Part shown: positions 1 through 64,000 of the stretch, in pieces
Layout: each line of letters starts with the position of its first letter
Position numbering within the stretch: position 1 is the first letter of the stretch
NCBI GenBank assembly: GCA_043806595.1
Contig: JAZDGU010000018.1
Coordinates: 1,400 to 65,399 of the forward strand
DNA: 64,000 nucleotides
Reading direction: 5' to 3'
From: Candidatus Micrarchaeota archaeon
GTDB lineage: Archaea > Micrarchaeota > Micrarchaeia > Norongarragalinales > SBBD01
Translations under genes and position numbers: made by a program
The notes under the pieces: generated by a model
What the model was told of the DNA's origin: nothing
The model's input: the letters and a program-made list of their open reading frames with translations, nothing else
Database searches by the model: none

Positions 1-1039
1 AGCCTGCGGCCTTCTCGGGCTGCTTCTCGAACGCCGGGATCTTGCCGACGATGTGCGGCGACGTGACTCCGGTGATGATTGCGACGATTTCTATCTTGCC
101 GTCGAAGTCCGACATGAGCCTCGCGCCCCACTTGACCGAGGCCTTGGGGTCCATCTGCTCGGTGAGCATCTCTCCCGCGCGGATGGCGTCCCCGAGCGTC
201 AGGTCGGCTCCGCCGGCGATGTGGATGAGCGCGCCGCGGGCGCCGTTGAAGTCTACGTCGAGCAGGCGGTTCTGGAGTACGCCGTGCACCGCGTCGTCGA
301 CCTTGTTCGGGCCCTTGCCGCTGCCGACCGCTATCATGCCGACGTCACCCTGGGACATGATCGCGCGGACGTCCGCGAAGTCGATGTTGACCAGGGAAGG
401 CTGCGTGATGGTGAAGACGAGGCCGTTGATGGCCTTCGCGAGGATCTCGTCGGCGACGACGAACGCCTGGTTCATCGGAAGGTTCGGCACGATCTGGACG
501 AGCCTGTTGTTGTCGAGGATGATGACGCTGTCCGAAGTCTGCCTGAGCGTGGAAATGCCGTCGTCCGCCTTCTTGACGCGCGCGCGCTCGAGGGCGAACG
601 GGTAGGTGACCATGCTGACGACAATGGCGCCCATCTCCTTCGCGATCTGCGCGATAACCGGCGCGGCGCCCGTGCCCGTGCCGCCGCCCATTCCGGCGCA
701 GATAAACACGAGGTGCGAGCCCTCGATGGACTTCGTGATGGCTTCGCGGTCGACTTCCGCGCACTTGGCCCCGACTTCAGGGTAGCCGCCGGCTCCGAGG
801 CCCTTGGTCACCGTCTTTCCGATGAGCAGCTTGACTATGCCCTCCTCCATGATGTTCAGGTGCTGGCGGTCCGTGTTGCACGCGATGAGGGTCGCGCCCC
901 TGACGCCGAGCCGCTTCAGACGGTTTACGGTGTTGTTGCCGCTGCCGCCCACTCCGACCACGGAGATCTTGATTCCCTCGTAGTCCTGCGAAGACGACGA
1001 GACCTTGCTGTCCAAAGCCGATTTTATTATGCTCTCCAT
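1..1039 (-). CDS. ftsZ: Cell division GTPase FtsZ (tubulin/FtsZ family), C-terminus cut by window edge
   Basis: Reverse-strand translation from ATG (complement of 1037-1039): MESIIKSALDSKVSSSSQDYEGIKISVVGVGGSGNNTVNRL...GGGTGTGAAPVIA. It carries the GGGTGTG tubulin signature and an FtsZ-like N-terminus. It is absent from the ORF track because it runs off the window. Confidence 0.85.
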   Translation of the reverse strand, partial: MESIIKSALDSKVSSSSQDYEGIKISVVGVGGSGNNTVNRLKRLGVRGATLIACNTDRQHLNIMEEGIVKLLIGKTVTKGLGAGGYPEVGAKCAEVDREAITKSIEGSHLVFICAGMGGGTGTGAAPVIAQIAKEMGAIVVSMVTYPFALERARVKKADDGISTLRQTSDSVIILDNNRLVQIVPNLPMNQAFVVADEILAKAINGLVFTITQPSLVNIDFADVRAIMSQGDVGMIAVGSGKGPNKVDDAVHGVLQNRLLDVDFNGARGALIHIAGGADLTLGDAIRAGEMLTEQMDPKASVKWGARLMSDFDGKIEIVAIITGVTSPHIVGKIPAFEKQPEKAAG

Positions 1040-1061
1040 TCCGATTCGCCTCACTCTACTG

Positions 1062-1076
1062 AAAAAATACTAGCTT
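1062..1076 (-). promoter_or_regulatory. TATA-like element (tattttttca on the minus strand) about 25 nt upstream of the ftsZ ATG
   Basis: AT-rich box at the expected archaeal BRE/TATA distance from a probably leaderless start. Confidence 0.3.
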
Positions 1077-1244
1077 CCAGAAAATTCTTAAGTTTAAATA
1101 CCTTTTCTCTGGCGTGCCTCCTTCGCGTGTCGCGGATTTTATGTGTTTTCGCGTGGGTTTGCGAAACAACCACATACCGCAACAGTCGATTGGTTTATAT
1201 ATGTTAGTCATTGCAAATCGAAACCCCAATTCTTCCCCCAAATA

Positions 1245-1323
1245 GGCAAACAAGGGCATAATGTCACAACAATTTTGATTAAGGAACATAAAATTACCCC
1301 TATTTGGCAAAACAAGGCAGAAT
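1245..1323. repeat. Two 18-bp direct repeats (GGCAAACAAGGGCATAAT / GGCAAAACAAGGCAGAAT) in the AT-rich ftsZ-polB divergent intergenic region
   Basis: Seen directly at 1245-1262 and 1306-1323. Each copy is preceded by the inverted motif ccaaatagg / cctatttgg. Confidence 0.4.
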
Positions 1324-1967
1324 ATCGCGTTTTCGCTCCATTTCGTCAGTTATCACTATAATATTAGAAGCCCGAATTCGCCGCCGTTCAGTCGATTAAG
1401 CATAGCCCCTACCCCAACAGCATATTGGGAAATTATCCGAACTCCAAACGCCCAAATAAAGAAAGGACTGACCTCCGAATTTCCGGGGAAAGAAAATTTG
1501 AAAAAAGGCCTAAAATAGACGCTAAATGGCTAATTCTGGCAAAATCTGCCTTTAAATTGGATAAATACAACATTATCAGCTTTCTTTTGGGCAATAAAGT
1601 TAAAATTGACGGGATTTACAGCGATAATTTATCATTGAAATGTCGAGAAAAATTTGGAAAAAAAAATTCGGGGAACCGGGGAGAAAAACAATGCAAACGG
1701 AGAAATAAGTGAAAAAACCGTAGGGAAAAAAGCGGGGTTTAATCGAAAAATTTTTAAGTGCAGGCGGAATCAAGGGAGGAAACATTGCCGGGCGGCGGGT
1801 CACCGACGCCGCCGGGAGTGGGAAAGTGGAAAAGGGAGACTTCACCGTATTCAGCATGCTCATGGCCGTCATCATCGCGGTGCAAGTGCACTGGATGCTC
1901 GCGCTCATCTTCTTCTTCGGCACGTACGCGTTCATCATGGAGGCATAGCGGCGCAAAGGCCGCAAAC

Positions 1968-1980
1968 CGTTTTTTATTGG
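1968..1980 (+). promoter_or_regulatory. TATA-like box (cgttttttattgg) 17-28 nt upstream of the polB ATG
   Basis: T-rich box at archaeal TATA distance, consistent with a leaderless transcript. Confidence 0.35.
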
Positions 1981-1995
1981 TTCGCACGGTAATGA

Positions 1996-4455
1996 TTGCC
2001 TATGCGAACGCACGCCTTCCTGCTCGACGTAGGGTATGTCATGCGGCATGGCAGGTCGGCACTACGTCTGCTTCTCAAGGAGCCGGAAGGCGGTCGCACG
2101 CTGCGGGCCTACGACTGGGATTTCGAGCCGTACTTCTACGTCGTTCCAAAGGAGACGACGGAAGCGCACATCCAGCACGCCGGCCGGGAGCTCTCCAAGC
2201 TGACCGCGATGGGAAGGGGCGGCGAGGCGAAAGTCAAGCGCGTCGAGACCGAGGAAAGAATTCTGCTCGGGAAGAAAATCAGGGTGCTGAAGGCGGTATG
2301 CAGCCACCCGAGCGACGTCAGCAAGCTCCGAGAGCCAGCAGGGCGCTTCGGGAAGACTTACGAAGACGACATATCGTTCACGAAGAGGTACGTCATCGAC
2401 CGCCAGCTCGTTCCGTGCGAAGGCGTGTCCCTCGAATACGATGTGGCGAGGAAGGCCGCGGCGGGCGTGAAAGCGGAGGAAATCAAGGGCGAGATGGGAC
2501 TCCGCATGCTCGGCCTCGACATCGAGACATACAACCCCGGCGGCATGCCCGACCCCGCGAAGGACCCGTGCATAATGGTCGGCCTCTCCGGGGAAGGCGG
2601 CAGGGAGGTGCTCACGCACTCCAAGAAAAATGGATACGAGACGGCCCGCGCCTTCGCGACCGAGAAGGAGATGCTCGAATCCCTCGGCAGGGAGATGAAG
2701 AGGCGCAAGGTCGACCTGCTCTGCACGTACAACGGGGACGTGTTCGACCTGCCGTATTTGCGCGAGAGGGCGAAGGCGACCGGCGCGAAGATGAGCCTCG
2801 GCAGGGACGCAACCCAGCCGAAGAGCAAGCAGTTCGGCATGCGCGCCGAGACGGCGATTGCCGGAAGGGTGCACTTCGACGTATTCCCCGTGGTATCGTT
2901 AATGAACTTCATCGGGGCATACAAGCTCGACCGGCTGACGCTGAAAGTCGTATACCAGGAAATCCTCGGAGGAAAGAAGGAGGACGTGGAAAAGACCGAC
3001 ATATGGAAGATCTGGGACTCGGACGACAATGAGAGGCTGGCCCACCTCGCGAAGTACTGCCAGGTAGACGCCGACGCGGCGCTCCAGCTTTCCCAGAAGA
3101 TGCTTCCATTGGAGGTCGAGCTCAGCAGGGTCAGCGGCAACACGCTCTTCGACACCGTGCGCTCGCGGCCCGGCCAGCTCGTCGAGATGCTGCTCATGCG
3201 CGAGGCCTTCCGCAGCGGCGAGCTGATCCCCGGGAAGCCGAAGGGCGGAGAGGTCGGCGACCGCGAGGACAACCCCGTCGAGGGCGCATACGTCAAGCTG
3301 CCTTCACCGGGGCTGTATGAGAACATCGCGGTGCTCGACTTCCGCTCGCTGTACCCGAGCATAATCATCTCGCACAACATCGACCCGAGCACGCTCAACT
3401 GCTCCTGCTGCACGGAAAAGGAGGCGCATCTGTCGCCCAAGGGGCACAGGTTCTGCAAAAAGAAGCAGGGCCTCATCCCGCGCGTGCTCAAGCGCGTGCT
3501 CGCCGAGAGGACGCGATTGAAGGACGAGATGAAGGCGCTCAAGAAGAAGGGGCTCAACGAGGACAGCGCGGAATACGTCGAGGCGTTCGCCAAGCAGTGG
3601 GCGCTCAAGATCCTCGCGAACTCAGTCTATGGGTACCTGCTCTACTCGAGGTCAAGGTACTATTCGAGGGAGTGCGGCGAGTCGGTGACCGCGTGGGGCA
3701 GACACTACATCATGGAGACGCTCGAGAAGGCCGGGGCGGCGGGGCTCAACCCGCTCTACAGCGACACGGACTCGACGTTCCTGCAGTTCGGCAAGCCCGG
3801 GGACGAGCACAAGGTCGAGCAGTTCCGGAAGGAAATCAACGCGTCGCTGCCCGAGGAGATGGAGCTCGAGCTCGAGGACATCTACCCCCGCGGCATATTC
3901 GTCAGCAAGAAACAAGGGGAGGAGAAGGGCGCGAAGAAGAAGTACGCGCTCATCAACAAGGACGGCAAGATAAAGATCCGCGGCTTCGAGCTCGTGCGGA
4001 GGGACTGGAGCAGGATCGCGAAGGAGACGCAGAGGCACGTGCTCAAGATACTGCTCTCGGAAGGCGACGTCGACAAGGCCGTCTCCGAAGTGCGCAAGGT
4101 CGTCGCCCGGCTCAAGGAGGGAAAGGTGCCGATGGAGGAGCTGGTCATCTACACGCAGCTGAAGAAGAAGGCCAAGGCTTACGAGATAGTGTCCCCCGAA
4201 GTCTCCGCGTTCCTCAAGGCGCAGAAGGCCGGCCTGCAGGTCGACGAGAAGAGCGTCATCGGGTACGTGATCACGCGGCAGGGCAAGAGCATAAGCGACC
4301 GCGCACAGCTCATCGAGCTCGCCAAGGACTACGACGCCGACTACTACGTCAACAACCAGGTGCTGCCCGCAGTGCTCAGGATTCTCGGCGCGATGGGCTT
4401 CGATGAGGACGACCTCAAGAACAAGGGCAAGCAGAGCTCGCTCGGGGACTGGTAG
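1996..4455 (+). CDS. polB: Family B DNA polymerase (archaeal PolB) with 3'-5' exonuclease domain
   Basis: 819 aa. Exo I motif LGLDIETYN, exo II YNGDVFDLPYL, polymerase motifs SLYPSII, KILANSVYGY and YSDTDS. Confidence 0.9.
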   Translation: MPMRTHAFLLDVGYVMRHGRSALRLLLKEPEGGRTLRAYDWDFEPYFYVVPKETTEAHIQHAGRELSKLTAMGRGGEAKVKRVETEERILLGKKIRVLKAVCSHPSDVSKLREPAGRFGKTYEDDISFTKRYVIDRQLVPCEGVSLEYDVARKAAAGVKAEEIKGEMGLRMLGLDIETYNPGGMPDPAKDPCIMVGLSGEGGREVLTHSKKNGYETARAFATEKEMLESLGREMKRRKVDLLCTYNGDVFDLPYLRERAKATGAKMSLGRDATQPKSKQFGMRAETAIAGRVHFDVFPVVSLMNFIGAYKLDRLTLKVVYQEILGGKKEDVEKTDIWKIWDSDDNERLAHLAKYCQVDADAALQLSQKMLPLEVELSRVSGNTLFDTVRSRPGQLVEMLLMREAFRSGELIPGKPKGGEVGDREDNPVEGAYVKLPSPGLYENIAVLDFRSLYPSIIISHNIDPSTLNCSCCTEKEAHLSPKGHRFCKKKQGLIPRVLKRVLAERTRLKDEMKALKKKGLNEDSAEYVEAFAKQWALKILANSVYGYLLYSRSRYYSRECGESVTAWGRHYIMETLEKAGAAGLNPLYSDTDSTFLQFGKPGDEHKVEQFRKEINASLPEEMELELEDIYPRGIFVSKKQGEEKGAKKKYALINKDGKIKIRGFELVRRDWSRIAKETQRHVLKILLSEGDVDKAVSEVRKVVARLKEGKVPMEELVIYTQLKKKAKAYEIVSPEVSAFLKAQKAGLQVDEKSVIGYVITRQGKSISDRAQLIELAKDYDADYYVNNQVLPAVLRILGAMGFDEDDLKNKGKQSSLGDW

Positions 4456-4458
4456 CGC

Positions 4459-5151
4459 ATGAACCCGCGGAGACATGCAGAAAAAAACCGCAACCTTCCA
4501 ACCGACGCGGACCGGTATTCTGCGCTTTTCAGGCCGGAAGGGGAATTCCGCGGAATATACCGCTCGACCGGGCGCCCCGTCTGGTTCGTCAAGGACCTGT
4601 CGGCCAACCCCCACGATTCGCTCAAGCTCGACCCCTTCGAGATCGACGCGAGGCTCGAGAGGATGAGGGCCGGGGCGGGGCTTTCGAGGAAGGACGCATG
4701 GGAAAGGTTAAGGGACAAGCCGACGGGAATCGAGGCGAGGAAGAAGGCGGTAGAGGCCGCAATAGCCTATGCCCGGTTCTATGATTCGCTGAAAGCCGGA
4801 AGGAGGGCGGGCGAAAGCAGGATCGGGTTCCACCCGAAAACCGTGTTCGCCGTCGCCAACGCGGAAGACGGCAGGAGCACGACGGTCGTCGGGATTATGC
4901 CTAAACTCGGCCGCCGGGCGAAATTGAACGGGGAAAACCTTTCGGAATACAAGCGATCCCTTGCGGCGAAAGTGAACGAGGTGCTCGAACTGGAAGGCGA
5001 GGGAAGGCAGCCAAACGCCGACGTCGGCAAGACGGAAAACTTCTGGACTGCGGGAAAGAAGGTATTCTACATAGACATGAACGTCTTCCCCCCGATTACG
5101 CCCAAGCTGACGAAAGCGGTGCTCGAATGGAACAAACGGCAGAAAAAGTGA
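4459..5151 (+). CDS. Hypothetical protein (basic, 230 aa)
   Basis: Clean ORF directly after polB with no recognisable motif. Its end overlaps the serB start (5127) by 25 nt, a typical operon overlap. Confidence 0.45.
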   Translation: MNPRRHAEKNRNLPTDADRYSALFRPEGEFRGIYRSTGRPVWFVKDLSANPHDSLKLDPFEIDARLERMRAGAGLSRKDAWERLRDKPTGIEARKKAVEAAIAYARFYDSLKAGRRAGESRIGFHPKTVFAVANAEDGRSTTVVGIMPKLGRRAKLNGENLSEYKRSLAAKVNEVLELEGEGRQPNADVGKTENFWTAGKKVFYIDMNVFPPITPKLTKAVLEWNKRQKK

Positions 5152-5831
5152 GGCGCAAGCGGCTTGCGGCGTTCGACTTCGACTCGACGCTCATCGAGGA
5201 GGAAAGCATCGACGAGATCGCGCGCCTCGCCGGAAAGGACGTCTACCGTCGCATCGCGGCGGTTACCAAGGAAGTCAACGAGGGCAGGCTCGGCATACGC
5301 GAGGGCATGGAAAAGCGCGCGAAATTGCTCAAGGGCGTACGCGAGTACGACATCAGGCACATGGCCCGCAGGCTGCGCTTCAAGGCCGGGTTTACGGAAC
5401 TCGTCAAGGGGCTGGAAAACCGGGGTTATACGCTCGCCATCATCTCGGGAGGGTTCGGCATCGTGTTCGACGAGCTGAAGAAGGACGCCATCGAGCTGCT
5501 TTCGTTCTCGGACATCCTCTGCAACGAGCTCGGCGTGCGCCACGGCGCGCTCGACGGCACGTGCGAGATGAAGGTGTGGGAGGAGAAGGGAAAACTGCTC
5601 GCGGAAATTGCGGCGAAGCACGGCGTGCGAATGGAGGACACCGTCGCGGTAGGCGACGGCGCGCTGGACAGGACGATGCTCGAGGCAGCGGGTTTCGGGG
5701 TATGCCTTGCGGGGAATCCGGTTGCGGAGGCAGCGGCGGACGTCGTAGTGCAGGGGAACGACCTCATGGGCGTGCTGGAGGCTGTCCTTGCGTGGGATAA
5801 AAGAGATTTGGAAGCGGCGCTTACCGGCTAG
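5127..5831 (+). CDS. serB: Phosphoserine phosphatase, HAD superfamily
   Basis: HAD motif I FDFDSTLI, motif IV GDGALD, and SerB-like length. Confidence 0.8.
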   Translation: MEQTAEKVRRKRLAAFDFDSTLIEEESIDEIARLAGKDVYRRIAAVTKEVNEGRLGIREGMEKRAKLLKGVREYDIRHMARRLRFKAGFTELVKGLENRGYTLAIISGGFGIVFDELKKDAIELLSFSDILCNELGVRHGALDGTCEMKVWEEKGKLLAEIAAKHGVRMEDTVAVGDGALDRTMLEAAGFGVCLAGNPVAEAAADVVVQGNDLMGVLEAVLAWDKRDLEAALTG

Positions 5832-6085
5832 CCGAGGTTCCTGCGGTCTACTACCATCACGTCCTTGACGTCGAGCACGCTGGCGTAGGGGATGGTCACC
5901 ATGCCGCCGCCCTCCTTCTTGGCCTTGAGCGCGAGAGTCGAGTCCGGATTCGGCTCGACGAGAACGCTCTCCAGCTTGCCCGAAAGCTCGTTGACGTAGA
6001 GGTCGACGACGCGGCCGAGCTCCTCTCCGTCCGTGGTGATAACGCGCTTCCCTGCGAGCTGCTTGGCGATGGCGTATTTGACCAT
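5828..6085 (-). CDS. PRC-barrel domain protein
   Basis: 85-aa protein (VITTDGEELGRVVDLYVNELSGKLESVLVE), the typical small archaeal PRC-barrel. Confidence 0.65.
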   Translation of the reverse strand: MVKYAIAKQLAGKRVITTDGEELGRVVDLYVNELSGKLESVLVEPNPDSTLALKAKKEGGGMVTIPYASVLDVKDVMVVDRRNLG

Positions 6086-6150
6086 TATCTCACCTGAAAC
6101 TTGCCTAATTCTAGAGCGAATCGTAACGAAAACTATTGCTTGGAATCAAT

Positions 6151-9100
6151 TTAAATACCTTTCGAAGCTTCCGGGGGCCGTTCGGCGGCTTCCGAGCCCA
6201 ATTTTACCTCAACGAGCTGGCTCCCGTGCTTGGTCATCGCGACGCCGAGCAGGCAGTCCGCGGAGCGGTAGACCGTCTGGTTGTGCGTGACGACGAGGAA
6301 CTGCGAGCCCTTGGAGAGCTGCTTCAGCAGGTCGGCGAGCTTGCGGCTGTTCTCCTGGTCGAGCGCGGCGTCGGCCTCGTCCAGGATGTATATCGTCGAC
6401 GGCGAGTAGGACTGGATGGAGAAGATGAAGAGGAGGGCGATGAGGGACTTTTCGCCGCCGGACATGAGCTCCAGGTACTTGACGGTCTTGTTCTTGAGCT
6501 CTATCTTGATTGTCAGGCCGCCCTCGAAGGGGCTGTTCTCGTTCTCCAGGAAGAGCGAGCCCGTGCCGTTGAAGATCTGCGTGAAGAGCTTCTGGAAGTA
6601 GTCGTTCACGCCCTTGAACGTCTCCATGAACGTGGCAATCTTGCGGCCCTCGATCTCGTTTATCATGGCGATGACCGCCTGCTTCTCGTTGGCAAGCTGC
6701 TGGACCTTGAGCTTCTGCGCATCGAAGTCCTTCGCGCGGATGTCGTATTCCTCGACGGCCTTGAGGTTGACGGTGCCGAGGGCGGCAAGCTCCTGCTCGG
6801 ACTGCTTCAGCATGAACGTCAGCTGGGCCCTGTCCTTCTCGTCGAGCCTCTGCACGCCCTCGTACTTCGCGAACTCGGCCTTGAGGTTGGCGAGGTTGGT
6901 CTCGGAGACGGCCTTCGCAACCTCCTGCCTCTGGAGGTCGGAGGCGATCTTCTCGCGCTCGAACTCGAGCTTGCCCTTGCGGGTGGCAAGGGAGTAGACG
7001 TCCTTCTCGATGGCCTCGCGCTTCTCGATGAGGTCGCGCATCGCGGCGGAGATGCTCTTCAGCTCGGCGGTCTTCTCGTCGACGAGCCTCTTGTCCTTCT
7101 CTATGGAAGCCTTGCAATGTTTCCGCGTCTCCTCGGCGAGCTTCATCTCGGCGTTGGCGTCGGCAAGGGACTTCTCCGCGGACTTGAGCTCGCGCTCGTA
7201 CGCCCCGGCCTCCGTCTGGAGCGCGGAGAGCTGGTTCGATAAGTCGCTCGACTGGAGTTTCAGGTCCATCACGCGCTTCTCGCGTTCCTTGAGCATGACG
7301 CCGAAGTTCTTCTCCTTCTCGACGTCGATCTTGGCCTTGGCGTCGAGGGCGCGGATGTTCAGGTCGGAGAGGGAGCGGATAATTTCCGCCTTCTCGGACT
7401 CGATCTTCTGCAGCACCTTGGCGGCGTCGCCGATTTCCTTCTTCAGGGCCGCGGCGGCGCCCTTGAGGTTGCGAGACTTCTCGTCCTCCTGTGACTGATT
7501 GCGCGAGTAGTTCTCGAGCTCGAGCTCGAGCGCCTTTGACTTGACTTCGAGTTCCGCGCGGCGCTTGCGCTCGGTTGACATCCCCTCCTGGACGTCGTAT
7601 ATCTGCTTGAGCAGGTCTTCCTTGCGGGCGCGCGCGGTCGCGACGAGCTTGTCGTACTGGTCGAGGAGCTCCTTCTCCTTCCTGACGTTCACGCGCGCGG
7701 AAAAAGAGCCGCCGGTGACGAGACCCGAGGACTCGGAGAGCTCACCCTCCTCGGTCACGAAGCGAGTCTTCCCGACGAGCTTTTCGCCCGCCGAAAGCGA
7801 GGAAACGAGGAGCGTGCTGCCGCAGACGAACTTGAAGACGTTCTCGTAGGTCTTGTCGTAGGTCAGGAGGTGCAGCACGAAGCCCTGCGAGCCCGGGGCC
7901 TGGCTGTGCTCGATATCCTGCTTGGTGAACTCGTGGGGCCGGATCTTGTCCATGGGAATGAACGACACGCGGCCGAGCCTCTTGGACTTGAGGTGGGTGA
8001 TGAGGCGCTGGGCGGTCCTCATGCCGTCGACGACGACGAAGCTCATGCGCCCGCCGACGGCGACCTGTACGGGAACCGCGTGCTTGGACTCGTAGGCGCA
8101 CAGCTGCTCGACGGTGCCGTGGATGCCTTCGTCCTTGTCCTTCTGGGAGAGCACGTACTGCACGCCGGAGCCCACCTCGAACTCCTTGAGGTTCTGGAGG
8201 CGCGTGCCGATCTCGACGGACTTCATCTTCGCCGCCATCAGATCCCGGTCGTTCGCCTCGAGCTCGCGGTTAAGCTCCTTCTCCTTGTCGAAAAGAGAGG
8301 AAAGTGTCTTCTCCGAGGAACGCAGCAGGTCACCGAGCGAGTCCTTCTCCTTCTTCGCGTTCGAGGCGCGCCCGGAGTAGTCCGCGGCCTTGCCCTCGCC
8401 GAGGCGCTCGAGCTCGTTCTGCTTCAGGCGGGAGACCTCGTCGGTCTTGCCGGCCTCTGCCTGCAGGGAGGCAAGCTTCTCCTTCGAGGCGAGCATCTGC
8501 GCCTGGAGGTCGTCGTAGAGCTTCTTGTTCGAGAAGAAGTCCGCGGAAAAGCGGTCGGATTCCTTGAGCACCGCGTCGAGCCTGCCCTGCTCGTCCTTGA
8601 GCATCTTGGCGGCTGCTGCCGCGTCCTCCTGGATGCGGGAAATGCGGGCGAGGACGCCCCTGACCTCGTCCGCCGCCTTCGTCTTGTCGCCGGAAAGCGA
8701 GCGGATGCGTTCTTCTAGGCGCTGGACCTCGGCGCGCTTCTCGTCGATGGTCGCGCTGCAGCGCGCGATCTCCGACTTGAGCTCGTCGAGCTCCTTCTCG
8801 AGGATTATCTGCTTGCCCTCGCTGCGCTGGGAGATCTGCTGGTTGACGAGGTCCTTCTCCGCCTGCCTCGCGTCGACCTTCGACTGGAGGTCCGCGGACT
8901 GCGAGAGGAGGGCGTCGTTCTTGCGCTTGAGGTCGACGAGGGAGTTGATGAGGTTGGCAAACTCGGTCTCGCAGCCGCGCACGTCCTCGTAGAGGAGGGT
9001 GGCGCGGACCGCGTCGATGTGCTTGGTGAGGTGGATGTGGCGCTCGGCGTCGGCCTTGTCCTTCTTGAGCGCGTCGAGCATGCCCTCGCGCTCGTTGAGC

Positions 9101-9639
9101 AGCACGGTGTCCGAGCGAAGCTTGGCCTCGACGTCCTCCAGCTTTGAGAGGGCCTCGCGCTTCTTGTCCTCGTATTCCGTGACGTTCGCGATGTTGTCCA
9201 CCAGCCCGCGCCGCTCCTTCGAGCTCATCTCGACGATGCGCTGGACCTCGCCCTGCTGGATGATGTTGTAAGTGGAAACCCCGTGGCCGCGCAGGAAGTC
9301 CTCGATGACGTAGCGGTGGGAGTGCTTGCCGTTCAGCGAATAGCGGAGCTTGCCGTCCCTGCGGATGGCGCGCGAGACCGTAGCCTTCTCGCCGTTCTTG
9401 CCGCCGGCGAAGTGCATGCGCACCTCCGCGATCTTGGAGTCCTTGTAAATCAAGTCCTGCGTCTTCTTGGCGCGCAGGTGGCGGATGCGGCTCTCGCCGA
9501 GGGCGAACAGCACGGCGTCGACGATGTTGGTTTTGCCGCTTCCGTTTGGGCCGACGATGGCGTTGAAGCCGTCCACGACGTGCACGGTGGCGTCGCGGAA
9601 GGACTTGAAGTTCTTGAGCTCGAGCTTGTCGACGAACAT
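6151..9639 (-). CDS. smc: Chromosome segregation protein SMC
   Basis: 1162 aa. N-terminal Walker A GPNGSGKTN, long coiled coils, a hinge, and the C-terminal ABC signature LSGGEKSLIALLFIFS plus Walker B ILDEADAALD. Confidence 0.9.
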   Translation of the reverse strand: MFVDKLELKNFKSFRDATVHVVDGFNAIVGPNGSGKTNIVDAVLFALGESRIRHLRAKKTQDLIYKDSKIAEVRMHFAGGKNGEKATVSRAIRRDGKLRYSLNGKHSHRYVIEDFLRGHGVSTYNIIQQGEVQRIVEMSSKERRGLVDNIANVTEYEDKKREALSKLEDVEAKLRSDTVLLNEREGMLDALKKDKADAERHIHLTKHIDAVRATLLYEDVRGCETEFANLINSLVDLKRKNDALLSQSADLQSKVDARQAEKDLVNQQISQRSEGKQIILEKELDELKSEIARCSATIDEKRAEVQRLEERIRSLSGDKTKAADEVRGVLARISRIQEDAAAAAKMLKDEQGRLDAVLKESDRFSADFFSNKKLYDDLQAQMLASKEKLASLQAEAGKTDEVSRLKQNELERLGEGKAADYSGRASNAKKEKDSLGDLLRSSEKTLSSLFDKEKELNRELEANDRDLMAAKMKSVEIGTRLQNLKEFEVGSGVQYVLSQKDKDEGIHGTVEQLCAYESKHAVPVQVAVGGRMSFVVVDGMRTAQRLITHLKSKRLGRVSFIPMDKIRPHEFTKQDIEHSQAPGSQGFVLHLLTYDKTYENVFKFVCGSTLLVSSLSAGEKLVGKTRFVTEEGELSESSGLVTGGSFSARVNVRKEKELLDQYDKLVATARARKEDLLKQIYDVQEGMSTERKRRAELEVKSKALELELENYSRNQSQEDEKSRNLKGAAAALKKEIGDAAKVLQKIESEKAEIIRSLSDLNIRALDAKAKIDVEKEKNFGVMLKEREKRVMDLKLQSSDLSNQLSALQTEAGAYERELKSAEKSLADANAEMKLAEETRKHCKASIEKDKRLVDEKTAELKSISAAMRDLIEKREAIEKDVYSLATRKGKLEFEREKIASDLQRQEVAKAVSETNLANLKAEFAKYEGVQRLDEKDRAQLTFMLKQSEQELAALGTVNLKAVEEYDIRAKDFDAQKLKVQQLANEKQAVIAMINEIEGRKIATFMETFKGVNDYFQKLFTQIFNGTGSLFLENENSPFEGGLTIKIELKNKTVKYLELMSGGEKSLIALLFIFSIQSYSPSTIYILDEADAALDQENSRKLADLLKQLSKGSQFLVVTHNQTVYRSADCLLGVAMTKHGSQLVEVKLGSEAAERPPEASKGI

Positions 9640-9737
9640 CTTGAAGACCGGCGGATTATACGATTGCAGGGGACGGCGCAGAATAATAACAGAAAAAGGT
9701 TTTTAAGGCGAATCGCGGCTCTCGAGACTGGGCGGGT

Positions 9738-10859
9738 ATGTCACGACGGGCCTCGAAAAGGTTTATAACCGGAGGAAGGCAAAGGGCTGTTGATGCGGCA
9801 ATGATGCTGGACGCGACGACGTACAAGACGGTTCTGACGCCAGAGGCAGCGCTCGGCATCATACAGAAGGAGCTCGCCAAGAAGGGCTGGAAGAAGCCCG
9901 AGGTAGAGGACGTCCGGCTCGTCTACACGCCATTCTACCTGTTCTCCTTCGATGTCGCGGCGGAAGGCGCGCCGCCGATTACCGGTAAGGCCGCGCTCAA
10001 CGCCTTCAGCGGCGAAATCAACGAGATTGTGCCGATGATACTGGAGAGGCCGCTGACCCGCATGAAGGAAATCAGGGAGGGCGAGGTCGAGGAGACGGCG
10101 ATCACCCCGACCGAGGCAAGGGACGCGGCCCTCGCCAAGCTGGCGGTGCAGACCGGCGTGAAGAAGGAGATGATCGCAGTGTCGGCGTTCTCCAAGTCGT
10201 ACGTGCCGTTCTACAGGGTGTGGGTGAACGTGCACCGCGAGCCGTACAAGGCGGAAGTCGACGCGCTCATGGGCAGCATGGTGGGCCTCGAGGGCGTGCA
10301 CGAGAAGCCCAAGAGCTGGGGCGAGGCCGCAAACGACACGATAAACAAGATGAAGACGCCTTCGGGCTGGGCGGAACTCGGGGGGAAGACGATAAAGACG
10401 ATCACCGGAGGCGGGGGCCGCGGCGGCTCGCGTGACGAACGCGCCGGGGGGCACACGGGGTCGGAATTCGCGCTCGGCGGCAGCCCGTTCACCAAGATAA
10501 CGGGCACGAGGGAGGGCCGCTGGCTGATACTGCTCGTCGCCATCATCGTCCTCGCGTGGCTATTCCTTTACCAGCAGCAGGGCAGCGCGCAGTGCAAGGG
10601 CGACATATTCCAGACCGGCGGGCAGTGCGTGCTCGAGGGCGACTGCGGCTTCAACAACGGCGCAAAGCAGGCCGAATACGTGACCACGAGGATAATGATC
10701 TACCAAGACGGGCAGGAGAGGCTCGACCTCGGGGAAATCGTCGGCATGCAGGTAGACGCCGGCGGCAAGGCCGACGTCTGGCGCAAGCAGTTCAACGTCA
10801 CGTGGAACCGGAGCGGGGTAGACTGCGGCGCGTTCTCGTGGAAGTCCGACAAGGTCTGA
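9738..10859 (+). CDS. Membrane protein, unknown function (cytoplasmic N-domain, one TM, Cys-containing extracellular tail)
   Basis: TM helix RWLILLVAIIVLAWLFLY, a Gly-rich linker, and a C-terminal CxxC-containing segment. No family recognised. Confidence 0.45.
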   Translation: MSRRASKRFITGGRQRAVDAAMMLDATTYKTVLTPEAALGIIQKELAKKGWKKPEVEDVRLVYTPFYLFSFDVAAEGAPPITGKAALNAFSGEINEIVPMILERPLTRMKEIREGEVEETAITPTEARDAALAKLAVQTGVKKEMIAVSAFSKSYVPFYRVWVNVHREPYKAEVDALMGSMVGLEGVHEKPKSWGEAANDTINKMKTPSGWAELGGKTIKTITGGGGRGGSRDERAGGHTGSEFALGGSPFTKITGTREGRWLILLVAIIVLAWLFLYQQQGSAQCKGDIFQTGGQCVLEGDCGFNNGAKQAEYVTTRIMIYQDGQERLDLGEIVGMQVDAGGKADVWRKQFNVTWNRSGVDCGAFSWKSDKV

Positions 10860-10883
10860 TTGCGGCGGTGAACCGGCAACCCC

Positions 10884-11903
10884 ATGGCCACCTGTGATAA
10901 TTGCGGCAAACGCGCGACGGTAAGGCTGCACTACAACGGCACCGGCCTCTGCGCGGAATGCTTCTGCGCGCAGTTCGAGAAGAGGGTGTGGAAGGCAAAC
11001 AAGGACTTCGGCATGCTGAAGCTCGGGGACCGCGTCGCCGTGGCGGTGTCGGGAGGCAAGGACTCCGGCGCGATGCTCTATGTTCTGGAGAAGATGAGGC
11101 CGAAGATCCGCGGGCTCGAGCTGTTCCCGGTGATTGTGGACGAGGGGATTCCGGGCTACCGCGGTTCCGGGATTCGCAAGGCTGAAGAGCTCTGCAGGAT
11201 GCTCTGCCTGCCGCTCGCGGTCTACCGTTTCTCGGACCACTTCAAGGCCATCAGCGAAATAACCGGGAGGCGGGACAGGCTCGTAAAGCGGAAGAAGGCG
11301 GGATTCAAGCGGCGGAGGGCGTGCACCTACTGCGGGGTGTTCCGGCGCTCCATGCTGGACACGGCCGCCAAGGAGCTCGGGGCCGACAAGCTCGCCGTGG
11401 GGCACAACGCCGACGACCTCGCGCAGACGTTCCTCATGAACCTACTGCACCGCGACGAAGGCAGGCTGCGTACGTTTGCGCCGGCGAGCGACGGGTTCGG
11501 GGGATTCGTGCCGAGAATTAGGCCGCTCGCCTACAACCCGGAGGAGGAGAGCAGGATCTACTGCAGGCTCCGCGGAATACCCTTCTACGACTGCCGCTGC
11601 CCGAACTCCTCGGAGAGCTTCCGCGGGGAGGTCAAGCGCTTCCTCAACGGCGTCGAGGAGAAGTTCCCGGGAGCGAAGTTCAACGTCCTGCGCGCGTACC
11701 TCGACCTGCAAGGAAAATTCGACGGGCATGAAAAGCCGGCCAAATCAAAGGCGGCCGCCTGCAATTCCTGCGGCACGCCTTCCTCGGGCTCCGAGTGCAT
11801 GGCGTGCAGGCTCATGGAAGAGCTCGGATGGAAACGCGCCTCCGCGGGAACCAGACGACCCGCTTTTTCCCCCACCTGCCGCCGCGGTAGTCGTACTCGA
11901 TGA
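10884..11903 (+). CDS. ttuA: tRNA 2-thiolation protein, TtuA/NcsA-type PP-loop ATPase
   Basis: N-terminal zinc finger CDNCG...CAEC, PP-loop SGGKDS, central CTYCG, C-terminal CNSCG...CMAC. The 3' end overlaps the convergent gpmA-like gene by ~92 nt, which is unusual and suggests the true stop is earlier or this boundary is mis-called. Confidence 0.75.
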   Translation: MATCDNCGKRATVRLHYNGTGLCAECFCAQFEKRVWKANKDFGMLKLGDRVAVAVSGGKDSGAMLYVLEKMRPKIRGLELFPVIVDEGIPGYRGSGIRKAEELCRMLCLPLAVYRFSDHFKAISEITGRRDRLVKRKKAGFKRRRACTYCGVFRRSMLDTAAKELGADKLAVGHNADDLAQTFLMNLLHRDEGRLRTFAPASDGFGGFVPRIRPLAYNPEEESRIYCRLRGIPFYDCRCPNSSESFRGEVKRFLNGVEEKFPGAKFNVLRAYLDLQGKFDGHEKPAKSKAAACNSCGTPSSGSECMACRLMEELGWKRASAGTRRPAFSPTCRRGSRTR

Positions 11904-12510
11904 ATTTGTCGAACGGGATCTCGAGCGCGACGACCTCGTCTTCCGAAAGCCGGTCGAGCTCCATTACGATCGAGCGGAGGCTGTTGCCGTGCGCGACGAC
12001 GAGCACGTTCTCGCCCTTCTTCAGCAGGGGCACGATTTTTTTATGGAAGTAGGGCAGCGTCCTATTGCAGGTGTCCTCGAGGCTCTCGCCGCCCGGCGGC
12101 CTCGTGCGGAAGCTCCTCCGCCAGAGCCTGACGTGCGCCTCGCCATACACGCGCGCGGTCTCCGCCTTGTCCAGTCCCTGCAGGTCGCCATAGTGCCTCT
12201 CGTTGAGCGCGTCGTCCTGATGGACGGGAATCCCGCCGGGGACTGGCTTGTGCCTCTCCTGTGGCTTGCCGTGCGGGATGACGAGGAACTTCCCGTCCGG
12301 GAATTTCGAGCACGCGATGAGCATCGTCTCGACCGCGCGCACGAGGTTGGACGTGAACACTGCGTCGAAGGAATAGTCCCTGAGCTTTGTGGCGACGGCG
12401 AGCGCGTCCCTGCGGCCCTCGACGGCGAGCGGGATGTCCACCCAGCCGGTGAAGAGGTTCCTCACGTTCCACACAGAGCGGCCGTGGCGCAGCAAAACGA
12501 GTTTCGGCAC
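11812..12510 (-). CDS. gpmA: Histidine phosphatase family phosphoglycerate mutase (GpmA-like)
   Basis: N-terminus LVLLRHGRSVWN (the RHG catalytic motif) and C-terminal VVAHGNSLR. Confidence 0.75.
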   Translation of the reverse strand: MPKLVLLRHGRSVWNVRNLFTGWVDIPLAVEGRRDALAVATKLRDYSFDAVFTSNLVRAVETMLIACSKFPDGKFLVIPHGKPQERHKPVPGGIPVHQDDALNERHYGDLQGLDKAETARVYGEAHVRLWRRSFRTRPPGGESLEDTCNRTLPYFHKKIVPLLKKGENVLVVAHGNSLRSIVMELDRLSEDEVVALEIPFDKFIEYDYRGGRWGKKRVVWFPRRRVSIRALP

Positions 12511-12545
12511 AGCAAATGCACCCCCAGTAGGGGCAAGGATAAGGT

Positions 12546-12556
12546 TGTTTTTATTC
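12546..12556 (-). promoter_or_regulatory. TATA-like box (ggaataaaaac, minus strand) upstream of gpmA
   Basis: AT-rich box about 35-45 nt upstream of the ATG. Confidence 0.25.
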
Positions 12557-12746
12557 CTTCACTTCGACGCATTCGCACCGGAACGGTGGTAAGCAAAGGC
12601 GTATTAACCACCCCTGCGCAAGAAGCCTTGGGGGAAGCGGAAAGGGGTTTCGCTTTCATGCCACACGGCGCGCAAACTCCGCGGAAGATATCCGCAAAAT
12701 CGCGCCAACGGCGGGACTGACCCTGTTTCCCTTCCCCTGTTCATTC

Positions 12747-13220
12747 TCACGACTGCTGGACAATCTTCACGGACTTCATGACCACGGGCTGGAGGGGCCT
12801 GTCATTCGCGTCCTTGGGGACGCCGCCGATCTTCTGCACGACGTCCATGCCATTGACGACCTTCCCGAAGACCGCGTGGCGGCCGTCCAGCCACGGCGTG
12901 GAGTCGAGGGTGATGAAGAACTGGCTCCCGCCCGTGTTCGGGCCCGCGTTCGCCATGGAAAGCATTCCGGGGCCGGAGTGGGCAAGGCCGGGGCCGAACT
13001 CGTCCTCAATCTCGTAGCCCGGGCCGCCCGTGCCGTCCCCCTTCGGGCAGCCGCCCTGTACCATGAAGCCCGGGATGACGCGGTGGAAGGTCAGGCCGTC
13101 GTAGAACTTCTTCTCCGCGAGCTTGACGAAATCGGCGACCGTCTTCGGCGCCTTGTCCATGAAAAGCTCGACGTCTATGACGCCGAGGGACGTGTCGAAT
13201 ATCGCGTGCGGGTTGGGCAA
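12747..13220 (-). CDS. ppiB: Cyclophilin-type peptidyl-prolyl cis-trans isomerase
   Basis: Cyclophilin motifs [13 protein letters not shown] and GGSQFFITL over a 157-aa protein. Confidence 0.9.
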
Positions 13221-13250
13221 ATCTGCTCACCTTGGTTTGGGGGTATTGAG

Positions 13251-13323
13251 TGGGCCCGCGGAGAATCGGACTCCGGATCTCCAGTGTGTGAGACTGGCGT
13301 CTTAACCACTCGACTACGGGCCC
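13251..13323 (-). tRNA. tRNA-Val (anticodon CAC)
   Basis: Reverse complement GGGCCCGTAGTCGAGTGGTTAAGACGCCAGTCTCACACACTGGAGATCCGGAGTCCGATTCTCCGCGGGCCCA. It has a 7-bp acceptor stem, a D-arm, anticodon stem CCAGT/ACTGG with loop CTCACAC, a T-arm CGGAG-TCCGATT-CTCCG, and no encoded CCA. Confidence 0.8.
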
Positions 13324-13340
13324 TTCCTAAAAGTAGGTGA

Positions 13341-13360
13341 AAACGGTTTAAAAAAACGAT
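13341..13360 (-). terminator. Poly-T terminator downstream of rps26e
   Basis: A T7 run on the minus strand lies 15 nt after the S26e stop, the typical archaeal oligo-T termination signal. Confidence 0.4.
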
Positions 13361-13371
13361 GCCAGCCTTTC

Positions 13372-13710
13372 CTAATCGTATTTCGGCTGGCCGTGGCTTC
13401 GCGTGGTGCTGACGCCCGTCGTCTCGTTGAAGCGTGAGAACTGGCGGAAAGGCGCGTTCTCGGCCCGCTCGCGCGCCCGCGCCTCCTGCTCGCGCTTCTT
13501 GTCGAAGATGCGCAGGTGCTTGCCGCACGAGATGCAGTAGCAGACCTCGCGCGTGATGCGCGGCTGGTACTGGTCGTCGTAGACGTCCTTGCGCTCCATG
13601 GGATTGGAGAGCATGACCTTCTCGATGCAGACGGCCTTGTCCTTGCGCGTGAGCCTGCCGCACTTGCCGCAGGGTATGAGACGCTCCTTTCCTCTGCCCA
13701 ATTCAAACAC
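13372..13710 (-). CDS. rps26e: 30S ribosomal protein S26e
   Basis: IPCGKCGRLTRKDKA...YCISCGKHLRIFDKKREQEARA matches the S26e zinc-ribbon pattern (C..C..PKDKA ... YC.SCA.H ... R.RSRE). Confidence 0.8.
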   Translation of the reverse strand: MFELGRGKERLIPCGKCGRLTRKDKAVCIEKVMLSNPMERKDVYDDQYQPRITREVCYCISCGKHLRIFDKKREQEARARERAENAPFRQFSRFNETTGVSTTRSHGQPKYD

Positions 13711-13716
13711 CTCTGG

Positions 13717-15126
13717 TTAATCCTGTCCGCTGCCGCCGAACTCGCGCCTGATCCTGGAAACGAGCCTCTTCTTAGCCGGCGTGCCCTTGAGCGCGTGCTG
13801 TAAGACGTCATGCCAATGGGATGCCGTAACTATTTCAATCTTTCCATTCTGCTCGCGGTCGAGGACGATGTCGCCGAGGTTCGATGCCGGAACCACGGCC
13901 TTGCGCATGCCCGCCTCTATCGCCGCCTCGATCTTCTGCGTGACGCCGCCGACGGGGAGGACCTCGCCGCGGACGGAAATAGAGCCAGTCATGGCCACCC
14001 CCTGGTCCACGGGGATCTCCTCCAGCGCGGACAGGACCGCGGTCGCGACGGCGATGCTCGCGCTGTCGCCCTCGACGCCCTCGTAGGTCTGCAGGAACTG
14101 GACGTGGATGTCGAAGCCGCTGACGTCCTTGCCGATGTGCTTCTTGAGCAGCGCGCTGACGTTCTCGACGGCCTCCTGGGCTATCTCGCCGAGCTTGCCG
14201 GTGGCGATTATCTTGCCCTCGGCCTTGCTCGCAGCGGGAGCGACTTCGGCGACTATCGGCAAAAGGATGCCCGAGTCGCCCATGACCGCGAGGCCGTTCA
14301 CCCTGCCGACCTCGAAGCCCGTGTTGACGAAAACGCGGTAGTCCTTCTTGACGTCGATGAACTGCTGCGCCATCTGCTGCTCGAGGGTCCTGGAAAGGCG
14401 TTTGGCCATCTTCACGTCCGTCGAGGAGACGGCCGGGGACTTGTGCTCTCGCGCGACGTCGCCCGCGGCACGGATGAGGCCGCCGAGCTCGCGCAGCTTG
14501 AGCGTCAGGCGGTTCTTGCGGCCGGCGCGCTTGCGCGCCTCATAGACGAGTTCCTGGATGCCGCCGGAGTCGAAGTGCGGGATCTTGCCGTCCTTCTTGA
14601 CCTCCTGCGCGATGAACTGCACGAGCTTGAGCCGGTTGGCGAGGTTGTCCTCCATGGTCTCGTCCATGTAGACCTCGTAGCCGAAGCCGCGGATGCGGGA
14701 GCGGAGCGCGGGGTGCATCTTCTGGACGTCGAAGTAGTTGCCAGCGGCGATGAGCACGAAGTCGCACGGCACCGGCTGGGTCTTGACCTGCGCGCCGCTA
14801 GACATCTCGCTCTGGCCGGTGATGCTCAGCCTCTTCTCCTGGATCGCGGTCAGCAGCTCCTGCTGGGCCTTGGGCTTGAGCGTGGAGACCTCGTCGATGA
14901 AGAGCACGCCACGGTGCGCCCTGTGGATGGCACCCGCCGCGATGCGCAAGTGGGGCGGGGTGCCGAGGCCGCCGCTGTTGCGGACTAGCACGCCGTTCGC
15001 GAAGTAGTTGCCCGTGGACGTAGTCATGTTGTAGACCGTGCCGTCGAAAGGCAGGAGCCTCTTCGCGGCCGCAGGCGCTGTGGAGAGCTTGAAACGCATG
15101 GCTACCATCAAGTGAATTGCATTCAT
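13717..15126 (-). CDS. lonB: Archaeal Lon protease LonB, lacking the N-terminal Walker A/membrane-anchor segment
   Basis: Walker B GVLFIDEV, sensor region, and Lon proteolytic domain with Ser-Lys dyad ([16 protein letters not shown]). An in-frame TAA lies 5 codons upstream of the first ATG, so the roughly 170-200 aa N-terminal part found in other LonB is absent here. Confidence 0.85.
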
Positions 15127-15140
15127 TGAACCCTCGAAAG

Positions 15141-15150
15141 CTTATAAAAC
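15141..15150 (+). promoter_or_regulatory. TATA-like box cttataaaac upstream of the membrane-protein gene
   Basis: Good TATA match about 67-76 nt upstream of the ATG at 15217. Confidence 0.3.
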
Positions 15151-15216
15151 CGCTTTTCCGCGCCTCGGGGAAAGGTTTAAAGCCGGCCGCGGGGTTATGC
15201 AGGAGGGGATTAACCC

Positions 15217-15570
15217 ATGGAACCCATGCCCGACTTCGACACCTGGTTCAGCCTGATGAGCCTCGTCTTCTTCGGAATGCTGACGCTCTACTCGGCGAGG
15301 ACGTACCTCTTCTTCCGGGAAAGCAGCCTCGCACAGCACCTCCGGCTCCTCAGCGTCGGCCTGTTCATGTTCACGTTGAGCAAGGCGATCCAACTTTACC
15401 AGTACACCGCAGGCACGACGTTCTACCAGCTGACGAACACCGTCGAGCTCGCCGCGGCGCTGTTCCTGCTAGGCGGCGTTCTCGACTTCAAGCGCGAGTT
15501 CATGAAGTTCAAGTGGCTCAAGGAGATGGAGGCGGCGATCCGCAACGAGAAGAGAAAGCCAGTAGTCTGA
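15217..15570 (+). CDS. Small integral membrane protein (3-4 TM)
   Basis: Hydrophobic helices FSLMSLVFFGMLTLY, LLSVGLFMFTL and LAAALFLLGGVL. Confidence 0.45.
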   Translation: MEPMPDFDTWFSLMSLVFFGMLTLYSARTYLFFRESSLAQHLRLLSVGLFMFTLSKAIQLYQYTAGTTFYQLTNTVELAAALFLLGGVLDFKREFMKFKWLKEMEAAIRNEKRKPVV

Positions 15571-15627
15571 GCCCGCCGATAAGCCGGAATTGCCGGCAAC
15601 GCTCCCCCCTATAGAATCGGTGAATTA

Positions 15628-16201
15628 ATGCCACAAGAGCAGGAGAAAGGGCCGATTCCGTACATGGCGTTCTACCACAGCACGGCTACGGAAGGGTTGA
15701 TGGAAAGGCAGTTGAAGAAGCTCGGGAAAACAAGCCTGCCCCCCAAACCGGCATACTCGTTCCTGGCAGGGACAAACCCGGAAGCGTTCCCCCCCCGAGA
15801 GGCTTGGGGCAAAGCGGATAGCGGTCAAGAGGATTCCGCTGGAGTACGCCGAAGAACTTCTTTCCCGCGGCCTCACCGGCAGGAACCCGTCGTACATCGG
15901 GTTTATCTGGTACGAGCGGGAAAGGGGCGGTTACACGACGGACGTTTACGATCCTAAGGACCATCCTGACTGGAAGGTCGCGGGCGGGCTCGCCAATTGG
16001 ATGGAGGCAGTCACCACCAACCACCTCAAAAAAACGTACGGGGCAAGATTTTTTTCCACGCCGTTTTCGTCTTCCGGCTCCAGAAGGGGACAGGTCGAAC
16101 GGTGGGGATTGAAGGCCGGCACGCAATACCACGTCGACTCATGGATGAAGGGATTGGGCAAGGGTTTGCGCGGAACCCTGCAGAAGCGGCGGCAACGCTA
16201 G
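15628..16201 (+). pseudogene. Hypothetical protein gene interrupted by a +1 frameshift at a C8 homopolymer (15789-15796)
   Basis: ORF 15628..15957 and the frame ending at 16201 (KRIPLEYAEELLSRGLTGRNPSYIGFIWYERERGGYTTDVYDPKDHPDW...) join into one ~190-aa protein if the C run is 7 rather than 8. Confidence 0.45.
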
Positions 16202-17088
16202 ACCATCAGCTCCTTTCCTTCCTCCGCGGCCTCGGCCGCGGGGAATATCTTCCTTGCCTCGTCCACGAGAGGCGAGACGTCCGAGTAGCGGTTGCTGAAG
16301 TGCGTCAGCACGAGCTTCTTCGCCCCTGCCTTCTTCGCGGTCTCGGCGGCCTGCTTTGCCGTCGAATGGAACTTCAGCTTGGCGGTAGCGGCCTCCTCCG
16401 AGGAGAACGTGCTGTCGTGGATGAGCAGGTCGGCGGCCTTCGCCGCGCGCGTGAGGGAAGCGCATGGCATGGTATCGCCGCTGTAGACGATCCTCTTTCC
16501 TTCCTTGACGAAGGTGACGTCCTCCAGCCGGATCTTCCTCCCGTCGACGGAGACGCTGCCCTTCTCCGTAATTTCGGAGAACAGCCTGCCCTTGATCCCG
16601 AGGCCGCGCGCCTTGTCCGCGTAGAACTTGTGTATGGGCTGCTCCTCGAGAGTGTAGCCGAGTGCCGCGGTGTTGTGCTTGACGGGGAAGGCCGAAACCT
16701 TCACGAGCTTGTCGTCGAACACCTGCCGGGACGAGGAGATTTCGGTGACGTCGTACGGGTAGCCGAAGCGGAAGGGCTTGAGGGAGAAAAGCGAGGCGAG
16801 GAAGTCCTTCGTGCCCTTAGGGCCGTAGAAGTGAAGGGGCGTCTTGCGCTCCTGGATGCCGAGAGTCTGCGTGAGGCCCGCGACGCCGATGACGTGGTCG
16901 GCGTGCAGGTGCGAGAGGAAGATGTTGTCGACCTTGGAGTAGCTGATGGTGAACTTCATCATCTGCCGCTGGACGCCCTCGGCGCAGTCGAAGAGGAACG
17001 TGCCGCCCGTCTTGACCGCGAAGCACGAGGGCACGCGGCCCGGCGACGGCACCGCAGCGGAACTGCCCAGAAAAACCACTCGCAGCAT
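16198..17088 (-). CDS. rnz: Ribonuclease Z (tRNA 3' endonuclease), MBL fold
   Basis: HLHADH zinc motif and short-form RNase Z length (296 aa). Confidence 0.85.
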   Translation of the reverse strand: MLRVVFLGSSAAVPSPGRVPSCFAVKTGGTFLFDCAEGVQRQMMKFTISYSKVDNIFLSHLHADHVIGVAGLTQTLGIQERKTPLHFYGPKGTKDFLASLFSLKPFRFGYPYDVTEISSSRQVFDDKLVKVSAFPVKHNTAALGYTLEEQPIHKFYADKARGLGIKGRLFSEITEKGSVSVDGRKIRLEDVTFVKEGKRIVYSGDTMPCASLTRAAKAADLLIHDSTFSSEEAATAKLKFHSTAKQAAETAKKAGAKKLVLTHFSNRYSDVSPLVDEARKIFPAAEAAEEGKELMV

Positions 17089-17098
17089 TCTCTAAACC

Positions 17099-18388
17099 TC
17101 ATGGGACGCCGACTACGACGTCGCAGGCGTTGGTGCCCGTCGGACCAGTGACGACCAGCGAGCCGCCGAGGCGCCTGAAGAAAGTATTTGAGTCGTTGCG
17201 GCTTAAATACTCTTCCGCACGCAGGCCGCGGCCTTCCGCCCGCGCGGACGTATTCGAGTCAACCAAGGCGCCGGCGGCATGCGAAACGCCATCCACGCCG
17301 TCCGTGCCAGCGGCAAGCAGAACCCCCCGCTTCAATCGCATCGAGGCGGCAAGCGCAAGCTCCTGACATCGTCCCCCACGGCCCTTCCCGCGGACGGTGA
17401 CGACAGTCTCGCCACCCGCGACGAAGCACGCGCCCGAATTCACGACGGAGGCGAGGTTGCGGCCGACGGTGCGCGCCTCTCCCTGCATGCGCTTGATCGC
17501 CAACGGGTTCAGGCCGCGGCATCGCAGGTATCCGACGGCGGCGTCGACGGCATGATCGTTGTCGGCGAGGACGAAGCTGGAAATCCGCGGCATGGGGCGG
17601 CGCGCGAGGTCGAGCGAGGAGATGACCTTCAGCGCCTTGCGTCCGGCGGGAGTGCCCGCGATGCCCCGCATGCGGATGATGCGGGCCGCCCTGCGGGCAT
17701 CCGGCTTGACGTCCACCGTGGGCGCCGAGGCGATGACTTCGAGCGGCGAGCCGACGACGTCGGAAATCACGAGGTTGACCAGATCCGCGCGGTGGAACGC
17801 CGAGGCGAGGCCGCCGGCCTTTATTTGCGAAAGGCACTGCCGCACCGCGTTCAGCTCGCCGACGGGTGCGCCGGCCCTCATCAGGAGCGAGGAAACCCCG
17901 CACATTTCCTTGATGGAAATCCCCTGGAGGGGCAGTTCGGCGAGAGCGGAACCGCCGCCGGAAACCAGAGAAACGACAAGGTCGCCGGGGCGCACGCCTT
18001 CTGCTAGCGCCAGCATTGCGCGCGCGGCTGCGGCGGACTTGGCGCAAGGCAGGGGATGCGTGGACTCGACGAGGCGGATGTTCTTCGTTGAAAAGCGTCT
18101 GGCGGTGCCTTGCGGCACGGCGACGACGCCGGCCTCGACGGGGACCGCCTTTTCGAGCGCCTCGGCCATCGCGCCCGAGGCCTTTCCCATGCCGATCGCG
18201 AAGATCCTGCGGGCCTTGAACTGCCTGCCCCTGACGTTAAGGCCCGCTTTGGAAAAGGAGACCGAATCGCCGACGATGCGGCGGGGGTCGCAGGCCGTGA
18301 CCGCGACCGTGAACGCGGCTAGGCACAGGGCCCGTTTGCCGGAATCGGCGCGCGAAGGCATTTTGTTCACCGGCCTGCAGGGGCTCAC
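17099..18388 (-). CDS. Glycerate 2-kinase, MOFRL family
   Basis: Motifs GMGKASGAMAEAL, SGGGSAL, GTDGVDG and TGPTGTNACD. The start may be an internal Met. Confidence 0.7.
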   Translation of the reverse strand: MSPCRPVNKMPSRADSGKRALCLAAFTVAVTACDPRRIVGDSVSFSKAGLNVRGRQFKARRIFAIGMGKASGAMAEALEKAVPVEAGVVAVPQGTARRFSTKNIRLVESTHPLPCAKSAAAARAMLALAEGVRPGDLVVSLVSGGGSALAELPLQGISIKEMCGVSSLLMRAGAPVGELNAVRQCLSQIKAGGLASAFHRADLVNLVISDVVGSPLEVIASAPTVDVKPDARRAARIIRMRGIAGTPAGRKALKVISSLDLARRPMPRISSFVLADNDHAVDAAVGYLRCRGLNPLAIKRMQGEARTVGRNLASVVNSGACFVAGGETVVTVRGKGRGGRCQELALAASMRLKRGVLLAAGTDGVDGVSHAAGALVDSNTSARAEGRGLRAEEYLSRNDSNTFFRRLGGSLVVTGPTGTNACDVVVGVP

Positions 18389-19170
18389 GTGAGGCGCTTG
18401 ATGTCCTTGACGGTAATGTCGAAGACTAGAGTCTTGCCGGCAAGGGGATGGTTGAAGTCGATTGTGGCGTTCGAGCCGTTGATTGCGGTTACCACGCCCG
18501 ACATGCCGCTCGTGGCGTAGAGCATCATGCCGACGGATACGTCTTCGCCGCCGGTGGTGATGTTCGCGACGGGAATCTGCATGACGTTCTCATCGCTGGG
18601 CTCGCCGTATGCTTCCTCTGGCGGGATGGACGCCGTCTTCTTATCGCCGGCCTTCATTCCGACGACCGCGGCCTCGAAGCCGGGAATCATCTGCCTGGTA
18701 CCGATCGTGAAGGTGAGAAGGTCGTAGGAAGGGCTCACGGGAAGGCCGGCCTTCTCCGCCTCGGCCTGGACGTTCGTGTCGAAGAGCGTGCCGTTCTCGA
18801 ACTTGCCGACGTACTCGACGGAGACGACGTCCCCGGCCTGCACCCTGCGGTCCCCGGGCGGAATCGTCGTGACCGGCGGGACGCCGGCGTCGGAAGGCGC
18901 AATGGTCGGGGCAGCGGTCGGCGTCGGCGTGACCGTTGACTGCTGGACGCAGCCCATGAGGAAGACTATTGCCAAAACCGCTAGCAGTTTGTACAACACT
19001 TGCAAACCCCCCTTCCGGAAGAACCGGACGGGATATTGTTGGGGGGGAAGGGGTATTAAAACCATCCTGACGAAAGACTCGCGAAAGCCCGATGGCATTC
19101 GATTTCGACAGGTTCGCAAGAAAGCTGGAGAGGTACGAATACGCCGAGGCTGTGCTCTCGCGGACGGCAT
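18385..19170 (-). CDS. FKBP-type peptidyl-prolyl isomerase, secreted lipoprotein
   Basis: Signal plus lipobox-like LAIVFLMGCVQQ, then FKBP domain GDVVSVEYVGKFENGTLFDTN...IPGFEAAVVGMKAGDKK. The true start is probably the internal GTG near 18999. Confidence 0.7.
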   Translation of the reverse strand: MPSARAQPRRIRTSPAFLRTCRNRMPSGFRESFVRMVLIPLPPQQYPVRFFRKGGLQVLYKLLAVLAIVFLMGCVQQSTVTPTPTAAPTIAPSDAGVPPVTTIPPGDRRVQAGDVVSVEYVGKFENGTLFDTNVQAEAEKAGLPVSPSYDLLTFTIGTRQMIPGFEAAVVGMKAGDKKTASIPPEEAYGEPSDENVMQIPVANITTGGEDVSVGMMLYATSGMSGVVTAINGSNATIDFNHPLAGKTLVFDITVKDIKRLT

Positions 19171-20438
19171 ACGCGTCGGCGATCCTCAAGGACGGGAACG
19201 TGGACTCGGCAAAGGAAGGCGGGGAGGAAAACCTCGCGGTGCGGGTGTACGCGGGCGGTGCCTCGGGATTCTCGGTCACCAACCAGCTGGAGAAGGCCGG
19301 CGAGGCTCTGCGGAGGGCGGAAACCCTCGCCCGCGCCCGTAAGGGGAACGCGCGCCTGGCAAAGCCCGAGGTGCACGACGCGGATTCTGTTCTGCGGCCT
19401 AAGAAGGACGCGCTTCACGAGCCAATGGAGGAAAAGATCGCGAGGCTCAAGGAATATTCAAGGGAAGCGAGGAAGGGCAAAGTATTCCGCGTGCAGGCTA
19501 CGCTGACCGCGGCAGAATTCGAGAAGTTTTTCGCGAACTCCGCGGGGTCGAGGGTGGACACCTTCGAGCCGCGCATTGTATGCACGGTCCACGCCTTCGC
19601 CAAGGACGGGGGAAGGACGGAGAGCTCGTTCCATCAGATGAAGGCAAGGGCCGGCGCGGAAGCGCTCGAGGAAATGCACGCGAAGGCCGGGGAGGCTGCA
19701 GGCGAGGCCAACCTCCTGCTAAAGGCCGGGGAGGGGCCGAAGGGAAGGATGACGGCCGTGCTCGACTCCGAGCTTGCCGGGGTCATGGCGCACGAGGCCG
19801 TAGGGCATGCGTGCGAAGCCGACGAAGTGCAGGCCGGCGGGTCCATTCTCAAGGGAAGGCTCGGCCGCAGGATCGGTGCAGGAGCCGTAGATATAATGGA
19901 TTCGCCGGCGCTCGAGCCGCGGCTCTGGGGAAGCTATGAATACGACGACGAGGGCACGAAGGCGAGAGGAACGGCGCTCATGGAGCGGGGAGTGCTCAAA
20001 TCGTTCCTGACGTCGCTCGAGACCGCGACCGAGAACCGGGGCAGGCTTACGGGAAACGCGCGCGCCGAGCCCGGCCGCAGGCCGCTCGTGCGCATGACGA
20101 ACACGCACTTCGGCAGGGGCGATGCCGAAGTCGACGAGCTCTTCCAAGGCGTGCGAAAGGGAGTATACCTCGTCGGGTGCAAGGAGGGGCAGGTGTCGCC
20201 TAAGAGCGGCAACTTCACTTTTGCTGCCAAATACGGCTATGTTATTGAAAACGGGGAGAGGAAGCGGCTGTTCAAGGACTGCAGCATCAACGGCAACATC
20301 TTCGACGCGCTGCACGAGGTGAGCCTGGTCGCAAGCGACCTTGCGTTCACGCCGGGGACGTGCGGCAAGGAGAGCCAGGGGGTGCCCGTGACAACCGGCA
20401 GCCCGCACCTGCTGATAAAGAACATCCTCGTCGGGTGA
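19092..20438 (+). CDS. tldD: TldD/PmbA family metalloprotease
   Basis: HEAVGHACEAD zinc motif and C-terminal GSPHLLIKNILVG, both typical of TldD. Confidence 0.8.
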   Translation: MAFDFDRFARKLERYEYAEAVLSRTAYASAILKDGNVDSAKEGGEENLAVRVYAGGASGFSVTNQLEKAGEALRRAETLARARKGNARLAKPEVHDADSVLRPKKDALHEPMEEKIARLKEYSREARKGKVFRVQATLTAAEFEKFFANSAGSRVDTFEPRIVCTVHAFAKDGGRTESSFHQMKARAGAEALEEMHAKAGEAAGEANLLLKAGEGPKGRMTAVLDSELAGVMAHEAVGHACEADEVQAGGSILKGRLGRRIGAGAVDIMDSPALEPRLWGSYEYDDEGTKARGTALMERGVLKSFLTSLETATENRGRLTGNARAEPGRRPLVRMTNTHFGRGDAEVDELFQGVRKGVYLVGCKEGQVSPKSGNFTFAAKYGYVIENGERKRLFKDCSINGNIFDALHEVSLVASDLAFTPGTCGKESQGVPVTTGSPHLLIKNILVG

Positions 20439-20609
20439 CGAAAGCCGAAAAAAATGCCGGATAAAAAGTACGTCAGGCGTGCGGCCGGCCAATGTTTTTC
20501 CCCGCCGGAGGATTTTGTGCGAGGCCGGGAAGGGGGGAGGTCAAAATCCCATCCCGCGCCATCCATTTGCCTCAAGCCAAAGGCAGTCCCGCACCGGAAA
20601 CTCGGCGAC

Positions 20610-20622
20610 AAAAAAAATAAAA
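20610..20622 (+). promoter_or_regulatory. A/T box (caaaaaaaataaa) 26-38 nt upstream of the SRAP gene ATG
   Basis: AT-rich element at TATA distance. Confidence 0.3.
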
Positions 20623-20647
20623 GCCCGGCGGGCGCACAGATTGTTCC

Positions 20648-21349
20648 ATGTGCGGAAGGTTTTCGCTGACGGTCCCGATACGCAAGCTGCAGGAGCACTA
20701 CGAGGCCAGGAGGGTCAGCGAGGAGGCCGCCAAATGGAAGCCATCGTACAATATCGCCCCGGCCCAGCTTGCGCCCGTTGTTGTCCGGCAAACCGGCGAC
20801 GAGACCGCAACCGAAATTATCCTCGCGAGATGGGGATTTGTACCTGCGTGGGCGGAAGACGCCGCAGCCGGCGGCAGGATGATAAACGCGCGCGCGGAAT
20901 CCGTCGCGGAAAAGCCGGCGTTCCGGAAAGCGTTCAATGCAGGCAGGTGCCTCGTGCCGTTCACGAGCTTCTTCGAGTGGCGCAAGACCGCCGGAAGCGC
21001 GCACAAGACGCCTTTTGCCGTCGGATTCGGCGACCGCAGGATCGCGTCGTTCGCGGGAGTGACGGAGGAAAACGCCAAGCTGGGCGTGAGGACGTTCACC
21101 ATCGTAACCACGGAACCCAACGCCGTGGTGAAGCCAATACACGAACGCATGCCAGTCATCCTCGATGCCGCAGGCGCTGGGAAGTGGCTGGACCCGGAAA
21201 CCGATGCAGTGCAGGCGTCGTCACTGCTCAAGCCGTTTCCCGCGGTGGGCATGCTTGCGTGGGAGGCCTCGCCGCGAGTCAACTCGCCGGCGTTCAACGC
21301 GCCCGAGGCAATGCTTCCCGCCCGCTCCCGGCAGGAGACGCTCGGCTGA
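20648..21349 (+). CDS. SOS-response-associated peptidase (SRAP/YedK/HMCES family) abasic-site sensor
   Basis: Begins MCGRF with the catalytic Cys2, and has a conserved SRAP core (SYNIAP, RMINARAE, PFTSFFEW). Confidence 0.8.
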   Translation: MCGRFSLTVPIRKLQEHYEARRVSEEAAKWKPSYNIAPAQLAPVVVRQTGDETATEIILARWGFVPAWAEDAAAGGRMINARAESVAEKPAFRKAFNAGRCLVPFTSFFEWRKTAGSAHKTPFAVGFGDRRIASFAGVTEENAKLGVRTFTIVTTEPNAVVKPIHERMPVILDAAGAGKWLDPETDAVQASSLLKPFPAVGMLAWEASPRVNSPAFNAPEAMLPARSRQETLG

Positions 21350-21387
21350 CCCCCTTTATCACCGTTCCGTTTTAATACCAGTCATGC

Positions 21388-21966
21388 ATGCATTTGCGTA
21401 TGGCAAAGGCAGGACGCAAACCGCGGGCGAAGACCAAGACGGGAATGAAGAGGATAGAGGCGAGGAGGCTCCCGATACTTCCCGAATCCGCGCGCGCGTT
21501 CTCGTGGCTGCACCTGGCAGGGTTCATACTCCTGTGCGAGCTCGCGGGAATCGTCGGCGCCGTATTCACCACGCCGAACATCCCGACGTGGTACGCGGTG
21601 CTCGCGAAGCCCGCGTGGACGCCGCCGAGCTGGGTATTCGGCCCGGTGTGGACGCTGCTGTACGCGCTCATGGGAATCGCGGCCTACATGGTTTACCGCC
21701 AGCCGGAGAGCGCGGCAAGGTCATTCGGCGTGCGCGCGTTCTCCGTCCAGCTCGCGCTCAACGTGCTCTGGAGCGCGGTGTTCTTCGGCCTGCAGTCGCC
21801 GGGCACGGGCTTTGCGGTAATCGAGCTGCTGTGGTTCGTCATCGCGGCGTGCACGCTCGTGTTCTGGAGGGTTTCAAGGCCTGCGGCCCTGCTCATGGTG
21901 CCCTACCTGGCGTGGGTGACGTTCGCTGCGGCGCTCAACTACGCGGTCTGGATTCTCAACCCGTGA
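21388..21966 (+). CDS. tspO: TspO/MBR tryptophan-rich sensory protein
   Basis: WYAVLAKPAWTPPSWVFGPVWTLLYALMGIAAY and five TM helices. The true start is probably the internal Met (MKRIEARRL). Confidence 0.75.
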   Translation: MHLRMAKAGRKPRAKTKTGMKRIEARRLPILPESARAFSWLHLAGFILLCELAGIVGAVFTTPNIPTWYAVLAKPAWTPPSWVFGPVWTLLYALMGIAAYMVYRQPESAARSFGVRAFSVQLALNVLWSAVFFGLQSPGTGFAVIELLWFVIAACTLVFWRVSRPAALLMVPYLAWVTFAAALNYAVWILNP

Positions 21967-22011
21967 GCGTGCAGAGGCACGACGGAGTATTTTTATTTTT
22001 GGAGGTGCTGA

Positions 22012-22314
22012 GTGGAAAAAGTGGGGTGGAATTTAATGGTCTGTTATGCCGTGCCGCTGTCCGCGGCAATCCTGCTGCATGCCGCGAGGAAAAAAGGAAG
22101 GCTCAAGGGCGAAGGAATCGGCCGGTTGAACCTGCTCATGGCAGGAGGCGCCGCCTTTGGAGTCGTCGACCACTGGTGGAACGGCGAGCTGTTCCTCTTC
22201 GGGCCCGGAATGGGCGCGGACCTCGCGCTGGGGTTCGTCATCACCGCGGCAATAGCCGGGTTCTGGGCCGCGTCCGAAATCCTCTCGCCCGCGCCGCAGG
22301 CCGCTAGGACTTAG
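22012..22314 (+). CDS. Small membrane protein
   Basis: Two hydrophobic helices. Low information. Confidence 0.3.
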   Translation: MEKVGWNLMVCYAVPLSAAILLHAARKKGRLKGEGIGRLNLLMAGGAAFGVVDHWWNGELFLFGPGMGADLALGFVITAAIAGFWAASEILSPAPQAART

Positions 22315-23143
22315 CCCAGCGGTGGTTGGGATTGCGGGGAGTGATTATCCACATGATGATGTAGAGGACTATTCCCGCGCCCCACGCGAGCGAAAGGAGG
22401 ACCCACACGAGCCGCACGATGGTCGGGTCGATTCCGAGGTATTCGGCGATGCCGCCGCAGACTCCGCCCAGGATTTTCTCGTTGCCCGAGCGGTACAGCC
22501 TCTTGCCCTTGATCGGGCTCGCGGTCGACGACGCGGGCCTACCCGACTTTTCCTTCATTGCCATGTGACCACCCCTTTCGATGCACCGCCCCCGGCGGCG
22601 ACAGACTGCAACGCCCAGGAGCACGCCGAAATATCCTATCAGAGCGAATAACGCGAATACGCCAAGCAGGTGCGAGTTGACGAGCACCGCGAGGTCCCAC
22701 ACATCCGCGTTGCTAGCGAAGACCTCACCCTCGAGGACAAGCGAGGAGAAGATCCACGCGATGACCGCACACGCCATGCCGAAGGAAACCGGCCAAAGCA
22801 GCCGGTTGGCGGTCCTATTCGCGCGCGAGACGAACTCGATGAGTGAGGACAGCGCGGTCAGGAGCACGAAGGCCGCGAAGTTCTCGTAGAAGAACCTGCC
22901 GAGGGCGCCGAGAACCTGTATGCCGGTCTGGGCGTACGTCCAGCCGAGCACCCAGATGGCGAAGGCGAGGCCCAGGATGCCGAGGACGAACGAGAACACC
23001 GCCGACCAAGGCGAGTAATACCAGCGGCCGAAGCGGCGCTCCACGTGATCGCCGAAGCCCTCGCCGATGCAGCGCATCTCATCCCGAGCCTCGCGCGCCC
23101 TGCGCTTGAATTCGGCCTTTTGCTGCGAACGCTTTCTTGCCAC
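22304..23143 (-). CDS. PspC-domain membrane protein (polytopic N-terminal part plus C-terminal PspC domain)
   Basis: C-terminal LYRSGNEKILGGVCGGIAEYLGIDPTIVRLVWVLLSLAWGAGIVLYIIMWII is a canonical PspC domain. It could be two genes with an internal start at MAMKEKSG. Confidence 0.55.
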   Translation of the reverse strand: MARKRSQQKAEFKRRAREARDEMRCIGEGFGDHVERRFGRWYYSPWSAVFSFVLGILGLAFAIWVLGWTYAQTGIQVLGALGRFFYENFAAFVLLTALSSLIEFVSRANRTANRLLWPVSFGMACAVIAWIFSSLVLEGEVFASNADVWDLAVLVNSHLLGVFALFALIGYFGVLLGVAVCRRRGRCIERGGHMAMKEKSGRPASSTASPIKGKRLYRSGNEKILGGVCGGIAEYLGIDPTIVRLVWVLLSLAWGAGIVLYIIMWIITPRNPNHRWAKS

Positions 23144-23228
23144 GGATGACCTCCGTGAAAACTCACTGGCGACCCCTTAAATAAAGGGCTAGGTTTGGCA
23201 ACCAGCGGGCAACTTCGAGGCACGACGG

Positions 23229-23837
23229 CTAGGGCTCGCTTAGGACGATCTTCTTCGTCATGCCGAACGGGAAGGTCTTCACGACCTTCTTGGCCTCCAG
23301 CCTTCGCAGGACGCGGAAGGTCTTGACCGGGGAAAAGCCCGTGCGGACGCAAAGCTGCCTCTGCGTCGACTCGCCGCCCTGCCGGACCAGCTCGTCGTAG
23401 ACGGACTTCTCGTCACCGGTGAGAAGCGACGAGGTCACGAACTTGCGCGTCTCCTTGTGCTCCTGCCGGTTCACGTGGCGGAGGACGAAGAAGCCGTTCG
23501 CCAGCAGGAGCGCGCCTACGAGCAGTATGCCGAGGGACTGCGGCGAGAACACGAGGGAAAGCGGGTCGGCGACTCCGCGAGGCCTGTCGAAGCGGTCGCG
23601 GCCGAAGTCCTGGACGGCCGAGGCGTTGAAGCCGGGAACGGTGGCGGAATCGGACACCGCGGGAGCCGCGAAGCGCTGGGATTCCGGGAACAGGGGAAGG
23701 AACTCGTGGCGCCACACGGCGAAGTAGACGAACGCGAAGTATGTGATTACCAGGAAACCGCCGGCAATCAAAGTCAGGTATCCGAGGGCCTTGAGTTCGC
23801 GCATAAGCATGCCACCGCCACCCCCTTTCTGGGGCAA
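23229..23837 (-). CDS. Membrane-anchored winged-helix transcriptional regulator (MarR-like C-terminal HTH)
   Basis: Two TM helices followed by an HTH (SVYDELVRQGGESTQRQLCVRTGFSPVKTFRVLRRLEAKKVV). Confidence 0.5.
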   Translation of the reverse strand: MPQKGGGGGMLMRELKALGYLTLIAGGFLVITYFAFVYFAVWRHEFLPLFPESQRFAAPAVSDSATVPGFNASAVQDFGRDRFDRPRGVADPLSLVFSPQSLGILLVGALLLANGFFVLRHVNRQEHKETRKFVTSSLLTGDEKSVYDELVRQGGESTQRQLCVRTGFSPVKTFRVLRRLEAKKVVKTFPFGMTKKIVLSEP

Positions 23838-23861
23838 TTTGGGGAAAAGCTTAACTACCGC

Positions 23862-23913
23862 TTATTTCAGGTCATTACATATTACAGGTTATTTCACTAA
23901 ACCTATATATATT
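23862..23913. promoter_or_regulatory. Divergent promoter region: direct repeats TTATTTCAG / TTATTTCAC plus TATA box cctatatatatt upstream of the ABC ATPase gene
   Basis: Repeats at 23862-23870 and 23889-23897. The TATA box lies 29-40 nt before ATG 23942. A possible operator for the adjacent regulator. Confidence 0.35.
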
Positions 23914-23941
23914 GTTTCCGCCATAGTATGGGAAAGAGGCG

Positions 23942-24676
23942 ATGCGCTTGCCGGCAAGGGATGGCCACGTAATCCGGTTCGAGAAGGTCGTGAAGGAGTA
24001 TTCGCTTGGCAAGCGCAAGCTCCGCGTGCTGGACGACATCAGCTTCAAGGTGGGCCAGGGCGAGTTCGTGGCGGTCATGGGCCCGTCGGGGAGCGGCAAG
24101 AGCACTATGCTCCAGATGATGGGATGCCTGGACAGGCCGAGCGCCGGGAGGGTGGTCATCGACGGCGAGGACTCGAGCGCGCTCTCGCCCAACGGCCTCG
24201 CCGACATACGCGCAAGGAAAATCGGCTTCGTATTCCAGGCCTTCAACCTGCTGCCGAACATGACCGCGCTGCAGAACGTCGAGGTCGCGATGACGATAAA
24301 CGAGGTGCCACGAAGGGAGAGGCTGGAGAGGGCGCGCAGGCTCCTGCGGGTCGTCGGCCTCATGGACCGGGAGAACCACAAGCCGAACGAGCTCAGCGGC
24401 GGCGAGAAGCAGAGGGTGGCGATAGCGAGGGCGCTCGCCAACAAGCCCGCGTTCCTCCTCGCCGACGAGCCCACTGGCAACCTCGACTCGAAGTCCGGGA
24501 ACGAGGTCATGGAAATAATCAAGAGCCTTTCGAAGCAGGGCGCGACGGTCATTATCGTCACGCACGAGCCCGTGGTGGCGCAATACAGCCACAGGACCAT
24601 CCGCCTGAGGGACGGGAGGATAGAGTCCGACGGGACCACGGCGCGCCTGCGCAAGGAGGACCTGAAGCTGAAATGA
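23942..24676 (+). CDS. ABC transporter ATP-binding protein, MacB/LolD/FtsE-like
   Basis: Walker A GPSGSGKST, signature LSGGEKQRVAIARAL, Walker B FLLADEPTGNLD. Confidence 0.9.
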   Translation: MRLPARDGHVIRFEKVVKEYSLGKRKLRVLDDISFKVGQGEFVAVMGPSGSGKSTMLQMMGCLDRPSAGRVVIDGEDSSALSPNGLADIRARKIGFVFQAFNLLPNMTALQNVEVAMTINEVPRRERLERARRLLRVVGLMDRENHKPNELSGGEKQRVAIARALANKPAFLLADEPTGNLDSKSGNEVMEIIKSLSKQGATVIIVTHEPVVAQYSHRTIRLRDGRIESDGTTARLRKEDLKLK

Positions 24677-24683
24677 GGGGTGC

Positions 24684-26009
24684 ATGAACATGAGGAACTG
24701 GATTGCGGGATTTTTCGTGCTGGCGATGCTTGCGGCGCAGGCCTCGGCGGTGACCTTCAACGTCACGCGCTCGGGGGCTTACACCGCGTCCGGCTTCGGC
24801 ATAACCGAAGTCCAGCAGACCCCGGACAGGATATACCCCGGGGACGAGGTCAGGCTCAAGTTCTCCATCCAATCCAACGACCCCGAAGGCGCCGGTACCG
24901 TGGAATTGAACGTGCTCGCGCCGTTCCTGCCCGACACGAGCAACTACCTGCTCGGCGACATGAATAAGAACGAGCCCAAGGACGTGACCGTGAACTTCGT
25001 CGTGCCCGCGAACACCAACCCGGGTTCGTATTACATGTATATATATACGACGAGCAAGTACGGGTCGCGCGCGCAGGTCGCCGAAATCCCGATAACCATC
25101 AACGAGCTCTCGCTCTCCAACGCGCTCGCCGCATCCGTAGGCGATATGAAGGAGGTCTACGCCGGCGACTCCGTCGAGATGCCCATCGAGATTCGGAATT
25201 ACGCCGAACTCGGCGTCGAGGACGTCATCGTGCAGATGAAGTTCGACTCCGGCAACGCGCTGACGCCAATCGGCTCGGACAGGCAGCACATCGACGCCAT
25301 CGCCGCGGGAGAAAGCGGGACGGCGCCGTTCAAGGTCGGGGTCAACCCCTCGGCAACCGCGGGCTACTACCCATTGACGATCTACGTCAGCTACAAGATC
25401 GACCGCCAGCAGCAGCCCCAGGTGAACCAGACGTTCGGCATCCGCGTGCTCTCCCGCACGGCGCTGCTCATCACCTATGACACCGCGGCATCGGCCACGG
25501 GCACCTCAGGTGCCTCGCTCGTGGTGACCGTCGCAAACGTCGGCGACACGCCCGTGCGCGGGGTCTACATCTCGGCCGAGTCCGACAGCTTCGACTTCTC
25601 GGGGGCGTCCGACAAGTTCATCGGAACCCTCAACCTCGACGACTCAGCTAGCATCTCGCTCGCGCCGACCGCAAAACGATCCGCGTTCGTTCCCGGGCAG
25701 GCGCAGGACGGCACGCAGGCGCAGCAGGCTGCGGGCTTGGCACAGGGCGTCATAACGGTCAAGGCCGTCTACAAGGACGCGCTCAACGTCGAGCACACGC
25801 AGTCCATCGACGTGCAGTACAGGCCGCAGGGTCTTGCCGCCGACTCCGCCAACGGCCAGACTGGGGCATTGAGCAACCAGCGGTTCGGCCGCAGGACGCA
25901 GGGCTACACCATACTCGGAATAGACGTACTCTACATAGGAATCGGAATCGCGGCGCTCCTCGTCGCGTTCTTCGGCTGGAAGTGGTACAAGAGGAGGGAC
26001 AAGAAATGA
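24684..26009 (+). CDS. Secreted beta-sandwich repeat protein (COG1361/S-layer-domain-like) with C-terminal TM anchor, partner of the MacB-type ABC
   Basis: Signal peptide, repeated Ig-like segments, C-terminal TM plus basic tail (WKWYKRRDKK). Positioned in the typical archaeal three-gene arrangement with the ABC ATPase and FtsX permease. Confidence 0.55.
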   Translation: MNMRNWIAGFFVLAMLAAQASAVTFNVTRSGAYTASGFGITEVQQTPDRIYPGDEVRLKFSIQSNDPEGAGTVELNVLAPFLPDTSNYLLGDMNKNEPKDVTVNFVVPANTNPGSYYMYIYTTSKYGSRAQVAEIPITINELSLSNALAASVGDMKEVYAGDSVEMPIEIRNYAELGVEDVIVQMKFDSGNALTPIGSDRQHIDAIAAGESGTAPFKVGVNPSATAGYYPLTIYVSYKIDRQQQPQVNQTFGIRVLSRTALLITYDTAASATGTSGASLVVTVANVGDTPVRGVYISAESDSFDFSGASDKFIGTLNLDDSASISLAPTAKRSAFVPGQAQDGTQAQQAAGLAQGVITVKAVYKDALNVEHTQSIDVQYRPQGLAADSANGQTGALSNQRFGRRTQGYTILGIDVLYIGIGIAALLVAFFGWKWYKRRDKK

Positions 26010-27280
26010 AGCTGTATGACGCGGCGGCGCTCTCCATCGGCAACATGCGCGGCCGCAAGCTGCGCTCGTGGCTGACCGTGCTAGGCATAGTCATCGCCGT
26101 CGCGTCGATAGTAGTGCTCATCTCGCTCGCCAACGGCGTCAACCAGCAGGTCAGCTCGCGGCTGAACATGCTCGGCAACGACATCATCCAGATTACGCCC
26201 GGCGCGGAACGCGCTACCCGCACCGGCGGGGGCGGAGGAGGATTCGGCATCCCCGTCGGCGGGGGTTTCGGCGGCGGCGGATCCTCGGGCGGCGGCTTCG
26301 TCCAGCGCTTCGGCGGCGAAGGCCTCGGGGAATTGAAGTTCAGCGAGGCCGACGACATCAAGCTCATCGACGGCGTGTCGAGCGTGGATGCCCGCATTTC
26401 AGGCCGCGTGCGGTCGACCTTCAAGGGCAAGAACGCGTCGCTGACGGTGACCGGCATCGACCCCGCGGCATTCAACGAGATGATCACAACGAGCGTGCTG
26501 CAGGGCAAGCTCCTCAATCCCAGCGACCGGTATTCCGTGGTCCTCGGGTACCGGGTGTCTACCGGCACCTTCAGCGGGGAGGACCTGCTCAACCGGCAGA
26601 TAGTCATCGGCGGCTATTCGTTCAGGGTCGTCGGCATACTCAACCAGACCTCCGGCTCCATGCTGACCTCCGACAACTCCGTCTACATCCCCATAGAAAT
26701 CGCTAAGCAGCTGCTCAACGAGACCGAGAACGCCCAGCAGATATACGTGAAGGTGAAGCAGGGCACGACCGCCGACGACGTCGCGCTCCTGATCCAGAAC
26801 AAGCTCCTCGAACTGCACAGGCTGGGCGCCGACCGCGCGGACTTCACGATAACCACGGCGTCATTCTTCCAGTCCGCGATAAGCGACATCACGGGCACGC
26901 TCGCGCTCTTCCTCGGCGGCATCGCCGCGATTTCCCTGCTCGTGGGCGCGATAGGGGTCGCGAACACGATGTTCATGAGCGTCCTCGAGCGCACCAAGGA
27001 AATCGGAATCCTCAAGGCGCTCGGGACAAAGGACTCGGAAATCACGGCGATGTTCCTCATCGAATCCGCGGCAATCGGCGCCGCGGGAGGTTTCTTCGGG
27101 CTCGCCCTCAGCATCGCAGTATCCGAGATATTGAAGTACTTCAACGTCCCGACGCTGATCACCGTCGAGCTCATGGCGGGCGCGCTCGTGTTCTCCGCGA
27201 TAGTCGGCATCGCCGCCGGCGCGATCCCGGCGCGCAACGCCTCCAAGCTCCAGCCCGTCGAGGCCCTCAGGTACGAATAA
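25982..27280 (+). CDS. ABC transporter permease, FtsX/MacB family
   Basis: N-terminal TM, a large periplasmic MacB_PCD-like domain with a Gly-rich insert, and a C-terminal FtsX 3-TM bundle (GIGVANTMFMSVLERTKEIGILKALG). The start is probably MKLYDAAALS at 26006. Confidence 0.85.
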   Translation: MVQEEGQEMKLYDAAALSIGNMRGRKLRSWLTVLGIVIAVASIVVLISLANGVNQQVSSRLNMLGNDIIQITPGAERATRTGGGGGGFGIPVGGGFGGGGSSGGGFVQRFGGEGLGELKFSEADDIKLIDGVSSVDARISGRVRSTFKGKNASLTVTGIDPAAFNEMITTSVLQGKLLNPSDRYSVVLGYRVSTGTFSGEDLLNRQIVIGGYSFRVVGILNQTSGSMLTSDNSVYIPIEIAKQLLNETENAQQIYVKVKQGTTADDVALLIQNKLLELHRLGADRADFTITTASFFQSAISDITGTLALFLGGIAAISLLVGAIGVANTMFMSVLERTKEIGILKALGTKDSEITAMFLIESAAIGAAGGFFGLALSIAVSEILKYFNVPTLITVELMAGALVFSAIVGIAAGAIPARNASKLQPVEALRYE

Positions 27281-27299
27281 GAAAGAGAGTGAACAAGCC

Positions 27300-27758
27300 A
27301 TGGCATCCTCCAAGGTCGTCGCCTCGCTCGTCGCGCTTGCAGCCATCGCATCCGTACTGATGATGGGATGCGTGCAGGAGGGCAACGATGGGCCCGGCGG
27401 CGGGCAATTCAACGGCAACCCGCAGGACGGCCAGCAGCCCCAAGGCTTCCGCAACGGTACGGGACCGCGCGGCTTCGGCAACGGCACCGGGCCGCGCAAC
27501 ATGACGATTGAGATGTGCAACAGCGTCGGCACGGTCGTTCCCGCATCCTCGGAATGCCCTGAAGGGCAGATGAAGACGCCGGCGCTTTCCGACGACCAGC
27601 AGAGCGCCTGCTGCGTCGACCGCTCGAGGTTCCCCGGCAACTTCACGGGCAACCGCTCGGACAGGCCGCCGGGCAATTACTCCGGCGGATTCCGAAACCG
27701 CTCGGGCTACCCGGGCGCGCAAGGCAGCGGCAGCCCCGCCTCCGGCTATCCCGGGTAA
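27300..27758 (+). CDS. Small secreted Gly/Pro-rich lipoprotein
   Basis: Signal and lipobox-like LMMGCVQE, the same C-region as the FKBP lipoprotein. Confidence 0.45.
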   Translation: MASSKVVASLVALAAIASVLMMGCVQEGNDGPGGGQFNGNPQDGQQPQGFRNGTGPRGFGNGTGPRNMTIEMCNSVGTVVPASSECPEGQMKTPALSDDQQSACCVDRSRFPGNFTGNRSDRPPGNYSGGFRNRSGYPGAQGSGSPASGYPG

Positions 27759-27811
27759 ATACCTTCAAGCGGTAATGATTGGGCATGCGGGTCTGGAAGG
27801 CAATCGGTTAA

Positions 27812-27851
27812 CGAAAAAAAATCAGGGCGGAAAAAAGGCACAAAAAAAAGG
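27812..27851 (-). terminator. Multiple oligo-T runs (minus strand) after the small Cys-rich gene
   Basis: Three A-runs on the plus strand (27814-21, 27831-36, 27843-50) give T-tracts directly downstream of the minus-strand stop at 27865. Confidence 0.4.
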
Positions 27852-27864
27852 AAAGGGGGAAGGT

Positions 27865-28191
27865 TCAGCCGAAGACTTCCTCCATCTTGTCCTCCAGCGC
27901 CCCGGCCTTCTTTTCGTGCTCGGCCTCTGAAGCGTGGCTCTCCTTCGCAAAGTCCGCTATGGCATCCGCCAGAGCGTCTAGCTGCTTGCCGTAAGCCTTC
28001 CCGATGCGCTCGCGGATCTTCTCGTGCAGCAGCTGCTTCTTCGCCCAGTGAGCCATCATTTCAGCCTTGTCGGCCATCGACGGCTCGCAGCAGCCTCCGC
28101 CTTGCGCGCCGCAGTCGCCTCCGCCGCAGCAGCCGGCTTCATCTTCCCCTTCGTTGCCTTCAACGGTCTCTTCTTCGTCCATGCAAACCAC
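27865..28191 (-). CDS. Small acidic Cys-cluster protein
   Basis: 108 aa. N-terminal CCGGGDCGAQGGGCC cluster, then an amphipathic helical region. Confidence 0.4.
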   Translation of the reverse strand: MVCMDEEETVEGNEGEDEAGCCGGGDCGAQGGGCCEPSMADKAEMMAHWAKKQLLHEKIRERIGKAYGKQLDALADAIADFAKESHASEAEHEKKAGALEDKMEEVFG

Positions 28192-28271
28192 CCTCTAGGA
28201 TTGAATGCTTTTTAGGGTTATTGCGGCGGCCGGGTATATAGGTATGGTTTAACCGGCCGGTTCAGGACATG

Positions 28272-29138
28272 CTACCAAACGAAGGGAACCATGCGCCAGC
28301 GCACCTTCCTGCAGTATTCCTTGTAGCCCTTCAGCCCGCGGAGCAGAACCTTCTCCTCGTTCAGCGTACGGAAGTAGAGCACGCCCATGAGCGGCAGCAC
28401 GGCGAGGAAGCCCCAGTAGGACCCCAGCGCGAGCGGCGAGAGCCCGTAGATGATAAGCACAGCGGTATACATCGGGTGGCGGACCACGGCGTAAGGCCCC
28501 GTGGAGATGACCTTCTGGCCCTTCTGCACCTCGACGATGCGGGACAGGAAGCTGTTCTCCTTCATGACGAGGAAGAACATGAAGTAGCCGATGAGCACCA
28601 GCAGGTTGGAAAGCAGGACGACTTCCACGGGCACCTGCGACAAGCCGAACCGGTAGTCCAGTCCGGGCACGATGAACGCCGCGACAAACCAAAGATAGCT
28701 GAATTTGACCAAGGTCTCCTGCTCTGTGACCTTCTCCTTCATGCGCAGGCGGCGCTCGAGCAGCATGGGGTCGCGCTTGAGGAAGTACGCGACGACGAAG
28801 GCCATGGGCACGAGGAGCACGGCCATGTAGAGCCACGCCTGCCAGTAGCACAGGGAGCCCGCTGGTATGAAAAAGAGAGCGCCGAGCGCGAAGGGCGCGA
28901 GGCCGAACCTCACCAGCGCCTTGCGCTTCAGCGCCGCCCTATCGACTTTTTCTCCCGCCGGCATTTTTCCTCCCCCCTTCACGCCTTTCCTGAATACGGG
29001 CCGCAGGAAGAAGAGGAAGAAGGCGAAGAACGCGTAATACAGCGGCTCGTTCAAGGAATAGCCAAGCATACCAAGGAACCCGAGGCAGCCCCAGTACCAG
29101 TCGGCTTCCATCTTCATGGTCCCCACTGGTATAACCAC
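28272..29138 (-). CDS. Isoprenylcysteine carboxyl methyltransferase / phospholipid methyltransferase family membrane protein
   Basis: Polytopic membrane protein with C-terminal VVRHPMYTAVLIIYGL...EEKVLLRGLKGYKEYCRKV (the ICMT/PEMT signature). Confidence 0.6.
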   Translation of the reverse strand: MVIPVGTMKMEADWYWGCLGFLGMLGYSLNEPLYYAFFAFFLFFLRPVFRKGVKGGGKMPAGEKVDRAALKRKALVRFGLAPFALGALFFIPAGSLCYWQAWLYMAVLLVPMAFVVAYFLKRDPMLLERRLRMKEKVTEQETLVKFSYLWFVAAFIVPGLDYRFGLSQVPVEVVLLSNLLVLIGYFMFFLVMKENSFLSRIVEVQKGQKVISTGPYAVVRHPMYTAVLIIYGLSPLALGSYWGFLAVLPLMGVLYFRTLNEEKVLLRGLKGYKEYCRKVRWRMVPFVW

Positions 29139-29177
29139 CGGCGCGGCAAATAAAAGGCTGACGGATTGCCGGGCAGG

Positions 29178-29831
29178 CTAGCCTGCGCGTTCCGGCCTCT
29201 TCAAGTGGAACACATCGAAATGCATGGTGTTGCAGGAGACATCGGCCTCGAATTCGCCTTCGTGGCTGACAGGCATGCCGACCTTCCATTCGAGGGGATT
29301 GTGACTTCCGTCCTTGTGCACGTGGAATGCGAGCACTCCGCCTTGCGAGAGCTTGGAAGCGAGCCGTCTTACGGTCTCCAACGGATTGCCGGCGTGAGAC
29401 ACCGCGCCGAAGTGGTCGTAGATGACGTCGAAGCGCCTGCGGATGATGGTGCGGTCGAAAGCGTTCGCGGAAAGGTTGTGCAGTCTTACTCCGCTTCCCT
29501 CGTGCTTTTCGATGAACGCCTTCCAGTCCCTTCCCGGCTTCGTCAGGTGCAGGCCGTGGACCTCGAGCCTTCCCTCCCGGATTTCCCCGGCGAATCTTTT
29601 GGCGATTTCCCTTGCCGCAGTCGCTCTTTCGCCGCATCCGCTGTCGAGAACCAGCACCTTCCTACCCGTGCCCTGCCTTTGCTCAAGCAGATTCCGGATC
29701 CTCCAGACAATGTCGAGCTTGAGAGCCCCGGACACGTCTGCGAGGGACGAGTTGTTCGCCCAGTAGTGGACGAGTCCGCTGCGCGCCTTATCGGCGTCGG
29801 CGTCCTTGTCCTTCCGCTTGCCTCCTGCCAT
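29178..29831 (-). CDS. Class I SAM-dependent methyltransferase
   Basis: Motif I VLVLDSGCGERA and post-I acidic residue. Confidence 0.5.
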   Translation of the reverse strand: MAGGKRKDKDADADKARSGLVHYWANNSSLADVSGALKLDIVWRIRNLLEQRQGTGRKVLVLDSGCGERATAAREIAKRFAGEIREGRLEVHGLHLTKPGRDWKAFIEKHEGSGVRLHNLSANAFDRTIIRRRFDVIYDHFGAVSHAGNPLETVRRLASKLSQGGVLAFHVHKDGSHNPLEWKVGMPVSHEGEFEADVSCNTMHFDVFHLKRPERAG

Positions 29832-29948
29832 GAAGTTCTTCCGCGCAGCGCGTTTTAATATCCCTGCGTATCCAAGAGGATTCTGATTCCCTTGCGCCGG
29901 AATAAACTGCCCTAAACCGCTTATTCCACCGTGTCCTGCGCCTGCCCT

Positions 29949-30191
29949 TCACTTCCTCCACGCCAGCACGACGGGCGCCGCGAGCAATATCACGAACGGC
30001 CAGAACAGCCACGAATGCAGCTGGAACGCGAGCGGCTTCGTGAGCAGCCCCAGAGTCGCTGCCGTCACCTCCTGGCTGTTGGTTTTCCCGAGCCCGCTCG
30101 CCAGATACGCCAATGTTGCCGCGGCAAGCGTCCATCGGACCGGCTTCTTCAATCCGTTGCCCGCGCCTTCCTTTGCCCGCTTTCCCGCCAT
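29949..30191 (-). CDS. Small two-TM membrane protein downstream of the Mo-oxidoreductase remnant
   Basis: 80 aa with two hydrophobic helices. Confidence 0.25.
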   Translation of the reverse strand: MAGKRAKEGAGNGLKKPVRWTLAAATLAYLASGLGKTNSQEVTAATLGLLTKPLAFQLHSWLFWPFVILLAAPVVLAWRK

Positions 30192-30200
30192 GCCTTATTT

Positions 30201-30948
30201 TCACCCTATGAAGCTTCCGTTGAGGTCGCCTTCCTTGGCGTAACCCCTGCTCTCCCAGTAGCCCTTGTAGCCCGCGTCGGCGGAGACTTCGATGCCCGTC
30301 ACCCACTTGATTCACTTGTAGCCCCACTTGCTCTCCGCGACGAGCTGGAAGGGAAAGCCCGTCTTCGGCGAGAGCGTCAGGTTGTCCTGCTTGTACGCCA
30401 GCAGGATGCCACCGTTGTTGCCAGAGTCGAAGTATTCCAGCGGGAACGACGTCGTATACCCGTCCGCGGCACGGAATATCCCGGTATTCGGGCCCGTAGT
30501 GGGCACGCCTGCTTGTGCAATCAAATCCTTCACCAGCACCCCCTTCCCACAACAGCCGTGCGGACCATCCTTCGACGCAGTCCAACTGTACGACCTTCGA
30601 GTAATGCGGCAGCGCCGCGGCATCACCAACCACTTCGTCGTATGTGAGGTTCACAGGCTCCGCCACCAGCCCGTAGATTTGCAGCCGGTACGCCCCGCGG
30701 TCGACGTATTGCGGCCCCTTGATGCTGTTCTCCCGCAACACGCTTGGCGCATCCAGCCGTGTCCCGTTGTACGCAAGGACGATGGTCTCGTTGAGCGTCA
30801 TGGGCATTGACGGAATCTGGCCAGCAGGAGAATTTCCCCCGCGCCAGACTCCTGGAATCATCTGGCCTTCCATTCGCGGCCGTTGTATGTAGGCATACCA
30901 GACGAGGAAGAGGAGTCTCGCGAGCATGATAGCCGAAATTACCGCCAT
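30201..30948 (-). pseudogene. Sulfite-oxidase-family molybdopterin oxidoreductase (YedY/MsrP-like), disrupted by a frameshift and an in-frame TGA
   Basis: N-part frame gives signal anchor MAVISAIMLARLLF...LDCVEGWSARLLWEG. The second frame continues VLVKDLIAQAGVPTTGP...FPLEYFDSGNNGGILLAYKQDNLTLSPKTGFPFQLVAESKWGYK, then TGA, then IKWVTGIEVS. The frameshift maps to the GGGGG run near 30543. The TGA is at 30311-30313. Confidence 0.6.
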
Positions 30949-31303
30949 TGCCGTTGTAATAGAAATTGGTGAGGCTTGCGGGGCAGGAGAGGATTGCGAG
31001 CTTAGAGCCGCAGGAGATCTTGGTTGGGCGGCCGCCGCATGTGATGTTTTCCTGGACTTTTCGTCTTTTTGGCGCGTGGCATGGACGGGTTGGGCCGGGA
31101 CGAACGTATAAAGAAGAGGTTTAAGCCGTAAAGGCATCGCTGCGAGCAACACCATCGTCCTCCAGTCCGCAAAGGCAAGGCGCAAGCGTTTCCCGACCAC
31201 GGGCAAAGGACTTCGCGATACTGGGGGTGGCAACGATGATAATCACGTGCGCGCTCGTGCTGGCATGGATGGCGGTTGTGGGATGGGTTTCGTGATTGAT
31301 TAG

Positions 31304-33151
31304 CTAAGGCCGGATTTTCGATCGGAAATAGTTTTCAGTATTCTTATCCATAAAATAGACGTAACAACCCTTATGTGCTCTTGACATTAACACTCGGTAA
31401 ACGTTTTGAAGATGTTGAGTGAATTTTGAGTTATTTCTTTTTACCATATTATCAAAAGACTTGTCAGGATTGCTCTTCCATTTTCCAAGTTTGGGTTCAT
31501 AGACCAAGTCTTCTCCAAAAATTACCCCTATATAATCAAATTCGAATCCTTGGGCGGTATAAACCGTACCTACTTGCTGCATTCCGGTATCATCAGTTGC
31601 CCATTTCCAGAAATCATTCTTTTGTTCCCACGGCATTTTGAAATCCCCAATTACGACGTCATTAACCAAGCTTTTGTCTGGTTTGGGTTCGCTCCACCGC
31701 CAATTAAAACCTGCGACTATACGAGCGCAATTCTTTTTTTCCAGATTTTTCTGGTCTATTGCTGCCTTGAGATCAAGCGGGCTTGAGAAAATCTTGAAAT
31801 CCATTCTTTCGTTCTTTTCCAGGAATTGTTTCTCCGTTTCTGTGATTCCGAGGATATTCTCAACCCATTGGAGGAACGAATCGGAGCCACTACACCGGAA
31901 TTGAGTTTTTAGATCGAATTCAGAAATTTCTGCATCGAATTTCTTCGCTGAATCTCGAATTAATTGAGTACTTCCAACTTCATTTGGCCTCACTACCTGA
32001 TGTTCATCGATAAAGAAAATAGACATCATTGCAGGTCTAATCAAATCGTTGATTTGCGGCTCCTTTGACCTGAATTGATTGGGAACCCCGTAATTGTTGC
32101 TGTCTTTGCGAATACGGTGTGCCTCGTCGCAGATTAAGACGTCGATTTCATTATCTTGGTGTTTACTGAAACTGTAGAAGAACCTGAACCTGTCCTTGAG
32201 CCTCGAGCCCAAGATTTTTTGCAAAGTCTTTGTGAATGCCGACGATCCGGTTGCATGGTATGGGATTTTGTTCATAGACATGAGTTCGGCCATAACTTGG
32301 AGAGCAATTACCGATTTTCCAGTTCCCGGCCCTCCTTTAACTATTATTACTGATTTTTTTCCATCCTTTGCTAGCTTTTTGGCGTTATGCATTATTGCGT
32401 TATAGGCGACAATCTGATCGTCGATTAAATTGAAGACTTGCTGCTGATTTAGCATTTCTTTAGTGTGTTCGAGAAGTTTCTTGGACGGCCTTATCGGCGA
32501 ATAATTGAATTTCTTAAGAACTTCCGCACCATCGCCGTGGGATAATCTTTTTCTTATGTATTCTGAAAGGTTAGGGACCTCCTCCTTGAGAAAAACCGGA
32601 TATTTCTGAATATCATTACGGAATTTTTCAGACTGCAGCAGATTATTTGATTTGTTCGTGTAATTGTGACAATATGCGCAACCGCTCAATTCCAATTTTC
32701 CATCTTCTTGGAAAGCGGTATTATAGTCGGTTAACCCGTAATAGTATCCTTCAACTTGAAGCGATGGATGGGGCTTGACTTCCCATCCCCAACTGTATTC
32801 TACTTGTAGATTCCCGTCGGCTTCACAATCTCGGACCTTCTCGTTAGACCATTGTTTCAATTCTACCAAAACGACATTTCCTTTCTTAAGTTCATCCTCC
32901 CCGAAAACCATCACATCTATCCTTCGCGATGCGAATGGAAGTTCATATTCTACCGTCATCATGTTTTCGGACATCTTGGAATACTCGAAAACGTTTTTCA
33001 TGAAGTTTAGTGACACGTTCCAAGAATTAGCTTCCGATGAATTGACATTTCTACCATAATAGTCACGATATCGTTGTTTCATTTTGTCTACAAGAGAATT
33101 CTGAAGCATTTCTTGCGAAAAGTTCTGGATTGTTCCTTCGAATAGCCTCAT
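31304..33151 (-). CDS. PD-(D/E)xK nuclease-like N-domain fused to DUF2075-type P-loop NTPase (Schlafen/UvrD-like ATPase)
   Basis: N-terminus RRIDVMVFG...VVLVELKQW (D...E.K nuclease triad). Walker A KGGPGTGKS, Walker B VLICDEAHRI. Low-GC codon usage unlike the flanks. Confidence 0.7.
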   Translation of the reverse strand: MRLFEGTIQNFSQEMLQNSLVDKMKQRYRDYYGRNVNSSEANSWNVSLNFMKNVFEYSKMSENMMTVEYELPFASRRIDVMVFGEDELKKGNVVLVELKQWSNEKVRDCEADGNLQVEYSWGWEVKPHPSLQVEGYYYGLTDYNTAFQEDGKLELSGCAYCHNYTNKSNNLLQSEKFRNDIQKYPVFLKEEVPNLSEYIRKRLSHGDGAEVLKKFNYSPIRPSKKLLEHTKEMLNQQQVFNLIDDQIVAYNAIMHNAKKLAKDGKKSVIIVKGGPGTGKSVIALQVMAELMSMNKIPYHATGSSAFTKTLQKILGSRLKDRFRFFYSFSKHQDNEIDVLICDEAHRIRKDSNNYGVPNQFRSKEPQINDLIRPAMMSIFFIDEHQVVRPNEVGSTQLIRDSAKKFDAEISEFDLKTQFRCSGSDSFLQWVENILGITETEKQFLEKNERMDFKIFSSPLDLKAAIDQKNLEKKNCARIVAGFNWRWSEPKPDKSLVNDVVIGDFKMPWEQKNDFWKWATDDTGMQQVGTVYTAQGFEFDYIGVIFGEDLVYEPKLGKWKSNPDKSFDNMVKRNNSKFTQHLQNVYRVLMSRAHKGCYVYFMDKNTENYFRSKIRP

Positions 33152-33157
33152 AAGAAT

Positions 33158-33535
33158 CTACAACTCATTATATTTTTTATTTGAACCGCGTGATTTCTCG
33201 ATTGGATACTTTTTCTCATTCTTTTCCATCTTCTTTTCAAGAGCCGATGCAAGGTCGATGTCGTATTTCTGGGCTAGCCTGAGCAGGAAGTAGAGCACGT
33301 CGGCCATTTCTTCGGAGATTTCCTCCTTCTTGTCGGCGTTAGCAAACATTTCCTCGATTTCCTTATCGGATTTGAAGCGAAAGTGCTCCAAAAGCTCCGA
33401 GGATTCGGTAGTGACGCCGATGGCTAGGTCTTTGGCACCGTGGTATTGGTCCCAGTCGCGTTCTTCGCAGAACTGCCTGACCTTAACCTTCAACTCATGA
33501 AGGCTAGTCTTGTCGTCCGTCATCAATGCCCCCAT
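33158..33535 (-). CDS. MazG-like all-alpha nucleoside triphosphate pyrophosphohydrolase
   Basis: EExxE-type motifs TTESSELLEHF and EEMADVLYFLLRLAQKYDIDL. The start is taken at MGALMTDD. The upstream extension to 33685 is out-of-frame overlap with the HNH gene. Confidence 0.65.
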   Translation of the reverse strand: MGALMTDDKTSLHELKVKVRQFCEERDWDQYHGAKDLAIGVTTESSELLEHFRFKSDKEIEEMFANADKKEEISEEMADVLYFLLRLAQKYDIDLASALEKKMEKNEKKYPIEKSRGSNKKYNEL

Positions 33536-33578
33536 CGGTTTCTCTTTAATATTGTTGAATGAATCGGTTTTTATTAAT

Positions 33579-34280
33579 TCATTCAATCTTTGCCCGCTTT
33601 TGAAGATTATGTCGTGCGCATAATATTTGGATATTTTCGACAAGCAAAGACGTCCCTCCCTTCGAATAAGGAAGAACATGGTCAAAATGAAGATTATCTT
33701 TTCTGTGGCACTTTATACACTGTCCTTTATCCCTTTTCCAAACTTCAAGTTTAACATTAGACGGAATTAAACGAGAGTGTTCCAAATCGGTTGTATCTTC
33801 AATCTCTTTCCCTTCAGCAATCTCCAAACGAAACTTGAACACCTGCCGGCCATCACTGGCTTCTTGCCAAGCATTAACTAATCTAAACAACCCGTTGAAA
33901 ACCCAAATTCCAGGCTTGAGCTTCTCATATACTTTAACGAGTTCTGGCTCCGGTTTATCATTCTTGCAACGGATCGCTGCGTCATAAAATAGTAAATTTT
34001 GAGTTGGACTTCCGTCAGAATCGCGAGATGGTTGATCTACGGACTTTGGGTTGCCAGTTACTTCACGTCTTGAAATATCGTGGCCTTCATATATCAGCAC
34101 TTTTCCGTTTTCTTCTACCCGGTCTGCATAGGGGGCGTTGGGTCGTAAACTCATTAAAATTACACTAACGTTGCGTCCCTTGAGATGGAAATTCATTCCC
34201 CTTTGAAGGCTAGAACCTTCCTCTGAACACATTTCCCAATAAGAAATGACGTCTCCCGGTTTGATCACGCAAGCCCCCAA
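33579..34280 (-). CDS. HNH endonuclease with N-terminal PUA-like (SRA/EVE-like) putative modified-base-binding domain
   Basis: C-terminal HNH CIKCHRKDNLHFDHVLPYSKGG...NIQILCARHN. N-domain segments KVLIYEGHD and PGIWVFNGLFRLVNAW resemble the YTGSGG / YDGIYKV strands of SRA-type domains. Confidence 0.65.
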   Translation of the reverse strand: MGACVIKPGDVISYWEMCSEEGSSLQRGMNFHLKGRNVSVILMSLRPNAPYADRVEENGKVLIYEGHDISRREVTGNPKSVDQPSRDSDGSPTQNLLFYDAAIRCKNDKPEPELVKVYEKLKPGIWVFNGLFRLVNAWQEASDGRQVFKFRLEIAEGKEIEDTTDLEHSRLIPSNVKLEVWKRDKGQCIKCHRKDNLHFDHVLPYSKGGTSLLVENIQILCARHNLQKRAKIE

Positions 34281-34472
34281 ACAATTTGTTGAGCTAGTAC
34301 TTAAATACCATTTGACGACACTATTAGACTTTCCTTTCCCTTTTATTCCTCCTCTTCCCCTGCCTTCCCTGCCTCTCGCTTTCCTGCCGTAACCCTTCCC
34401 CCGGCCTTTTCTCCCCGCAGCGCTGGAACTGCGGAAGAAGGATGTGCAATCGTGTTGGGCGCATGCGTTGCC

Positions 34473-35843
34473 TTACATGTCCTGCAGGTCGAAGGCGAGG
34501 TAGCCCGCGTTGCGGAGCTTGTTCTTGCCAAAGATCTTTCTTGCAACCAGGCCAAGCCGCGGCTTGGACGCGAGCCCGTTCACGTAGCCTGCCTTGCGCT
34601 CAAGCGCCTTGAATTCCTTCAGGGGTTGCGTGACTTCCGCCCACTTGAATTCGAAGGCGTAAACTTTCTTGGCTGAGTCCTGCGCCATCAAGTCGATTTC
34701 GTACGCGTCCCTCCCCTTTTCGCCGCCCCCGATTTTTCCCCACTGCCGCCTTGCCTTGTACAACCCGAGCTTTCCGACGGCGAATTCCCGCGCGGCATAC
34801 TCGAAGGCCCTGCCCGAGTATGCGCCGAGGCTGCCCTTCACCGAAGAAATGAATCCGGGGTCCCTTGAGGCGTATTCCGAGTAACGCCGGTTGATTGCGG
34901 TGAACCAGAAGCGCATGAGTGGGTGCTTGAGGCGGTATGCGCCGCGCTTGCCGGAGAAAGGCATTTCCAGTTCGATGAGCTCGAAGTAGTCCTTGAGCTC
35001 GTTCACCTGCCGCGTTATGGACGTGGAAGGCGTGTTCAAGGACGCGGCGATGGAAGAAAGGGTGTTGCTTCCGTCGGCAATCGCCTGCAGGATGGAGTAG
35101 TACGTGCCGCTCCTTCCCCCAAATTCCTGGGACAGGATGCCCGTCACCTCGTCTTCGAGGGGCGCGTTCTTGGCCAACAGGAGCGCGTCGATGATTTGTG
35201 CCGCGGTCTTTCCTTGCAGGCCGTAGTCTTCGGCCGCGACGTAGTATTTGGGGTAGCCGCCGAACACGCCGTAGAGTTCGACCAAGTCCTCCTTGCGGAG
35301 GGAAAGCTCATTGCCGAAGTCGAAGCACGACGAGAGGGATAGGGGCTCCAACCTCCAGTTTTTCTTCACCCGCCCGTAAAGGGGCTCCTTGGCGTCCTGG
35401 AAGGCGCTCTTCATCAGCCCGATCAGCGAGCCGGATAGGACGACAAGGCCCGGCGAGCCCTCGTTCAAGTCGATTGCCTTTTGGAAGGCGCCGAATGCGG
35501 CTGGCTCGACGGAATTGAAGTTCTGGAACTCGTCGAATACGACTACGCCGGGGTTGCGTTTCACGAGCGCATCGGCGAACTGGTCCCACGAATGCACGGA
35601 TTCCAGCGCGCCAAGCGCGCCGTGCTTGCGTAGGATTTCCTGGAATTCCTTGAGCAGCTCGCCCGACGGCTTGTTCTTGTTTACAAAAAAATACGCGCCC
35701 CGGTCTTTGAGGAATTCCACCAGCAGCCGGGTCTTCCCGACCCGCCGCAGCCCGTACAGTGCGACGATGAAAAGCTTTTTCCTTGAAAGCGTTTCGAGTT
35801 CCCTTAGTTCCTCAAGTTCCGCGCCCCTATCCACAAACTTCAT
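34473..35843 (-). CDS. Archaeal ATPase (PF01637-like) with C-terminal DUF234 domain
   Basis: N-terminus FVDRGAELEEL...LYGLRRVGKT (Walker A), Walker B VVVFDEFQ, and a DUF234-type C-terminal region. Confidence 0.65.
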   Translation of the reverse strand: MKFVDRGAELEELRELETLSRKKLFIVALYGLRRVGKTRLLVEFLKDRGAYFFVNKNKPSGELLKEFQEILRKHGALGALESVHSWDQFADALVKRNPGVVVFDEFQNFNSVEPAAFGAFQKAIDLNEGSPGLVVLSGSLIGLMKSAFQDAKEPLYGRVKKNWRLEPLSLSSCFDFGNELSLRKEDLVELYGVFGGYPKYYVAAEDYGLQGKTAAQIIDALLLAKNAPLEDEVTGILSQEFGGRSGTYYSILQAIADGSNTLSSIAASLNTPSTSITRQVNELKDYFELIELEMPFSGKRGAYRLKHPLMRFWFTAINRRYSEYASRDPGFISSVKGSLGAYSGRAFEYAAREFAVGKLGLYKARRQWGKIGGGEKGRDAYEIDLMAQDSAKKVYAFEFKWAEVTQPLKEFKALERKAGYVNGLASKPRLGLVARKIFGKNKLRNAGYLAFDLQDM

Positions 35844-35968
35844 AAGTATTCACCAAGTGAATAATTCAGTAACTGAATATGTTTATAAGGTTTTCGGCTT
35901 GTAGGCTGGCAGGCCACTACAAGCTTGTAGGAATTATACTCTTTTCGGAACCGCGTTTCCGGTGCAAT

Positions 35969-36418
35969 TCAGAGGTGGACAATTTCCAAGCCGGCGCTGA
36001 AATCCTTCTTCAGTCTCTCGGCGAGGATGCTGCGGTGGCATTCGCTTGCCTTGGCTTCCATGCACAACAGGCAGGCTTTCTTCTCCCGAACCAAATCGGA
36101 AAGGTCCGACAGGTTGCCGTTTAAGTAGTCTAGGTGCTTGGAATAGCCGATAAAGAATTCATCGTAGTCCCACGCCTGCGCGAGTTCGTTGCGCAAGGCC
36201 TTGGGAGCGCCCCATTTCGAGTCGTGGGCGTATTCGATGCCCGCTTTTTCAATGGCATTCTTGAGATTGGACTTGCAGAAGCCTTTCTTGTGACTCCAAG
36301 GCAGCTGGCGGCTGTCGACCAAAACCTCGACCTTATTATCAACAAGGGACTGCGTGAGTTGCTCCAGCGTTTTCCCTTGGTATCCAATAGTATACAAACG
36401 CATTACGGCCTCTCCCAT
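35969..36418 (-). CDS. DUF488 family protein
   Basis: MRLYTIGYQGKTLEQL...LVDSRQLPWS matches the DUF488 N-terminal signature. The true start is probably the Met at 36403. Confidence 0.55.
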   Translation of the reverse strand: MGEAVMRLYTIGYQGKTLEQLTQSLVDNKVEVLVDSRQLPWSHKKGFCKSNLKNAIEKAGIEYAHDSKWGAPKALRNELAQAWDYDEFFIGYSKHLDYLNGNLSDLSDLVREKKACLLCMEAKASECHRSILAERLKKDFSAGLEIVHL

Positions 36419-36508
36419 CGACCTCGAACCCTAAAATAAGGACACTTCCGGCGGTTTTAAAGCAATCGCCACGGGCCACGTTTACGGTGATCATGCTCGG
36501 CCAGCATG

Positions 36509-37450
36509 CTACCTAACTGGCTTTGCCACCGCGCCCGCGTCGAGATCCTTCACCGACCTCCACACGAAGTATCCCAGGATCGAGAAGGTGCAGATTGGTG
36601 AGAACCAGTTCGGGACGTGCACGCCGAAGGCGTCCGCGAGCATGATGACGCCCAGCACTGCAATCGAATACATCGCGCCGTTCTTCAAGAACCTCATGTT
36701 CGTGATCCGGGTTATGTTGTGCACGGTCAGCTGCCGGACCACTAGCGCGCCGATGCCGTTGCCGACGAGGATGAGGGGGACCGACAAGGTGAAGGCGAAA
36801 GAGCCGAGCACCGCGTCGACGCTGAAGGCGGTGTCGATGACCTCAAGGTAGAAAATCTTGCTCCAGTCGCTCATCGCGCCCCCCGACTTCGCCATGTCCG
36901 ATTCCTTCTTCTCCGCGTATTCCTTGAAGCCGTGCGTGATGAAGAACAAGGTGGAGCCAACCGCGGCACCGAAGGCCATCAGCGGGTGCCGCTCGAGGGC
37001 AAGCCAGACGACTGCCGTAAGAAGCACGGAAACGACGGTATAGAACCACGCGCCGTGGCCCTCGAAGACGGGCTCCCAGAAGAAGGCGCGGTTCTTCTTC
37101 TGCAGGAACAGCCACTGGAAGAAGAGAAACAGGAGGAACACGCCGCCGGCGACGAGGAGCACGGGCTCGGACTCCTCGACCATCGCTGCAACCGCGGGGT
37201 CGTCGCTGAAGGCGAGCGTCAGCGAACCCCAGAGGCCCAGGCCGGGGTTAAGCGAGAACACTATCAGCCAAGGAAGCAGGCCGCGGACGAGGAACACGGC
37301 GACGAGCATGCCCCAGACGAGGAACCACCGGCGCGCCTTCTGCGACATCGTGGAGAGCACGTGCGCGTTGACTACCGCGTTGTCGACGGCTAAGACTATC
37401 TCGAAGAACGCCAGCCCGAGGACGGTGAGAAGAATCGAACCCAAATCCAT
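36509..37450 (-). CDS. TerC family integral membrane protein
   Basis: FEIVLAVDNAV TerC motif and a 7-8 TM topology. Confidence 0.8.
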   Translation of the reverse strand: MDLGSILLTVLGLAFFEIVLAVDNAVVNAHVLSTMSQKARRWFLVWGMLVAVFLVRGLLPWLIVFSLNPGLGLWGSLTLAFSDDPAVAAMVEESEPVLLVAGGVFLLFLFFQWLFLQKKNRAFFWEPVFEGHGAWFYTVVSVLLTAVVWLALERHPLMAFGAAVGSTLFFITHGFKEYAEKKESDMAKSGGAMSDWSKIFYLEVIDTAFSVDAVLGSFAFTLSVPLILVGNGIGALVVRQLTVHNITRITNMRFLKNGAMYSIAVLGVIMLADAFGVHVPNWFSPICTFSILGYFVWRSVKDLDAGAVAKPVR

Positions 37451-37464
37451 GGCGGGATAAAACC

Positions 37465-40035
37465 TCAGTTCATTTGGACGATCTCGGGCATGTCGGCGGC
37501 AGAAGGCGGCTTTGGCTTGTGAAGAGTGGAGGAGTAATACACTGCGCCGCCTACTAAGGCGACTGCGGCAATGCCCGCGAGCCAGTAGTTGAACGACGAC
37601 TTGTTCGCCCTCGACTTTACCAAAAGGTCGCCGATCTTGACGCGCGCCTTATCCCAAAGCGCCTTGGCGGCATCAAAACGACCCTGGCGTTCCTGTTCCT
37701 TTGCCTGGGAGATGATTTCCTGCACTTCATGCTTCTCGTCATCAAACGGAAGCTCGTCCAAAGCAGCCTCGACCTCCTCGTTCGACTCGGGGATAACTAC
37801 ATACCTGGCGCCAAACAGCGTCGGAGAAGGACAAGGAACGGCAGTAATGGAAGGCCGCGGCGAAGGAGTCGGCGTGCCGTAATAGCCTCCGCCCGAATAA
37901 CCTCCGCCGCCCCCGCCGCCGCAAGTGTAGGCATGCGAACAAACGCCTGCACTGCACGAGTCCGCGGTGCACGAGTTGCCGTCGTCACAGGAAACGCCGC
38001 AGCACAAGTCAAGCTTGACGCACCCGCCCCAAGTCAAGTCCTCGCCGCATGTCCTCATGCCATCGCACTCGCCAAAAGTGCATTCCTCTTGCAAGCCCTC
38101 CTCACCGCAAGGCTCTGGAGTCGGAGTCTGGGAAGGGGTGGGAGTCGACGTAACCGTGGGCGTGGCAGTCGGGGTGGCGGAAGGCGTCGGAGTCGGCGTG
38201 CTGGCTGAATAGCACTGGCCGTAGCAGCAGTACTGGCCCGAAGGGCACGAGCCGGTGTAGTCCGGCCAGCACTGGCCCCAATGGCCGCACGTATCGCCGA
38301 AACAACTGCCGCCCATCGTGCCGCACTCCGTGCCAGGCGGGGAAGGCGAGGGCGTTGGAGTGGGTGAAGGAGTGGCAGTGGGAGTCGCGGTAACCGTGGG
38401 GGTCGGAGTGACTACGCCCTCGCACTGCGTCAGGCAGCAGTAGTCGGAATCGCCCGCGGGAAGCCATTGGTCGCCCGGACAAACCTCATCCGGCGAACAC
38501 ACATACCCGCCCTGTTCGGCGCAGGTCGGGAGCAAGGCCTCGCTGGCGAGGTACAGCACCCAGTCGAGGGAGGGGTTGTTCGGAGGGGAGAGCACGAGGT
38601 TGCCGGGACCCACGGTGCCCTGCGATGCGACGGTTCCCGCGCGCGGGTCGAACCACGCGAAAGCGAAGTCGTGCGCGATTTCCGAGGCGCTCAGCGTCAC
38701 GGTTCCGCCCGCGGGCTCGAAGCAAATGTAGCCGACTGCGGTTTCCGCTAGGCAATGCGCGTCAGAGCCCGCGGACTGCAGGACCGTGTCGCGGGGGGAC
38801 ATGCGCTGGAAGGCAGGCTGCAGGGAATCGAAGAAGGCGTCGAATTCGGCTAGCCCGGAACCCGTGCCGGTGCCCGCGGCGCCGCCGACCAAGGCCATCC
38901 AGAGCTTCCTGCGCATGTTGATGTCGTTGTCGTCGTCGTTGAACCCGAATTCCTCGTTGATGAGGGGCTTCGGCGGGTTGGGGAGAAGGTAGTTCGTCCT
39001 CGTGTGCAGGTAGTTGCCTTGGTAGGAGACGCCGTTGCCCGCCTGCGTCGCCATGAAGTCGAACAACGGGTTGTTGGGGAAGGCGAAGTTGCCGGTCAGG
39101 CCGTGGATGGACACGGGCCTGCCGAAGGGATTGTAGGATTGCGCGTACCCGGAGAAGGTGAGCGCCTCGTTCTGCGAGAAATACTCGTCCCACTCGAGCG
39201 CGACCACGAACATGGTGTTATAGGCGGAAAGGCGGGACATCGCGTACTTGATGTAGCGCTCGGCTGCGGGGAAAGGGATGCTGCCCGTCCAGAAGCCGCC
39301 GTCCGAGAAGAACCACAGCTCGGCGACGATGCCTTCGAGTGCGAGGCGCGCGATTTCCTGCTCATAAACCTTCCAGTGCGCGAGGTTCATGTGCTCCAGG
39401 TCGGGGCTGTTGATGCTGCCCAGCCAAGGATTCGTAGGGTAAGCCGCGATATAGTCGTTGCCGTTGGCGAGGTAGATGTTCATCTTGTTGGCGCGGATCG
39501 CGCGCGCCCTCGCGAGGTACTGCAGGCGGTGGGCCTCGTTCACGTTGTCCGACAGGTACAGGTGCGTCCAGCGAACGGGGTCGGGGCCGGCAACGCGGTC
39601 GAGGAAGTTGCCGTGCAGGTGGACGGAATCGCCCTCGGAATAACGGAACCAGTGGCCGTTGTCGGGGTCGACGATTATGGGACCCTTGTTGGCGGAAGGC
39701 AGCACGGTCACGGTTCCGGTCAGCCCGTCCATTGAGGAGTGCCCGGAGGACGTGACGTAGGTCCAAAGGCCTTCCTCGTCGCCCGCGAACCGCACGCTCC
39801 ACACGTTCCCGGTCTGCCCGCCGTTGCCGTCGCCCTCGAAAAACCCGAAGGCGACGATTTGCCTCTGCGTGTGGCTGGTGAAGGTGACGGTCAGGTCGAC
39901 GTCGAAGGGGTTGGAATAGGCGTTGGTGGACACGAAGTCGATGGAGAGCACGTCGTGCTTGGGAATCTGGTAGTCGGCGGCGGCCGAAGTGCATAGGAAG
40001 AGGAGAAGGGTGAAGGCGGGAACAAGTCGACGCAT
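37465..40035 (-). CDS. Cell-surface glycoside-hydrolase-like protein (DUF5060 + DUF4038/GH140-like) with PT linkers, Cys-rich modules and C-terminal TM anchor
   Basis: Signal peptide MRRLVPAFTLLLFLCTSAAA. The N-terminal Ig-like domain and TIM-barrel region are conserved (NPFDVDL, FFEGDGNGG, WSVRF). It also has TPTPT linkers, two Cys-rich blocks, and C-terminal WLAGIAAVALVGGAVYYSSTLHKPKPP. Confidence 0.65.
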   Translation of the reverse strand: MRRLVPAFTLLLFLCTSAAADYQIPKHDVLSIDFVSTNAYSNPFDVDLTVTFTSHTQRQIVAFGFFEGDGNGGQTGNVWSVRFAGDEEGLWTYVTSSGHSSMDGLTGTVTVLPSANKGPIIVDPDNGHWFRYSEGDSVHLHGNFLDRVAGPDPVRWTHLYLSDNVNEAHRLQYLARARAIRANKMNIYLANGNDYIAAYPTNPWLGSINSPDLEHMNLAHWKVYEQEIARLALEGIVAELWFFSDGGFWTGSIPFPAAERYIKYAMSRLSAYNTMFVVALEWDEYFSQNEALTFSGYAQSYNPFGRPVSIHGLTGNFAFPNNPLFDFMATQAGNGVSYQGNYLHTRTNYLLPNPPKPLINEEFGFNDDDNDINMRRKLWMALVGGAAGTGTGSGLAEFDAFFDSLQPAFQRMSPRDTVLQSAGSDAHCLAETAVGYICFEPAGGTVTLSASEIAHDFAFAWFDPRAGTVASQGTVGPGNLVLSPPNNPSLDWVLYLASEALLPTCAEQGGYVCSPDEVCPGDQWLPAGDSDYCCLTQCEGVVTPTPTVTATPTATPSPTPTPSPSPPGTECGTMGGSCFGDTCGHWGQCWPDYTGSCPSGQYCCYGQCYSASTPTPTPSATPTATPTVTSTPTPSQTPTPEPCGEEGLQEECTFGECDGMRTCGEDLTWGGCVKLDLCCGVSCDDGNSCTADSCSAGVCSHAYTCGGGGGGGYSGGGYYGTPTPSPRPSITAVPCPSPTLFGARYVVIPESNEEVEAALDELPFDDEKHEVQEIISQAKEQERQGRFDAAKALWDKARVKIGDLLVKSRANKSSFNYWLAGIAAVALVGGAVYYSSTLHKPKPPSAADMPEIVQMN

Positions 40036-40213
40036 GGCCAAACCACCGGACATTGAAGAGCAGGTAATCAAATAAAAACGCAGCGCATTCCCGGGGGGGA
40101 AAAGGGGTGCGGGGGCGAGGGGCGGGGGGTGGGAGGACAGGGCACATGGGGGCAAGGCGTATAAATTAGGCCGCCGCAAAGCATATCATAACGGAGGGGC
40201 GGGGGTGGTTTGA

Positions 40214-41161
40214 ATGAAGGCCATGATTTCCGAGTTGAAGGAAGGACAGCAGGTGGACTCGCTTTTCAGCGTCAAGTACAAGCGCGACGTCCTGCAGTAC
40301 GCGAACGGCTGGAGGTTCGCGTTCGGGGCAAGCGACCGCACCGGCGAGGTAGAAGTCAGCTACTGGGGCGCGAACGACGAGGCGCGCGTGCGGAAGGCGC
40401 ACGCGGCATTCGGGGAAGGAAGCGTCGTGCGAGTTGTCGGGCTCGTCGGCTCGTACAAGGGAAGGAAGAAGATTGACGTCAACGAGGGCAAGGGCCTCAT
40501 CGAGCCCGCAGGGGAATACGACATCGCCGACTTCCTGGCACACACCGCGAAAGACGTCGGGGGAATGTACGCCGAACTCCTCGGGATGGTGGAAAGCGTC
40601 ACGCACCCCGGGCTGAAGAAGCTGCTGGAAGCGTTCTTCAACGATTCCGGGTTCGCGGAGAGGTTCAGGCAGGCGCCGGGGGCCATGCAGATGCACCACG
40701 CGTGGGTAGGCGGCCTCCTCGAGCACACGCTCGCTGTGGCGCGCATAAGCAGGAACGCGGCGCCGGAATACGGCGCGGACCTGGATCTGGTGACCGCGGG
40801 CGCGCTCCTGCACGACATCGGCAAGATGCGGGAGTACGAGGTGACCACGAACATTAAAATCGGCGAGGAGGGCATGCTCCGCGGCCACACTGCCATCGGG
40901 GAGGAGACGGTGAGGCGGAAGGCGATTGAAACCGGACTCGACGGGCAGACGCTCCTCAAGCTGTCGCACATGATTCTCTCCCACCACGGCGAGCTCTCGA
41001 ACGGCGCGCCCAAGACGCCCATGTTCGCGGAGGCGGCAATCGTGCACTTCGCCGACTACCTGGACGCGAGGGCCGCGCGGCTTGCCCAGGTGAAGAGGGA
41101 GGCGACGACGGAAGACTTCCGCGTGTACGACGGCAAGGCCGGGGAAGTCTACCTGCGTTGA
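40214..41161 (+). CDS. HD-domain phosphohydrolase with N-terminal OB fold (YhaM-like 3'-5' exoribonuclease family)
   Basis: OB-fold N-terminus and HD motif LLHDIGK...HHGE. Confidence 0.7.
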   Translation: MKAMISELKEGQQVDSLFSVKYKRDVLQYANGWRFAFGASDRTGEVEVSYWGANDEARVRKAHAAFGEGSVVRVVGLVGSYKGRKKIDVNEGKGLIEPAGEYDIADFLAHTAKDVGGMYAELLGMVESVTHPGLKKLLEAFFNDSGFAERFRQAPGAMQMHHAWVGGLLEHTLAVARISRNAAPEYGADLDLVTAGALLHDIGKMREYEVTTNIKIGEEGMLRGHTAIGEETVRRKAIETGLDGQTLLKLSHMILSHHGELSNGAPKTPMFAEAAIVHFADYLDARAARLAQVKREATTEDFRVYDGKAGEVYLR

Positions 41162-41280
41162 CTCCGCGGGACTTGCCCGCCATGGTTGCCGGCCGCCGGT
41201 TCAAGCAGGACCAACTCCTCCAGCGCCTGCGCCAGCAGCCCAGCGTAGGCTCTCGCGTCGACTTCCTCCGGCTTCGCCAT
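41149..41280 (-). CDS. Small ORF (43 aa) MAKPEEVDARAYAGLLAQALEELVLL..., paralogous to the peptide encoded at 42928-43095
   Basis: ATG start. Shares 17/25 residues with the other copy, with mostly synonymous nucleotide differences. Confidence 0.25.
   Translation of the reverse strand: MAKPEEVDARAYAGLLAQALEELVLLEPAAGNHGGQVPRSQRR
41196..41275. repeat. Copy B of a diverged ~75-bp direct repeat (partner at 42931-43010)
   Basis: About 73% nucleotide identity in direct orientation with the partner copy. Confidence 0.5.
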
Positions 41281-41299
41281 TGCCAGCGGGGGCTTGCCC

Positions 41300-42613
41300 T
41301 CAAAGAGGGGGCGTGGGAGTCGGAGTGTCGGTGGGCGTCGGGGCGGGGGTCGGCGTGGGCGTTGGAGTAGGCGTCGGCTCGGGCGTAGATGTTGGCGAAG
41401 GAGTGGGACTTGCCGTGGGCGTTGGGGTCGGCGTCGGCGCAGGCATGCAGTCCACCGCCGGGGTGCAGCCGTCGGCGCAGCCGGTCACCACCGGAACGAA
41501 GCCCTCGTGGCAAGCGAAGCCCTCGGGAATCGCGGCGCACTGATTCGGGTCAAGTACCTTGCAGCAGCCGGTGCCCGTGAAGACGCATTCCGGTGCGGCC
41601 GAAGGAGTAGGCGTGAGAGTCGGATGCGGAGTCGTTGAAGGGCTAGGGACCGGAGTCGTCGTGGGAGCGCACGTTGCTGCCGCATTACAGTCGGGCGCGC
41701 AACCGATGACCTTCGGAACCAGGGGCGGATCGCACGCGAAGTGCGGCGGAATCGCGGCGCACGTGTTCAAATCCGAAGTGCGGCAGCAGCCCTCGCCCGT
41801 GAAGACGCACTCCGGCTCGGGAGTTGCAGCCACAGTCGCGGTAACGGTCGCCCCGATATTCGGACACTTGAAGCACGCCTCGGAAGGCGAGTCCCCGCAG
41901 GAGTAAGACGCGAGAACGACGCAGCCGCGCGCATTCTCTTCATCCCTGGAAAGGCAAGCATAGTCCTCGGGGCAGGAATGCTTGGGGGCAACGGGCGCGT
42001 TAGCGGGCTTCTGGCCAGTAGTCTCGGCGCCGTCGCCCACGTACCTCGTCAGTTTCTCCGTCGAATAACAGTCTTCGGTGGACGTTTTCGCCCAGAAGTC
42101 GTCAAAATTGGCGCCGCTCCCGAAGCATACGTGCGTCGGGACCATCTCGGTGGCCCTCAGCCGCCTGAACAAGTAGGCGTTGTAGACCGGCTCGGTGAAG
42201 TCCTTCTCGATGGCCGAGCCGACGAGCTTCTTCGCGCTCCACAGCTGGGTCTTGCTCAAATAAATGTGTTTCAGCTCCGGGTCGAAGCTGTTGCTTACGG
42301 AGTTGGACAGAAGCCTTTTCGAGCCGGCCGAGCCCTCGGCTTTCAGCCATTCCTCGCGCCCGACTTCCTTGTCATCGGACTTCAGGATGACGATGCCGTA
42401 GGTGATGGTGATTCCCTCGCCGGGGGCGGCAATCTCCTCCGCCCAGGATGCGACGGAAGTCTGGGTGGGAAAGACGGTGAACCTCGCGGCGTAAAGCACT
42501 TCCACCTCGTCGAACTGGTAGGTGATTTTCGGGGCGTCCTGCGCGACCGCCGGCACGGAAAACGCGGCTGCCAGGACCGCAAGCGACACCAAAACGAATC
42601 TCGGGATGTTCAT
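41300..42613 (-). CDS. Secreted Cys-rich repeat protein with PT-rich tail
   Basis: Signal peptide MNIPRFVLVSLAVLAAAFSVPAVA. Two tandem ~60-aa modules ECVFTG(E/T)GCC...CAAIP..FAC...GCA..C, then a C-terminal (PT)n tail. Confidence 0.55.
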   Translation of the reverse strand: MNIPRFVLVSLAVLAAAFSVPAVAQDAPKITYQFDEVEVLYAARFTVFPTQTSVASWAEEIAAPGEGITITYGIVILKSDDKEVGREEWLKAEGSAGSKRLLSNSVSNSFDPELKHIYLSKTQLWSAKKLVGSAIEKDFTEPVYNAYLFRRLRATEMVPTHVCFGSGANFDDFWAKTSTEDCYSTEKLTRYVGDGAETTGQKPANAPVAPKHSCPEDYACLSRDEENARGCVVLASYSCGDSPSEACFKCPNIGATVTATVAATPEPECVFTGEGCCRTSDLNTCAAIPPHFACDPPLVPKVIGCAPDCNAAATCAPTTTPVPSPSTTPHPTLTPTPSAAPECVFTGTGCCKVLDPNQCAAIPEGFACHEGFVPVVTGCADGCTPAVDCMPAPTPTPTPTASPTPSPTSTPEPTPTPTPTPTPAPTPTDTPTPTPPL

Positions 42614-42852
42614 GACAACGCCTTTTCTACCGCCTCCTCGATTACGCCGCCGGGGTACGTCGTGGGGACTGGGGTGGGCACCGGCGTGGCCGTAGCCGTC
42701 GGAGTCGGAGTTGCCGTGAGCGTGGGGGAAGGGGTTTGCGTCGGGACAGGAGTCGGGCCGGCGGCGGGCTGGGTGCAGCCGGCTGTGAGCAATGCGGTGA
42801 AAGCGATTGCCGCGAAGACCATGCCGGTTTGCTGTGCACGGTCCATGCGCAT
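42610..42852 (-). CDS. Small lipoprotein with PT linker
   Basis: Signal and lipobox-like LLTAGCTQ, then a PT-rich tract. Its stop overlaps the start of the next gene. Confidence 0.4.
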   Translation of the reverse strand: MRMDRAQQTGMVFAAIAFTALLTAGCTQPAAGPTPVPTQTPSPTLTATPTPTATATPVPTPVPTTYPGGVIEEAVEKALS

Positions 42853-42930
42853 CGGATTAAGGCACGCGACCGCCCTTTATATTGCTTTGGCACTACCGCC
42901 GGGGGTAGTTGAATCAGCCGGGGCGCTACA

Positions 42931-43010
42931 ATGCCAACAGCTCCTCCAGAGACTGCCCCAGCAGCCCGGAATAGGCGGCGATATCCAATTCATCCGCCTT
43001 GGCGCGGCTG
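42931..43010. repeat. Copy A of the diverged ~75-bp direct repeat
   Basis: Encodes ...AKADELDIAAYSGLLGQSLEELLAL* on the minus strand. Only a GTG start is available. Confidence 0.5.
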
Positions 43011-43555
43011 GCGGGCTTGGCGCCGTGGACGGTCAGAACGAAGTCGATGGAATGGCGGCTGTCGCCGTCCTCGCCCTGAGTCGTCCACGTATGCACAACC
43101 CCCTACCCTTTCTCCCTTCGTTCCAGTTACACTGGATTGAAATTGCCGGGGCGGTGGTTAAATCTTCGTTGCCGCACGCATCTCCCGCCGGTGTCCAGCG
43201 ACGGGTCCGAACAGCCGGAATAGGCCTGCACGCAAAGCGGGAAGACGATGAGGAGAACCAGCACGGGACCGGCCGCGGTCGCAGGAATTCGCATTTGCCT
43301 TCGACACTAATAGGGGAAGGAGGTATATATTGCTTTCAAATGGAGGTCAGGGTTTCCTGCCGGGGATTAAACGGCATTATCCGATTGCAAATGAGTTTGA
43401 AAGACACACCCCTGAAGCGAACATGTTGAATGCCAACCAACGACTTCGGGGCCATTGCCGCCGGACGCACTAAGGGATACTACTTCAGCGCAAGGAAAAA
43501 CGGCATGCAGGCGAAAGCGTTTTAACCCCCGGGCGGCAAAGCCAATGCGATTGGA

Positions 43556-44938
43556 ATGGACGGCAAGAGGCAGATCGAGAGGGTGAAAAGCGCGGTCCTG
43601 CCGGTGGCAGGCGCGTTGGTCCTCGGGCTGGCTGCGCTGCTGTTCCTTTCCGCGATACGCGCCAGCCTTTTCTCCGACACCGGCCATGAGACGCGCATCT
43701 GGTTCGAGATAACCTTCCTGCTTCTGCTCGCGGTGCTCGCCGAACTGCTCGTGTTCTACCTCAGGCAGCCGGTGGTGATGGTGCTGCTCCTCGTCGGCGT
43801 GTTAATCGCCCCGGGAACCATCAACCTTACCTGGCCGGTCATCGCCGGAATAATAAACGCGCTGCTTTCGGCGGTATCAAACTGGAACATTCCAACCCAA
43901 GTGCCAAACCTGGTGCCCCTCGAGGGGACGGTGATGGTCTTCGCCAAGCTCGGCTCCATCATCCTTCTGTTCCAGATCGGACTTCATTCGGAGATACAGA
44001 AGATATTCAACGGCAAGAACTTCGTTGTGGCCATCCTAGGGGTCGTGCTGCCGTTCGCCGCGGGGTTCGCCTACGCGTCGTGGACGGGCGGCGGGTTCGC
44101 ATACGCGCTTTTCCTCGGCGCGGCCCTGACGGCGACGAGCGTGGGAGTGACGGTCGCCGTGCTCCAGGAGTTCGGCGTGATGAACAAGGACTACGCGCAG
44201 ATAATCCTCGGAGCCGCCGTTATCGACGACATCCTCGCGCTGCTCGCGCTTTCCTTCGTCAAGAACGTGCCGACGGCGCTTACCCCCGAGGCGCTCACGC
44301 CGCTCGCGATGGTGCTCGCGACTGCCGCGGTGTTCGTCATCGGCGGGATAAAGCTCGGCCAGTTCATCGTCCACAGGTACTTCTACAGGTACACCGACGA
44401 GACATTCTCGAAAAAGACATTCCTGCTGGCGATGGCATTCCTGCTCATGTACGCGTACGTCGCGGAAGTCGTCGGGCTGTCGGCGATAGTCGGCGCGTTC
44501 ATCGCCGGCATAACCCTCAACTACAGCCCAGTGATCCGCAAGATAAACGAGCTCATGGCGCCACTGGAAATGCTGTTCACGCCGATTTTCTTCATCTCGC
44601 TCGGAATGTTCGTGGACGTGGAGTCGATTCCCGGCGAGATTGTCCCGATTCTCGTCATTAGCGTAATCGCAGTGCTGGCAAAAGTCGTCGGGTGCGGAGG
44701 AGCGGCGCTGCTGGGCGGCGCCGGCAGGAAGGACGCGCTAATCGTCGGGCTGGGCATGGTCCCCCGCGGCGAGATCGCGCTCATCATCGGCCTCTACGGC
44801 CTCACGGCGATGGTGAACGGCGAGCCGGCAATCACTGCAGCAGAGTACACGATAATCTCGGCGATGGCGTTCATCACGACCATTATCGTGCCGCCAATAC
44901 TGCAGAAGATGATTACCGTAAAGGCATCGGCGGCCTAG
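43556..44938 (+). CDS. Cation:proton antiporter, CPA2 (Kef/NapA-type)
   Basis: 12-13 TM helices, a Na+/H+ exchanger fold, and C-terminal GMVPRGEIALIIG. Confidence 0.8.
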   Translation: MDGKRQIERVKSAVLPVAGALVLGLAALLFLSAIRASLFSDTGHETRIWFEITFLLLLAVLAELLVFYLRQPVVMVLLLVGVLIAPGTINLTWPVIAGIINALLSAVSNWNIPTQVPNLVPLEGTVMVFAKLGSIILLFQIGLHSEIQKIFNGKNFVVAILGVVLPFAAGFAYASWTGGGFAYALFLGAALTATSVGVTVAVLQEFGVMNKDYAQIILGAAVIDDILALLALSFVKNVPTALTPEALTPLAMVLATAAVFVIGGIKLGQFIVHRYFYRYTDETFSKKTFLLAMAFLLMYAYVAEVVGLSAIVGAFIAGITLNYSPVIRKINELMAPLEMLFTPIFFISLGMFVDVESIPGEIVPILVISVIAVLAKVVGCGGAALLGGAGRKDALIVGLGMVPRGEIALIIGLYGLTAMVNGEPAITAAEYTIISAMAFITTIIVPPILQKMITVKASAA

Positions 44939-44992
44939 GTAATCCTGCATGCTTGGGCGGAGAAAATGGATTCGCTGATCGTTGAACCGCGG

Positions 44993-45008
44993 TTCCACGA
45001 TCGTGGAA
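44993..45008. promoter_or_regulatory. Perfect 16-bp palindrome TTCCACGATCGTGGAA upstream of otsA, plus TATA-like tttttatatc at about 45016-45028
   Basis: Seen directly. A candidate operator for the trehalose operon. Confidence 0.3.
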
Positions 45009-45210
45009 GCACAATTGATACGTTTTTATATCTCGGAAAGCCCCAAACAAGGAGCCGGGTGAAATCTTCCCGGATGGCCGATCGGGCGGATTGCTTTCCG
45101 CGGGGAAGAGTCGCAGCGGCATGGTTTATCCTGTCCGATGCCGCGTACTGGCTGAACGGCCAATGCCGTGAATAACTGATGGGCGCGTACATCAAGCGTG
45201 GAAAAAACGG

Positions 45211-46665
45211 ATGAACCAATTCATTTCGAAGATAACCGAGAGGCTGGCCGGAAGGAGGCTCATCGTGGCGTCGAGCAGCGAACCGTACGTCCACTATTTG
45301 GAGGAGGAGGAAATCAAGTGGAGGCGTGGCACCGGGGGAGTGGTGACCGCGCTGGACCCGGTCCTCGCAGCCACAGGCGGGACGTGGGTCGCCCAGTCGT
45401 CGGGGGACGCCGACCGGCAGGCCTGCGATGAGAAGGGGTACGTGAAGGTCCCGCCGGAAAGCGGGGCGTACACCCTCAAGCGCATCTTCGTATCGAAAAA
45501 GGACGCGGCCGCATGCGGCAACGCGGCGAACGGCGCGCTCTGGCCGCTTTCGCACATAGTATACGTGAGGCCGCGTTTCGTCGACGAGGAATGGGAGGCA
45601 TTCCGGCAGGTTAACCGGCGGTTCGCGGAGGCGATAGCCGAGGAGGCCAAAAAAGGCGAAAGCGTCGTCTGGCTCAACGACTACCAGCTCGTGCTGTGCG
45701 CGAAATACGTTAAGGAGCTGGTTCCCGACGTGCCGACGGTCTACTTCTGGCACATCCCGTGGCCGAACCCGCAGGTCTTCAAAATCTGCCCCTGGCACGT
45801 GGAAATCATGGACGCGGTGCTCTCCAACGACATCATCGGGTTCCACACCCGCTACCATTCCGTCAACTTCCTGGACTCCGTGGACCAGACGATCGAGGCC
45901 CGCGTAGACCGCCCGGCGTCGTCCGTGCACTACAAGGGCAGGGAGGTCACCGTGCGCGCGCTGCCCATCAGCGTCGACTTCGACGGGATTAGCGCCGCAG
46001 CGGAAAATGTCGGCGAGGGCGCGATTAGGAGGGCGAAGCGCAGGTACGGCATAGGCAAGGGGGCGCTGGTGGTCGGCATCGACCGCATGGATTACACGAA
46101 GGGATTGGCGGAGAAGATCAAGGCTATTGACGAATTCCTGCAGAAGCACCCAGAAAGCGCCGAAAAAATCACGCTCGTGCAGATTGCCTCGCCGACGCGC
46201 ACGCACCTCGAGGCATACAGGCAGACTGCGGAGGAGGTGGAAACGCTCGTGGAGGAGGTCAACTGGAGGAACTCCACCGACTCGTGGAAGCCCATTATCT
46301 TCGAGAACAGGTATGCGTCCACGGAGGAAATCTACACGCTCTACGGCCTCGCGGACGTATGCATCATCACGCCGCTCCATGACGGCATGAACCTCGTCTC
46401 GAAGGAGTTCGTGGCCGCGAAAAACGACGGCAACGGCGTGCTCATACTGAGCAAGTTCGCCGGCTCGAACGCGGAGCTCAAGGACGCGCTTTCCGTCAAC
46501 CCGTTCTCCACGAACGAGGTCGTCGCCGCGCTGGAGACCGCGCTCCAGATGCCGATTGAGGAGAGGCGGGAACGGATGACGCGCCTGCGCGCGGAAGTCG
46601 GTGAAAACAACGTCTTCAAGTGGGCCTCGGATTTCCTGAGCATGGCCGCCAAGGTAAGGGGTTGA
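45211..46665 (+). CDS. otsA: Trehalose-6-phosphate synthase (GT20)
   Basis: GT20 hallmarks WLNDYQL, FWHIPWP and GIDRMDYTKG. Confidence 0.85.
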   Translation: MNQFISKITERLAGRRLIVASSSEPYVHYLEEEEIKWRRGTGGVVTALDPVLAATGGTWVAQSSGDADRQACDEKGYVKVPPESGAYTLKRIFVSKKDAAACGNAANGALWPLSHIVYVRPRFVDEEWEAFRQVNRRFAEAIAEEAKKGESVVWLNDYQLVLCAKYVKELVPDVPTVYFWHIPWPNPQVFKICPWHVEIMDAVLSNDIIGFHTRYHSVNFLDSVDQTIEARVDRPASSVHYKGREVTVRALPISVDFDGISAAAENVGEGAIRRAKRRYGIGKGALVVGIDRMDYTKGLAEKIKAIDEFLQKHPESAEKITLVQIASPTRTHLEAYRQTAEEVETLVEEVNWRNSTDSWKPIIFENRYASTEEIYTLYGLADVCIITPLHDGMNLVSKEFVAAKNDGNGVLILSKFAGSNAELKDALSVNPFSTNEVVAALETALQMPIEERRERMTRLRAEVGENNVFKWASDFLSMAAKVRG

Positions 46666-47447
46666 CTGCCGTGCGCGTTCCACACACGTTCCGCAGACGG
46701 CTCGGCGAATGCAAGCGCCTCCTGTGCGCGTTCGACTTCGACGGGACGCTCTCCGAGATCGCCCCCACGCCCGGGCAGGCAGCGGTATCCCGGGGAATGC
46801 GCGAGATGCTCGTCCGGCTGGAGGGGCTCGCCGACGTCGTAATCGTGAGCTCGAGGAGGGCGGGCGAGCTCAGGAAAAAGCTGCCTTTCCTCAGGCGCGC
46901 AGGATTCTACGGAATGCATGGGCTGGAGACCCCGCACGGCAAGCTGAAGGTGCCCCGGGGGCGTCTGGCCGCTGTCGAATCGGCAAAGGCGGAGGCGGCA
47001 AGGCTCATCGCACCGTTCAAGGGCGCATGGATAGAGGGCAAGGATTCCGGATTCTCGGTGCATTTCAGGGACGTCGCGCCCGCAAGGCAGGAACCGCTCG
47101 CGGAGGCGCTGATGCGGAAGATGAAAAGCAGGCGACTGCTGGTCTACCGCGGGAGGAAGGCGGTTGAAGTGCTCGCCCGGGGAAGCCCCACGAAGGCCTC
47201 CACGCTGCACTCGATTTCAAGACGATTGCCGCAGGGCACGCTTATGCTTTTCTTCGGCGACGACGAGGCCGACGAGGCCGCGTTCCAGGCGCTCGCACGC
47301 GAAAAGAACTTCGTAGGCGTCGCGGTGGGCAGGAAAAAGACGTCCGCGGGGCTGACCGTGATAAACCCGCGCGGAGTCGAGGAATTCCTGCGCTATATTA
47401 ATAACCTCCTATCGCTAACGAATCCGGCGGGAGGGCCGCCGGTGTGA
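46620..47447 (+). CDS. otsB: Trehalose-6-phosphate phosphatase (HAD)
   Basis: HAD motif I FDFDGTL and C-terminal GDDEADE. The true start is probably a few codons after 46665. Confidence 0.75.
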   Translation: MGLGFPEHGRQGKGLTAVRVPHTFRRRLGECKRLLCAFDFDGTLSEIAPTPGQAAVSRGMREMLVRLEGLADVVIVSSRRAGELRKKLPFLRRAGFYGMHGLETPHGKLKVPRGRLAAVESAKAEAARLIAPFKGAWIEGKDSGFSVHFRDVAPARQEPLAEALMRKMKSRRLLVYRGRKAVEVLARGSPTKASTLHSISRRLPQGTLMLFFGDDEADEAAFQALAREKNFVGVAVGRKKTSAGLTVINPRGVEEFLRYINNLLSLTNPAGGPPV

Positions 47448-47451
47448 AACG

Positions 47452-48810
47452 ATGCACGCGCTGAACAAGTACGCCGAGTTTTCGGGCCACGGGGTCATCG
47501 ATGCGATAAGAAGGGAGGCCGGCGACCTCGAGGGCAAGTCGTTCGTCCACGTCAACTCCACCTACTACGGGGGCGGGGTCGCGGAAATGCTCAACTCCTA
47601 CGTCCCGATGCTCAACGACGCCGGCGTGAGCATGGACTGGCGACTTCTCAAGGGCAGCAAGGAATTCTTCTTCATAACCAAGAAGCTGCACAACGCGCTG
47701 CAGGGAAAGCGCGAGATGCCGTCCGCGGAGGAAATCGCGGCGTACGAGGAAACTGTGGCGACGAACGCGAAGTTCTCGAACCTGCGGATGTACGACTGCG
47801 TGATCATCGACGACCCCCAGCCAGCGCCGCTCGTAAACCATTTCCCGAGGAGCTCGCCGGCGCTTTGGAAGCCGCTTCCGCTGCTGCTCGAGCTCGAGGC
47901 CTTCCAGCGCAGGCAGCCGTGGGTGTGGCGCGCGCACATAGACATGAGCAATTCCTACCCTCCCGCGCTCGAACTCATGCGGAAATACATTTCAAAATAC
48001 GACGCGGCCATAGTGTCCCTCCCGTCGTACGCGAAAAATCTGGGAAAGCCGTTCTTCGTCATCCCGCCGGCAATCGACCCGCTATCCGAGAAGAACAGGC
48101 CCATGACCCCCGATGACGCCGAGCGCCTGCTGGGCAGGTTTGGAGTCGATTGCAGGAAGCCGATCGTCGCCCAGATCTCGAGGTTCGACCCGTGGAAGGA
48201 CCCGCTGGGCGTCATCGCCGCGTTCAAGTCGGTGCGGAAGAAGGCGAAATGCCAGCTGGTCATGCTCGGCAGCCATGCCGCAGACGACCCCGAGAGCGAG
48301 ACCGTCTTCCAGCAGGTATTCCGCATAGCCGAGAAGGAGAAGGACGTGGCCCTGCTCACCGTGCAGAGCGACATGCTGGTGAACGCCCTACAGCGCAAGG
48401 CGAGCGTAATCGTGCAGAAGTCCGTGCGCGAGGGATTCGGGCTGACCGTCAGCGAGGCCCTGTGGAAGGGCACTCCCGTCGTGGCCTCGCGCGTGGGAGG
48501 CATCCCGCTGCAGGTCGACGACGGCCTCAACGGCTTCCTCGTCACCGGGACCAAACAGTGCGCGGACAGGATAAGCTACCTGCTGAAGAACCCGGCGACG
48601 GCGAAGGCGATGGGCGCCGCTGGCGCGGAAAAAGTGCGAAGGAACTTCCTCATGCCGCGGCTGGTCCTCGACGAGATCCGCATGCTGAAGAAGATGACCA
48701 AAGCGGGAAAGACCATACGCCCGCCAAAGGCGGTGGAAGCGTTCCTCGGTCTGCTAAAAAAGACCCCGCGCATCGTGCGCAGGGGGCTCAAGCTGCTCGC
48801 AAACGACTGA
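47452..48810 (+). CDS. treT: Trehalose glycosyltransferring synthase TreT (GT4)
   Basis: HVNSTYYGGGVAEML, DPQPAP, WRAHIDMS, QISRFDPWKD and REGFGLTVSEALWKG align across the full length with Thermococcus TreT. Confidence 0.8.
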   Translation: MHALNKYAEFSGHGVIDAIRREAGDLEGKSFVHVNSTYYGGGVAEMLNSYVPMLNDAGVSMDWRLLKGSKEFFFITKKLHNALQGKREMPSAEEIAAYEETVATNAKFSNLRMYDCVIIDDPQPAPLVNHFPRSSPALWKPLPLLLELEAFQRRQPWVWRAHIDMSNSYPPALELMRKYISKYDAAIVSLPSYAKNLGKPFFVIPPAIDPLSEKNRPMTPDDAERLLGRFGVDCRKPIVAQISRFDPWKDPLGVIAAFKSVRKKAKCQLVMLGSHAADDPESETVFQQVFRIAEKEKDVALLTVQSDMLVNALQRKASVIVQKSVREGFGLTVSEALWKGTPVVASRVGGIPLQVDDGLNGFLVTGTKQCADRISYLLKNPATAKAMGAAGAEKVRRNFLMPRLVLDEIRMLKKMTKAGKTIRPPKAVEAFLGLLKKTPRIVRRGLKLLAND

Positions 48811-48841
48811 AGGCACAGGACGGATTGGTGCAGGAGCGGGT

Positions 48842-50146
48842 TCAGACTATGCGCGGCCTCTGCTTGGAGTACCGGCCCTGCTGCCCGGGCTGCGGCCGCC
48901 TGCCCTCTGGAGAGCCCGGAGCCGGGGAAGCCGGCTGGACGCCTGCGGGCTGCGGCTGGTTCTGCGGCTCGGGCGGCCGGGGGGAGGCGTAGACGCCGAT
49001 GGTGGCGATGAGGTTCGTCGCAACGATGATGAGCAGCACGGCCTCGGCGAAATACGGAATCTGTATGCCTTGCGTCGCCGGGTAGGAAGCGAGAACCGCG
49101 GCGGCGAGGCCTCGGGGCAGCATGGTGGTGAGAACCAGCTTGTACTGCAAAAGCCTCCGGTCCAGCCGGACGGCCAACTCGACGCCGATGTAGCGCGCGG
49201 CGAGGACGGCCGCGAGCGCGACGAAGGCGATTACCCATGCGGCGGAAGGCAGGGAGAAGACGTTGAAGAGCGTTCCGAGGTAGACGAAGAAGAACGTGCG
49301 CACGAAGAACGTGATCTCCGTCTGGAAGGCGCGGAACGTGTCATCCAGCTTGAAGTCCAGCGGTATCTTGAAGCGCTCGGCGATGTTGGACGCGTTGCCG
49401 ACGGCGAGGGCGAAGACGAGGACGGCGATCGCGCCGCTGGCCCTGACGGCCTCGACGAAGGAGTACAGCAGGAAGATGGCGGCAAGGGAGAGCATGTAGG
49501 CGTACGGCTTTTCGGCCAGCCGCCTCAGCACGGATATCCAAGCTACGGCGGCCACGAGCCCCAGAAAGGTCGCAATCGCAAACGCACCGATGAACGAGTT
49601 CAGGGCAACGGAGAGATTCACCGAGTTGTGGGCGACGATGTCGAGGAGGGAAACCGCGACGATGATGGAGAGCGCGTCGGTCAGGGCGGACTCTAGGGCG
49701 AGAACCGCCTTTACCGATTCCGCGATGCGCATCCGCGAGACGATGCCGAGGACTATGGATGAAGACGTTCCTCCGACGACCGCACCCAACAGCAGGCCGT
49801 GCGCGAGCGGCCAGCCGAAGGCCGCGGCCATGAACGCGCCCATCGCAAGCACCGTCATGAAGAACGCGGCGAAAGTGAACGCGGTCGCACTGGAGAGTTC
49901 GTTGAGCACGCGGAAGAAGTCGAGGTTGATGCCGCCGTCGAACAGCAGGATTATCAGCGCTATCGTCCCGATGAACGGCGCGGCGGACGAGAACAGCGCC
50001 TCGTCGACGAGATGCAGCCCCGGGCCGACGAGGATGCCGAGGAGCATGAGCAGCAGCGCGTCGGAAATGCGCGTGCGCTCGAACACCGCCGAGGCGAGGA
50101 ACCCGACGACTATGATGACGCCGATGAGGGTGAAAAGTTCGAGCAA
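48842..50146 (-). CDS. Na+/H+ antiporter, NhaP/CPA1-like
   Basis: Polytopic (about 12 TM) with an exchanger-type TDA/ND motif region and a Pro/Gln-rich cytoplasmic tail. Confidence 0.7.
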   Translation of the reverse strand: MLELFTLIGVIIVVGFLASAVFERTRISDALLLMLLGILVGPGLHLVDEALFSSAAPFIGTIALIILLFDGGINLDFFRVLNELSSATAFTFAAFFMTVLAMGAFMAAAFGWPLAHGLLLGAVVGGTSSSIVLGIVSRMRIAESVKAVLALESALTDALSIIVAVSLLDIVAHNSVNLSVALNSFIGAFAIATFLGLVAAVAWISVLRRLAEKPYAYMLSLAAIFLLYSFVEAVRASGAIAVLVFALAVGNASNIAERFKIPLDFKLDDTFRAFQTEITFFVRTFFFVYLGTLFNVFSLPSAAWVIAFVALAAVLAARYIGVELAVRLDRRLLQYKLVLTTMLPRGLAAAVLASYPATQGIQIPYFAEAVLLIIVATNLIATIGVYASPRPPEPQNQPQPAGVQPASPAPGSPEGRRPQPGQQGRYSKQRPRIV

Positions 50147-50203
50147 ATCATTGCACCTGCCATGCCGTTAGCCGCGCCGGGATTTTAAACGTTTCACTGA
50201 ACT

Positions 50204-51145
50204 TCATCCTCCCCCGAGGAACTGGATAATGAAGAAAGCGAGGTAGCCGAAGATGAGGAGGAGGCCGTCGCGCTTCTGCAGGCCGCCGCGGATCACGATG
50301 AAATACAGGAGGACGATGTTGGCGATGACGGAGAAGACCACCAGCTGGACCGCCGGCGCGAAGGAAATCTGGGGGTTGATGACGAGCGCAGTGCCGAAGA
50401 CGAGGGAAAGGTTCGTGATGGCGCTGCCGACGGCGTTGCCGATGGCCATGCTCTCGCGCCTCTTGAGCGCCGAGACCACGCTCACGGAAAGCTCGGGAAG
50501 CGTCGTGCCGAGGGACACGATCGTGGCGCCGATGACGGTCTCCGCGACGCCCCACGTCTGGCTGAGCGCGATGGCGTTGTCGACCGCGACCTGCGCCGCG
50601 ACGATGACGAGCGCGATGAAGAAGCTGAACTTCGACAGCGGGGGCGCCAGAGAATGCAACGACGGGGGCGCGCGCTTGGCATCCGCACGCGCCCGGCCGC
50701 TGTGCACGAGGAGCCAGTAGACGTAGGCAAGGTAGACTAGGAGGAGCCCCGCGCCGGCAAGCCGGTTCGGGTTGTAGACCACCATCAGCAGGGAGATCAG
50801 GCTCGTCGCAAGAAGCACCATCACGAGGTTCCCGGTCTCCTTGCGCTTGATGTGGACGACGCCGAGGAATGCCGCGACTCCGACAACGAGGGAAACGTTG
50901 ACGAGGTTGGCGCCGAAGACGTTTCCGACGGACAGGTCGGTGGCGCCGCGGAACGCCGCCGAGACCGACACCACCAGCTCGGGAAGCGAGGTGGCGGCCG
51001 AAAGGAGGATGAAGCCGATGGCGAGGTCGCTGACGCCCAGCTGGCGCGCCAGCAGGGCCGCGTAAGTAGTGGTCTTCTCGCCGGCCTTGAATATGACGAC
51101 GACGCTGCCGGCAAGCAGGAGGAAAGGCAGAAACCACTCGTTCAA
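50204..51145 (-). CDS. Ca2+/Na+ antiporter, CaCA family (YrbG-like)
   Basis: Two alpha-repeats: SLPELVVSVSAAFRG and GNAVGSAITNL...TTLPELSVSVVSA. Confidence 0.8.
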   Translation of the reverse strand: MNEWFLPFLLLAGSVVVIFKAGEKTTTYAALLARQLGVSDLAIGFILLSAATSLPELVVSVSAAFRGATDLSVGNVFGANLVNVSLVVGVAAFLGVVHIKRKETGNLVMVLLATSLISLLMVVYNPNRLAGAGLLLVYLAYVYWLLVHSGRARADAKRAPPSLHSLAPPLSKFSFFIALVIVAAQVAVDNAIALSQTWGVAETVIGATIVSLGTTLPELSVSVVSALKRRESMAIGNAVGSAITNLSLVFGTALVINPQISFAPAVQLVVFSVIANIVLLYFIVIRGGLQKRDGLLLIFGYLAFFIIQFLGGG

Positions 51146-51211
51146 GGCAAATCAACCTTTAGGCGTTAGGCCGGAAGCTTATAAAAAACGGCGCTCTCTG
51201 CGGACGACGGG

Positions 51212-51706
51212 TCAGGCCGGCGGAACCCCGTCGGGCGATGCTGGTTCAAGCGGCTCGACAGCCGGAGGCTTGGGTTTGCGCAGGGAAGAGGAATAGTACA
51301 CCGCGCCGTCGACGCTGTCGAGGATGATGCACGAGAAGCCGCCGGGCACGGAGAAGATGCGCCGCCAGTTGGCCTCCTCCTCGACGCCGTCGCGGGAGAA
51401 CACGCGGAGCAGGAGCGTATTGTCCTCCACGGCGCGCAGGTCCGCGCCGGCGCGCTTGCCGAGGCCGACGAGCAGGTCGAAGTCGATGCTCCAGTAGCGG
51501 TCGTGGTAGTCCGCCCACTGGAGGTAGAGGATGCGGGACTCCGGGCGGGCGTTGCGCGCGATGATGCTGCACGCGAGCCAAGAGAGCCAGCGCGCGCTCG
51601 GCGAGCGCAGGGTCAGGATGCCGCCGCTCACGCCGAGCAGCGCGTCAAGGTCCGGCCTGCCGGTCAGCAAGCGTTGCATGGTCGCGGTTTCCGCGGTCGA
51701 GAACAT
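51212..51706 (-). CDS. RecA-superfamily (KaiC/RadA-like) fragment lacking Walker A, ending in the GAVYYSSSLRKPKPP tail
   Basis: LTGRPDLDALLGVSGGILTL resembles the KaiC N-terminus but has RSPSARWL in place of GxxGxGKT. A Walker-B-like IILDS follows, then the tail shared with the 37465-40035 protein. Confidence 0.35.
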   Translation of the reverse strand: MFSTAETATMQRLLTGRPDLDALLGVSGGILTLRSPSARWLSWLACSIIARNARPESRILYLQWADYHDRYWSIDFDLLVGLGKRAGADLRAVEDNTLLLRVFSRDGVEEEANWRRIFSVPGGFSCIILDSVDGAVYYSSSLRKPKPPAVEPLEPASPDGVPPA

Positions 51707-51995
51707 CGAGGTCGCACCTCATGCGGGTCAGCATCACCAGGAGGATGGCGACGCCGATGTCCGCCTCGTCCGCGGCGTCGATGGCGGTGCGCCGGTTGCG
51801 CGCGCGGGAAAGAAGCGAGTCGAAGGCCTCGCGCTCGTGCGCCGGCAGGGAGTCGCGCAGGCCGCGCCAAGAGGCCAGCTTGGAGTCGAGCCTCGCCGTA
51901 ACCGAAGGAATGCTCCTGCCCATACGCCCCCAACCCCGTAGCAGGGAAGCGTTGGGGCGGGAGGGTAATAAGGCCGTTGCGGGACCGCGTTTCCG

Positions 51996-53099
51996 GTGCG
52001 GTTAAAAAACTCCGCCGGGGACACTCTTTGCATGGGCTTGCGCGAAAGGGAGCTGGAAATCCGCGGGAAGCTGCGGCCGTTTGTCGAGAGGTCACTGGGG
52101 GACAAGACTCCGCTGGACACCAGGCACCCGCACGCAAGGCCGATAATAATGGAGCTGAGGAGGGTGCGCGACGGGAATGGCGTGCCGTACGCGGGCCACG
52201 GCACGTTCCGCGGCTACCTCGAGAAAAGGTTCGGGTACATGGGCCACCACGGCCTGGCATATATGCACCCGAGGGAAGCCATCGACTATGCGGAGAGGCT
52301 CGCGGCAATGATTCTGCCGAGGCAGGACCGCAGGAGGAGGAGGCAGCCGCTCAGGCCGGAGGACTGGAGGGTCTGGGATACTGCTAGAAGGATGCTGCAC
52401 GAGCACGGATGGTTCGACTTCCAGGAGCTGGCAAGGAACCACGGGGACCTCACGCGCACCCAGCTCGTCTACATCGTGGGCAAGCTCCAGCTCGCGAAAG
52501 TACTGGGAAAGGCGCCAAAAAGGCGGAGCGCGAGGAGGACGAAAGACAAGAGGAAGGCGGACGAGAAGCACGAACTATATAGGATGTACGAGCACCTCGT
52601 GCCCGAACTCGCGCGCCAGATTGCAAGGCGATACGGGGGCCTTTTGGAGAGGGACGAGATCGAGTCCTCTAACCGCATGGCGCTGCTGCGGACGGTAAGG
52701 AAGCTCGACAAGCGTGCAGCCGAGCTGAGGAAGGTGCAGTACATCCGGAGGGCGATGATCAACGCAGCAAGCAACCTCGCAAGGCATGCCGGAAGAGGCC
52801 GCGCGGACATGCATATCACCGGAAGAGACGGGGAGAATCTGCAGGAAGGGGGTTCCGCAAACGGCGCGGAAGATGTGACCCGGGGTCATGAGACGATGGA
52901 AGGAGTGCGGCAGCTGCTGGAGCTGCACCGCGCCGGAAGGATGACCGAGAACCACGTGCTGGCGCTGCTGCTGAACGGAAGGCACGGCCTGCAGGCAACG
53001 CAGATCAGGGGGATACTCGGAGGGGTTGGCAAGTCGCAGGCGTGCAGGATATTGAAGGAGGCGAAGGAGAGGAGCAGGGTAGGGCCAAGGGGGTCCTGA
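51996..53099 (+). CDS. Sigma-70 region 2 / region 4-like domain protein with unknown N-terminal domain
   Basis: YEHLVPELARQIARRYGG...DEIESSNRMALLRTVRKLDKRAAELRKVQYIRRAMINAASNLARH parallels sigma region 2 (invariant N retained). C-terminal ENHVLALLLNGRHGLQATQIRGILGGVGKSQACRILKEAKER parallels the region 4 HTH. Confidence 0.45.
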   Translation: MRLKNSAGDTLCMGLRERELEIRGKLRPFVERSLGDKTPLDTRHPHARPIIMELRRVRDGNGVPYAGHGTFRGYLEKRFGYMGHHGLAYMHPREAIDYAERLAAMILPRQDRRRRRQPLRPEDWRVWDTARRMLHEHGWFDFQELARNHGDLTRTQLVYIVGKLQLAKVLGKAPKRRSARRTKDKRKADEKHELYRMYEHLVPELARQIARRYGGLLERDEIESSNRMALLRTVRKLDKRAAELRKVQYIRRAMINAASNLARHAGRGRADMHITGRDGENLQEGGSANGAEDVTRGHETMEGVRQLLELHRAGRMTENHVLALLLNGRHGLQATQIRGILGGVGKSQACRILKEAKERSRVGPRGS

Positions 53100-53124
53100 A
53101 GCTACTGCGAACGCGGGGGAAGGC

Positions 53125-54039
53125 CTACCTCATGTGCAGCTCGAGGACGTCGCCGTCGCGGAGGACGTACGAGCCGGAGACGCGCTGGCCGGCGAACTTG
53201 CCGCCGCCCCACAGCTTCGCGAACTTGAAGTTCTTGAACATGTCCTTGTGGATGGCCTTGGCGACGTCGAGGACGGAAGAGCCGCGGCGGACGACGAACG
53301 GCTTCTGCATGTCGGTTTCGCCGTGCGGGTTCTTCGTGAACACGCGGATGATGTCGAGCTTCTCGACGAGGAGGCGCTTGAGCGCGAGGATGGAATCCGG
53401 GGAGGAGGCGTCGAAGACGAAAGCCGAGGAAAGCAGCCCGGCGGCGGGGTCCTTGAAGCCCGCGGAGAAGAAAGTCTGCTTGGAGATTACGGGCAGGGGA
53501 GAGGGCGCGTCCTTGAAGAACTCGAGCTGCCTGTCGAGGCCCTGCAGCGGGTCGAGGACGATGATGCAGAGGTCGGCGTTGCGCGCGACGCTGAAGAGGC
53601 GGGCCTTGTTGGCCGCCATCGCCGAGGGCAGGTCGAGGATTTGCAGCTGGACCTTCTCGAAGTCCATCATGCCCGGCGTCGTCTCCCGCGTCTCGAAGGG
53701 GACGGGCGTGCTCGAAAACTTGAGGCCGGTGAGGGCGTTGAACATCGCGGTCTTGCCCGCGTTGGGGAAGCCGAGGAGCGCGACCTGCGCGGCGCCCTGG
53801 CTCTTGACGAAGTCGCCGGCGCCCTTCCTGCCGGCCTTCTTCTTGGCCTCGAGGATCTTTTGCTTCTTGAGCGCGGAAATCCTGTTGCGGATGTCCATGA
53901 GGATGGAGTGCGCGGACTTGTGCTTGGGGCAGAACTTGAGCATCTCCTGCAGCGCCTGCATCCTGTCCTCGTAGGTCTTGGCGGAGCGGTAGCGCTCCTC
54001 CGCGGCGTAATATTCCGGGCCTGCGTTAAGGGAAGCCAT
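53125..54039 (-). CDS. Obg/DRG-family GTPase with C-terminal TGS domain
   Basis: G1 LLGFPNAGKT, G3 DLPS, C-terminal TGS (RDGDVLELHM). Start taken at MASLNAGPEYY. Confidence 0.75.
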   Translation of the reverse strand: MASLNAGPEYYAAEERYRSAKTYEDRMQALQEMLKFCPKHKSAHSILMDIRNRISALKKQKILEAKKKAGRKGAGDFVKSQGAAQVALLGFPNAGKTAMFNALTGLKFSSTPVPFETRETTPGMMDFEKVQLQILDLPSAMAANKARLFSVARNADLCIIVLDPLQGLDRQLEFFKDAPSPLPVISKQTFFSAGFKDPAAGLLSSAFVFDASSPDSILALKRLLVEKLDIIRVFTKNPHGETDMQKPFVVRRGSSVLDVAKAIHKDMFKNFKFAKLWGGGKFAGQRVSGSYVLRDGDVLELHMR

Positions 54040-54106
54040 TTGAACAGCCCACCTTTCCACTGCCTTTACCAGAATCCAATCCAAACTCGTTGGTTGATGT
54101 CCGCAT

Positions 54107-55312
54107 TTAACCAGCACCGCTTGGCCATCTCCCGCTTGCGAGCAGGACGTAATATCCGAAGAGCACGTAGGGGATAGAGTATTTGTTGCGTGATTTCTTT
54201 ACGAGGCACTCCTTTTCGATGAGGCGGTCAAGGTATGCACCGGCGTAGGGCGCGGATTTGCCGGTAAGTTCGGCTACCTCGCTGTTGGTGAATTCTGGAA
54301 TCGCGGCCTTCCCCTCCGGCCATTCCTTGGAGCTTGCTTTCACTATCGTGTTCAGGACTTCTTTTTCTACGTCGCTGAGCAGGCTGAACCGCTTTTCGAA
54401 GAGGCCTCCGCCGGCCCTGGCAACGAGTTCCTGCTGGAAGAGTTCGATGAAGGCCGCGTCTATTGCCTTGTTGGCTTCGTTGGCGCGGTCGTAGAGCACG
54501 TCGCACATGGCGTTGACTGCGAAGGGGTTGCCGTCGCTGAGCACGTGGAGGGCTGCGACGGCGTCTTTGGATACGGATATTTTGCAGCGTTTTTCCATGA
54601 GTTCGCGCAGGAACGTCTCGGTTTCCTGCAGGGAAAGGGGTTTGAGTTCGGTTGGAGGGAAGTAGCGGCCTATGGGGGAGTGGAGTTCCTGGATCTTGCG
54701 GTAGACGCCCATTTTTCCGGAGAGCACGACGGCGTAATTGCATTGTTTGGCCTGCAGTTCCGAGAACGTGTTCCTCAGGAAGGAGAGCGCGCCGTCGATT
54801 TGTTCGAGGCGTTCAGCTTCGTCGATTTCAAGGATAAGGGCGGGCACTCCGGCTTCCTTCAGCTGTTTCCAGAGTTCTAGCAAGTCGTCGGAGAGGTTGA
54901 GTTCGGGCGAGGCAGTGGCTTCGGGCTTCTTGAGCGAGAGCTCAAGGCCTTGGTACTTGACTTCTATGCCCCGCAGGGCGTCCAGGAGCTTGTTCTTGGC
55001 GCTTTCCTTGAGCGAGAGGAGCCGCAGCTGCTTCTGCATGGCGTCGAGGATTGCCATGGAGAGGTAGCCCAGCGTTTTGACGCCGTCGTGCAGCGCAAGG
55101 CGCACCACTACCACGCGGTCTTTTTTGCGTGCTATGGAGGAGAATTCGTCCAAGAGCGCGCTTTTTCCGATGCCTCGGTCGCCGATGACGGCCATGCAGC
55201 GTTGGTTGCCTCCGATGGTTTTCTCTATCAGGCGTTCGAACTCTTTTTTCTCGGCTTCCCTGCCAACGAAGTAGGCGGGCGGGGGCGTCAAGCGGAAGGG
55301 GCTGATTGCCAT
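54107..55312 (-). CDS. Archaeal ATPase (PF01637/AAA_16-like) with C-terminal wHTH
   Basis: FVGREAEKKEFERL...MAVIGDRGIGKSALL (Walker A) and Walker B LILEIDEAE. Start taken at MAISPF; the ORF-track extension translates the upstream repeat. Confidence 0.65.
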   Translation of the reverse strand: MAISPFRLTPPPAYFVGREAEKKEFERLIEKTIGGNQRCMAVIGDRGIGKSALLDEFSSIARKKDRVVVVRLALHDGVKTLGYLSMAILDAMQKQLRLLSLKESAKNKLLDALRGIEVKYQGLELSLKKPEATASPELNLSDDLLELWKQLKEAGVPALILEIDEAERLEQIDGALSFLRNTFSELQAKQCNYAVVLSGKMGVYRKIQELHSPIGRYFPPTELKPLSLQETETFLRELMEKRCKISVSKDAVAALHVLSDGNPFAVNAMCDVLYDRANEANKAIDAAFIELFQQELVARAGGGLFEKRFSLLSDVEKEVLNTIVKASSKEWPEGKAAIPEFTNSEVAELTGKSAPYAGAYLDRLIEKECLVKKSRNKYSIPYVLFGYYVLLASGRWPSGAG

Positions 55313-55322
55313 GCAGGGATTT

Positions 55323-55358
55323 GAAATAAACGAAATTAAAAGCCTTTGTTTATTCTGT
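55323..55358. repeat. 36-bp element GAAATAAACGAAATTAAAAGCCTTTGTTTATTCTGT (internal inverted repeat AAATAAAC/GTTTATT), copy 1
   Basis: Direct repeat with the copy at 55415-55450, about 85% identity, in an AT-rich intergenic stretch. Confidence 0.55.
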
Positions 55359-55414
55359 TTATTTGATGTTTTGACGGTTCGCACCAAGCCGAACGTACAG
55401 GCTCGATAAGAGGC

Positions 55415-55450
55415 CAAATAAACAAAATTAAAAGCCCGCGTTTATCCTGT
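55415..55450. repeat. 36-bp element CAAATAAACAAAATTAAAAGCCCGCGTTTATCCTGT, copy 2
   Basis: See copy 1. Confidence 0.55.
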
Positions 55451-55587
55451 AGATATTCATAATTGCCGGCTATTACGCCAAGTGGGGGCGGGCGGGCGCC
55501 GGAAACGAGGCCGCGGAAGAGTTGTTCCCGGGAGCGAAGAAGGAAAAGGAGGCGCCGGGGAGGGAAAAAACGGCGTAAAAGACGACC

Positions 55588-56439
55588 TCAGAGGGACAGA
55601 CCGATTACCCCGGCAACGACTAAAAAGATTCCGATGTACTGGTTTGCCTCAAGACGCTCGCGGTAGAGGGAGCGCGCGAGCACGGCGACGACGAACGGGT
55701 GGCAGGCGGAAACCGCGGTGACGAGGGACGCGAGGGACAGCCTGAGGCCGTAGGCGTAGGAGAGGTTCGCTACGGAGAATAGGAGGCTCATGAGGAGCGC
55801 GGGAAGGAGCGAGGAGGCCTTGGGCTCCTGCCGGCGTCTCGACCGCCAGAAGAGATAATAGGCGGGAATGCCGCCGAGGAGGAGGAAGAAGTATGCGCCG
55901 GCGGGGCCGACGGACACGGAAATCGGCTTGAGGAGGGAATAGGCGACGCCGTATGCAAGGGCGGAGGCCAAGGCCATCTTTGCCCCGGCGACGGGCTTGT
56001 TGGAGGAAAGGCGCTTGCTCAGCTCCGACCACTTGAAGGAGATTAGGATGGTGCCTGCGATCACGACGCCGATGAGAAGGAACTGGAGGGCGGAAAGCGA
56101 TTCGTGGAAGAACAGCACCGAGATTGCCACGACGGGCACGGCGAAGGACGCGGTGATGGGGCTTACGACGCTGACGTCGCCCTTGGAGAGCGCAAGGAAG
56201 TAGGCGACGTTCGCGGCGGTGAAGAATGCGAGGCTGACGAGTATCAACTGAAGGACTCCGGCGGAAGGGAGCGCGGGCGGGAAGAACGCGAACGCAACGA
56301 AATAAAAGAAAACGCCCGAGGCCGCGGAGAAAAGGAGGGTTGTGGCGGGACCTAACCTGCGCGTGACTCGGGAGCCGACGATGTCCGAGAGGGCCCAGCC
56401 GAGCGCGGCAAGCAGGCCGAAGAGGATGCCCAGGTCCAT
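55588..56439 (-). CDS. EamA/DMT family transporter
   Basis: 10 TM helices with a duplicated EamA architecture. Confidence 0.75.
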   Translation of the reverse strand: MDLGILFGLLAALGWALSDIVGSRVTRRLGPATTLLFSAASGVFFYFVAFAFFPPALPSAGVLQLILVSLAFFTAANVAYFLALSKGDVSVVSPITASFAVPVVAISVLFFHESLSALQFLLIGVVIAGTILISFKWSELSKRLSSNKPVAGAKMALASALAYGVAYSLLKPISVSVGPAGAYFFLLLGGIPAYYLFWRSRRRQEPKASSLLPALLMSLLFSVANLSYAYGLRLSLASLVTAVSACHPFVVAVLARSLYRERLEANQYIGIFLVVAGVIGLSL

Positions 56440-56448
56440 GTCGGCAGA

Positions 56449-57096
56449 CTAAGCGCGCGCGGCTTTTATTACCACCACCTCCTCGAAGAAGAATCTGCGC
56501 GAGGCGGCGATTTCCGCGCAATAGCCGCGGGATTCGAGGAAGCGGACGGATTTTTCGAAGCGCGCGAGGCTGCTGTCCACGAGAAGCATGACGCCGTCCG
56601 CGGCAAGATGGCTGGGGAATTCTTTGAGAAAGCGGTCGGTGACTTTCCTGCCGGAGGGGCCGCCGTCGAGGGCGGAATTCAATGCGCCAGCAACCCTGTC
56701 AACGCGAGACGTCGGCAGGTACGGAGGGTTGAAGGCAATCGTATCAAATGGCTCGCCGCCGAGGCCGGAGAAGAGGTCGGACCGGATGAAGGAATTGGGA
56801 AGGGGAATGCGGTTGGAGGAGGCGTTGAACTGGGCGCAGGAAACGGCGAGCGGGCTGATGTCCGCAAAGGAGACGGAGGACACCTTCGGGGACCTCGAGG
56901 CGGTGATGCCCTGCATGCCCGTGCCGCAGCCGAGGTCGAGGAAGCGGCCGGAGGCGAGGCGCGCGACCGCGGAGGCGAGAAGCTCGGAGTCCTCGCGCGG
57001 GCCGTAGACGCCGGGAAAGACCGCGAGCGTGATGCCTGCGAAGTCAAGGGCGCCGATGGCGGACGCGTCGTCCCGCTTTGCTTCTTGGGAGTGCAT
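56449..57096 (-). CDS. Protein N5-glutamine methyltransferase (HemK/Mtq2-like)
   Basis: Motif I LDLGCGTGMQG and catalytic NPPY (FNPPYLP). Confidence 0.7.
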   Translation of the reverse strand: MHSQEAKRDDASAIGALDFAGITLAVFPGVYGPREDSELLASAVARLASGRFLDLGCGTGMQGITASRSPKVSSVSFADISPLAVSCAQFNASSNRIPLPNSFIRSDLFSGLGGEPFDTIAFNPPYLPTSRVDRVAGALNSALDGGPSGRKVTDRFLKEFPSHLAADGVMLLVDSSLARFEKSVRFLESRGYCAEIAASRRFFFEEVVVIKAARA

Positions 57097-57598
57097 AATA
57101 GTACCAGAGGGCGTAGAAGGTGACGATGCCGACGACGAGCGAAGCGCGGAAGAGGACGTCGTGCAGGAGCGCAGACCACAAGAGGTCGCTTGAGGAGAAC
57201 GCGCGCAGCGTCAGCGCGATGCGGAGCGCGTTGAAGGCGAAGAGGAAGGCCGCGCCGGCGAGGAAGCCCTTGAGCCTGTAGGCGAGGGGCTTCTCGAAGG
57301 AGGCGAAGACGATGCCGAAGAGAACGGCGAGCTCGAGCTTGGCGCTGCAGAGGTCGACGAATTCCGCGGAAAAACCGCCCAGATCGAGGACGGGAAAGCC
57401 GCCGGAAACGGCGAGCAGGGAGGGGATGCCGAAGAGGAGGCCGAGGAGCTGCTGGCCGGACCACGCCGCGAAGAGGTTGAGCTCGCGCACGGGCTGGAGC
57501 AGGAAAAAAGCGGGCAGGAAGAGCGCTAAGAATAGCGCAATGAATTTAAAGCCGGCCAGCAAAGGATTAATCCCGCGCGGCTTATTCGAGCGAGTCAT
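57044..57598 (-). CDS. Polytopic membrane protein, possible archaeosortase/exosortase-family member
   Basis: 5-6 TM. Cys in FVDLCSAKLE and a downstream FNALRIALT (Cys...Asn-x-x-Arg order as in exosortases). Short for the family. Its 3' end overlaps the methyltransferase gene by ~53 nt (co-directional), slightly more than usual; one boundary may be mis-called. Confidence 0.35.
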   Translation of the reverse strand: MTRSNKPRGINPLLAGFKFIALFLALFLPAFFLLQPVRELNLFAAWSGQQLLGLLFGIPSLLAVSGGFPVLDLGGFSAEFVDLCSAKLELAVLFGIVFASFEKPLAYRLKGFLAGAAFLFAFNALRIALTLRAFSSSDLLWSALLHDVLFRASLVVGIVTFYALWYYYALPRSKAGRRVRHRRP

Positions 57599-57668
57599 GT
57601 GGAACGCTAGGGGTTAAACCCCGCCATAATATAAGCCTTCGGCGGAATAAGGACCGAGTGTATAAGCT

Positions 57669-59027
57669 ATGAGGGGGCACGAAAAACAGAAAAAGAAGGG
57701 CCGCAGTCACTCCGCGGTGTTCGCGGTATGCATCGGCGCGGTCGCGCTCGCGGCGGTCTATTACGTCGCCACTTCCACGCTCACGAACTATATTAAGGTG
57801 CCCGGGCTGCTCGCCGTGCTCGTGGGAAGCGGGCTGGCCATGCAGAGGGTCGCGGGCCTCGAGGGCTCGTACGGCCTGCTGGTCTTCCGCGGCGAGCGAG
57901 GCTTCCGGGCCATGCGGTACGCAGCGGACAGGTATTCGGGCGCGGCGAGGTCCCTCGCGGACTTCGGGCTGAGCCTCGGGTTCGGGCTGCTGTATTCGTT
58001 CTACCTGTTCGGGAGGAAGGACTTCAAGAAGTTCCTCGCGCACGCGCTGGCGGTGACGGCGTTCTTCGTCATCGTCCAGCCTGGCGTTGCGAAGAACGTG
58101 GGGTTCATGCCGGAGCTCGTGTTCGTCTTCAACCTCGCGTTCGGGCTGCTCGCGTTCGGCGTGCAGAGCCTAGTGATACAGGGGACGAAGATCCTGACTT
58201 CCAACACCGCCCAGGCCGGGGCGTCGCTCATCATCCCGGGCATAACCATACCATGGGAGGGGCTCATCGCGCTCCTGATCGCGATTGTAGTGCACGAGGT
58301 CGCGCACGGCATACTGTGCATGGTCGAGAAGCTGGAAGTAAAGAACTCGGGCGCGGTGCTGTTCGGCGTGCTGCCAGTTGCGGCGTTCGTCGAGCCCGAC
58401 GAGGAGAAGATGAAGGGCCTCGAGATCCAGAAGAAAAGGAGGATACTCATCGCAGGGATAACATCCAATTTCTTCGTGTTCGTCGCGTTCCTGCTGATGG
58501 CGCAGGTGGCGGCGCTCGGGCTGAACGCGCAGGCCACGCACCCGACGGTGGTCAACGTCCTCGACTCGGGGACCGCGAACGGGATACTGCAGGAGAAGGA
58601 GATGCTGCTCGCCGTCAACGGAGTTGCTGTAAAGGACGTGGACGCGTTTGCAACCGAGATGAAGAAGGTGTCGGAAGGCGGCAGGGCAGTGCTTTCCACG
58701 TCCCTCGGCGAGAAGGAAGTCGTAGTGGGAAAGGACCACAAGATTGGGATAAACGTCTCCGACCTCCCGCCCGCGGGCGGCTCGCTGTCCTACGGGATAA
58801 CGGCATTCCTCTTCATCGTGTTCAACCTCACGGCGCTAATCAACTTCGCGCTCGCCACGATAAACCTGCTGCCCATATTCTTCACCGACGGGTACAGGCT
58901 GGTCTTCGAGGAGGCGAGGCTCGTCTTCCCGTCCGCTGACGACGTGAAGGCCAAGCGCATCGCGATGGCCGCCGGCGCGGTAAGCGTGCTGCTCCTCGTG
59001 ATAAACTTCCTGCCCAACTTCCGCTGA
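57669..59027 (+). CDS. Site-2 protease (M50, RseP-like) with PDZ domain
   Basis: HEVAHG zinc motif, PDZ region (LAVNGVAVKDVDAF), and C-terminal NLLPIFFTDG (LDG motif). Confidence 0.85.
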   Translation: MRGHEKQKKKGRSHSAVFAVCIGAVALAAVYYVATSTLTNYIKVPGLLAVLVGSGLAMQRVAGLEGSYGLLVFRGERGFRAMRYAADRYSGAARSLADFGLSLGFGLLYSFYLFGRKDFKKFLAHALAVTAFFVIVQPGVAKNVGFMPELVFVFNLAFGLLAFGVQSLVIQGTKILTSNTAQAGASLIIPGITIPWEGLIALLIAIVVHEVAHGILCMVEKLEVKNSGAVLFGVLPVAAFVEPDEEKMKGLEIQKKRRILIAGITSNFFVFVAFLLMAQVAALGLNAQATHPTVVNVLDSGTANGILQEKEMLLAVNGVAVKDVDAFATEMKKVSEGGRAVLSTSLGEKEVVVGKDHKIGINVSDLPPAGGSLSYGITAFLFIVFNLTALINFALATINLLPIFFTDGYRLVFEEARLVFPSADDVKAKRIAMAAGAVSVLLLVINFLPNFR

Positions 59028-59059
59028 ACTTCTCATCACTCTTTGGACGGAATACCCAA

Positions 59060-59872
59060 TTAGTGCCGGCCGCCATAGCGGGTCCTGCGGCCCCCGGCCG
59101 CATGCACCCGAATGCCGATGCCCTCGCCCTCGAGAAACCGCCGTGCGTGGTCGGAAAGGCCCCCGCCGAGCACCAATTCATGTAGCGTGGCGCGCCCCCG
59201 CGGCGTGTAATACACTACCTGACCGTGCTCGCTGTCGTTCACAAAAACCGCGCGCCTGTTCTTGAAGTAAACCGGGATGACCGTGGAAGGATTCAGATCG
59301 GACGACGGAACTACGGAAAAGGATTGGTCGCGGTCCGAGGGAAGGACAATGTCCTCGCAAACCCGGCCCTCGAACTCGCGGTCGGAGACGCTGATGCGGA
59401 TGAAGGGCTTCGAACGCATCCGGTTACCCCGACGCTCCCAGTGAGAAACGGCCTTGCCCAAAACCCCCGGCGTCGACGGGAGCGAATCGTAGACAGGGCT
59501 TCTGTCCGCGTCAGCGAACCTGCGTTTGGGCTGCATGCCAATGCCATGGGGGGACACTGCGTAGAGAACGGAGGAAAGGGCGGGAAAACGGCCGTGGGAA
59601 GGCTGCGGTTTGGAGAAGCGCTCGCGGAGAACGAAGAACGCGTGCGCATCACCGTGCGAGCGCAGCACCGACTGGATGCGGGCAACCCCGGTTTTTGCCA
59701 GGGAATGCGGCATCCGGTGGCGCAAGCCGAGCGCGTCCTCGGAAAGGACGAACACGTGGGACTGGGCGAGTGCAAGCGAAGGCAGCGTCCTTTCCAAAAA
59801 GCGCTGGAAAGAGCGGAGGTTGGGGAAATTTCCGCTTACAAGGTGAACGACAACCGGCGGCTCAGCAGACAT
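59060..59872 (-). CDS. Putative metallophosphoesterase, PdeM-like but with degenerate motifs
   Basis: HVFVLSEDALGL and SHGDAHAFFV align loosely to the PdeM DLHLGK and GDLFH motifs. Start at MSAEPP. Tightly coupled to the upstream exonuclease gene. Confidence 0.35.
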   Translation of the reverse strand: MSAEPPVVVHLVSGNFPNLRSFQRFLERTLPSLALAQSHVFVLSEDALGLRHRMPHSLAKTGVARIQSVLRSHGDAHAFFVLRERFSKPQPSHGRFPALSSVLYAVSPHGIGMQPKRRFADADRSPVYDSLPSTPGVLGKAVSHWERRGNRMRSKPFIRISVSDREFEGRVCEDIVLPSDRDQSFSVVPSSDLNPSTVIPVYFKNRRAVFVNDSEHGQVVYYTPRGRATLHELVLGGGLSDHARRFLEGEGIGIRVHAAGGRRTRYGGRH

Positions 59873-59876
59873 GGAA

Positions 59877-60899
59877 TCACGCGAACTCGACGAGCGCCTG
59901 CGCCTGTTGCGAGGAGATTTCCTCCAGCGGGTGCGCGTTGAAGCCCCGGCGGCGCAGCTCCTTGGCGAACAAGCGGTTGTAGCCGAACGCGCAGACCACG
60001 CGCGAGGGCCGCGCGAGCTCGACGTATTCGACGAGGTCCGAGAAGCCGGCATGGTCGGAAAGGCAGAACGCGGCGTGCGCCTGGGGCGTGCGGCCGACGA
60101 GGCTCCAGCCCGAGGCGACGCCGACGCTTACCCCGCGGCCGTAGAACTCGGAAAGCGACTGGGCGAGCGGCAGGTTCACCTTCTGGTAGGGGTAGACGGC
60201 GACGAACTGGCGCTTGAGCATCCCGCTGCCTTCCGCGGAGTTCTCGCCGACGAAGCGAAGCGGAACGCCGTGGCGGCGGTAGACTTCGGAAATCTTGCCG
60301 ACGCTGGAATCGACGACGGGCGTGATGCCGTTGTAGTCGTTGAGCAGCCTGACGAGCTCCTGCGCCTTGCCGAGGGAATAGCCGCCGAGAATGACGGAAT
60401 TGCCTCGCTTGAACTCGCCGGAGACCCATGAGGAGATTTCCTCCGCGACCGTGTCGGCAGAAGGGAACTCGAACTGGGGCATGCCGTATGTGCACTCCAT
60501 GAGGAGAGTGTCGCACTCACGGACCTCGGCGCCCTTCTGTGTAAGGGAGTCGCGGAGCTTGAAGTCGCCGGTGAAGACGAAGGAGGAGCCGTTCTCTATA
60601 TAGAGCTGGCGCGAGCCGAGGATGTGGCCCGCGTTGAGAAGCTCTACCTTGGCGGAATCGTGTTTGACGGTGGAGACTACTGCGGCGGATTTCGGGGCGC
60701 AGCCGCGGGCGTGCATTAGGTCGAGGGTCTCCCATGAGGCGAGGAGCGTCTTCGTTTTCCTGGCGCCGGAGACGTGGTCGGAGTGGGCGTGGGAGACGAA
60801 CGCGGTCTCGCCGCCGCAGTCGAGGCCGATGCGGTGCCGGCCGAGGCGGAAGTAGGGACGGTTGGACTCCGCGGCGAGCATGAGGCAGTTACGCGGCAC
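59877..60899 (-). CDS. MBL-fold beta-CASP nuclease (ligase-associated DNA-damage-response exonuclease-like)
   Basis: HAHSDH motif, a beta-CASP-sized insertion, and C-terminal CLSDHAGF (motif C). Confidence 0.55.
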   Translation of the reverse strand: MPRNCLMLAAESNRPYFRLGRHRIGLDCGGETAFVSHAHSDHVSGARKTKTLLASWETLDLMHARGCAPKSAAVVSTVKHDSAKVELLNAGHILGSRQLYIENGSSFVFTGDFKLRDSLTQKGAEVRECDTLLMECTYGMPQFEFPSADTVAEEISSWVSGEFKRGNSVILGGYSLGKAQELVRLLNDYNGITPVVDSSVGKISEVYRRHGVPLRFVGENSAEGSGMLKRQFVAVYPYQKVNLPLAQSLSEFYGRGVSVGVASGWSLVGRTPQAHAAFCLSDHAGFSDLVEYVELARPSRVVCAFGYNRLFAKELRRRGFNAHPLEEISSQQAQALVEFA

Positions 60900-60943
60900 T
60901 GGTTAAAAAACGTGACGAATCGGCGGGGTAAAGAATGGGCCGA

Positions 60944-61129
60944 TCACTCAACCGCGTCCCTGAGTTTCTCCGCGACGTCCTCCTTGAAACCCGTGATGGT
61001 CACCACGTGTTCCCGGCCGCGGTCCATCTTGTAGGAAACGTTCAAAGGCTTTCTTCTGCGCGCGAGCTTGCGGGCGATGTCCGGATGCGTCAAGGCGGTG
61101 CGCAATGAATTGAAGTGGGATTCAACCAT
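60944..61129 (-). CDS. Small ORF (61 aa) MVESHFNSLRTALTHPDIARKLARRRKPLNVSYKMDRGREHVVTITGFKEDVAEKLRDAVE
   Basis: Only the 3' part of track ORF 60944..61984 is plausible. The remainder is antisense to the SpoIIM-like gene. Confidence 0.2.
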   Translation of the reverse strand: MVESHFNSLRTALTHPDIARKLARRRKPLNVSYKMDRGREHVVTITGFKEDVAEKLRDAVE

Positions 61130-61382
61130 ATGGGAATAGGGGATTTCGGATGATTGGAAACGAAGGACTAGACTGCCGGGCTCCGCGCGCCAATTGCTGA
61201 AACCGCCGTGCCTCTGCAAGCGGGAGATGAACGCGTCGCGGTGGAACAGTCGGAGGGCGCGTGCGGCGTTGGAAAAAGAAGCTTGCTCCTCCAAGGGGCG
61301 AGTGAGGCGGAGGCGGGGAAGGCGGACCATGGGAAGAAAAAGGGGAAGAAGATTAAAAAGGCTGGGATGAGAATAGGAGGGC

Positions 61383-62258
61383 ATGGTACTCGAGGCGATG
61401 GTGACGCCGGGCAAGGCCGAGAAGAACCCGCTGTTCATCATCCTGCTGGGGTTCCTGTTCGTGACGGTGAGCGTCTGGCTCTCGATGAACGTGCTCGACA
61501 TAGAGCCCAAGAGCATGATAATGATCATGTTCGTCGTCATCCCCGCGCTGCCGTTCACGCTGTCGCTGTTCCAGGAGGACGAGGAGATTCTGGAGCACGA
61601 GAAGGTGCTCGGCAGTAGGACGCTCGCGAAGCACTTCTCGACGCTCATCGTACTGCTCGCGCTCTTCCTCGGGCTGATAATCGGGTTCGCGTTCTGGTAT
61701 CTCGCGCTGCCGGCGCCCGAGGCCGAGAAGCTGTTCAGCCAGCAGATTAGCGAGCTGAAGGGCATTAAGGCCATCGGGGGGACGCTCGGAGGCAGGGTAA
61801 TCGCGCTCGTTGAGAGGTCCACGGGGCTCGCGGTCTCGACGAGCTTCGCGCCGACGTTCGAGTTCATCTTCATGCACAACCTGTGGGTGCTGTTCCTCAT
61901 CATCGCGTTCTCCGTGGTGTACGGAGCGGGGTCGATATTCGTAATCGTGTGGAACGCGAGCGTCGTCGGGGTGTTCCTCGGCAACTTCGCCCAGCAGTAC
62001 GTGCTGCACTCGACGGCCTACAACCTCGCCGGCGGCGTCGGCCTCGGAATACTCGGGCTGCTGCCGCACGGCACGTTCGAGCTGATGAGCTACAGCGTGG
62101 GGGCGCTCGCGGGAGGAGTGCTGAGCACCGCGCTCGTCAAGGGCAACTTCAGCTACAGGTTCATGGAGATCCTGCGCGACATCGCGAAGATGATCGCGTG
62201 GGCGGTGGTGCTGCTCGCCATCGGGGCGCTTATAGAGAGCAAGGCCATCATTTTCTAG
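61383..62258 (+). CDS. SpoIIM/DUF95-family membrane protein
   Basis: 6 TM, with FIFMHNLWVLFL and GLLPHGTFELMSYSVGALAG conserved blocks. Confidence 0.55.
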   Translation: MVLEAMVTPGKAEKNPLFIILLGFLFVTVSVWLSMNVLDIEPKSMIMIMFVVIPALPFTLSLFQEDEEILEHEKVLGSRTLAKHFSTLIVLLALFLGLIIGFAFWYLALPAPEAEKLFSQQISELKGIKAIGGTLGGRVIALVERSTGLAVSTSFAPTFEFIFMHNLWVLFLIIAFSVVYGAGSIFVIVWNASVVGVFLGNFAQQYVLHSTAYNLAGGVGLGILGLLPHGTFELMSYSVGALAGGVLSTALVKGNFSYRFMEILRDIAKMIAWAVVLLAIGALIESKAIIF

Positions 62259-62334
62259 CGCCGGCGGGGGGGGGAATAAGAAATACTTTTAAAGGCGCGC
62301 GCAGACAACCATTTCGAGTTTCGGGGGAGCAGAC

Positions 62335-63021
62335 ATGAGACTGAAGAGCCTGGCCATAATTCCGGACGGCAACAGGCGGTTCGCGGCAAAGAACGGGCTG
62401 GCGGTGCGAAAGGCCTACGCGCGCGGATTCGAGAAGGTGCAGGAGGTCCTAAACTGGACTGAAGGAACGGGCATCGAGGAGGTCAGCTTCTGGGCGCTCT
62501 CGCTCGAGAACTACGGGAAGCGCAGCTCCGCCGAACTCCGCGTGCTGTTCTCGTTCATTTCCAAGTACATCGACAAGGCGCTCCAGCGCGGCGAATTTAA
62601 GAATAAGGGAATCGCCGTGCGGTTCTTCGGAAAGCTCGACCTCCTGCCTGAGTCTCTGCGCGAGAAGATGCGCGGGCTCGAGGCGGAGACTTCGGCGGGC
62701 ACGCGAGCGATGAGCGTGGGACTGGCCTACTCGGGCAGGGAGGAGCTGCTGCAGGCCGCCAAGAGGGTGGCCGTGGACTTCAGCGGGAAGGACGCCAGCG
62801 GGATTACGGAGAGCGACTTCGAGAGGTACCTGTACGTGAGGACCGCGCCCGACCTCATCATCCGCACGGGGGACGTTTCGAGGCTGTCAGGGTTCATGCC
62901 GTGGCAGACCGCGTATTCGGAACTCTACTTCTGCAGCAGGCTCTGGCCGGAATTCCGGGAAGAAGACTTCAAGGACGCGCTGAAATTCTACGAATCAACG
63001 GAACGAAGGTTCGGGAAGTAG
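62335..63021 (+). CDS. uppS: Undecaprenyl-diphosphate synthase-type cis-prenyltransferase
   Basis: IIPDGNRRFA, RTGDVSRLSGFMPWQ and ELYF. Confidence 0.85.
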   Translation: MRLKSLAIIPDGNRRFAAKNGLAVRKAYARGFEKVQEVLNWTEGTGIEEVSFWALSLENYGKRSSAELRVLFSFISKYIDKALQRGEFKNKGIAVRFFGKLDLLPESLREKMRGLEAETSAGTRAMSVGLAYSGREELLQAAKRVAVDFSGKDASGITESDFERYLYVRTAPDLIIRTGDVSRLSGFMPWQTAYSELYFCSRLWPEFREEDFKDALKFYESTERRFGK

Positions 63022-63076
63022 CGGGCAGCGAAACCGGGGAGACGCGGTAGTATTCGTTTATGTGCAAGTGATTGCC

Positions 63077-64000
63077 ATGGAGGAAACCAGCGCTGGGGAA
63101 AAAACCGCGGCAAGCCGTGCGGAAGAGGTCCCTTGGAACGTCGGCGGCATCGAAGAGGAGGAGCTCAAGGCGCTACAGAAGGCCTCGAGGATTTCGAAGA
63201 GAATAATAAAATTCGCGCGCGAGGTCGCGGACAAGGAGAAGTCCCTGCTCCGCATGGCCGACCTCATCGAGGGAAAGGTCAAGGAGGAGGGCGGGGAATG
63301 CGCGTTCCCGGCAAACCTGTCGCTCGCCGACGAGGCCGCGCACTACACTCCACAGGCCGACGACCCGGCGCTCGCGGGGGAGAAGGGGCTGCTGAAGGTG
63401 GACCTAGGGGTGTCCGTCGGGGGGTTCTGCACGGACTTCGCGTTCACCAAGGACTATTCTCACGAGAACGGGAAGATGGTGGACGCAGTCGAGGAGGCGC
63501 TGCAGAACGCGCTGAGCATGATGAAGGCCGGGACGCAGACTTCCGCCGTCGGCAAGGAAATCGAGAGGACAATCAAGGGCTACGGGTTCACGCCCATCGA
63601 AAACCTGTGCGGGCACTCGCTCGGGCAATACGACCTGCACGCCGGGGTTGAAATCCCGAACGTCGAGACCAAGGGCGGGTACGAGCTGCAGGAGGGAGAC
63701 GTGTTCGCCGTCGAGCCGTTCGCAAGCACGGGGGAAGGAAGGGTCGCGGAAGGCGAATACTGCCAGATTTACGCGCTCGCCGGCGAGAAAACTGCAGTCA
63801 GACTGCCGCGCAGCAGGGAACTAGTGGCCAAGATCGCCGAAGACCGGCTGACGCTGCCTTTCGCGGCGCGCTGGTACAAGGACTTCCCCATGCTCAACCT
63901 GAGCCTTCTGGACCTGGTGAAGAACGGCGCGCTCGAGGAGTTCCCGGTGCTCAAGGAGGCAAGGAAGGGCGCGCTTGTGAGCCAGGCGGAGACGTGCGTC
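63077..64000 (+). CDS. map: Methionine aminopeptidase type 2 (archaeal MAP), 3' end cut by window edge
   Basis: MEETSAGEK...ADEAAHYTP, DLGVSVGGFCTDFAFT and CGHSLGQYDLHAG, an M24 pita-bread fold with the type-2 insert. Confidence 0.85.
   Translation, partial: MEETSAGEKTAASRAEEVPWNVGGIEEEELKALQKASRISKRIIKFAREVADKEKSLLRMADLIEGKVKEEGGECAFPANLSLADEAAHYTPQADDPALAGEKGLLKVDLGVSVGGFCTDFAFTKDYSHENGKMVDAVEEALQNALSMMKAGTQTSAVGKEIERTIKGYGFTPIENLCGHSLGQYDLHAGVEIPNVETKGGYELQEGDVFAVEPFASTGEGRVAEGEYCQIYALAGEKTAVRLPRSRELVAKIAEDRLTLPFAARWYKDFPMLNLSLLDLVKNGALEEFPVLKEARKGALVSQAETCV

Follow-up and report, generated by a model that had tools for sequence, protein, structure and literature searches.

Several described systems resemble parts of the locus analysed here. 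SRA-HNH enzymes such as TagI and ScoA3IV cleave 5mC/5hmC DNA, and the characterised members of this group act alone (PMC6765204). Modification-dependent enzymes have also been noted earlier beside DUF2075 NTPases (Lutz et al. 2019, PMC6765204); this adjacency, which the module described below shares, was reported for the DUF3427-type enzymes of the McaZI group, with no mention in that paper of a MazG partner or of SRA-HNH or HNH_2 versions. Nhi (SERP2475 of S. epidermidis) and the "Nhi-like" proteins (Millman et al. 2022), in which a PD-(D/E)xK-type N-terminal nuclease is joined to a DUF2075/SF1 helicase, are proven single-gene anti-phage proteins (bioRxiv 10.1101/776245; 10.1101/2022.05.11.491447), and Nhi acts alone (10.1101/776245). 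Finally, in the PUA-Calcineurin-CE-HAD system, which depends on a HAD partner, a modified-base reader is fused to a phosphoesterase; in rare variants of such PUA-sensor systems, MazG-like domains take the place of the dNTP-depleting calcineurin-CE effector (bioRxiv 10.64898/2026.01.15.699771).

Here we examine a locus of Candidatus Micrarchaeota in which a modified-base reader, a MazG-like enzyme and a nuclease-helicase stand together. "The window" denotes the whole stretch of DNA analysed, 64,000 nucleotides in length.

Composition and boundaries of the island

A sequence-only reading of the window had proposed a compositional island carrying three co-directional genes, 6 and 43 nt apart, as a candidate defence operon. 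The three open reading frames, all intact, lie exactly where they had been placed, within 31,304-34,280:

31290..34345, minus strand: low-GC island of about 3.05 kb (GC profile, GC3; no flanking repeats)
33579..34268, minus strand: gene A, SRA-HNH; start GTG at 34268 (the NCBI start), alternative TTG start at 34280
33536..33578, minus strand: spacer of 43 nt between genes A and B, holding TTAATAAAAA at 33568-33577
33158..33535, minus strand: gene B, predicted DCTPP1/RS21-C6-like all-alpha (MazG-like) dNTP pyrophosphatase, 125 aa (Pfam, PDB profile); 6 nt from gene C
31304..33151, minus strand: gene C, Nhi-like nuclease-helicase, 615 aa (NCBI P0001, Pfam, partial PADLOC matches)
34300..34307, minus strand: TATA-box-like element TATTTAAG, read from the sequence

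In 500-nt windows, GC content falls to 0.39-0.45 over 31250-34250, compared to 0.57-0.67 on either side. The island genes have a GC content of 0.40-0.42 and a GC3 of 0.38-0.44 (gene A 0.38, gene C 0.44), while host genes have a GC content of ~0.6 and a GC3 of 0.8-0.9 (0.76-0.92 among those confidently coding). This gap is far beyond chance and, on the basis of both GC and GC3, identifies the island as horizontally acquired foreign DNA. Boundaries of a mobile element were sought and rejected: neither direct nor inverted repeats flank the island, and its edges carry no integrase or tRNA, the sole tRNA of the window being a tRNA-Val at 13250. The element TATTTAAG, which precedes the two candidate gene A starts by 20-39 nt, is a putative archaeal promoter, and TTAATAAAAA may represent an internal TATA-like promoter for the MazG and helicase genes.

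Both neighbouring genes proved to be as the sequence-only reading had described them. On one side, a Mo-oxidoreductase gene is broken by a frameshift near 30600 and by a TGA replacing a conserved Trp codon at 30314-30312, its repaired translation matching PF00174 end to end (1.6e-23); on the other lies a DUF234/archaeal ATPase gene (34473-35843; Pfam). This flanking ATPase (PDC-S27-like) and a DUF488 gene (PDC-M19A-like) were considered as members of the module and rejected, since neither adjoins it elsewhere. The island contains these three genes only, and no DNA methyltransferase domain was found in the genes that flank it.

Gene A is a predicted type IV restriction enzyme

The product of gene A (229 aa) is 100% identical to the NCBI protein P0121, annotated as "HNH endonuclease" of Candidatus Micrarchaeota, and comprises two domains:

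33816..34262, minus strand: predicted SRA (PUA-superfamily) modified-cytosine reader domain (Pfam, profile and fold searches)
33585..33719, minus strand: HNH nuclease domain (Pfam HNH and HNH_5), with an intact CxxC...H-F-D-H...N...CxxH-N motif

The SAD_SRA match covers 137 of 148 profile positions at a score just below the Pfam cut-off (2.1e-6; 28.0 bits against 30.7), and a profile search against the PDB recovered the SRA domain of SUVH5 at 8.7e-5. The SRA fold, proposed from sequence for this N-terminal domain, was borne out by a Foldseek search with an AF2 model, which matched SUVH5 SRA bound to mC DNA (E 2.9e-7; TM 0.68-0.70 on target), as well as ScoMcrA, UHRF1 and MspJI; SRA domains in complex with 5mC/5hmC DNA were among the hits. 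The HNH domain scores above its threshold (1.7e-6; 28.5 bits against 21.4), and residues C184, C187, H194, D196, H197, N212, C217, H220 and N221 are invariant among 26 homologues.

With an N-terminal SRA fold, a C-terminal HNH domain possessing the zinc-binding Cys pairs and catalytic His, and no cognate methyltransferase, gene A appears by sequence to be of a known kind, a single-gene type IV restriction enzyme of the TagI/ScoA3IV type. It resembles TagI, ScoA3IV/Sco5333 and ScoMcrA in these features, but is shorter, shares ~15-24% identity with solved relatives, and is joined to a MazG and helicase pair.

Genes B and C encode a DCTPP1-like MazG and an Nhi-like nuclease-helicase

Gene B matches the Pfam MazG-like family PF12643 well above threshold (8.9e-16; 58.4 bits against 27), and residues 11-125 align with the structures of mouse and human DCTPP1 (2a3q/6sqw; 3.2e-19). 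Residues E44, E47, E76, D79, W28 and H32 are invariant among 32 operon-linked homologues, and the first four map, by an offset of +19, onto E63, E66, E95 and D98 of mouse DCTPP1. This EXXE...EXXD tetrad we take to be the metal-binding residues, as in the RS21-C6 structure. Gene B thus resembles mammalian dCTP pyrophosphatase 1 (DCTPP1/RS21-C6) along the whole protein, with the tetrad and the stacking Trp kept, and differs in being prokaryotic and in lying in an operon with a nuclease-helicase; Trp73 of DCTPP1 is replaced by Phe in the archaeal subclade. PADLOC-DB v2 (2023) holds no model matching it. Its role may be the clearing of modified dCTP, but any dNTP could be a substrate.

Gene C is 100% identical to NCBI P0001, whose annotated start lies later, and comprises:

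32366..33151, minus strand: predicted restriction-endonuclease-like PD-(D/E)xK N-terminal domain
32915-32917, 32861-32863 and 32855-32857, minus strand: catalytic candidates D79, E97 and K99
31346..32356, minus strand: DUF2075/Schlafen-group-3-type SF1 helicase domain (PF09848)
32312-32335 and 32117-32128, minus strand: Walker A (GGPGTGKS) and Walker B (DEAH)

Residues 266-602 match SLFN-g3_helicase (formerly DUF2075, PF09848) over the complete profile (positions 1-354 of 354; 4.9e-89), and both Walker motifs are invariant in 26 homologues. The N-terminal domain, which has a predicted nuclease fold as the sequence-only reading had it, also contains a conserved C158-x2-C161-H162. Partial PADLOC matches were obtained to PDC-S41, AbiO and Nhi, the latter two within the helicase region (1.5e-14 and 3.5e-13, respectively). 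Membership of PDC-S41 was rejected, as only residues 410-600 match, corresponding to the last ~190 positions of the model (3e-22), whereas a true member, at L023 7942-9945, scores 6e-273; the two are DUF2075 paralogues, and PDC-S41 directly adjoins the module at four loci (L005, L023, L045 and L185).

Gene C therefore has the nuclease-helicase architecture of Nhi and Nhi-like proteins, possessing a DUF2075/SF1 core with Walker A and B and an N-terminal PD-(D/E)xK domain, but falls outside the full-length Nhi family, whose PADLOC model covers residues 163-468 only. Its N-terminal domain shows no detectable sequence relation to that of Nhi, the C-terminal glyoxalase-like domain is lacking, and its host is an archaeon. 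Further, Nhi and Nhi-like are single-gene systems, whereas some 50% or more of the loci of the gene C family include a conserved MazG partner. The three domain architectures proposed from sequence were correct, and taken singly the parts match named families, namely TagI/ScoA3IV-type type IV enzymes and the Nhi/Nhi-like architecture.

The MazG and nuclease-helicase pair is the conserved unit

Of 78 evaluable genome loci, 39 have a MazG gene immediately upstream of the helicase on the same strand, the two being -1 to 53 nt apart and their codons frequently overlapping; in 10 more, MazG lies elsewhere within the locus. MazG also precedes the helicase in five of the six closest relatives and in both full-length relatives from viral contigs. 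The reverse comparison agrees: metagenomic MazG homologues at least 55% identical to gene B abut such a helicase in 14 of 18 cases, compared to none of 16 below 44% identity. In the high-GC loci L046 and L043, ORFs called antisense to MazG gave spurious hits, which were excluded. Loci with the pair span six archaeal lineages (Woesearchaeota, Micrarchaeota, Nanoarchaeota, Thaumarchaeota, Methanosarcinales and Thermoplasmata) and ~14 bacterial phyla; none of 5,426 complete E. coli genomes contains a close match to the version from Enterobacteriaceae (L043). The conserved unit is therefore the MazG and nuclease-helicase pair. It matched no model of PADLOC-DB v2 (2023), and within the searchable literature we found no paper linking MazG to DUF2075, to Nhi-like, to Nhi defence, or to Schlafen and anti-phage defense.

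MazG is absent from ~40-47% of loci with a gene C-type helicase, and plain housekeeping contexts, e.g. beside RRF or LMW phosphatase, also harbour homologues of 40-60% identity; the partnership is therefore facultative. The loci fetched for two plasmid relatives (H1, H3) contain no MazG. Divergence of the two proteins co-varies weakly (Spearman 0.29, p 0.016), and helicase-linked MazGs cluster only partly.

One explanation of this pairing is that MazG is a killing effector, released when the nuclease-helicase senses infection, so that canonical dNTPs are drained and infection is aborted. Defence by depletion of dNTPs is established, MazG-like domains do replace the calcineurin-CE effector in PUA-sensor systems, and translational coupling suggests a stoichiometric complex. 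However, these MazGs are bare catalytic domains of 115-125 aa with no regulatory part, their close relatives are constitutive genes of housekeeping context, and DCTPP1, their closest homologue to have been characterised, cleanses the nucleotide pool with a preference for modified dCTP. Moreover, the nuclease motif of the helicase is intact, and the helicase therefore already has an effector. We consider a killing role unlikely. The island does resemble the PUA-Calcineurin-CE-HAD system and its rare MazG variants in combining a PUA-superfamily modified-base reader with an enzyme whose substrates are nucleoside triphosphates, but here the reader forms one protein with HNH, the MazG is a separate protein of 125 aa, the conserved partner is a helicase-nuclease, and neither a reader-phosphoesterase fusion nor a HAD gene is found in the island.

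Alternatively, the pair might serve DNA repair or replication stress, with house-cleaning of damaged dNTPs by MazG alongside a repair helicase-nuclease, and lie beside a restriction gene by chance. MazG-family enzymes are classic house-cleaners, about one third of close helicase relatives possess a C-terminal LexA/UmuD-type Peptidase_S24 domain, and RadC recurs as a neighbour. This is nevertheless very improbable given a patchy, horizontally transferred distribution, the low-GC foreign DNA of the window, occurrence of the pair on plasmids and two viral contigs, and an architecture shared with Nhi and Nhi-like, whose role in defence is proven. Also contrary to it, and in accordance with the defence-like context originally proposed for the island, restriction, BREX, PDC and other defence genes are enriched among the neighbours.

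HNH nucleases are interchangeable partners of the pair

Upon examination of the 147 immediate module neighbours, the commonest family was found to be HNH_2 (nine members), followed by DUF3427 mREase_IV (two proteins), BREX and others. The catalytic half of the HNH_2 proteins matches VcaM4I, an EVE-HNH modification-dependent enzyme (6YEX; 3.4e-14). Their N-terminal domain has no Pfam family, and a relationship to SRA was rejected following a negative profile-profile test, in which only the HNH core weakly aligned; from their architecture we assume these neighbours to be modified-base readers. To our knowledge, no virus of Micrarchaeota with 5-modified cytosine has been described, a point against the reading proposed below.

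An HNH nuclease, either SRA-HNH or VcaM4I-like HNH_2, was found at the module in 13 of 109 loci, in addition to L004 and the window, and abuts the pair in ~14% of loci, sometimes in the order seen in the window. SRA-HNH is thus one of several interchangeable HNH nucleases joining the pair. Coupling of HNH_2 to MazG was also observed with no helicase (L021, L117).

These data bear on whether the three genes form an obligate system, in which reader-nuclease, pyrophosphatase and ATPase-nuclease work only jointly. They share one island, one strand, a common foreign composition and short spacers; the same families form a tight operon with overlapping codons in a gammaproteobacterium (L074; MazG, helicase, SRA-HNH) and recur in part at L004 and L183; and analogous tight operons of HNH_2, MazG and helicase, with 4-nt overlaps, occur at L137 and L131. 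Conversely, SRA-HNH stands beside the helicase in only two of 80 genome loci (L004, L074) and one of the six closest relatives (L183), and beside MazG in none of 80. Gene order and orientation vary among these cases, three close SRA-HNH homologues (64-67% identity) stand alone among unrelated genes, and both the characterised SRA-HNH enzymes (PMC6765204) and Nhi (10.1101/776245) act alone. An obligate trio is accordingly quite improbable: of the operon first proposed, the recurrence of the families together is upheld, but not a fixed three-gene system.

Proposed function and significance

We favour, at a probability of roughly 55%, the reading that the locus is a mobile mini defence island, acquired horizontally and consisting of two separable units directed against base-modified invader DNA. 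In the first, the SRA domain of gene A would flip out and read a 5-substituted cytosine of invader DNA, and the HNH domain would cleave nearby. The second is a conserved two-gene module, usually translationally coupled, of a small DCTPP1-like MazG and a nuclease-helicase of Nhi architecture. Base-modified viral DNA may thus be nicked or cut by SRA-HNH, after which the helicase-nuclease may load onto broken ends or onto intermediates of viral replication, degrading them in the fashion of Nhi. MazG, in turn, would constitutively hydrolyse non-canonical, most likely 5-modified, dCTP-type precursors. As a consequence, hypermodifying viruses would be deprived of their special nucleotide, and released modified nucleotides would not be salvaged into host DNA, sparing the host its own type IV enzyme.

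All three gene families are individually known. The strongly conserved, translationally coupled pairing of DCTPP1-like and Nhi-like proteins, by contrast, is matched by no model of PADLOC-DB v2 (2023) and by no paper of the searchable literature; its probable targets are viruses whose DNA is modified. A broader proposal, which we put forward tentatively and regard as possible rather than probable, is that the pair constitutes a hitherto unrecognised defence system of two genes, widespread in Archaea and across many bacterial phyla (1,300 or more clusters at the 50% identity level), specialised against modified-pyrimidine viruses, with MazG destroying the modified dNTP pool and guarding the host genome, and with HNH nucleases (SRA-HNH, VcaM4I-like HNH_2) as optional plug-ins. 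If true, this would represent the first defence role of a MazG-type house-cleaning enzyme. It would also mean that the ancestors of DCTPP1 and of the Schlafen helicases, two families that guard the genome in animals, are paired in prokaryotes.

The island itself clearly exemplifies defence genes that a DPANN archaeon has recently acquired by horizontal transfer. Should the pairing be functional, the immune repertoire would gain a strategy in which pools of modified nucleotides are sanitised or starved, and the frequent adjacency of type IV restriction enzymes and DUF2075 ATPases would be accounted for. It would also offer a testable answer to how cells with modification-dependent nucleases keep from restricting their own DNA once they have recycled modified nucleotides.

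A recently acquired low-GC island

The sequence-only reading proposed a candidate defence operon of three co-directional genes, here termed A, B and C, which are separated by spacers of 43 nt (A/B) and 6 nt (B/C). The genes and their neighbours are as follows.

30200-30950, - strand: pseudogene of a sulfite-oxidase-type Mo-binding oxidoreductase, downstream of the island (repaired translation)
33151-31304, - strand: gene C, nuclease-helicase (ORF reading)
33535-33158, - strand: gene B, MazG-like (ORF reading)
34268-33579, - strand: gene A, SRA-HNH (ORF reading; GTG start, alternative TTG at 34280)
34473-35843, - strand: DUF234 ATPase, upstream of the island (PADLOC PDC-S27, 1.9e-36; GC3 0.79)
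35969-36418, - strand: DUF488 gene, upstream of the island (PADLOC PDC-M19A, 7e-38; GC3 0.70)

The tight arrangement and the compositional island both held up: GC drops from 0.57-0.67 to 0.39-0.45 over exactly 31250-34250, and third-position GC (GC3) is 0.44 in gene C and 0.38 in gene A, against 0.76-0.92 in confidently coding host genes. Both measures mark the island as a recent horizontal acquisition. The window is part of a 74,283-bp contig from a Candidatus Micrarchaeota MAG, and genes C and A are 100% identical to the NCBI proteins P0001 and P0121, respectively. The lack of an integrase or tRNA at the island edges was borne out, and repeats were also absent. The downstream oxidoreductase is decayed, as had been suspected: its reading frame shifts once, near 30600, and at 30314-30312 a TGA takes the place of a conserved Trp codon. 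Its repaired translation matches the full PF00174 domain (1.6e-23). On the other side, Pfam confirmed the archaeal ATPase/DUF234 gene. This gene and the DUF488 gene, both matching PADLOC candidate defence (PDC) families, have host-like GC3, and neither recurs beside homologues of genes B and C in any of 80 genome loci. The island may have landed in a pre-existing defence neighbourhood.

Predicted functions of the three genes

Gene A had been read as an SRA-like-HNH protein, an assignment reinforced at several levels. Pfam places HNH over threshold and SAD_SRA slightly under it, a 26-homologue profile matches the SUVH5 SRA domain (8.7e-5), and an AF2 model (pLDDT 73.5) matches SRA domains bound to 5mC/5hmC-DNA (E 2.9e-7) as well as the type IV enzymes ScoMcrA and MspJI. 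The HNH motif, CxxC...HFDH...N...CxxHN, is invariant. On this sequence and model evidence, gene A is a predicted member of the known class of SRA-HNH modification-dependent restriction enzymes, e.g. TagI and ScoA3IV (PMC6765204).

The MazG-like call for gene B could be sharpened. Its end-to-end alignment with mammalian dCTP pyrophosphatase 1 (RS21-C6/DCTPP1; 3.2e-19), and an EXXE...EXXD tetrad invariant among 32 operon-linked homologues, identify it as a putative DCTPP1-like enzyme rather than a generic MazG.

Gene C possesses the DUF2075 ATPase part expected of it: its DUF2075/Schlafen-group-3 helicase domain is complete (4.9e-89), and the Walker A and DEAH motifs are invariant. Its 262-residue N-domain, previously proposed to be a PD-(D/E)xK nuclease, carries invariant E68, D79 and E97-x-K99; Foldseek returned no significant match for this domain, so the nuclease-fold assignment is good without being watertight. 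H128, C158-x2-C161 and H162 (residues 128-164; window 32660-32770) are also nearly invariant and could form a metal site. The same domain architecture is found in the anti-phage proteins Nhi and Nhi-like (10.1101/776245; 10.1101/2022.05.11.491447), and PADLOC gave only partial matches for gene C, to Nhi, AbiO and PDC-S41. Clustering the N-domain family at 50% leaves 2,347 representatives, of which 1,291 have E <= 1e-10; almost all are proteins of ~620 aa or versions of ~800 aa. About one third of close helicase relatives, including many of the NCBI proteins P0003-P0117, are ~790-815 aa long with a C-terminal LexA/UmuD-type Peptidase_S24 (e.g. L004 6001-8388, residues 682-780), which hints at activation by self-cleavage on a RecA/ssDNA-type signal.

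MazG and the helicase form a conserved, facultative module

We retrieved 80 genome loci whose helicase shares this architecture (35-62% identity), 78 of which were evaluable for MazG. A MazG homologue lies immediately upstream of the helicase on the same strand in 39/78, with gaps of -1 to 53 nt and often ATGA overlaps; another 10 loci have it at a different position. Loci with both genes span six archaeal lineages and about 14 bacterial phyla; L020 (Parageobacillus caldoxylosilyticus NBRC 107762), L052 and L055 (Paraburkholderia haematera LMG 31837) derive from cultured hosts. MazG precedes the helicase in five of the six closest relatives, as well as in the two full-length relatives located on viral contigs, and no other gene family is conserved around the helicase in the 80 loci. 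In a reverse test, 80 metagenomic MazG loci were binned by identity to the window MazG: a helicase follows in 14/18 at >=55%, 2/10 at 48-55%, 8/22 at 44-48% and 0/16 below 44%, the more distant MazGs being located in housekeeping or other contexts. Taken together, the upstream pairing, the reverse test and these contexts establish MazG and helicase as a two-gene module that is conserved yet facultative.

HNH nucleases as modular partners of the pair

The proposal that all three genes form one unit stood only for this pair. SRA-HNH adjoins the helicase solely in L004, L074 and L183, is absent from all 80 metagenomic MazG-ascertained loci, and has three close homologues (64-67% identity) that occur on their own, flanked by unrelated genes. 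L074 is arranged as MazG > helicase > SRA-HNH, with codons that overlap between genes; identity to the window is 36% for the helicase and 50% for SRA-HNH. Such discordant identities indicate that module and HNH nuclease were assembled repeatedly, rather than inherited as one operon.

Among the module's 147 immediate neighbours, the commonest family is HNH_2 (9 members), followed by DUF3427-type methyl-directed restriction enzymes, BREX proteins and PDC candidates. These HNH_2 proteins are ~310 aa long and match VcaM4I (PDB 6YEX; 3.4e-14), a modification-dependent EVE-HNH enzyme, over their catalytic half. The N-terminal ~180 aa, bearing the motif TDxDW..FL...EVNFWQPSG (L137 3042-3581, L021 11848-12387), match no Pfam family and show no relation to SRA by profile comparison; they are possibly an uncharacterised modified-base reader. 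In L098 (626-1117), a 163-aa ORF directly after MazG consists of this domain alone. L137 and L131 share the window's gene order, as HNH_2 > MazG > helicase, here with 4-nt overlaps, and surviving fragments in L072, L077 and L112 fit this order. Coupled HNH_2 > MazG pairs are found in the absence of this helicase, too, followed by a small ORF in L021 and by a HIT-PLD-ResIII protein in L117. Counting uniformly any SRA-HNH or HNH_2 nuclease <=300 nt from the module, 13/109 loci carry one, or about 14% once L004 and the window are added.

DUF3427/PLD/ResIII-type methyl-directed restriction helicases cluster with HNH_2 and MazG in L117 (1557-2870, HIT domain at the N-terminus) and L131 (3-1925), forming dense clusters of likely modification-dependent nucleases around MazG. 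Further genes accompany the module.

Second DUF2075 paralogue (~660 aa) adjoining the module in four loci: L023 7942-9945, L005 3954-5930, L045 7934-9913, L185 1705-3681
PDDEXK_1 nuclease recurring near MazG: L001 4043-4678, L003, L004 1564-2313, L010 4988-5644, L011, L074 8990-9772, L186 6948-7514, L088 2830-4026
Lactamase_B_2 (metallo-beta-lactamase-fold) gene 5' of MazG in two of the closest relatives: L183 3163-4626 (directly upstream), L187 1465-2868 (one gene, a 237-aa ORF, away)

The L023 paralogue, the only copy scanned with PADLOC, matches PDC-S41 (6e-273). The PDDEXK_1 gene overlaps the MazG start in L010 and L088, and its copies in L001 and L074 match Cas4 models and also have the four-Cys signature. 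A HAD hydrolase lies nearby in L184 and L187.

Novelty and proposed mechanism

Each of the three parts is of a known kind. A MazG partner of an Nhi-like helicase, and its joining with HNH nucleases, matched no model in PADLOC-DB v2 (2023), and in the library available for searching no paper linked these elements; earlier work had remarked only that modification-dependent enzymes lie next to DUF2075 NTPases (PMC6765204). Within the literature and models searched, the new elements are the conserved coupling of MazG to the Nhi-like helicase and the modular attachment of HNH nucleases to this pair.

In the mechanism we propose, the SRA domain would recognise modified cytosine for cleavage by HNH, and the Nhi-like enzyme would unwind and degrade invader DNA. 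The foreign composition, the patchy distribution and the abundance of defence genes nearby make a non-immune function in repair less likely. For MazG, the main alternative is a triggered dNTP-depleting effector, a role in keeping with PUA-sensor systems in which MazG-like domains replace such an effector (10.64898/2026.01.15.699771). Most plausibly, the small, unregulated DCTPP1-like enzyme clears modified dCTP-type precursors, which would starve viruses that make modified DNA. This clearance would also keep modified nucleotides from being salvaged into the host's own chromosome, thereby protecting the host, since a modified chromosome would be a substrate for its own type IV enzyme.

What the first reader, a model, noticed from the sequence alone, without database searches (positions are those of the whole stretch)
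37465..37560. Conserved C-terminal tail peptide GAVYYSS(S/T)L(R/H)KPKPP shared by a surface glycosidase-like protein and an unrelated RecA-like fragment, with a possible archaeosortase nearby
The 904-aa surface protein ends ...LVGGAVYYSSTLHKPKPPSAADMPE and the ORF at 51212-51706 ends ...VDGAVYYSSSLRKPKPPAVEPLEP. That is 13 of 15 residues identical, encoded with different synonymous codons, which points to protein-level constraint rather than a DNA repeat. In the surface protein the tail follows PT linkers and a TM helix, the general layout of sortase/archaeosortase C-terminal sorting signals. A short polytopic protein with a Cys...N-x-x-R arrangement lies at 57044-57598. The motif may be an unrecognised sorting or processing tag. 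The RecA-like fragment may be a gene-fusion remnant carrying the same cassette.
Basis: seen in the sequence. Interest (0 to 1): 0.55.

Follow-up and report, generated by a model that had tools for sequence, protein, structure and literature searches.

The report
Shared membrane-anchor tail, one copy a remnant
The shared peptide is the inner-membrane end of an unannotated C-terminal anchor module that many secreted proteins of Micrarchaeota carry, and its second copy in the window is a leftover fused onto a truncated gene by a genome rearrangement, so it is probably not a new sorting tag.

Summary
Both ORFs contain GAVYYSS(T/S)L(H/R)KPKPP (13/15 identical). The DNA differs at 12/45 bases, 10 of them at third codon positions. 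No resampled window reached 13/15.

The motif is not a free-standing tag. It is the last turns of a transmembrane helix plus a basic/proline stop. It sits inside a ~110-aa C-terminal stalk-and-anchor module: acidic segment, helical hairpin, aromatic belt, TM helix, YYSS..KPP, then a variable Pro-rich tail. At least 5 and at least 7 signal-peptide proteins per genome carry the module in two other Micrarchaeota MAGs. All those named are "hypothetical", and no Pfam or NCBIfam model covers the module.

The 164-aa ORF is a chimera. Its homology to a 226-aa, possibly RecA-like, family stops at codon 134. That gene's usual PolB neighbour survives only as two short remnants. An ~8.2-kb transporter/trehalose block lies between ORF2 and the nearer remnant. 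The ORF's last 30 codons match a carrier gene's native 3' end.

ORF 57044-57598 is a genuine archaeosortase-family protein with invariant Cys, Arg and His, but it fits no named subfamily. A link to the module is possible but atypical. The motif is cytoplasmic, 14 to more than 45 residues follow the helix, and no known CTERM model matches.

Verdict: partly supported, modest interest.

The parts
37465..40035 (-). Carrier gene (856 aa plus stop). It has a signal peptide, DUF5060, an apiosidase-like glycosidase domain, Collagen_bind_2, Cys-rich and PT linkers, and the C-terminal anchor module.
   Evidence: P0004 is the same protein called from M49. Its N-terminus is MRRLVPAFTLLLFLCTSAAA|DY.
37468..37800 (-). 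C-terminal stalk-and-anchor module (last 111 aa): acidic IPESNEEVEAALDELP, helical hairpin, aromatic belt SFNYW, TM helix, YYSSTLHKPKPP and a short tail.
   Evidence: An exhaustive phmmer search gave 20 hits with the same module. Alignment A3. AlphaFold, pLDDT 80: the hairpin's second helix runs through the membrane to ...YYSSTL.
37534..37584 (-). Transmembrane core WLAGIAAVALVGGAVYY.
   Evidence: Read from the sequence. It lies within the continuous predicted helix 57-108 of the 126-aa fragment.
37504..37548 (-). Motif copy 1, GAVYYSSTLHKPKPP, in its native context.
51305..51706 (-). ORF2 codons 1-134. This is the N-terminal 60% of a 226-aa family (P0002, P0003), possibly RecA/RadA-like with a degenerate Walker A.
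   Evidence: 57% identity to P0002 over residues 1-134 only. RadA/DMC1 are the top PDB hits but with weak E-values.
51212..51304 (-). ORF2 codons 135-164 plus stop. This is the captured 3' end of a different carrier gene. Together with the shared Gly134 codon it holds motif copy 2 at 51263-51307, and it ends in a natural-looking Pro-rich tail ...GVPPA*.
   Evidence: The profile of the module matches only this stretch, at profile positions 94-113. ORF2 residues 122-163 align over 42 aa at 50% identity to the native C-terminus of carrier P0005 in L017. The codon-position pattern is the same as between genuine carriers.
43052..51304 (.). Block of about 8.2 kb lying between the two synteny breakpoints: Na+/H+ exchanger, OtsA, OtsB, TreT, a second Na+/H+ exchanger, Na+/Ca2+ exchanger and the carrier-gene tail.
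   Evidence: Pfam. Breakpoints.
42929..43051 (-). Remnant A of the family-B DNA polymerase that follows the 226-aa gene in the relative. It corresponds to PolB residues 620-660.
   Evidence: tblastn: 58.5% identity over 41 aa, E 8.5e-8.
41209..41298 (-). Remnant B of the same PolB C-terminal region, residues 629-658.
   Evidence: tblastn: 56.7% identity over 30 aa, E 6.7e-4. Also seen as direct repeat D10.
51721..52005 (+). Small divergent gene upstream of ORF2. It serves as the synteny anchor to the relative's locus.
   Evidence: 50% identity over 68 aa to the stretch just upstream of P0002 in L001/L002.
57044..57598 (-). Archaeosortase-family protein (184 aa, polytopic) from a Micrarchaeota clade that fits no named subfamily.
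   Evidence: TIGR04178 at 27.1 bits against a cutoff of 23. ArtD reaches only 19 bits against a cutoff of 125. 40 homologues were found, several named exosortase/archaeosortase family protein and carrying PF09721. C84, N123, R126 and H146 are invariant. No named subfamily model is reached by the window protein, and the 24 members give only weak hits spread over many subfamily models.

Best explanation
The shared peptide is the cytoplasm-facing end of a C-terminal membrane anchor.

In the 856-aa glycosidase-like protein it sits in its native setting. A Sec signal peptide exports the protein. A single C-terminal helix extends from a short extracellular helical hairpin, crosses the membrane and ends at ...GGAVYYSSTL. 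HKPKPP then stops the helix with positive charge and prolines on the inside, and a short Pro-rich cytoplasmic tail follows. This whole module of about 110 aa is a conserved and so far unannotated cassette. Micrarchaeota attach it to many different large ectodomains, with several carriers per genome. Most likely it holds them on the cell surface as type-I membrane proteins (inferred).

The second copy did not evolve as a tag on a cytoplasmic protein. A rearrangement placed an ~8.2-kb transporter/trehalose block into an ancestral operon of a 226-aa gene followed by PolB. It removed codons 135-226 of the first gene and about 620 codons of PolB. It joined the last 30 codons of another carrier gene in frame to codon 134 of the truncated gene, at a shared Gly codon. 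That tail has no signal peptide and no intact TM helix in front of it, so it cannot act as an anchor or sorting signal there.

The third-position bias of the differences was inherited from the divergence of two functional carrier genes.
For: Module:
- Exhaustive phmmer with the last 111 aa finds 20 proteins sharing hairpin + TM + YY[SA]S..[RK]..PP.
- Full-length carriers (826-1356 aa) have signal peptides and different ectodomains.
- Seven loci come from one MAG (JAZDFO01) and at least five carriers from another (KJ765).
- AlphaFold at pLDDT 80 shows one continuous helix ending at YYSSTL.
- No Pfam, NCBIfam or PDB family covers the module.
- Distant members keep a conserved coiled coil of about 50 aa after the TM helix, so the cytoplasmic side appears to be retained.

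Chimera:
- Homology of ORF2 to P0002/P0003 ends at residue 134 of 226.
- The upstream neighbour is syntenic.
- The downstream PolB is reduced to remnants at 42929-43051 and 41209-41298.
- The module profile hits only ORF2's last residues.
- ORF2's tail aligns along its length to the native C-terminus of carrier P0005.
- ORF2's motif is as far from the window's other copy (12 nt) as from six of the seven carrier copies found in two other genomes (11-14 nt; the seventh, L008, differs at 18). The codon-position bias is the same.
- No other database protein has the chimeric form.
Against: - No expression or proteomic data exist, so retention of the TM anchor rather than cleavage is inferred.
- ORF2 keeps an intact frame and coding-like GC3 of 0.90, so a function for the fusion protein cannot be excluded.
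- The donor arrangement (a carrier gene directly upstream of the Na+/Ca2+ exchanger) was not found in any relative.
- The direction and number of rearrangement steps are inferred from only one reference genome (the P0002 locus, held as L001/L002).
Confidence: 0.7

Rival explanations
1. The module, including the YYSS..KPP segment as its positively charged inner part, is the cognate C-terminal sorting signal of the unclassified Micrarchaeota archaeosortase. The enzyme would cleave carriers near the outer aromatic belt (K-x-S-F-N-Y-W) and attach them to a lipid, as ArtA does with PGF-CTERM proteins.
For: - The archaeosortase-family gene is intact, with invariant Cys, Arg and His.
- Its clade matches no subfamily that has a known signal.
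- All three genomes that could be checked (the window, JAZDFO01, KJ765) have both the enzyme and several carriers.
- Carriers have signal peptides and a C-terminal TM helix followed by basic residues, and there are several per genome. This is the typical distribution of such signals.
Against: - 14 to more than 45 residues follow the helix, and in some members a conserved cytoplasmic coiled coil does. From my recollection of the family descriptions, not checked here, known exosortase and archaeosortase signals end a few residues after the basic cluster.
- There is no Pro-containing signature before the TM helix.
- No PGF/PEF/PEP/VPXXXP/PACE-type model matches.
- The enzyme sits in a housekeeping neighbourhood far from any carrier.
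- No carrier-free or enzyme-free genomes were examined, so the co-occurrence is uninformative.
- The window holds a more canonical candidate substrate at 24684-26009.
Confidence: 0.12
2. The tail is a functional short linear motif that also works on the cytoplasmic ORF2 protein, for example as a docking or degradation signal for a cytoplasmic partner. The fusion would then have been kept by selection.
For: - ORF2 is an intact in-frame ORF with coding-like composition.
- The tail is cytoplasmic in its native context too.
- Several carriers share a second small tail motif ([IV].LP[AP].P.E), which hints at a cytoplasmic binding function.
- A protein without the hairpin shares the RKKPPQAP tail.
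Against: - The fusion form is unique among 5.8 billion clustered proteins.
- ORF2 lacks the last 92 residues that its family conserves.
- It sits at a rearrangement scar beside PolB remnants.
- The synonymous pattern is fully explained by divergence before the fusion.
Confidence: 0.06
3. Carriers are substrates of regulated intramembrane proteolysis by the M50 site-2 protease encoded next to the archaeosortase. The conserved GG/AG near the inner end of the helix and the YYSS cap would form the cleavage region.
For: - An M50 protease gene is divergently adjacent to the archaeosortase in four genomes.
- Small helix-destabilising residues (GG, AG, AS) are conserved near the cytoplasmic end of the TM helix.
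Against: M50 proteases are near-universal housekeeping genes. Adjacency is to the archaeosortase and not to carriers. There is no direct evidence.
Confidence: 0.05
4. The match is a chance similarity, or a DNA repeat such as att sites of an integrated element.
For: The two copies are direct, on the same strand and 13.7 kb apart.
Against: - 0 of 40 resampled windows reach 13/15 identity.
- No DNA-level similarity is found: 12/45 mismatches, mostly synonymous.
- The interval encodes transporters, trehalose genes and an HD-domain protein, none with an integrase or transposase Pfam domain; one 437-aa ORF there has no Pfam hit.
- The same motif occurs in many genomes.
Confidence: 0.01

Closest known systems
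PGF-CTERM / archaeosortase A, and the related PEF-CTERM/ArtC and PACE-CTERM/pacearchaeosortase pairs
   Same: Several signal-peptide surface proteins per genome share a C-terminal TM helix followed by basic residues. An archaeosortase-family gene with invariant Cys, Arg and His is present in the same genomes. That ArtA recognises PGF-CTERM and ArtC recognises PEF-CTERM is stated in PMC5244752, citing Haft et al. 2012.
   Different: The conserved unit is about 110 aa with a helical hairpin, not about 25-30 aa. There is no Pro-Gly-Phe-type signature before the helix. 14 to more than 45 residues follow the helix. No CTERM model matches. The enzyme fits no named subfamily.
SlaB-type stalk anchors of Sulfolobales S-layers (coiled-coil stalk plus C-terminal TM helix)
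   Same: An extracellular helical stalk runs directly into a single C-terminal TM helix, giving a type-I anchor for surface proteins. A TM stalk protein has been proposed as the missing anchor of the Micrarchaeota S-layer (bioRxiv 10.1101/2021.04.28.441871).
   Different: No sequence similarity was detected. Here the stalk is a short hairpin attached to enzyme-like and adhesin-like ectodomains, not a dedicated S-layer partner. This comparison rests on architecture only.
LPXTG-type sortase signals of Gram-positive bacteria
   Same: A TM helix plus a basic tail at the C-terminus. Members give weak sub-threshold hits to LPXTG/LAXTG anchor models because of this layout.
   Different: There is no LPXTG-like motif. 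The organism is an archaeon. The hits are below cutoff and reflect composition only.
Gene-fusion scars from illegitimate recombination (chimeric ORFs at insertion or deletion junctions)
   Same: ORF2 combines the 5' part of one gene with the 3' end and native stop of another. The junction is at a shared Gly codon, beside remnants of the deleted neighbour.
   Different: Nothing unusual. The fusion happens to be in frame.

Membership tests
Exosortase/archaeosortase family (ORF 57044-57598) | Match to the family signature model TIGR04178 above its curated cutoff | tested here: met
   27.1 bits against a cutoff of 23. All 24 aligned homologues match, with best E 9e-12. PF09721 is precomputed for the window's protein and for many homologues.
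Exosortase/archaeosortase family (ORF 57044-57598) | Conserved catalytic-type Cys and Arg (and His) in a small polytopic membrane protein | tested here: met
   C84, N123, R126 and H146 are invariant in 24 sequences. That these are the catalytic residues rests on knowledge of ArtA and exosortases, not on a test here.
Named archaeosortase subfamilies (ArtA-F, pacearchaeosortase, heimdallarchaeosortase) | Score above the subfamily model's cutoff | tested here: not met
   The best is ArtD at 19.2 bits against a cutoff of 125. The 24 aligned members give only weak hits (best E 2e-8) spread over many subfamily models; their bit scores were not listed.
Archaeosortase/exosortase-type C-terminal sorting signal (the tail or module) | Signal lies at the extreme C-terminus, with the basic cluster within the last few residues | tested here: not met
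   After the YY that ends the helix there are 22 residues in the window's protein. Other carriers have 14 to more than 45, or a coiled coil of about 50 aa.
Archaeosortase/exosortase-type C-terminal sorting signal (the tail or module) | Short signature motif on the outer side, directly before the TM helix | tested here: inconclusive
A conserved outer belt [KR]..K[AS]S[FY]N[YW] exists but resembles no known signature.
Archaeosortase/exosortase-type C-terminal sorting signal (the tail or module) | Several carriers per genome, all with N-terminal signal peptides | tested here: met
   Seven loci in JAZDFO01, at least five in KJ765, and one plus a remnant in this window. Signal peptides were read in full-length members.
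Archaeosortase/exosortase-type C-terminal sorting signal (the tail or module) | Strict co-occurrence with a dedicated sortase subfamily across genomes | tested here: inconclusive
   Three of three genomes have both. No genome lacking either could be examined.
Archaeosortase/exosortase-type C-terminal sorting signal (the tail or module) | Match to a known CTERM signal model | tested here: not met
   No PGF/PEF/PEP/VPXXXP/PACE-type hit at E<=1 for the protein or for 18 module sequences.
Archaeosortase/exosortase-type C-terminal sorting signal (the tail or module) | C-terminal cleavage and lipid attachment of the mature protein | not testable with these tools
   Needs proteomics or lipid analysis.
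Type-I (signal peptide plus C-terminal TM) membrane-anchored surface protein | N-terminal Sec signal peptide, a single C-terminal hydrophobic helix, and positive charge after it | tested here: met
   MRRLVPAFTLLLFLCTSAAA|DY at the N-terminus. WLAGIAAVALVGGAVYY lies within a predicted continuous helix and is followed by HKPK. No dedicated signal-peptide predictor was available.
RecA/RadA/KaiC-like ATPase (ORF2 and its 226-aa family) | Significant match to RecA-superfamily models, and Walker A/B motifs | tested here: inconclusive
   No Pfam hit at E<=10 or E<=1. A PDB profile search puts RadA/DMC1/Rad51 on top, but at E 0.08-0.6. The Walker A position reads SPSARWLS, with no GxxxxGK[ST]. hhhhD (IILD) is present (sequence).

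The most novel reading that the evidence does not exclude
The ~110-aa hairpin-TM-YYSS..KPP module is the cognate recognition domain of a Micrarchaeota-specific archaeosortase clade (a 'micrarchaeosortase'). It would be an unusually long signal that tolerates cytoplasmic extensions, and it would define a new sortase/signal pair that anchors the surface proteome of a DPANN phylum.
Probability: 0.12. Interest if true: 0.55.

Novelty: new member of a known kind. Interest (0 to 1): 0.3.

Why it matters
Micrarchaeota are host-dependent DPANN archaea. Their cell-surface proteins presumably mediate contact with hosts, and how their surface layer is anchored is an open question (bioRxiv 10.1101/2021.04.28.441871).

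A conserved, unannotated stalk-and-anchor cassette shared by five or more large secreted proteins per genome gives a simple handle for listing the anchored surface proteome of this lineage. It would justify a new domain model. The co-resident unclassified archaeosortase still lacks a known substrate.

The RecA-like carrier that made the finding look striking is only a rearrangement scar. It shows how synonymous-site divergence can be inherited by a dead fragment.

Tried and rejected
1. A search of the 5.8-billion-protein index with the two-tail alignment A2 returned 'no candidate shares three 5-residue words'. Even the window's own proteins were missed, so I treat this as a limit of the word index for very short queries and not as evidence of absence.
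2. The 18-sequence alignment A3 was too divergent for locus scanning. It was replaced by the six closest sequences, A4.
3. A metagenome scan for relatives of the Na+/Ca2+ exchanger, meant to find the donor arrangement of carrier gene then exchanger, found none.
4. The contexts of carriers P0010, P0005 and P0006 show no exchanger downstream.
5. The att-site or integrated-element idea for the two direct copies 13.7 kb apart is rejected. There is no DNA similarity, 12/45 positions mismatch, and none of the genes in the interval has an integrase or transposase Pfam domain (one 437-aa ORF there has no Pfam hit).
6. The 43-nt direct repeat D7 (43007-43049 and 51446-51488, 74% identical) is judged to be chance. 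It does not coincide with the ORF2 breakpoint, and many repeats of similar quality were listed.
7. An exact-sequence look-up of ORF2 in the assembly collection found nothing on record.
8. Haft et al. 2012 (PMC3256604) is not held in the library.
9. I did not run fold search on the module model, because a helical hairpin plus one long helix would only give generic matches.
Full report
**1. Observation**

The minus-strand ORF 37465..40179 ends ...FNYWLAGIAAVALVGGAVYYSSTLHKPKPPSAADMPEIVQMN*. The minus-strand ORF 51212..51706 (ORF2) ends ...FSCIILDSVDGAVYYSSSLRKPKPPAVEPLEPASPDGVPPA*.

- Thirteen of 15 residues are identical.
- The 45 nt differ at 12 positions, 10 of them at third codon positions.
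- blastn with 7-nt words finds no DNA similarity in the 2-kb surroundings. tblastx finds only the 18-aa match.
- The motif occurs only twice in the six-frame translation.
- It is the only pair in the window with at least 12/15 identity. Forty second-order Markov resamples gave maxima of 10-12.
- Shared 7-mers alone are common by chance in this GC-rich DNA.

**2. The organism and the carrier protein**

Homologues of several window genes come from Candidatus Micrarchaeota MAGs. Genes here have GC3 of about 0.8-0.9, and ORF2 fits that pattern at 0.90.

The surface protein is called in the database from Met49 (856 aa, P0004; start at 40035). It begins with a typical signal peptide, MRRLVPAFTLLLFLCTSAAADY. 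Its Pfam domains are DUF5060, an apiosidase-like catalytic domain and Collagen_bind_2. Cys-rich and Pro/Thr linker regions follow.

**3. The motif belongs to a larger module**

An exhaustive phmmer search with the last 111 residues against 1.84 billion representatives gave 20 hits at E<=1e-3. Eighteen of them share one C-terminal architecture; the other two (P0011, P0016) are multi-stretch repeat matches without it:

- an acidic segment ([IV]PETNEEVE.AL.ELP);
- a helical hairpin with a TPR-like turn (LEKQG[RK]..EA..LW.KA);
- a basic/aromatic belt ([KR].R..K[AS]S[FY]N[YW]);
- a hydrophobic helix;
- YY[SA]S[ST][LM][RH]..[KP]PP;
- a variable tail, often proline-rich. It ends within one to nine residues of the basic cluster in three sequences and reaches about 50 residues with a conserved coiled coil in P0018 and P0019.

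AlphaFold on this alignment (mean pLDDT 80) predicts three helices. The third runs without a break from the hairpin through the membrane to ...YYSSTL. HKPKPP ends it.

No Pfam, NCBIfam or PDB family covers the module. There are only sub-threshold TPR/ANR-like hits to the hairpin and composition-driven hits to LPXTG-type anchors. No exosortase or archaeosortase CTERM model matches.

**4. Distribution**

Scanning one genome per GTDB species gave eight loci. Seven come from a single Micrarchaeota MAG (JAZDFO01) and one from JAHJQN01.

The JAZDFO01 carriers with a complete or nearly complete reading frame run to about 830-1130 codons. They have signal-peptide-like N-termini and different ectodomains. 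They share the same Cys-rich stalk, the same module, and tails such as ...YYSSTLRGQKPPNQPVPPVAP*.

Five further carriers (P0010, P0013, P0019, P0020, P0023) belong to MAG KJ765. All those named are annotated 'hypothetical protein'.

A divergent member lies next to the L008 carrier. A JAZDFO01 lipoprotein-like protein without the hairpin ends TM-...LRRKPPQAP..., so a basic-KPP-proline tail after a C-terminal helix is more general than the module.

The family is rare in JGI metagenomes, with only one locus found.

**5. ORF2 is a chimera at a rearrangement scar**

ORF2 has only two relatives besides itself, P0002 and P0003, both 226 aa. Homology covers ORF2 residues 1-134 and stops at ...IILDSVDG, exactly where the shared tail begins. 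The relatives continue for about 90 more conserved residues.

In the relative's genome the 226-aa gene is followed, with overlapping stop and start, by a 695-aa family-B DNA polymerase.

In the window:

- The small divergent gene upstream of ORF2 is syntenic with the relative.
- That PolB is absent. Two C-terminal remnants remain on the same strand, at 43051..42929 (58.5% over 41 aa, E 8.5e-8) and 41298..41209 (56.7% over 30 aa).
- Between the ORF2 breakpoint (51305) and remnant A (43051) lie two Na+/H+ exchangers, OtsA, OtsB, TreT and a Na+/Ca2+ exchanger. None of these has an integrase or transposase domain.

The module profile matches ORF2 only at profile positions 94-113. ORF2 residues 122-163 align over 42 aa at 50% identity to the native C-terminus of carrier P0005, including the Pro-rich end.

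ORF2's motif DNA differs from the window's other copy at 12 positions. It differs from six of the seven carrier copies found in two other genomes at 11-14 positions (the seventh, L008, at 18), with the same third-position bias. Pairs of genuine carriers within JAZDFO01 differ at 5-14 positions with the same bias, and pairs involving L008 at 15-19.

Hence the synonymous pattern is what any two carrier genes show. It was inherited by the fragment and says nothing about selection on ORF2.

In front of the tail ORF2 has no signal peptide and no intact hydrophobic helix (FSCIILDSVDG contains two Asp). The tail therefore cannot anchor or sort ORF2.

The 'RecA-like' label is plausible but weak. RadA, DMC1 and Rad51 are the top PDB profile hits at E 0.08-0.6. 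There is no Pfam hit, and the Walker A position is degenerate.

**6. The archaeosortase**

ORF 57044-57598 passes the exosortase/archaeosortase signature model: TIGR04178 scores 27.1 bits against a cutoff of 23. It is far below every named subfamily cutoff, with ArtD at 19 against 125.

Forty homologues were found, several named 'exosortase/archaeosortase family protein [Candidatus Micrarchaeota archaeon]'. Cys84, Asn123, Arg126 and His146 are invariant in 24 of them.

The gene sits in a conserved housekeeping neighbourhood in four genomes and is not next to any carrier. An M50 protease lies divergently on one side. MTQ2/HemK2 methyltransferase, an EamA transporter and a DRG GTPase follow on the other.

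JAZDFO01 and KJ765 each encode both this enzyme and several carriers. That is three of three genomes, but there are no negative controls.

**7. Weighing the sorting-signal idea**

For it:
- Carriers are multi-copy and have signal peptides.
- They end in a C-terminal TM helix followed by basic residues.
- An orphan archaeosortase clade is present in the same genomes.

Against it:
- The conserved unit is four times longer than known signals.
- There is no known signature before the helix.
- 14 to more than 45 residues follow the helix, including a conserved coiled coil in distant members.
- No CTERM model matches.
- The window contains a more canonical candidate substrate at 24684-26009. It has a signal peptide, a NEW3 domain and weak similarity to the PACE-CTERM S-layer family. 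It ends ...LLVAFFGWKWYKRRDKK*.

I put this reading at about 0.12.

**8. Verdict**

The finding is real. Its most eye-catching aspect, an unrelated cytoplasmic protein sharing the tag, is a rearrangement scar.

What remains is a previously unannotated C-terminal stalk-and-anchor module of Micrarchaeota surface proteins, plus an unclassified but already recognisable archaeosortase. The module is a new member of a known kind, namely type-I anchors of archaeal surface proteins. Interest is modest.

Noticed in passing
window 24684-26009 (+): A 441-aa protein with a signal peptide and a NEW3/NPCBM_assoc domain. It shows weak central similarity to NCBIfam 'PACE-CTERM-PROT putative S-layer protein' (32.8 bits, cutoff 110). 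Its extreme C-terminus is canonical: ...GYTILGIDVLYIGIGIAALLVAFFGWKWYKRRDKK*. This makes it a more conventional candidate substrate for the archaeosortase. It lies next to an FtsX-like permease gene (25982-27280).
   Followed up: partly
window 41209-41298 (-) and 42929-43051 (-): Two diverged remnants of the same C-terminal stretch of a family-B DNA polymerase. They flank two small PT-rich secreted or lipoprotein-like genes (41300-42613 and 42610-42852). This suggests repeated rearrangement or duplication at this spot. An intact, different PolB is at 1996-4455.
   Followed up: partly
window 56449-59027, and L011-L014: Gene order is conserved in four Micrarchaeota genomes. An M50 site-2 protease lies divergently on one side of the archaeosortase. 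MTQ2/HemK2 methyltransferase, an EamA transporter and a DRG GTPase follow on the other. In the window an archaeal-type AAA ATPase (54107-55417) is inserted between EamA and DRG.
   Followed up: partly
window about 30500-34300: A low-GC island (GC 0.41-0.52 against about 0.62 elsewhere). It holds a 615-aa ORF (31304-33151) and a 233-aa ORF with an HNH-like C-terminus (33579-34280). It is probably foreign DNA, possibly a restriction or defence island.
   Followed up: no
L009 from position 8709 (642-codon open frame, MAG JAZDFO01), and P0023: A lipoprotein-like protein without the helical hairpin ends TM-...VYFVFLRRKPPQAPVQAPLPP.... It shares the RKKPPQAP tail with module carrier P0023. The basic-KPP-proline tail may be a general cytoplasmic feature of Micrarchaeota single-pass proteins.
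   Followed up: no
P0018 and P0019 (distant module members), and tails in alignment A3: A conserved cytoplasmic coiled coil of about 50 aa follows the TM helix (...ELIKKFMKREVDY..Y...). Several closer members share a small tail motif [IV].LP[AP].P.E. Both hint at cytoplasmic partners.
   Followed up: no
window 43007-43049 and 51446-51488: A 43-nt direct repeat, 74% identical, between PolB remnant A and the RecA-like part of ORF2. At protein level it reads SIDFVLTVHGAKPAS against SIDFDLLVGLGKRAG. I judged it chance, but it lies at the edge of one breakpoint.
   Followed up: no
L017 450-911 (P0005, Logan SRR22388213): A 153-aa ORF that consists of little more than a PT linker and the anchor module. 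It could be a truncated carrier or a stand-alone stalk protein. Its tail is the closest known match to ORF2's tail.
   Followed up: no

Follow-up and report, generated by a model that had tools for sequence, protein, structure and literature searches.

Results

Locus, start codon and promoter

The gene presented here lies on the forward strand of the window (the whole stretch of 64,000 nucleotides that was analysed), where a 367-codon open reading frame with a GTG start occupies exactly positions 51996 to 53099. The NCBI call for the same gene begins at an internal ATG, yields 355 aa and carries the annotation hypothetical protein V1787_02280, Candidatus Micrarchaeota archaeon. We consider this ATG the likely true start, and the upstream GTG the longest-ORF version of the gene, because the N-terminus of the homologue P0002 ('MGKNRRLSPEELD') aligns with 'MGLRERELE' at M13 and because a TATA-like box stands at a suitable distance upstream (Table 1). 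Archaeal TATA promoters whose transcripts have a short leader or none would show such a spacing between box and start, and similar A/T-rich boxes are found 24–40 bp before the starts of many other genes in this window of 62% GC. The octamer is thus a putative archaeal promoter that would drive a leaderless or short-leader mRNA. The codon-position GC of the gene (0.61/0.46/0.80) agrees with that of the neighbouring genes. The upstream sequence also holds short repeats in two copies, which we judged to be chance occurrences. All residue numbers for domains refer to the 367-aa version with the GTG start.

Table 1. Features of the sigma-like gene and its product (window positions; residues numbered from the GTG start).
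Feature	Positions	Strand	Basis
TATA-like box TTAAAAAA	52002..52009	+	A/T-rich octamer centred ~26 bp before ATG 52032
Most likely coding sequence, 355 aa + stop	52032..53099	+	Homologue alignment, upstream TATA-like box, NCBI call
N-terminal helical domain, residues 13-107	52032..52316	+	AF2 helices 8-36, 47-55, 71-79, 92-105
Three-helix winged-HTH-like module, residues ~118-170	52347..52505	+	AF2 helices 121-137, 142-148, 154-166; pLDDT ~80-88
Basic KR-rich linker, residues 171-189, KAPKRRSARRTKDKRKADE	52506..52562	+	Sequence; pLDDT <50 at 175-185
Sigma-70 region 2-like domain, residues ~190-267, regions 2.1-2.4	52563..52796	+	AF2 helices 193-198, 201-212, 219-236, 243-266
Linker in sigma region 3 position, residues 268-300	52797..52895	+	Predicted disordered, pLDDT 26-43
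Sigma-70 region 4-like HTH domain, residues ~301-361, regions 4.1 + 4.2	52896..53078	+	AF2 helices 301-312, 318-330, 334-340, 346-361

Domain architecture and predicted structure

An AlphaFold2 (AF2) model of moderate overall confidence (mean pLDDT 71), built on an alignment of seven sequences, divides the protein into an N-terminal helical domain, a winged helix-turn-helix (wHTH)-like module, a KR-rich linker, a sigma-2 domain, a disordered linker and a sigma-4 domain, in that order. The modules are modelled at pLDDT of about 80–87, while the linkers are predicted to be disordered, with low confidence at residues 108–116, 175–185 and 268–298. A preliminary description of this locus had proposed a KR-rich linker and an unrelated N-domain of about 170 aa. 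The linker is indeed there, and so is an unrelated N-terminal part, but it is not a single domain, comprising instead a helical domain of about 95 aa followed by the winged-HTH-like module. The helical domain is specific to the family, its first ~100 residues having no match in Pfam, in the PDB or at the level of fold; the first ~80 residues are absent from three of the seven family members (occupancy 0.64), and a separate AF2 model of the N-terminal half has a pLDDT of 67. For the wHTH module, the equivalent segment of the homologue P0003 matches the Pfam models HTH_24 (24.6 bits) and HTH_36 (25.7 bits), both above cut-off, and also matches TrmB. Foldseek searches with the N-terminal half returned only wHTH domains (Lrp/AsnC, LexA, MntR and DeoR), aligned over some 50–60 residues at probabilities of at most 0.90 and E-values of at least 0.5, and the module as it occurs in the window protein gave weak sequence matches to MarR (E 0.12) and S25e (E 0.029).

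In the C-terminal half of the model, four helices (residues 193–266) cover the sigma-2 region and another four (residues 301–361) cover sigma-4. Sigma factors account for 49 of the best 50 Foldseek matches, with WhiG first (probability 0.99) and SigW, AlgU and RpoE also among them, at E-values that are not significant. A sigma-3 domain is absent, as the sigma-3 domain of FliA aligns to gaps or to linker in hhalign and a 33-residue linker stands in its place.

Homology to sigma-70-family factors

Searched on its own, the window protein has no Pfam match even at E ≤10, and single-sequence searches of Pfam, NCBIfam, PHROGs and the PDB gave nothing significant. Its weak, sub-threshold matches were to FliA in NCBIfam (E 0.024) and to WhiG (E 0.094) and RpoE (E 0.8) in the PDB. 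Because the window protein alone yields neither a significant HTH match nor a significant sigma match, every domain assignment made here is one of family-level homology. Run exhaustively over 1.84 billion representatives, phmmer recovered six distant homologues (P0002–P0007, E 6e-22 to 4e-6, 27–33% identity), which together with the window protein form a family of seven clusters with about 23–33% identity among members. Word-indexed searches returned only the window protein and P0006 and so missed most of the family, which made the exhaustive HMMER search necessary. A look-up of the 355-aa protein by exact sequence gave no contig.

The profile of these seven sequences (A1), searched against all PDB sequences, found sigma factors exclusively among the 60 matches listed, at a best E-value of 1.3e-9. 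SigA, RpoS, FliA, WhiG, SigB and SigH are included, and separate matches fall in the sigma-2 region (i-E ~1e-6) and in sigma-4. Since HTHs of the sigma-4 type are common, we also used a profile of the sigma-2 region only, consisting of 83 positions cut from the family alignment (A4). This profile matched the isolated RpoS sigma-2 domain at E 1.2e-7 in an alignment that runs through regions 2.1–2.4, and all 60 matches listed were again sigma factors, bearing out the resemblance to sigma region 2 that the preliminary description had noted. Aligned by hhalign with the single sequence of E. coli FliA, the family profile covers FliA residues 10–236, the whole factor, with a probability of 93% (E 3.5e-7). 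With RpoE, sigma-4 alone aligns, at a probability of 29%.

Pfam models, which miss the window protein, recognise some of its homologues. P0003 matches Sigma70_r4_2 with 48.2 bits and Sigma70_r4 with 40.9 bits, above the gathering thresholds, and P0006 matches Sigma70_r4_2 with 25.7 bits, a score equal to the cut-off; these matches, like the hhalign alignments to the sigma-4 domains of FliA and RpoE, agree with the C-terminal region 4-like HTH proposed earlier. P0005 matches Sigma70_r2 end to end at E 4e-4 with 20.5 bits, below the gathering score of 24 bits, and Sigma70_ECF appears in one homologue only (E 0.003). The Pfam comparison suggested in the preliminary description thus fails for the window protein by itself and succeeds for region 4 in homologues, with region 2 aligned below threshold. 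As the family gives a Sigma70_r2 signal and the model places four helices over the sigma-2 region, the grounds on which the preliminary description would have dropped the idea do not apply. The window protein is, at the level of its family and as judged from sequence profiles, a homologue of the sigma-2 and sigma-4 domains of the sigma-70 family.

Among sigma factors, sequence affinity lies with groups 1–3 (FliA/WhiG/RpoS/SigA) rather than with the extracytoplasmic function (ECF) factors. The term ECF-like, as used in the preliminary description, describes the two-domain layout but not this affinity. Membership of the ECF class was considered and rejected, as RpoE aligns in sigma-4 only and ECF factors are absent among the best profile matches.

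Conservation and functional residues

Conservation within the family follows the domains. The best conserved segments are region 4.1, within the most conserved module, sigma-4, and regions 2.2 and 2.1. The linker in the sigma-3 position is the least conserved of all segments; among the folded parts, region 2.3–2.4 varies most. Seven lineages keep an intact reading frame, and this integrity at 23–33% identity, combined with domain-wise conservation, family-specific motifs such as LHK.GKMSENH and added domains, indicates purifying selection. The same features argue against the gene being the decaying, functionless remnant of a sigma gene that was taken up horizontally from bacteria, or part of a mis-binned bacterial contig. 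The window protein is admittedly too diverged for any Pfam model, has lost sigma-3 and carries replacements at key sigma residues, as a relic might; with archaeal markers on both the window and the homologue contigs, and with host-like codon bias, we nevertheless regard such an origin as very improbable. One member, P0003, is internally duplicated, with the order N-domain, wHTH, sigma-4, then wHTH, sigma-2, sigma-4. Its extra wHTH and sigma-4 unit has no sigma-2 domain, which supports a modular use of these domains in DNA binding.

Functional positions were read from the alignment of the family to RpoS, FliA and sigma-70. In sigma-70, residues Q406, E407 and N409 of region 2.2 bind the beta-prime clamp helices. 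The aligned positions in the window protein are S224, S225 and R227, and the Q/E/N residues are not kept across the family; the region 2.2 helix itself is retained, and D238, the Asp at its end, is invariant. The region 2.3 aromatics Y430, W433 and W434 of sigma-70 serve in melting of the -10 element. The equivalent of Y430 is Y249, kept in most members, and those of W433 and W434 are R252 and A253, a replacement that does not decide sigma function because E. coli FliA likewise lacks the WW pair. The equivalent of Q437 is N256, the residue that had been singled out earlier as the conserved Asn of the -10 recognition helix; it varies within the family, and that claim has to be withdrawn. Conserved positions largely belong to the hydrophobic core. 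Regions 2.1/2.2 and 4.1 are the RNA polymerase (RNAP) core-binding surfaces of bacterial sigmas, and as they also form the cores of their domains, their conservation could equally be structural.

This pattern bears on an alternative in which the protein would be a sigma-like accessory factor of the archaeal RNAP. Its sigma-2 domain would sit on the clamp coiled-coil of Rpo1 (A'), while sigma-4 and the wHTH module would read promoter DNA and redirect or boost TBP/TFB-dependent initiation at a specific regulon. The clamp coiled-coil is structurally conserved across the domains of life, and the Rpo1 (A') version corresponds in structure to the beta-prime clamp helices of bacteria. That the core-contact regions are the best conserved and the DNA-reading region 2.3–2.4 the most variable folded part equals the pattern seen among bacterial sigma paralogues, and sigma-2 has been kept across members at only ~25–30% identity. 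With regions 2.1/2.2 and 4.1 retained at such divergence, docking on the polymerase could persist, whereas a plain repressor or activator would not need it. Against this stand the loss of the polar beta-prime contacts of sigma-70 (S224/S225/R227) and the mostly hydrophobic-core nature of the conserved positions; moreover, we know of no beta-flap-tip equivalent in archaeal RNAP that binds sigma-4. We therefore consider an accessory factor unlikely, and we doubt strongly that the protein, docked on RNAP through sigma-2 and sigma-4.1, gives specificity to some of the Micrarchaeota promoters together with TFB/TFE or instead of them. For the sigma-70 genes of DPANN archaea, a part in transcription beside TBP/TFB/TFE has been raised as a possibility by Castelle et al. 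(PMC8204110).

Archaeal residence and genomic neighbourhood

Genes in the window include those for a family-B DNA polymerase (PolB), SMC, an archaeal-type LonB and a DRG/TGS GTPase, as well as for 'ATPase_2' AAA proteins, ion exchangers and the synthesis of trehalose, and the sigma-like gene is surrounded by housekeeping and transport genes. The contigs of homologues carry comparable signals: prefoldin and PcrB on a contig that is Micrarchaeota by name (L005), an FtsZ that falls into one 90% identity cluster with a Micrarchaeota FtsZ (L003) and ribosomal protein S26e (L006). The gene thus resides on an archaeal chromosome, and mis-binning is unlikely from these gene contents. We rejected mis-binning on the ground that archaeal marker genes are present on the window contig and on homologue contigs alike. 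On present evidence the family is restricted to Micrarchaeota and very rare; a pattern-based scan of GTDB species representatives found no member, and a pattern-based scan of metagenome contigs found a single fragment (L007).

Comparison of flanking genes across loci found none that is conserved, and consequently no candidate for an anti-sigma factor or operon partner. Toxin-antitoxin genes adjoin the homologues in three of the five informative loci, with ParE near those of L001 and L005 and DUF3368/PIN in L003 and L004; in L001 two tandem paralogues have a ParE pair between them. Toxin-antitoxin neighbours and tandem paralogues suggest that some members lie in variable regions, and the protein might accordingly regulate a mobile or variable compartment (an integrated plasmid, a provirus remnant, or a toxin-antitoxin or defence island) by controlling the genes of that element. 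The patchy and very rare distribution of the family (seven clusters in 1.84 billion, none in the scan of GTDB species representatives) would fit such a role, as would the ATPase_2-type AAA gene two genes downstream in the window and the rpoS-like genes of DPANN viruses (PMC12647753). The surroundings of the window gene point the other way. Its neighbours are housekeeping and transport genes, those scanned have no match to integrase, transposase, capsid or terminase families, GC3 and promoter are host-like, and no neighbour recurs from locus to locus. Viral databases likewise gave no match in PHROGs, in INPHARED phages (tblastn) or in IMG/VR (a pattern-limited scan). Regulation of a mobile compartment therefore seems improbable to us, and a viral origin is unsupported, although the contig scans are pattern-limited. 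The preliminary description had entertained a horizontally acquired or virus-derived gene; neither the neighbourhood and the viral databases nor the codon GC and promoter favour a viral source or a recent acquisition.

Discussion

A proposed sigma-derived regulator in an archaeon

The family-level homology and domain layout presented here provide a framework for considering what a sigma-70-related protein might do in an archaeon. Archaea transcribe with an RNAPII-like enzyme and the factors TBP, TFB and TFE (PMC7289017). A canonical initiation role is implausible for the window protein, since initiation in its host would depend on TBP/TFB/TFE, no bacterial core polymerase would be there to be bound, going by the archaeal content of the 64 kb analysed, and the residues that contact beta-prime are replaced. 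The explanation that we hold to be best, with confidence somewhat above even, is that the protein is a sigma-derived, multi-HTH, sequence-specific DNA-binding transcription regulator. According to this model the family would trace back to a sigma-70-family factor of bacteria, most like those of group 3 or of groups 1–2 (FliA, WhiG, RpoS), and would have lost sigma region 3 while gaining the N-terminal helical domain and the winged-HTH module. The gene is a resident of the chromosome and would be expressed from an ordinary archaeal promoter of the TATA type. DNA would be bound by the sigma-4 HTH together with the wHTH module, aided by the basic linker, and the helical bundle derived from sigma-2 may act as a scaffold or as a module for contacts with other proteins.

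Sigma factors on the one hand and TBP/TFB on the other are commonly seen as mutually exclusive solutions to promoter recognition that define their domains of life. In the family presented here, a gene lineage has been under selection for long enough to outrun detection by Pfam, to drop sigma-3 and to gain DNA-binding domains. Such divergence under selection argues for a real, adapted archaeal function over a transient transfer. With one gene and four modules, the family offers a compact test case for whether sigma-2 engages the archaeal polymerase or whether sigma domains have been recycled as DNA-binding modules. If docking were to prove true, a bacterial initiation module would have been re-wired to an archaeal polymerase.

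Comparison with known systems

FliA (sigma-28) and WhiG, of group 3, share with the window protein the order of homologous sigma-2 (regions 2.1–2.4) and sigma-4 (regions 4.1–4.2) domains. They provide its best single-sequence matches, WhiG is its best Foldseek match, and by its motif 'S..rVr.Ie..A' the sigma-4 domain of the family belongs to the Sigma70_r4 type found in groups 1–3. Unlike these factors, the window protein has a 33-residue disordered linker where sigma-3 would be, is extended at its N-terminus by some 180 residues (helical domain, wHTH and KR linker), has its region 2.2 core-binding residues replaced and belongs to an archaeon, and no anti-sigma factor of the FlgM or RsiG type lies near its gene. 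With the ECF factors of group 4 (RpoE, SigW) it has in common the minimal layout of sigma-2, linker and sigma-4, and the likeness extends to the Sigma70_r4_2 matches of two homologues and to SigW, AlgU and RpoE among the Foldseek matches. It differs from them in having no anti-sigma neighbour and in its long N-terminal extension, which is foreign to ECF factors. A defining feature of each class was sought and not found, and we accordingly do not file the protein as a functional sigma factor, as an ECF factor or as a group-3 sigma factor.

The closest functional analogy is offered by Tfx, Bat/HTH_10 and LuxR-type solos, which use an HTH of the sigma-4 type to bind DNA. To our knowledge these proteins have no sigma-2 domain. 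The Micrarchaeota family, unlike them, retains sigma-2 and sigma-4 in the order of a sigma factor and adds a wHTH module. As the archaeal regulators Tfx, Bat and LuxR-type proteins show, an HTH of this type can be an ordinary DNA-binding domain (PMC5413776), and by analogy this would give the DNA-binding role proposed here a precedent.

The premise of the preliminary description, that sigma factors would not be expected in archaea, had been overtaken by the literature. Sigma-70-class genes in DPANN genomes, chiefly those of Woesearchaeota, were published as fam00359 by Castelle et al. in 2021, who excluded mis-binning, found no anti-sigma factors and left the mechanism unclear (PMC8204110), and a 2025 study describes divergent rpoS-like genes in DPANN viruses (PMC12647753). 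Archaeal genes of the sigma factor kind are therefore no novelty in themselves. Like fam00359, the family presented here consists of sigma-70 homologues on DPANN contigs with no anti-sigma factor found. Unlike fam00359, which is recognised by standard annotation, the window protein is invisible to Pfam, and, going by the published description of fam00359, the present family appears to differ in its occurrence on Micrarchaeota-type contigs only and in its N-domain and wHTH module. Our literature search found no paper on the Micrarchaeota family or on its wHTH fusion. What appears to be new is thus a highly divergent variant, much more so than the published genes, with a distinctive architecture in which sigma-2 and sigma-4 domains are joined to an N-terminal helical domain and a winged-HTH-like module.

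Family members and their loci

One of the distant homologues of the sigma-like protein, P0003, carries an internal duplication, with the domain order N-domain, winged-HTH (wHTH) module and sigma-70 region 4-like (sigma-4) domain, followed by a second wHTH, a region 2-like (sigma-2) domain and a second sigma-4. A wHTH and sigma-4 unit is therefore able to exist without sigma-2. On another contig, where two family paralogues stand in tandem, a small ORF resembling an antitoxin lies between them, together with a gene for a ParE toxin. Toxin-antitoxin-type genes also immediately adjoin family members on three other Micrarchaeota contigs, as a DUF3368/PIN-like gene with a 175-aa partner (L003 and L004) and as a DUF7557 and ParE pair (L005). 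The divergent candidate ORFs upstream of the sigma-like gene in the window had no match in Pfam or PHROGs.

Features of the window and of the homologue loci
Feature	Contig	Position (strand)	Remark
P0003	L002	524-2161	545 aa
Tandem paralogues	L001	3-227; 824-1963	single metagenomic contig
Toxin-antitoxin-type genes	L003	7406-8604
Toxin-antitoxin-type genes	L004	156-1354
Toxin-antitoxin-type genes	L005	11410-11908
Divergent upstream neighbour(s)	window	51212-51706 (-); 51645-51923 (-)	overlapping alternative ORFs
Low-GC island	window	31304-33685 (-), with 34473-35843	GC 0.41 vs ~0.62 window-wide
Trehalose-related cluster	window	45211-48810 (+)

Other regions of the window

The low-GC island carries genes for a Schlafen-group-3-like helicase (PF09848, E 4.9e-89) and for a MazG-like pyrophosphohydrolase, and is adjoined by an ATPase_2/DUF234 gene; it has the appearance of a defence islet gained by horizontal transfer. 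The trehalose-related cluster comprises a Glyco_transf_20/trehalose-6-phosphate synthase-like gene, a 275-aa ORF and a TreT-type GT1, and genes for two Na+/H+ exchangers and one Na+/Ca2+ exchanger flank it; together, the trehalose genes and exchangers suggest an osmoadaptation region.
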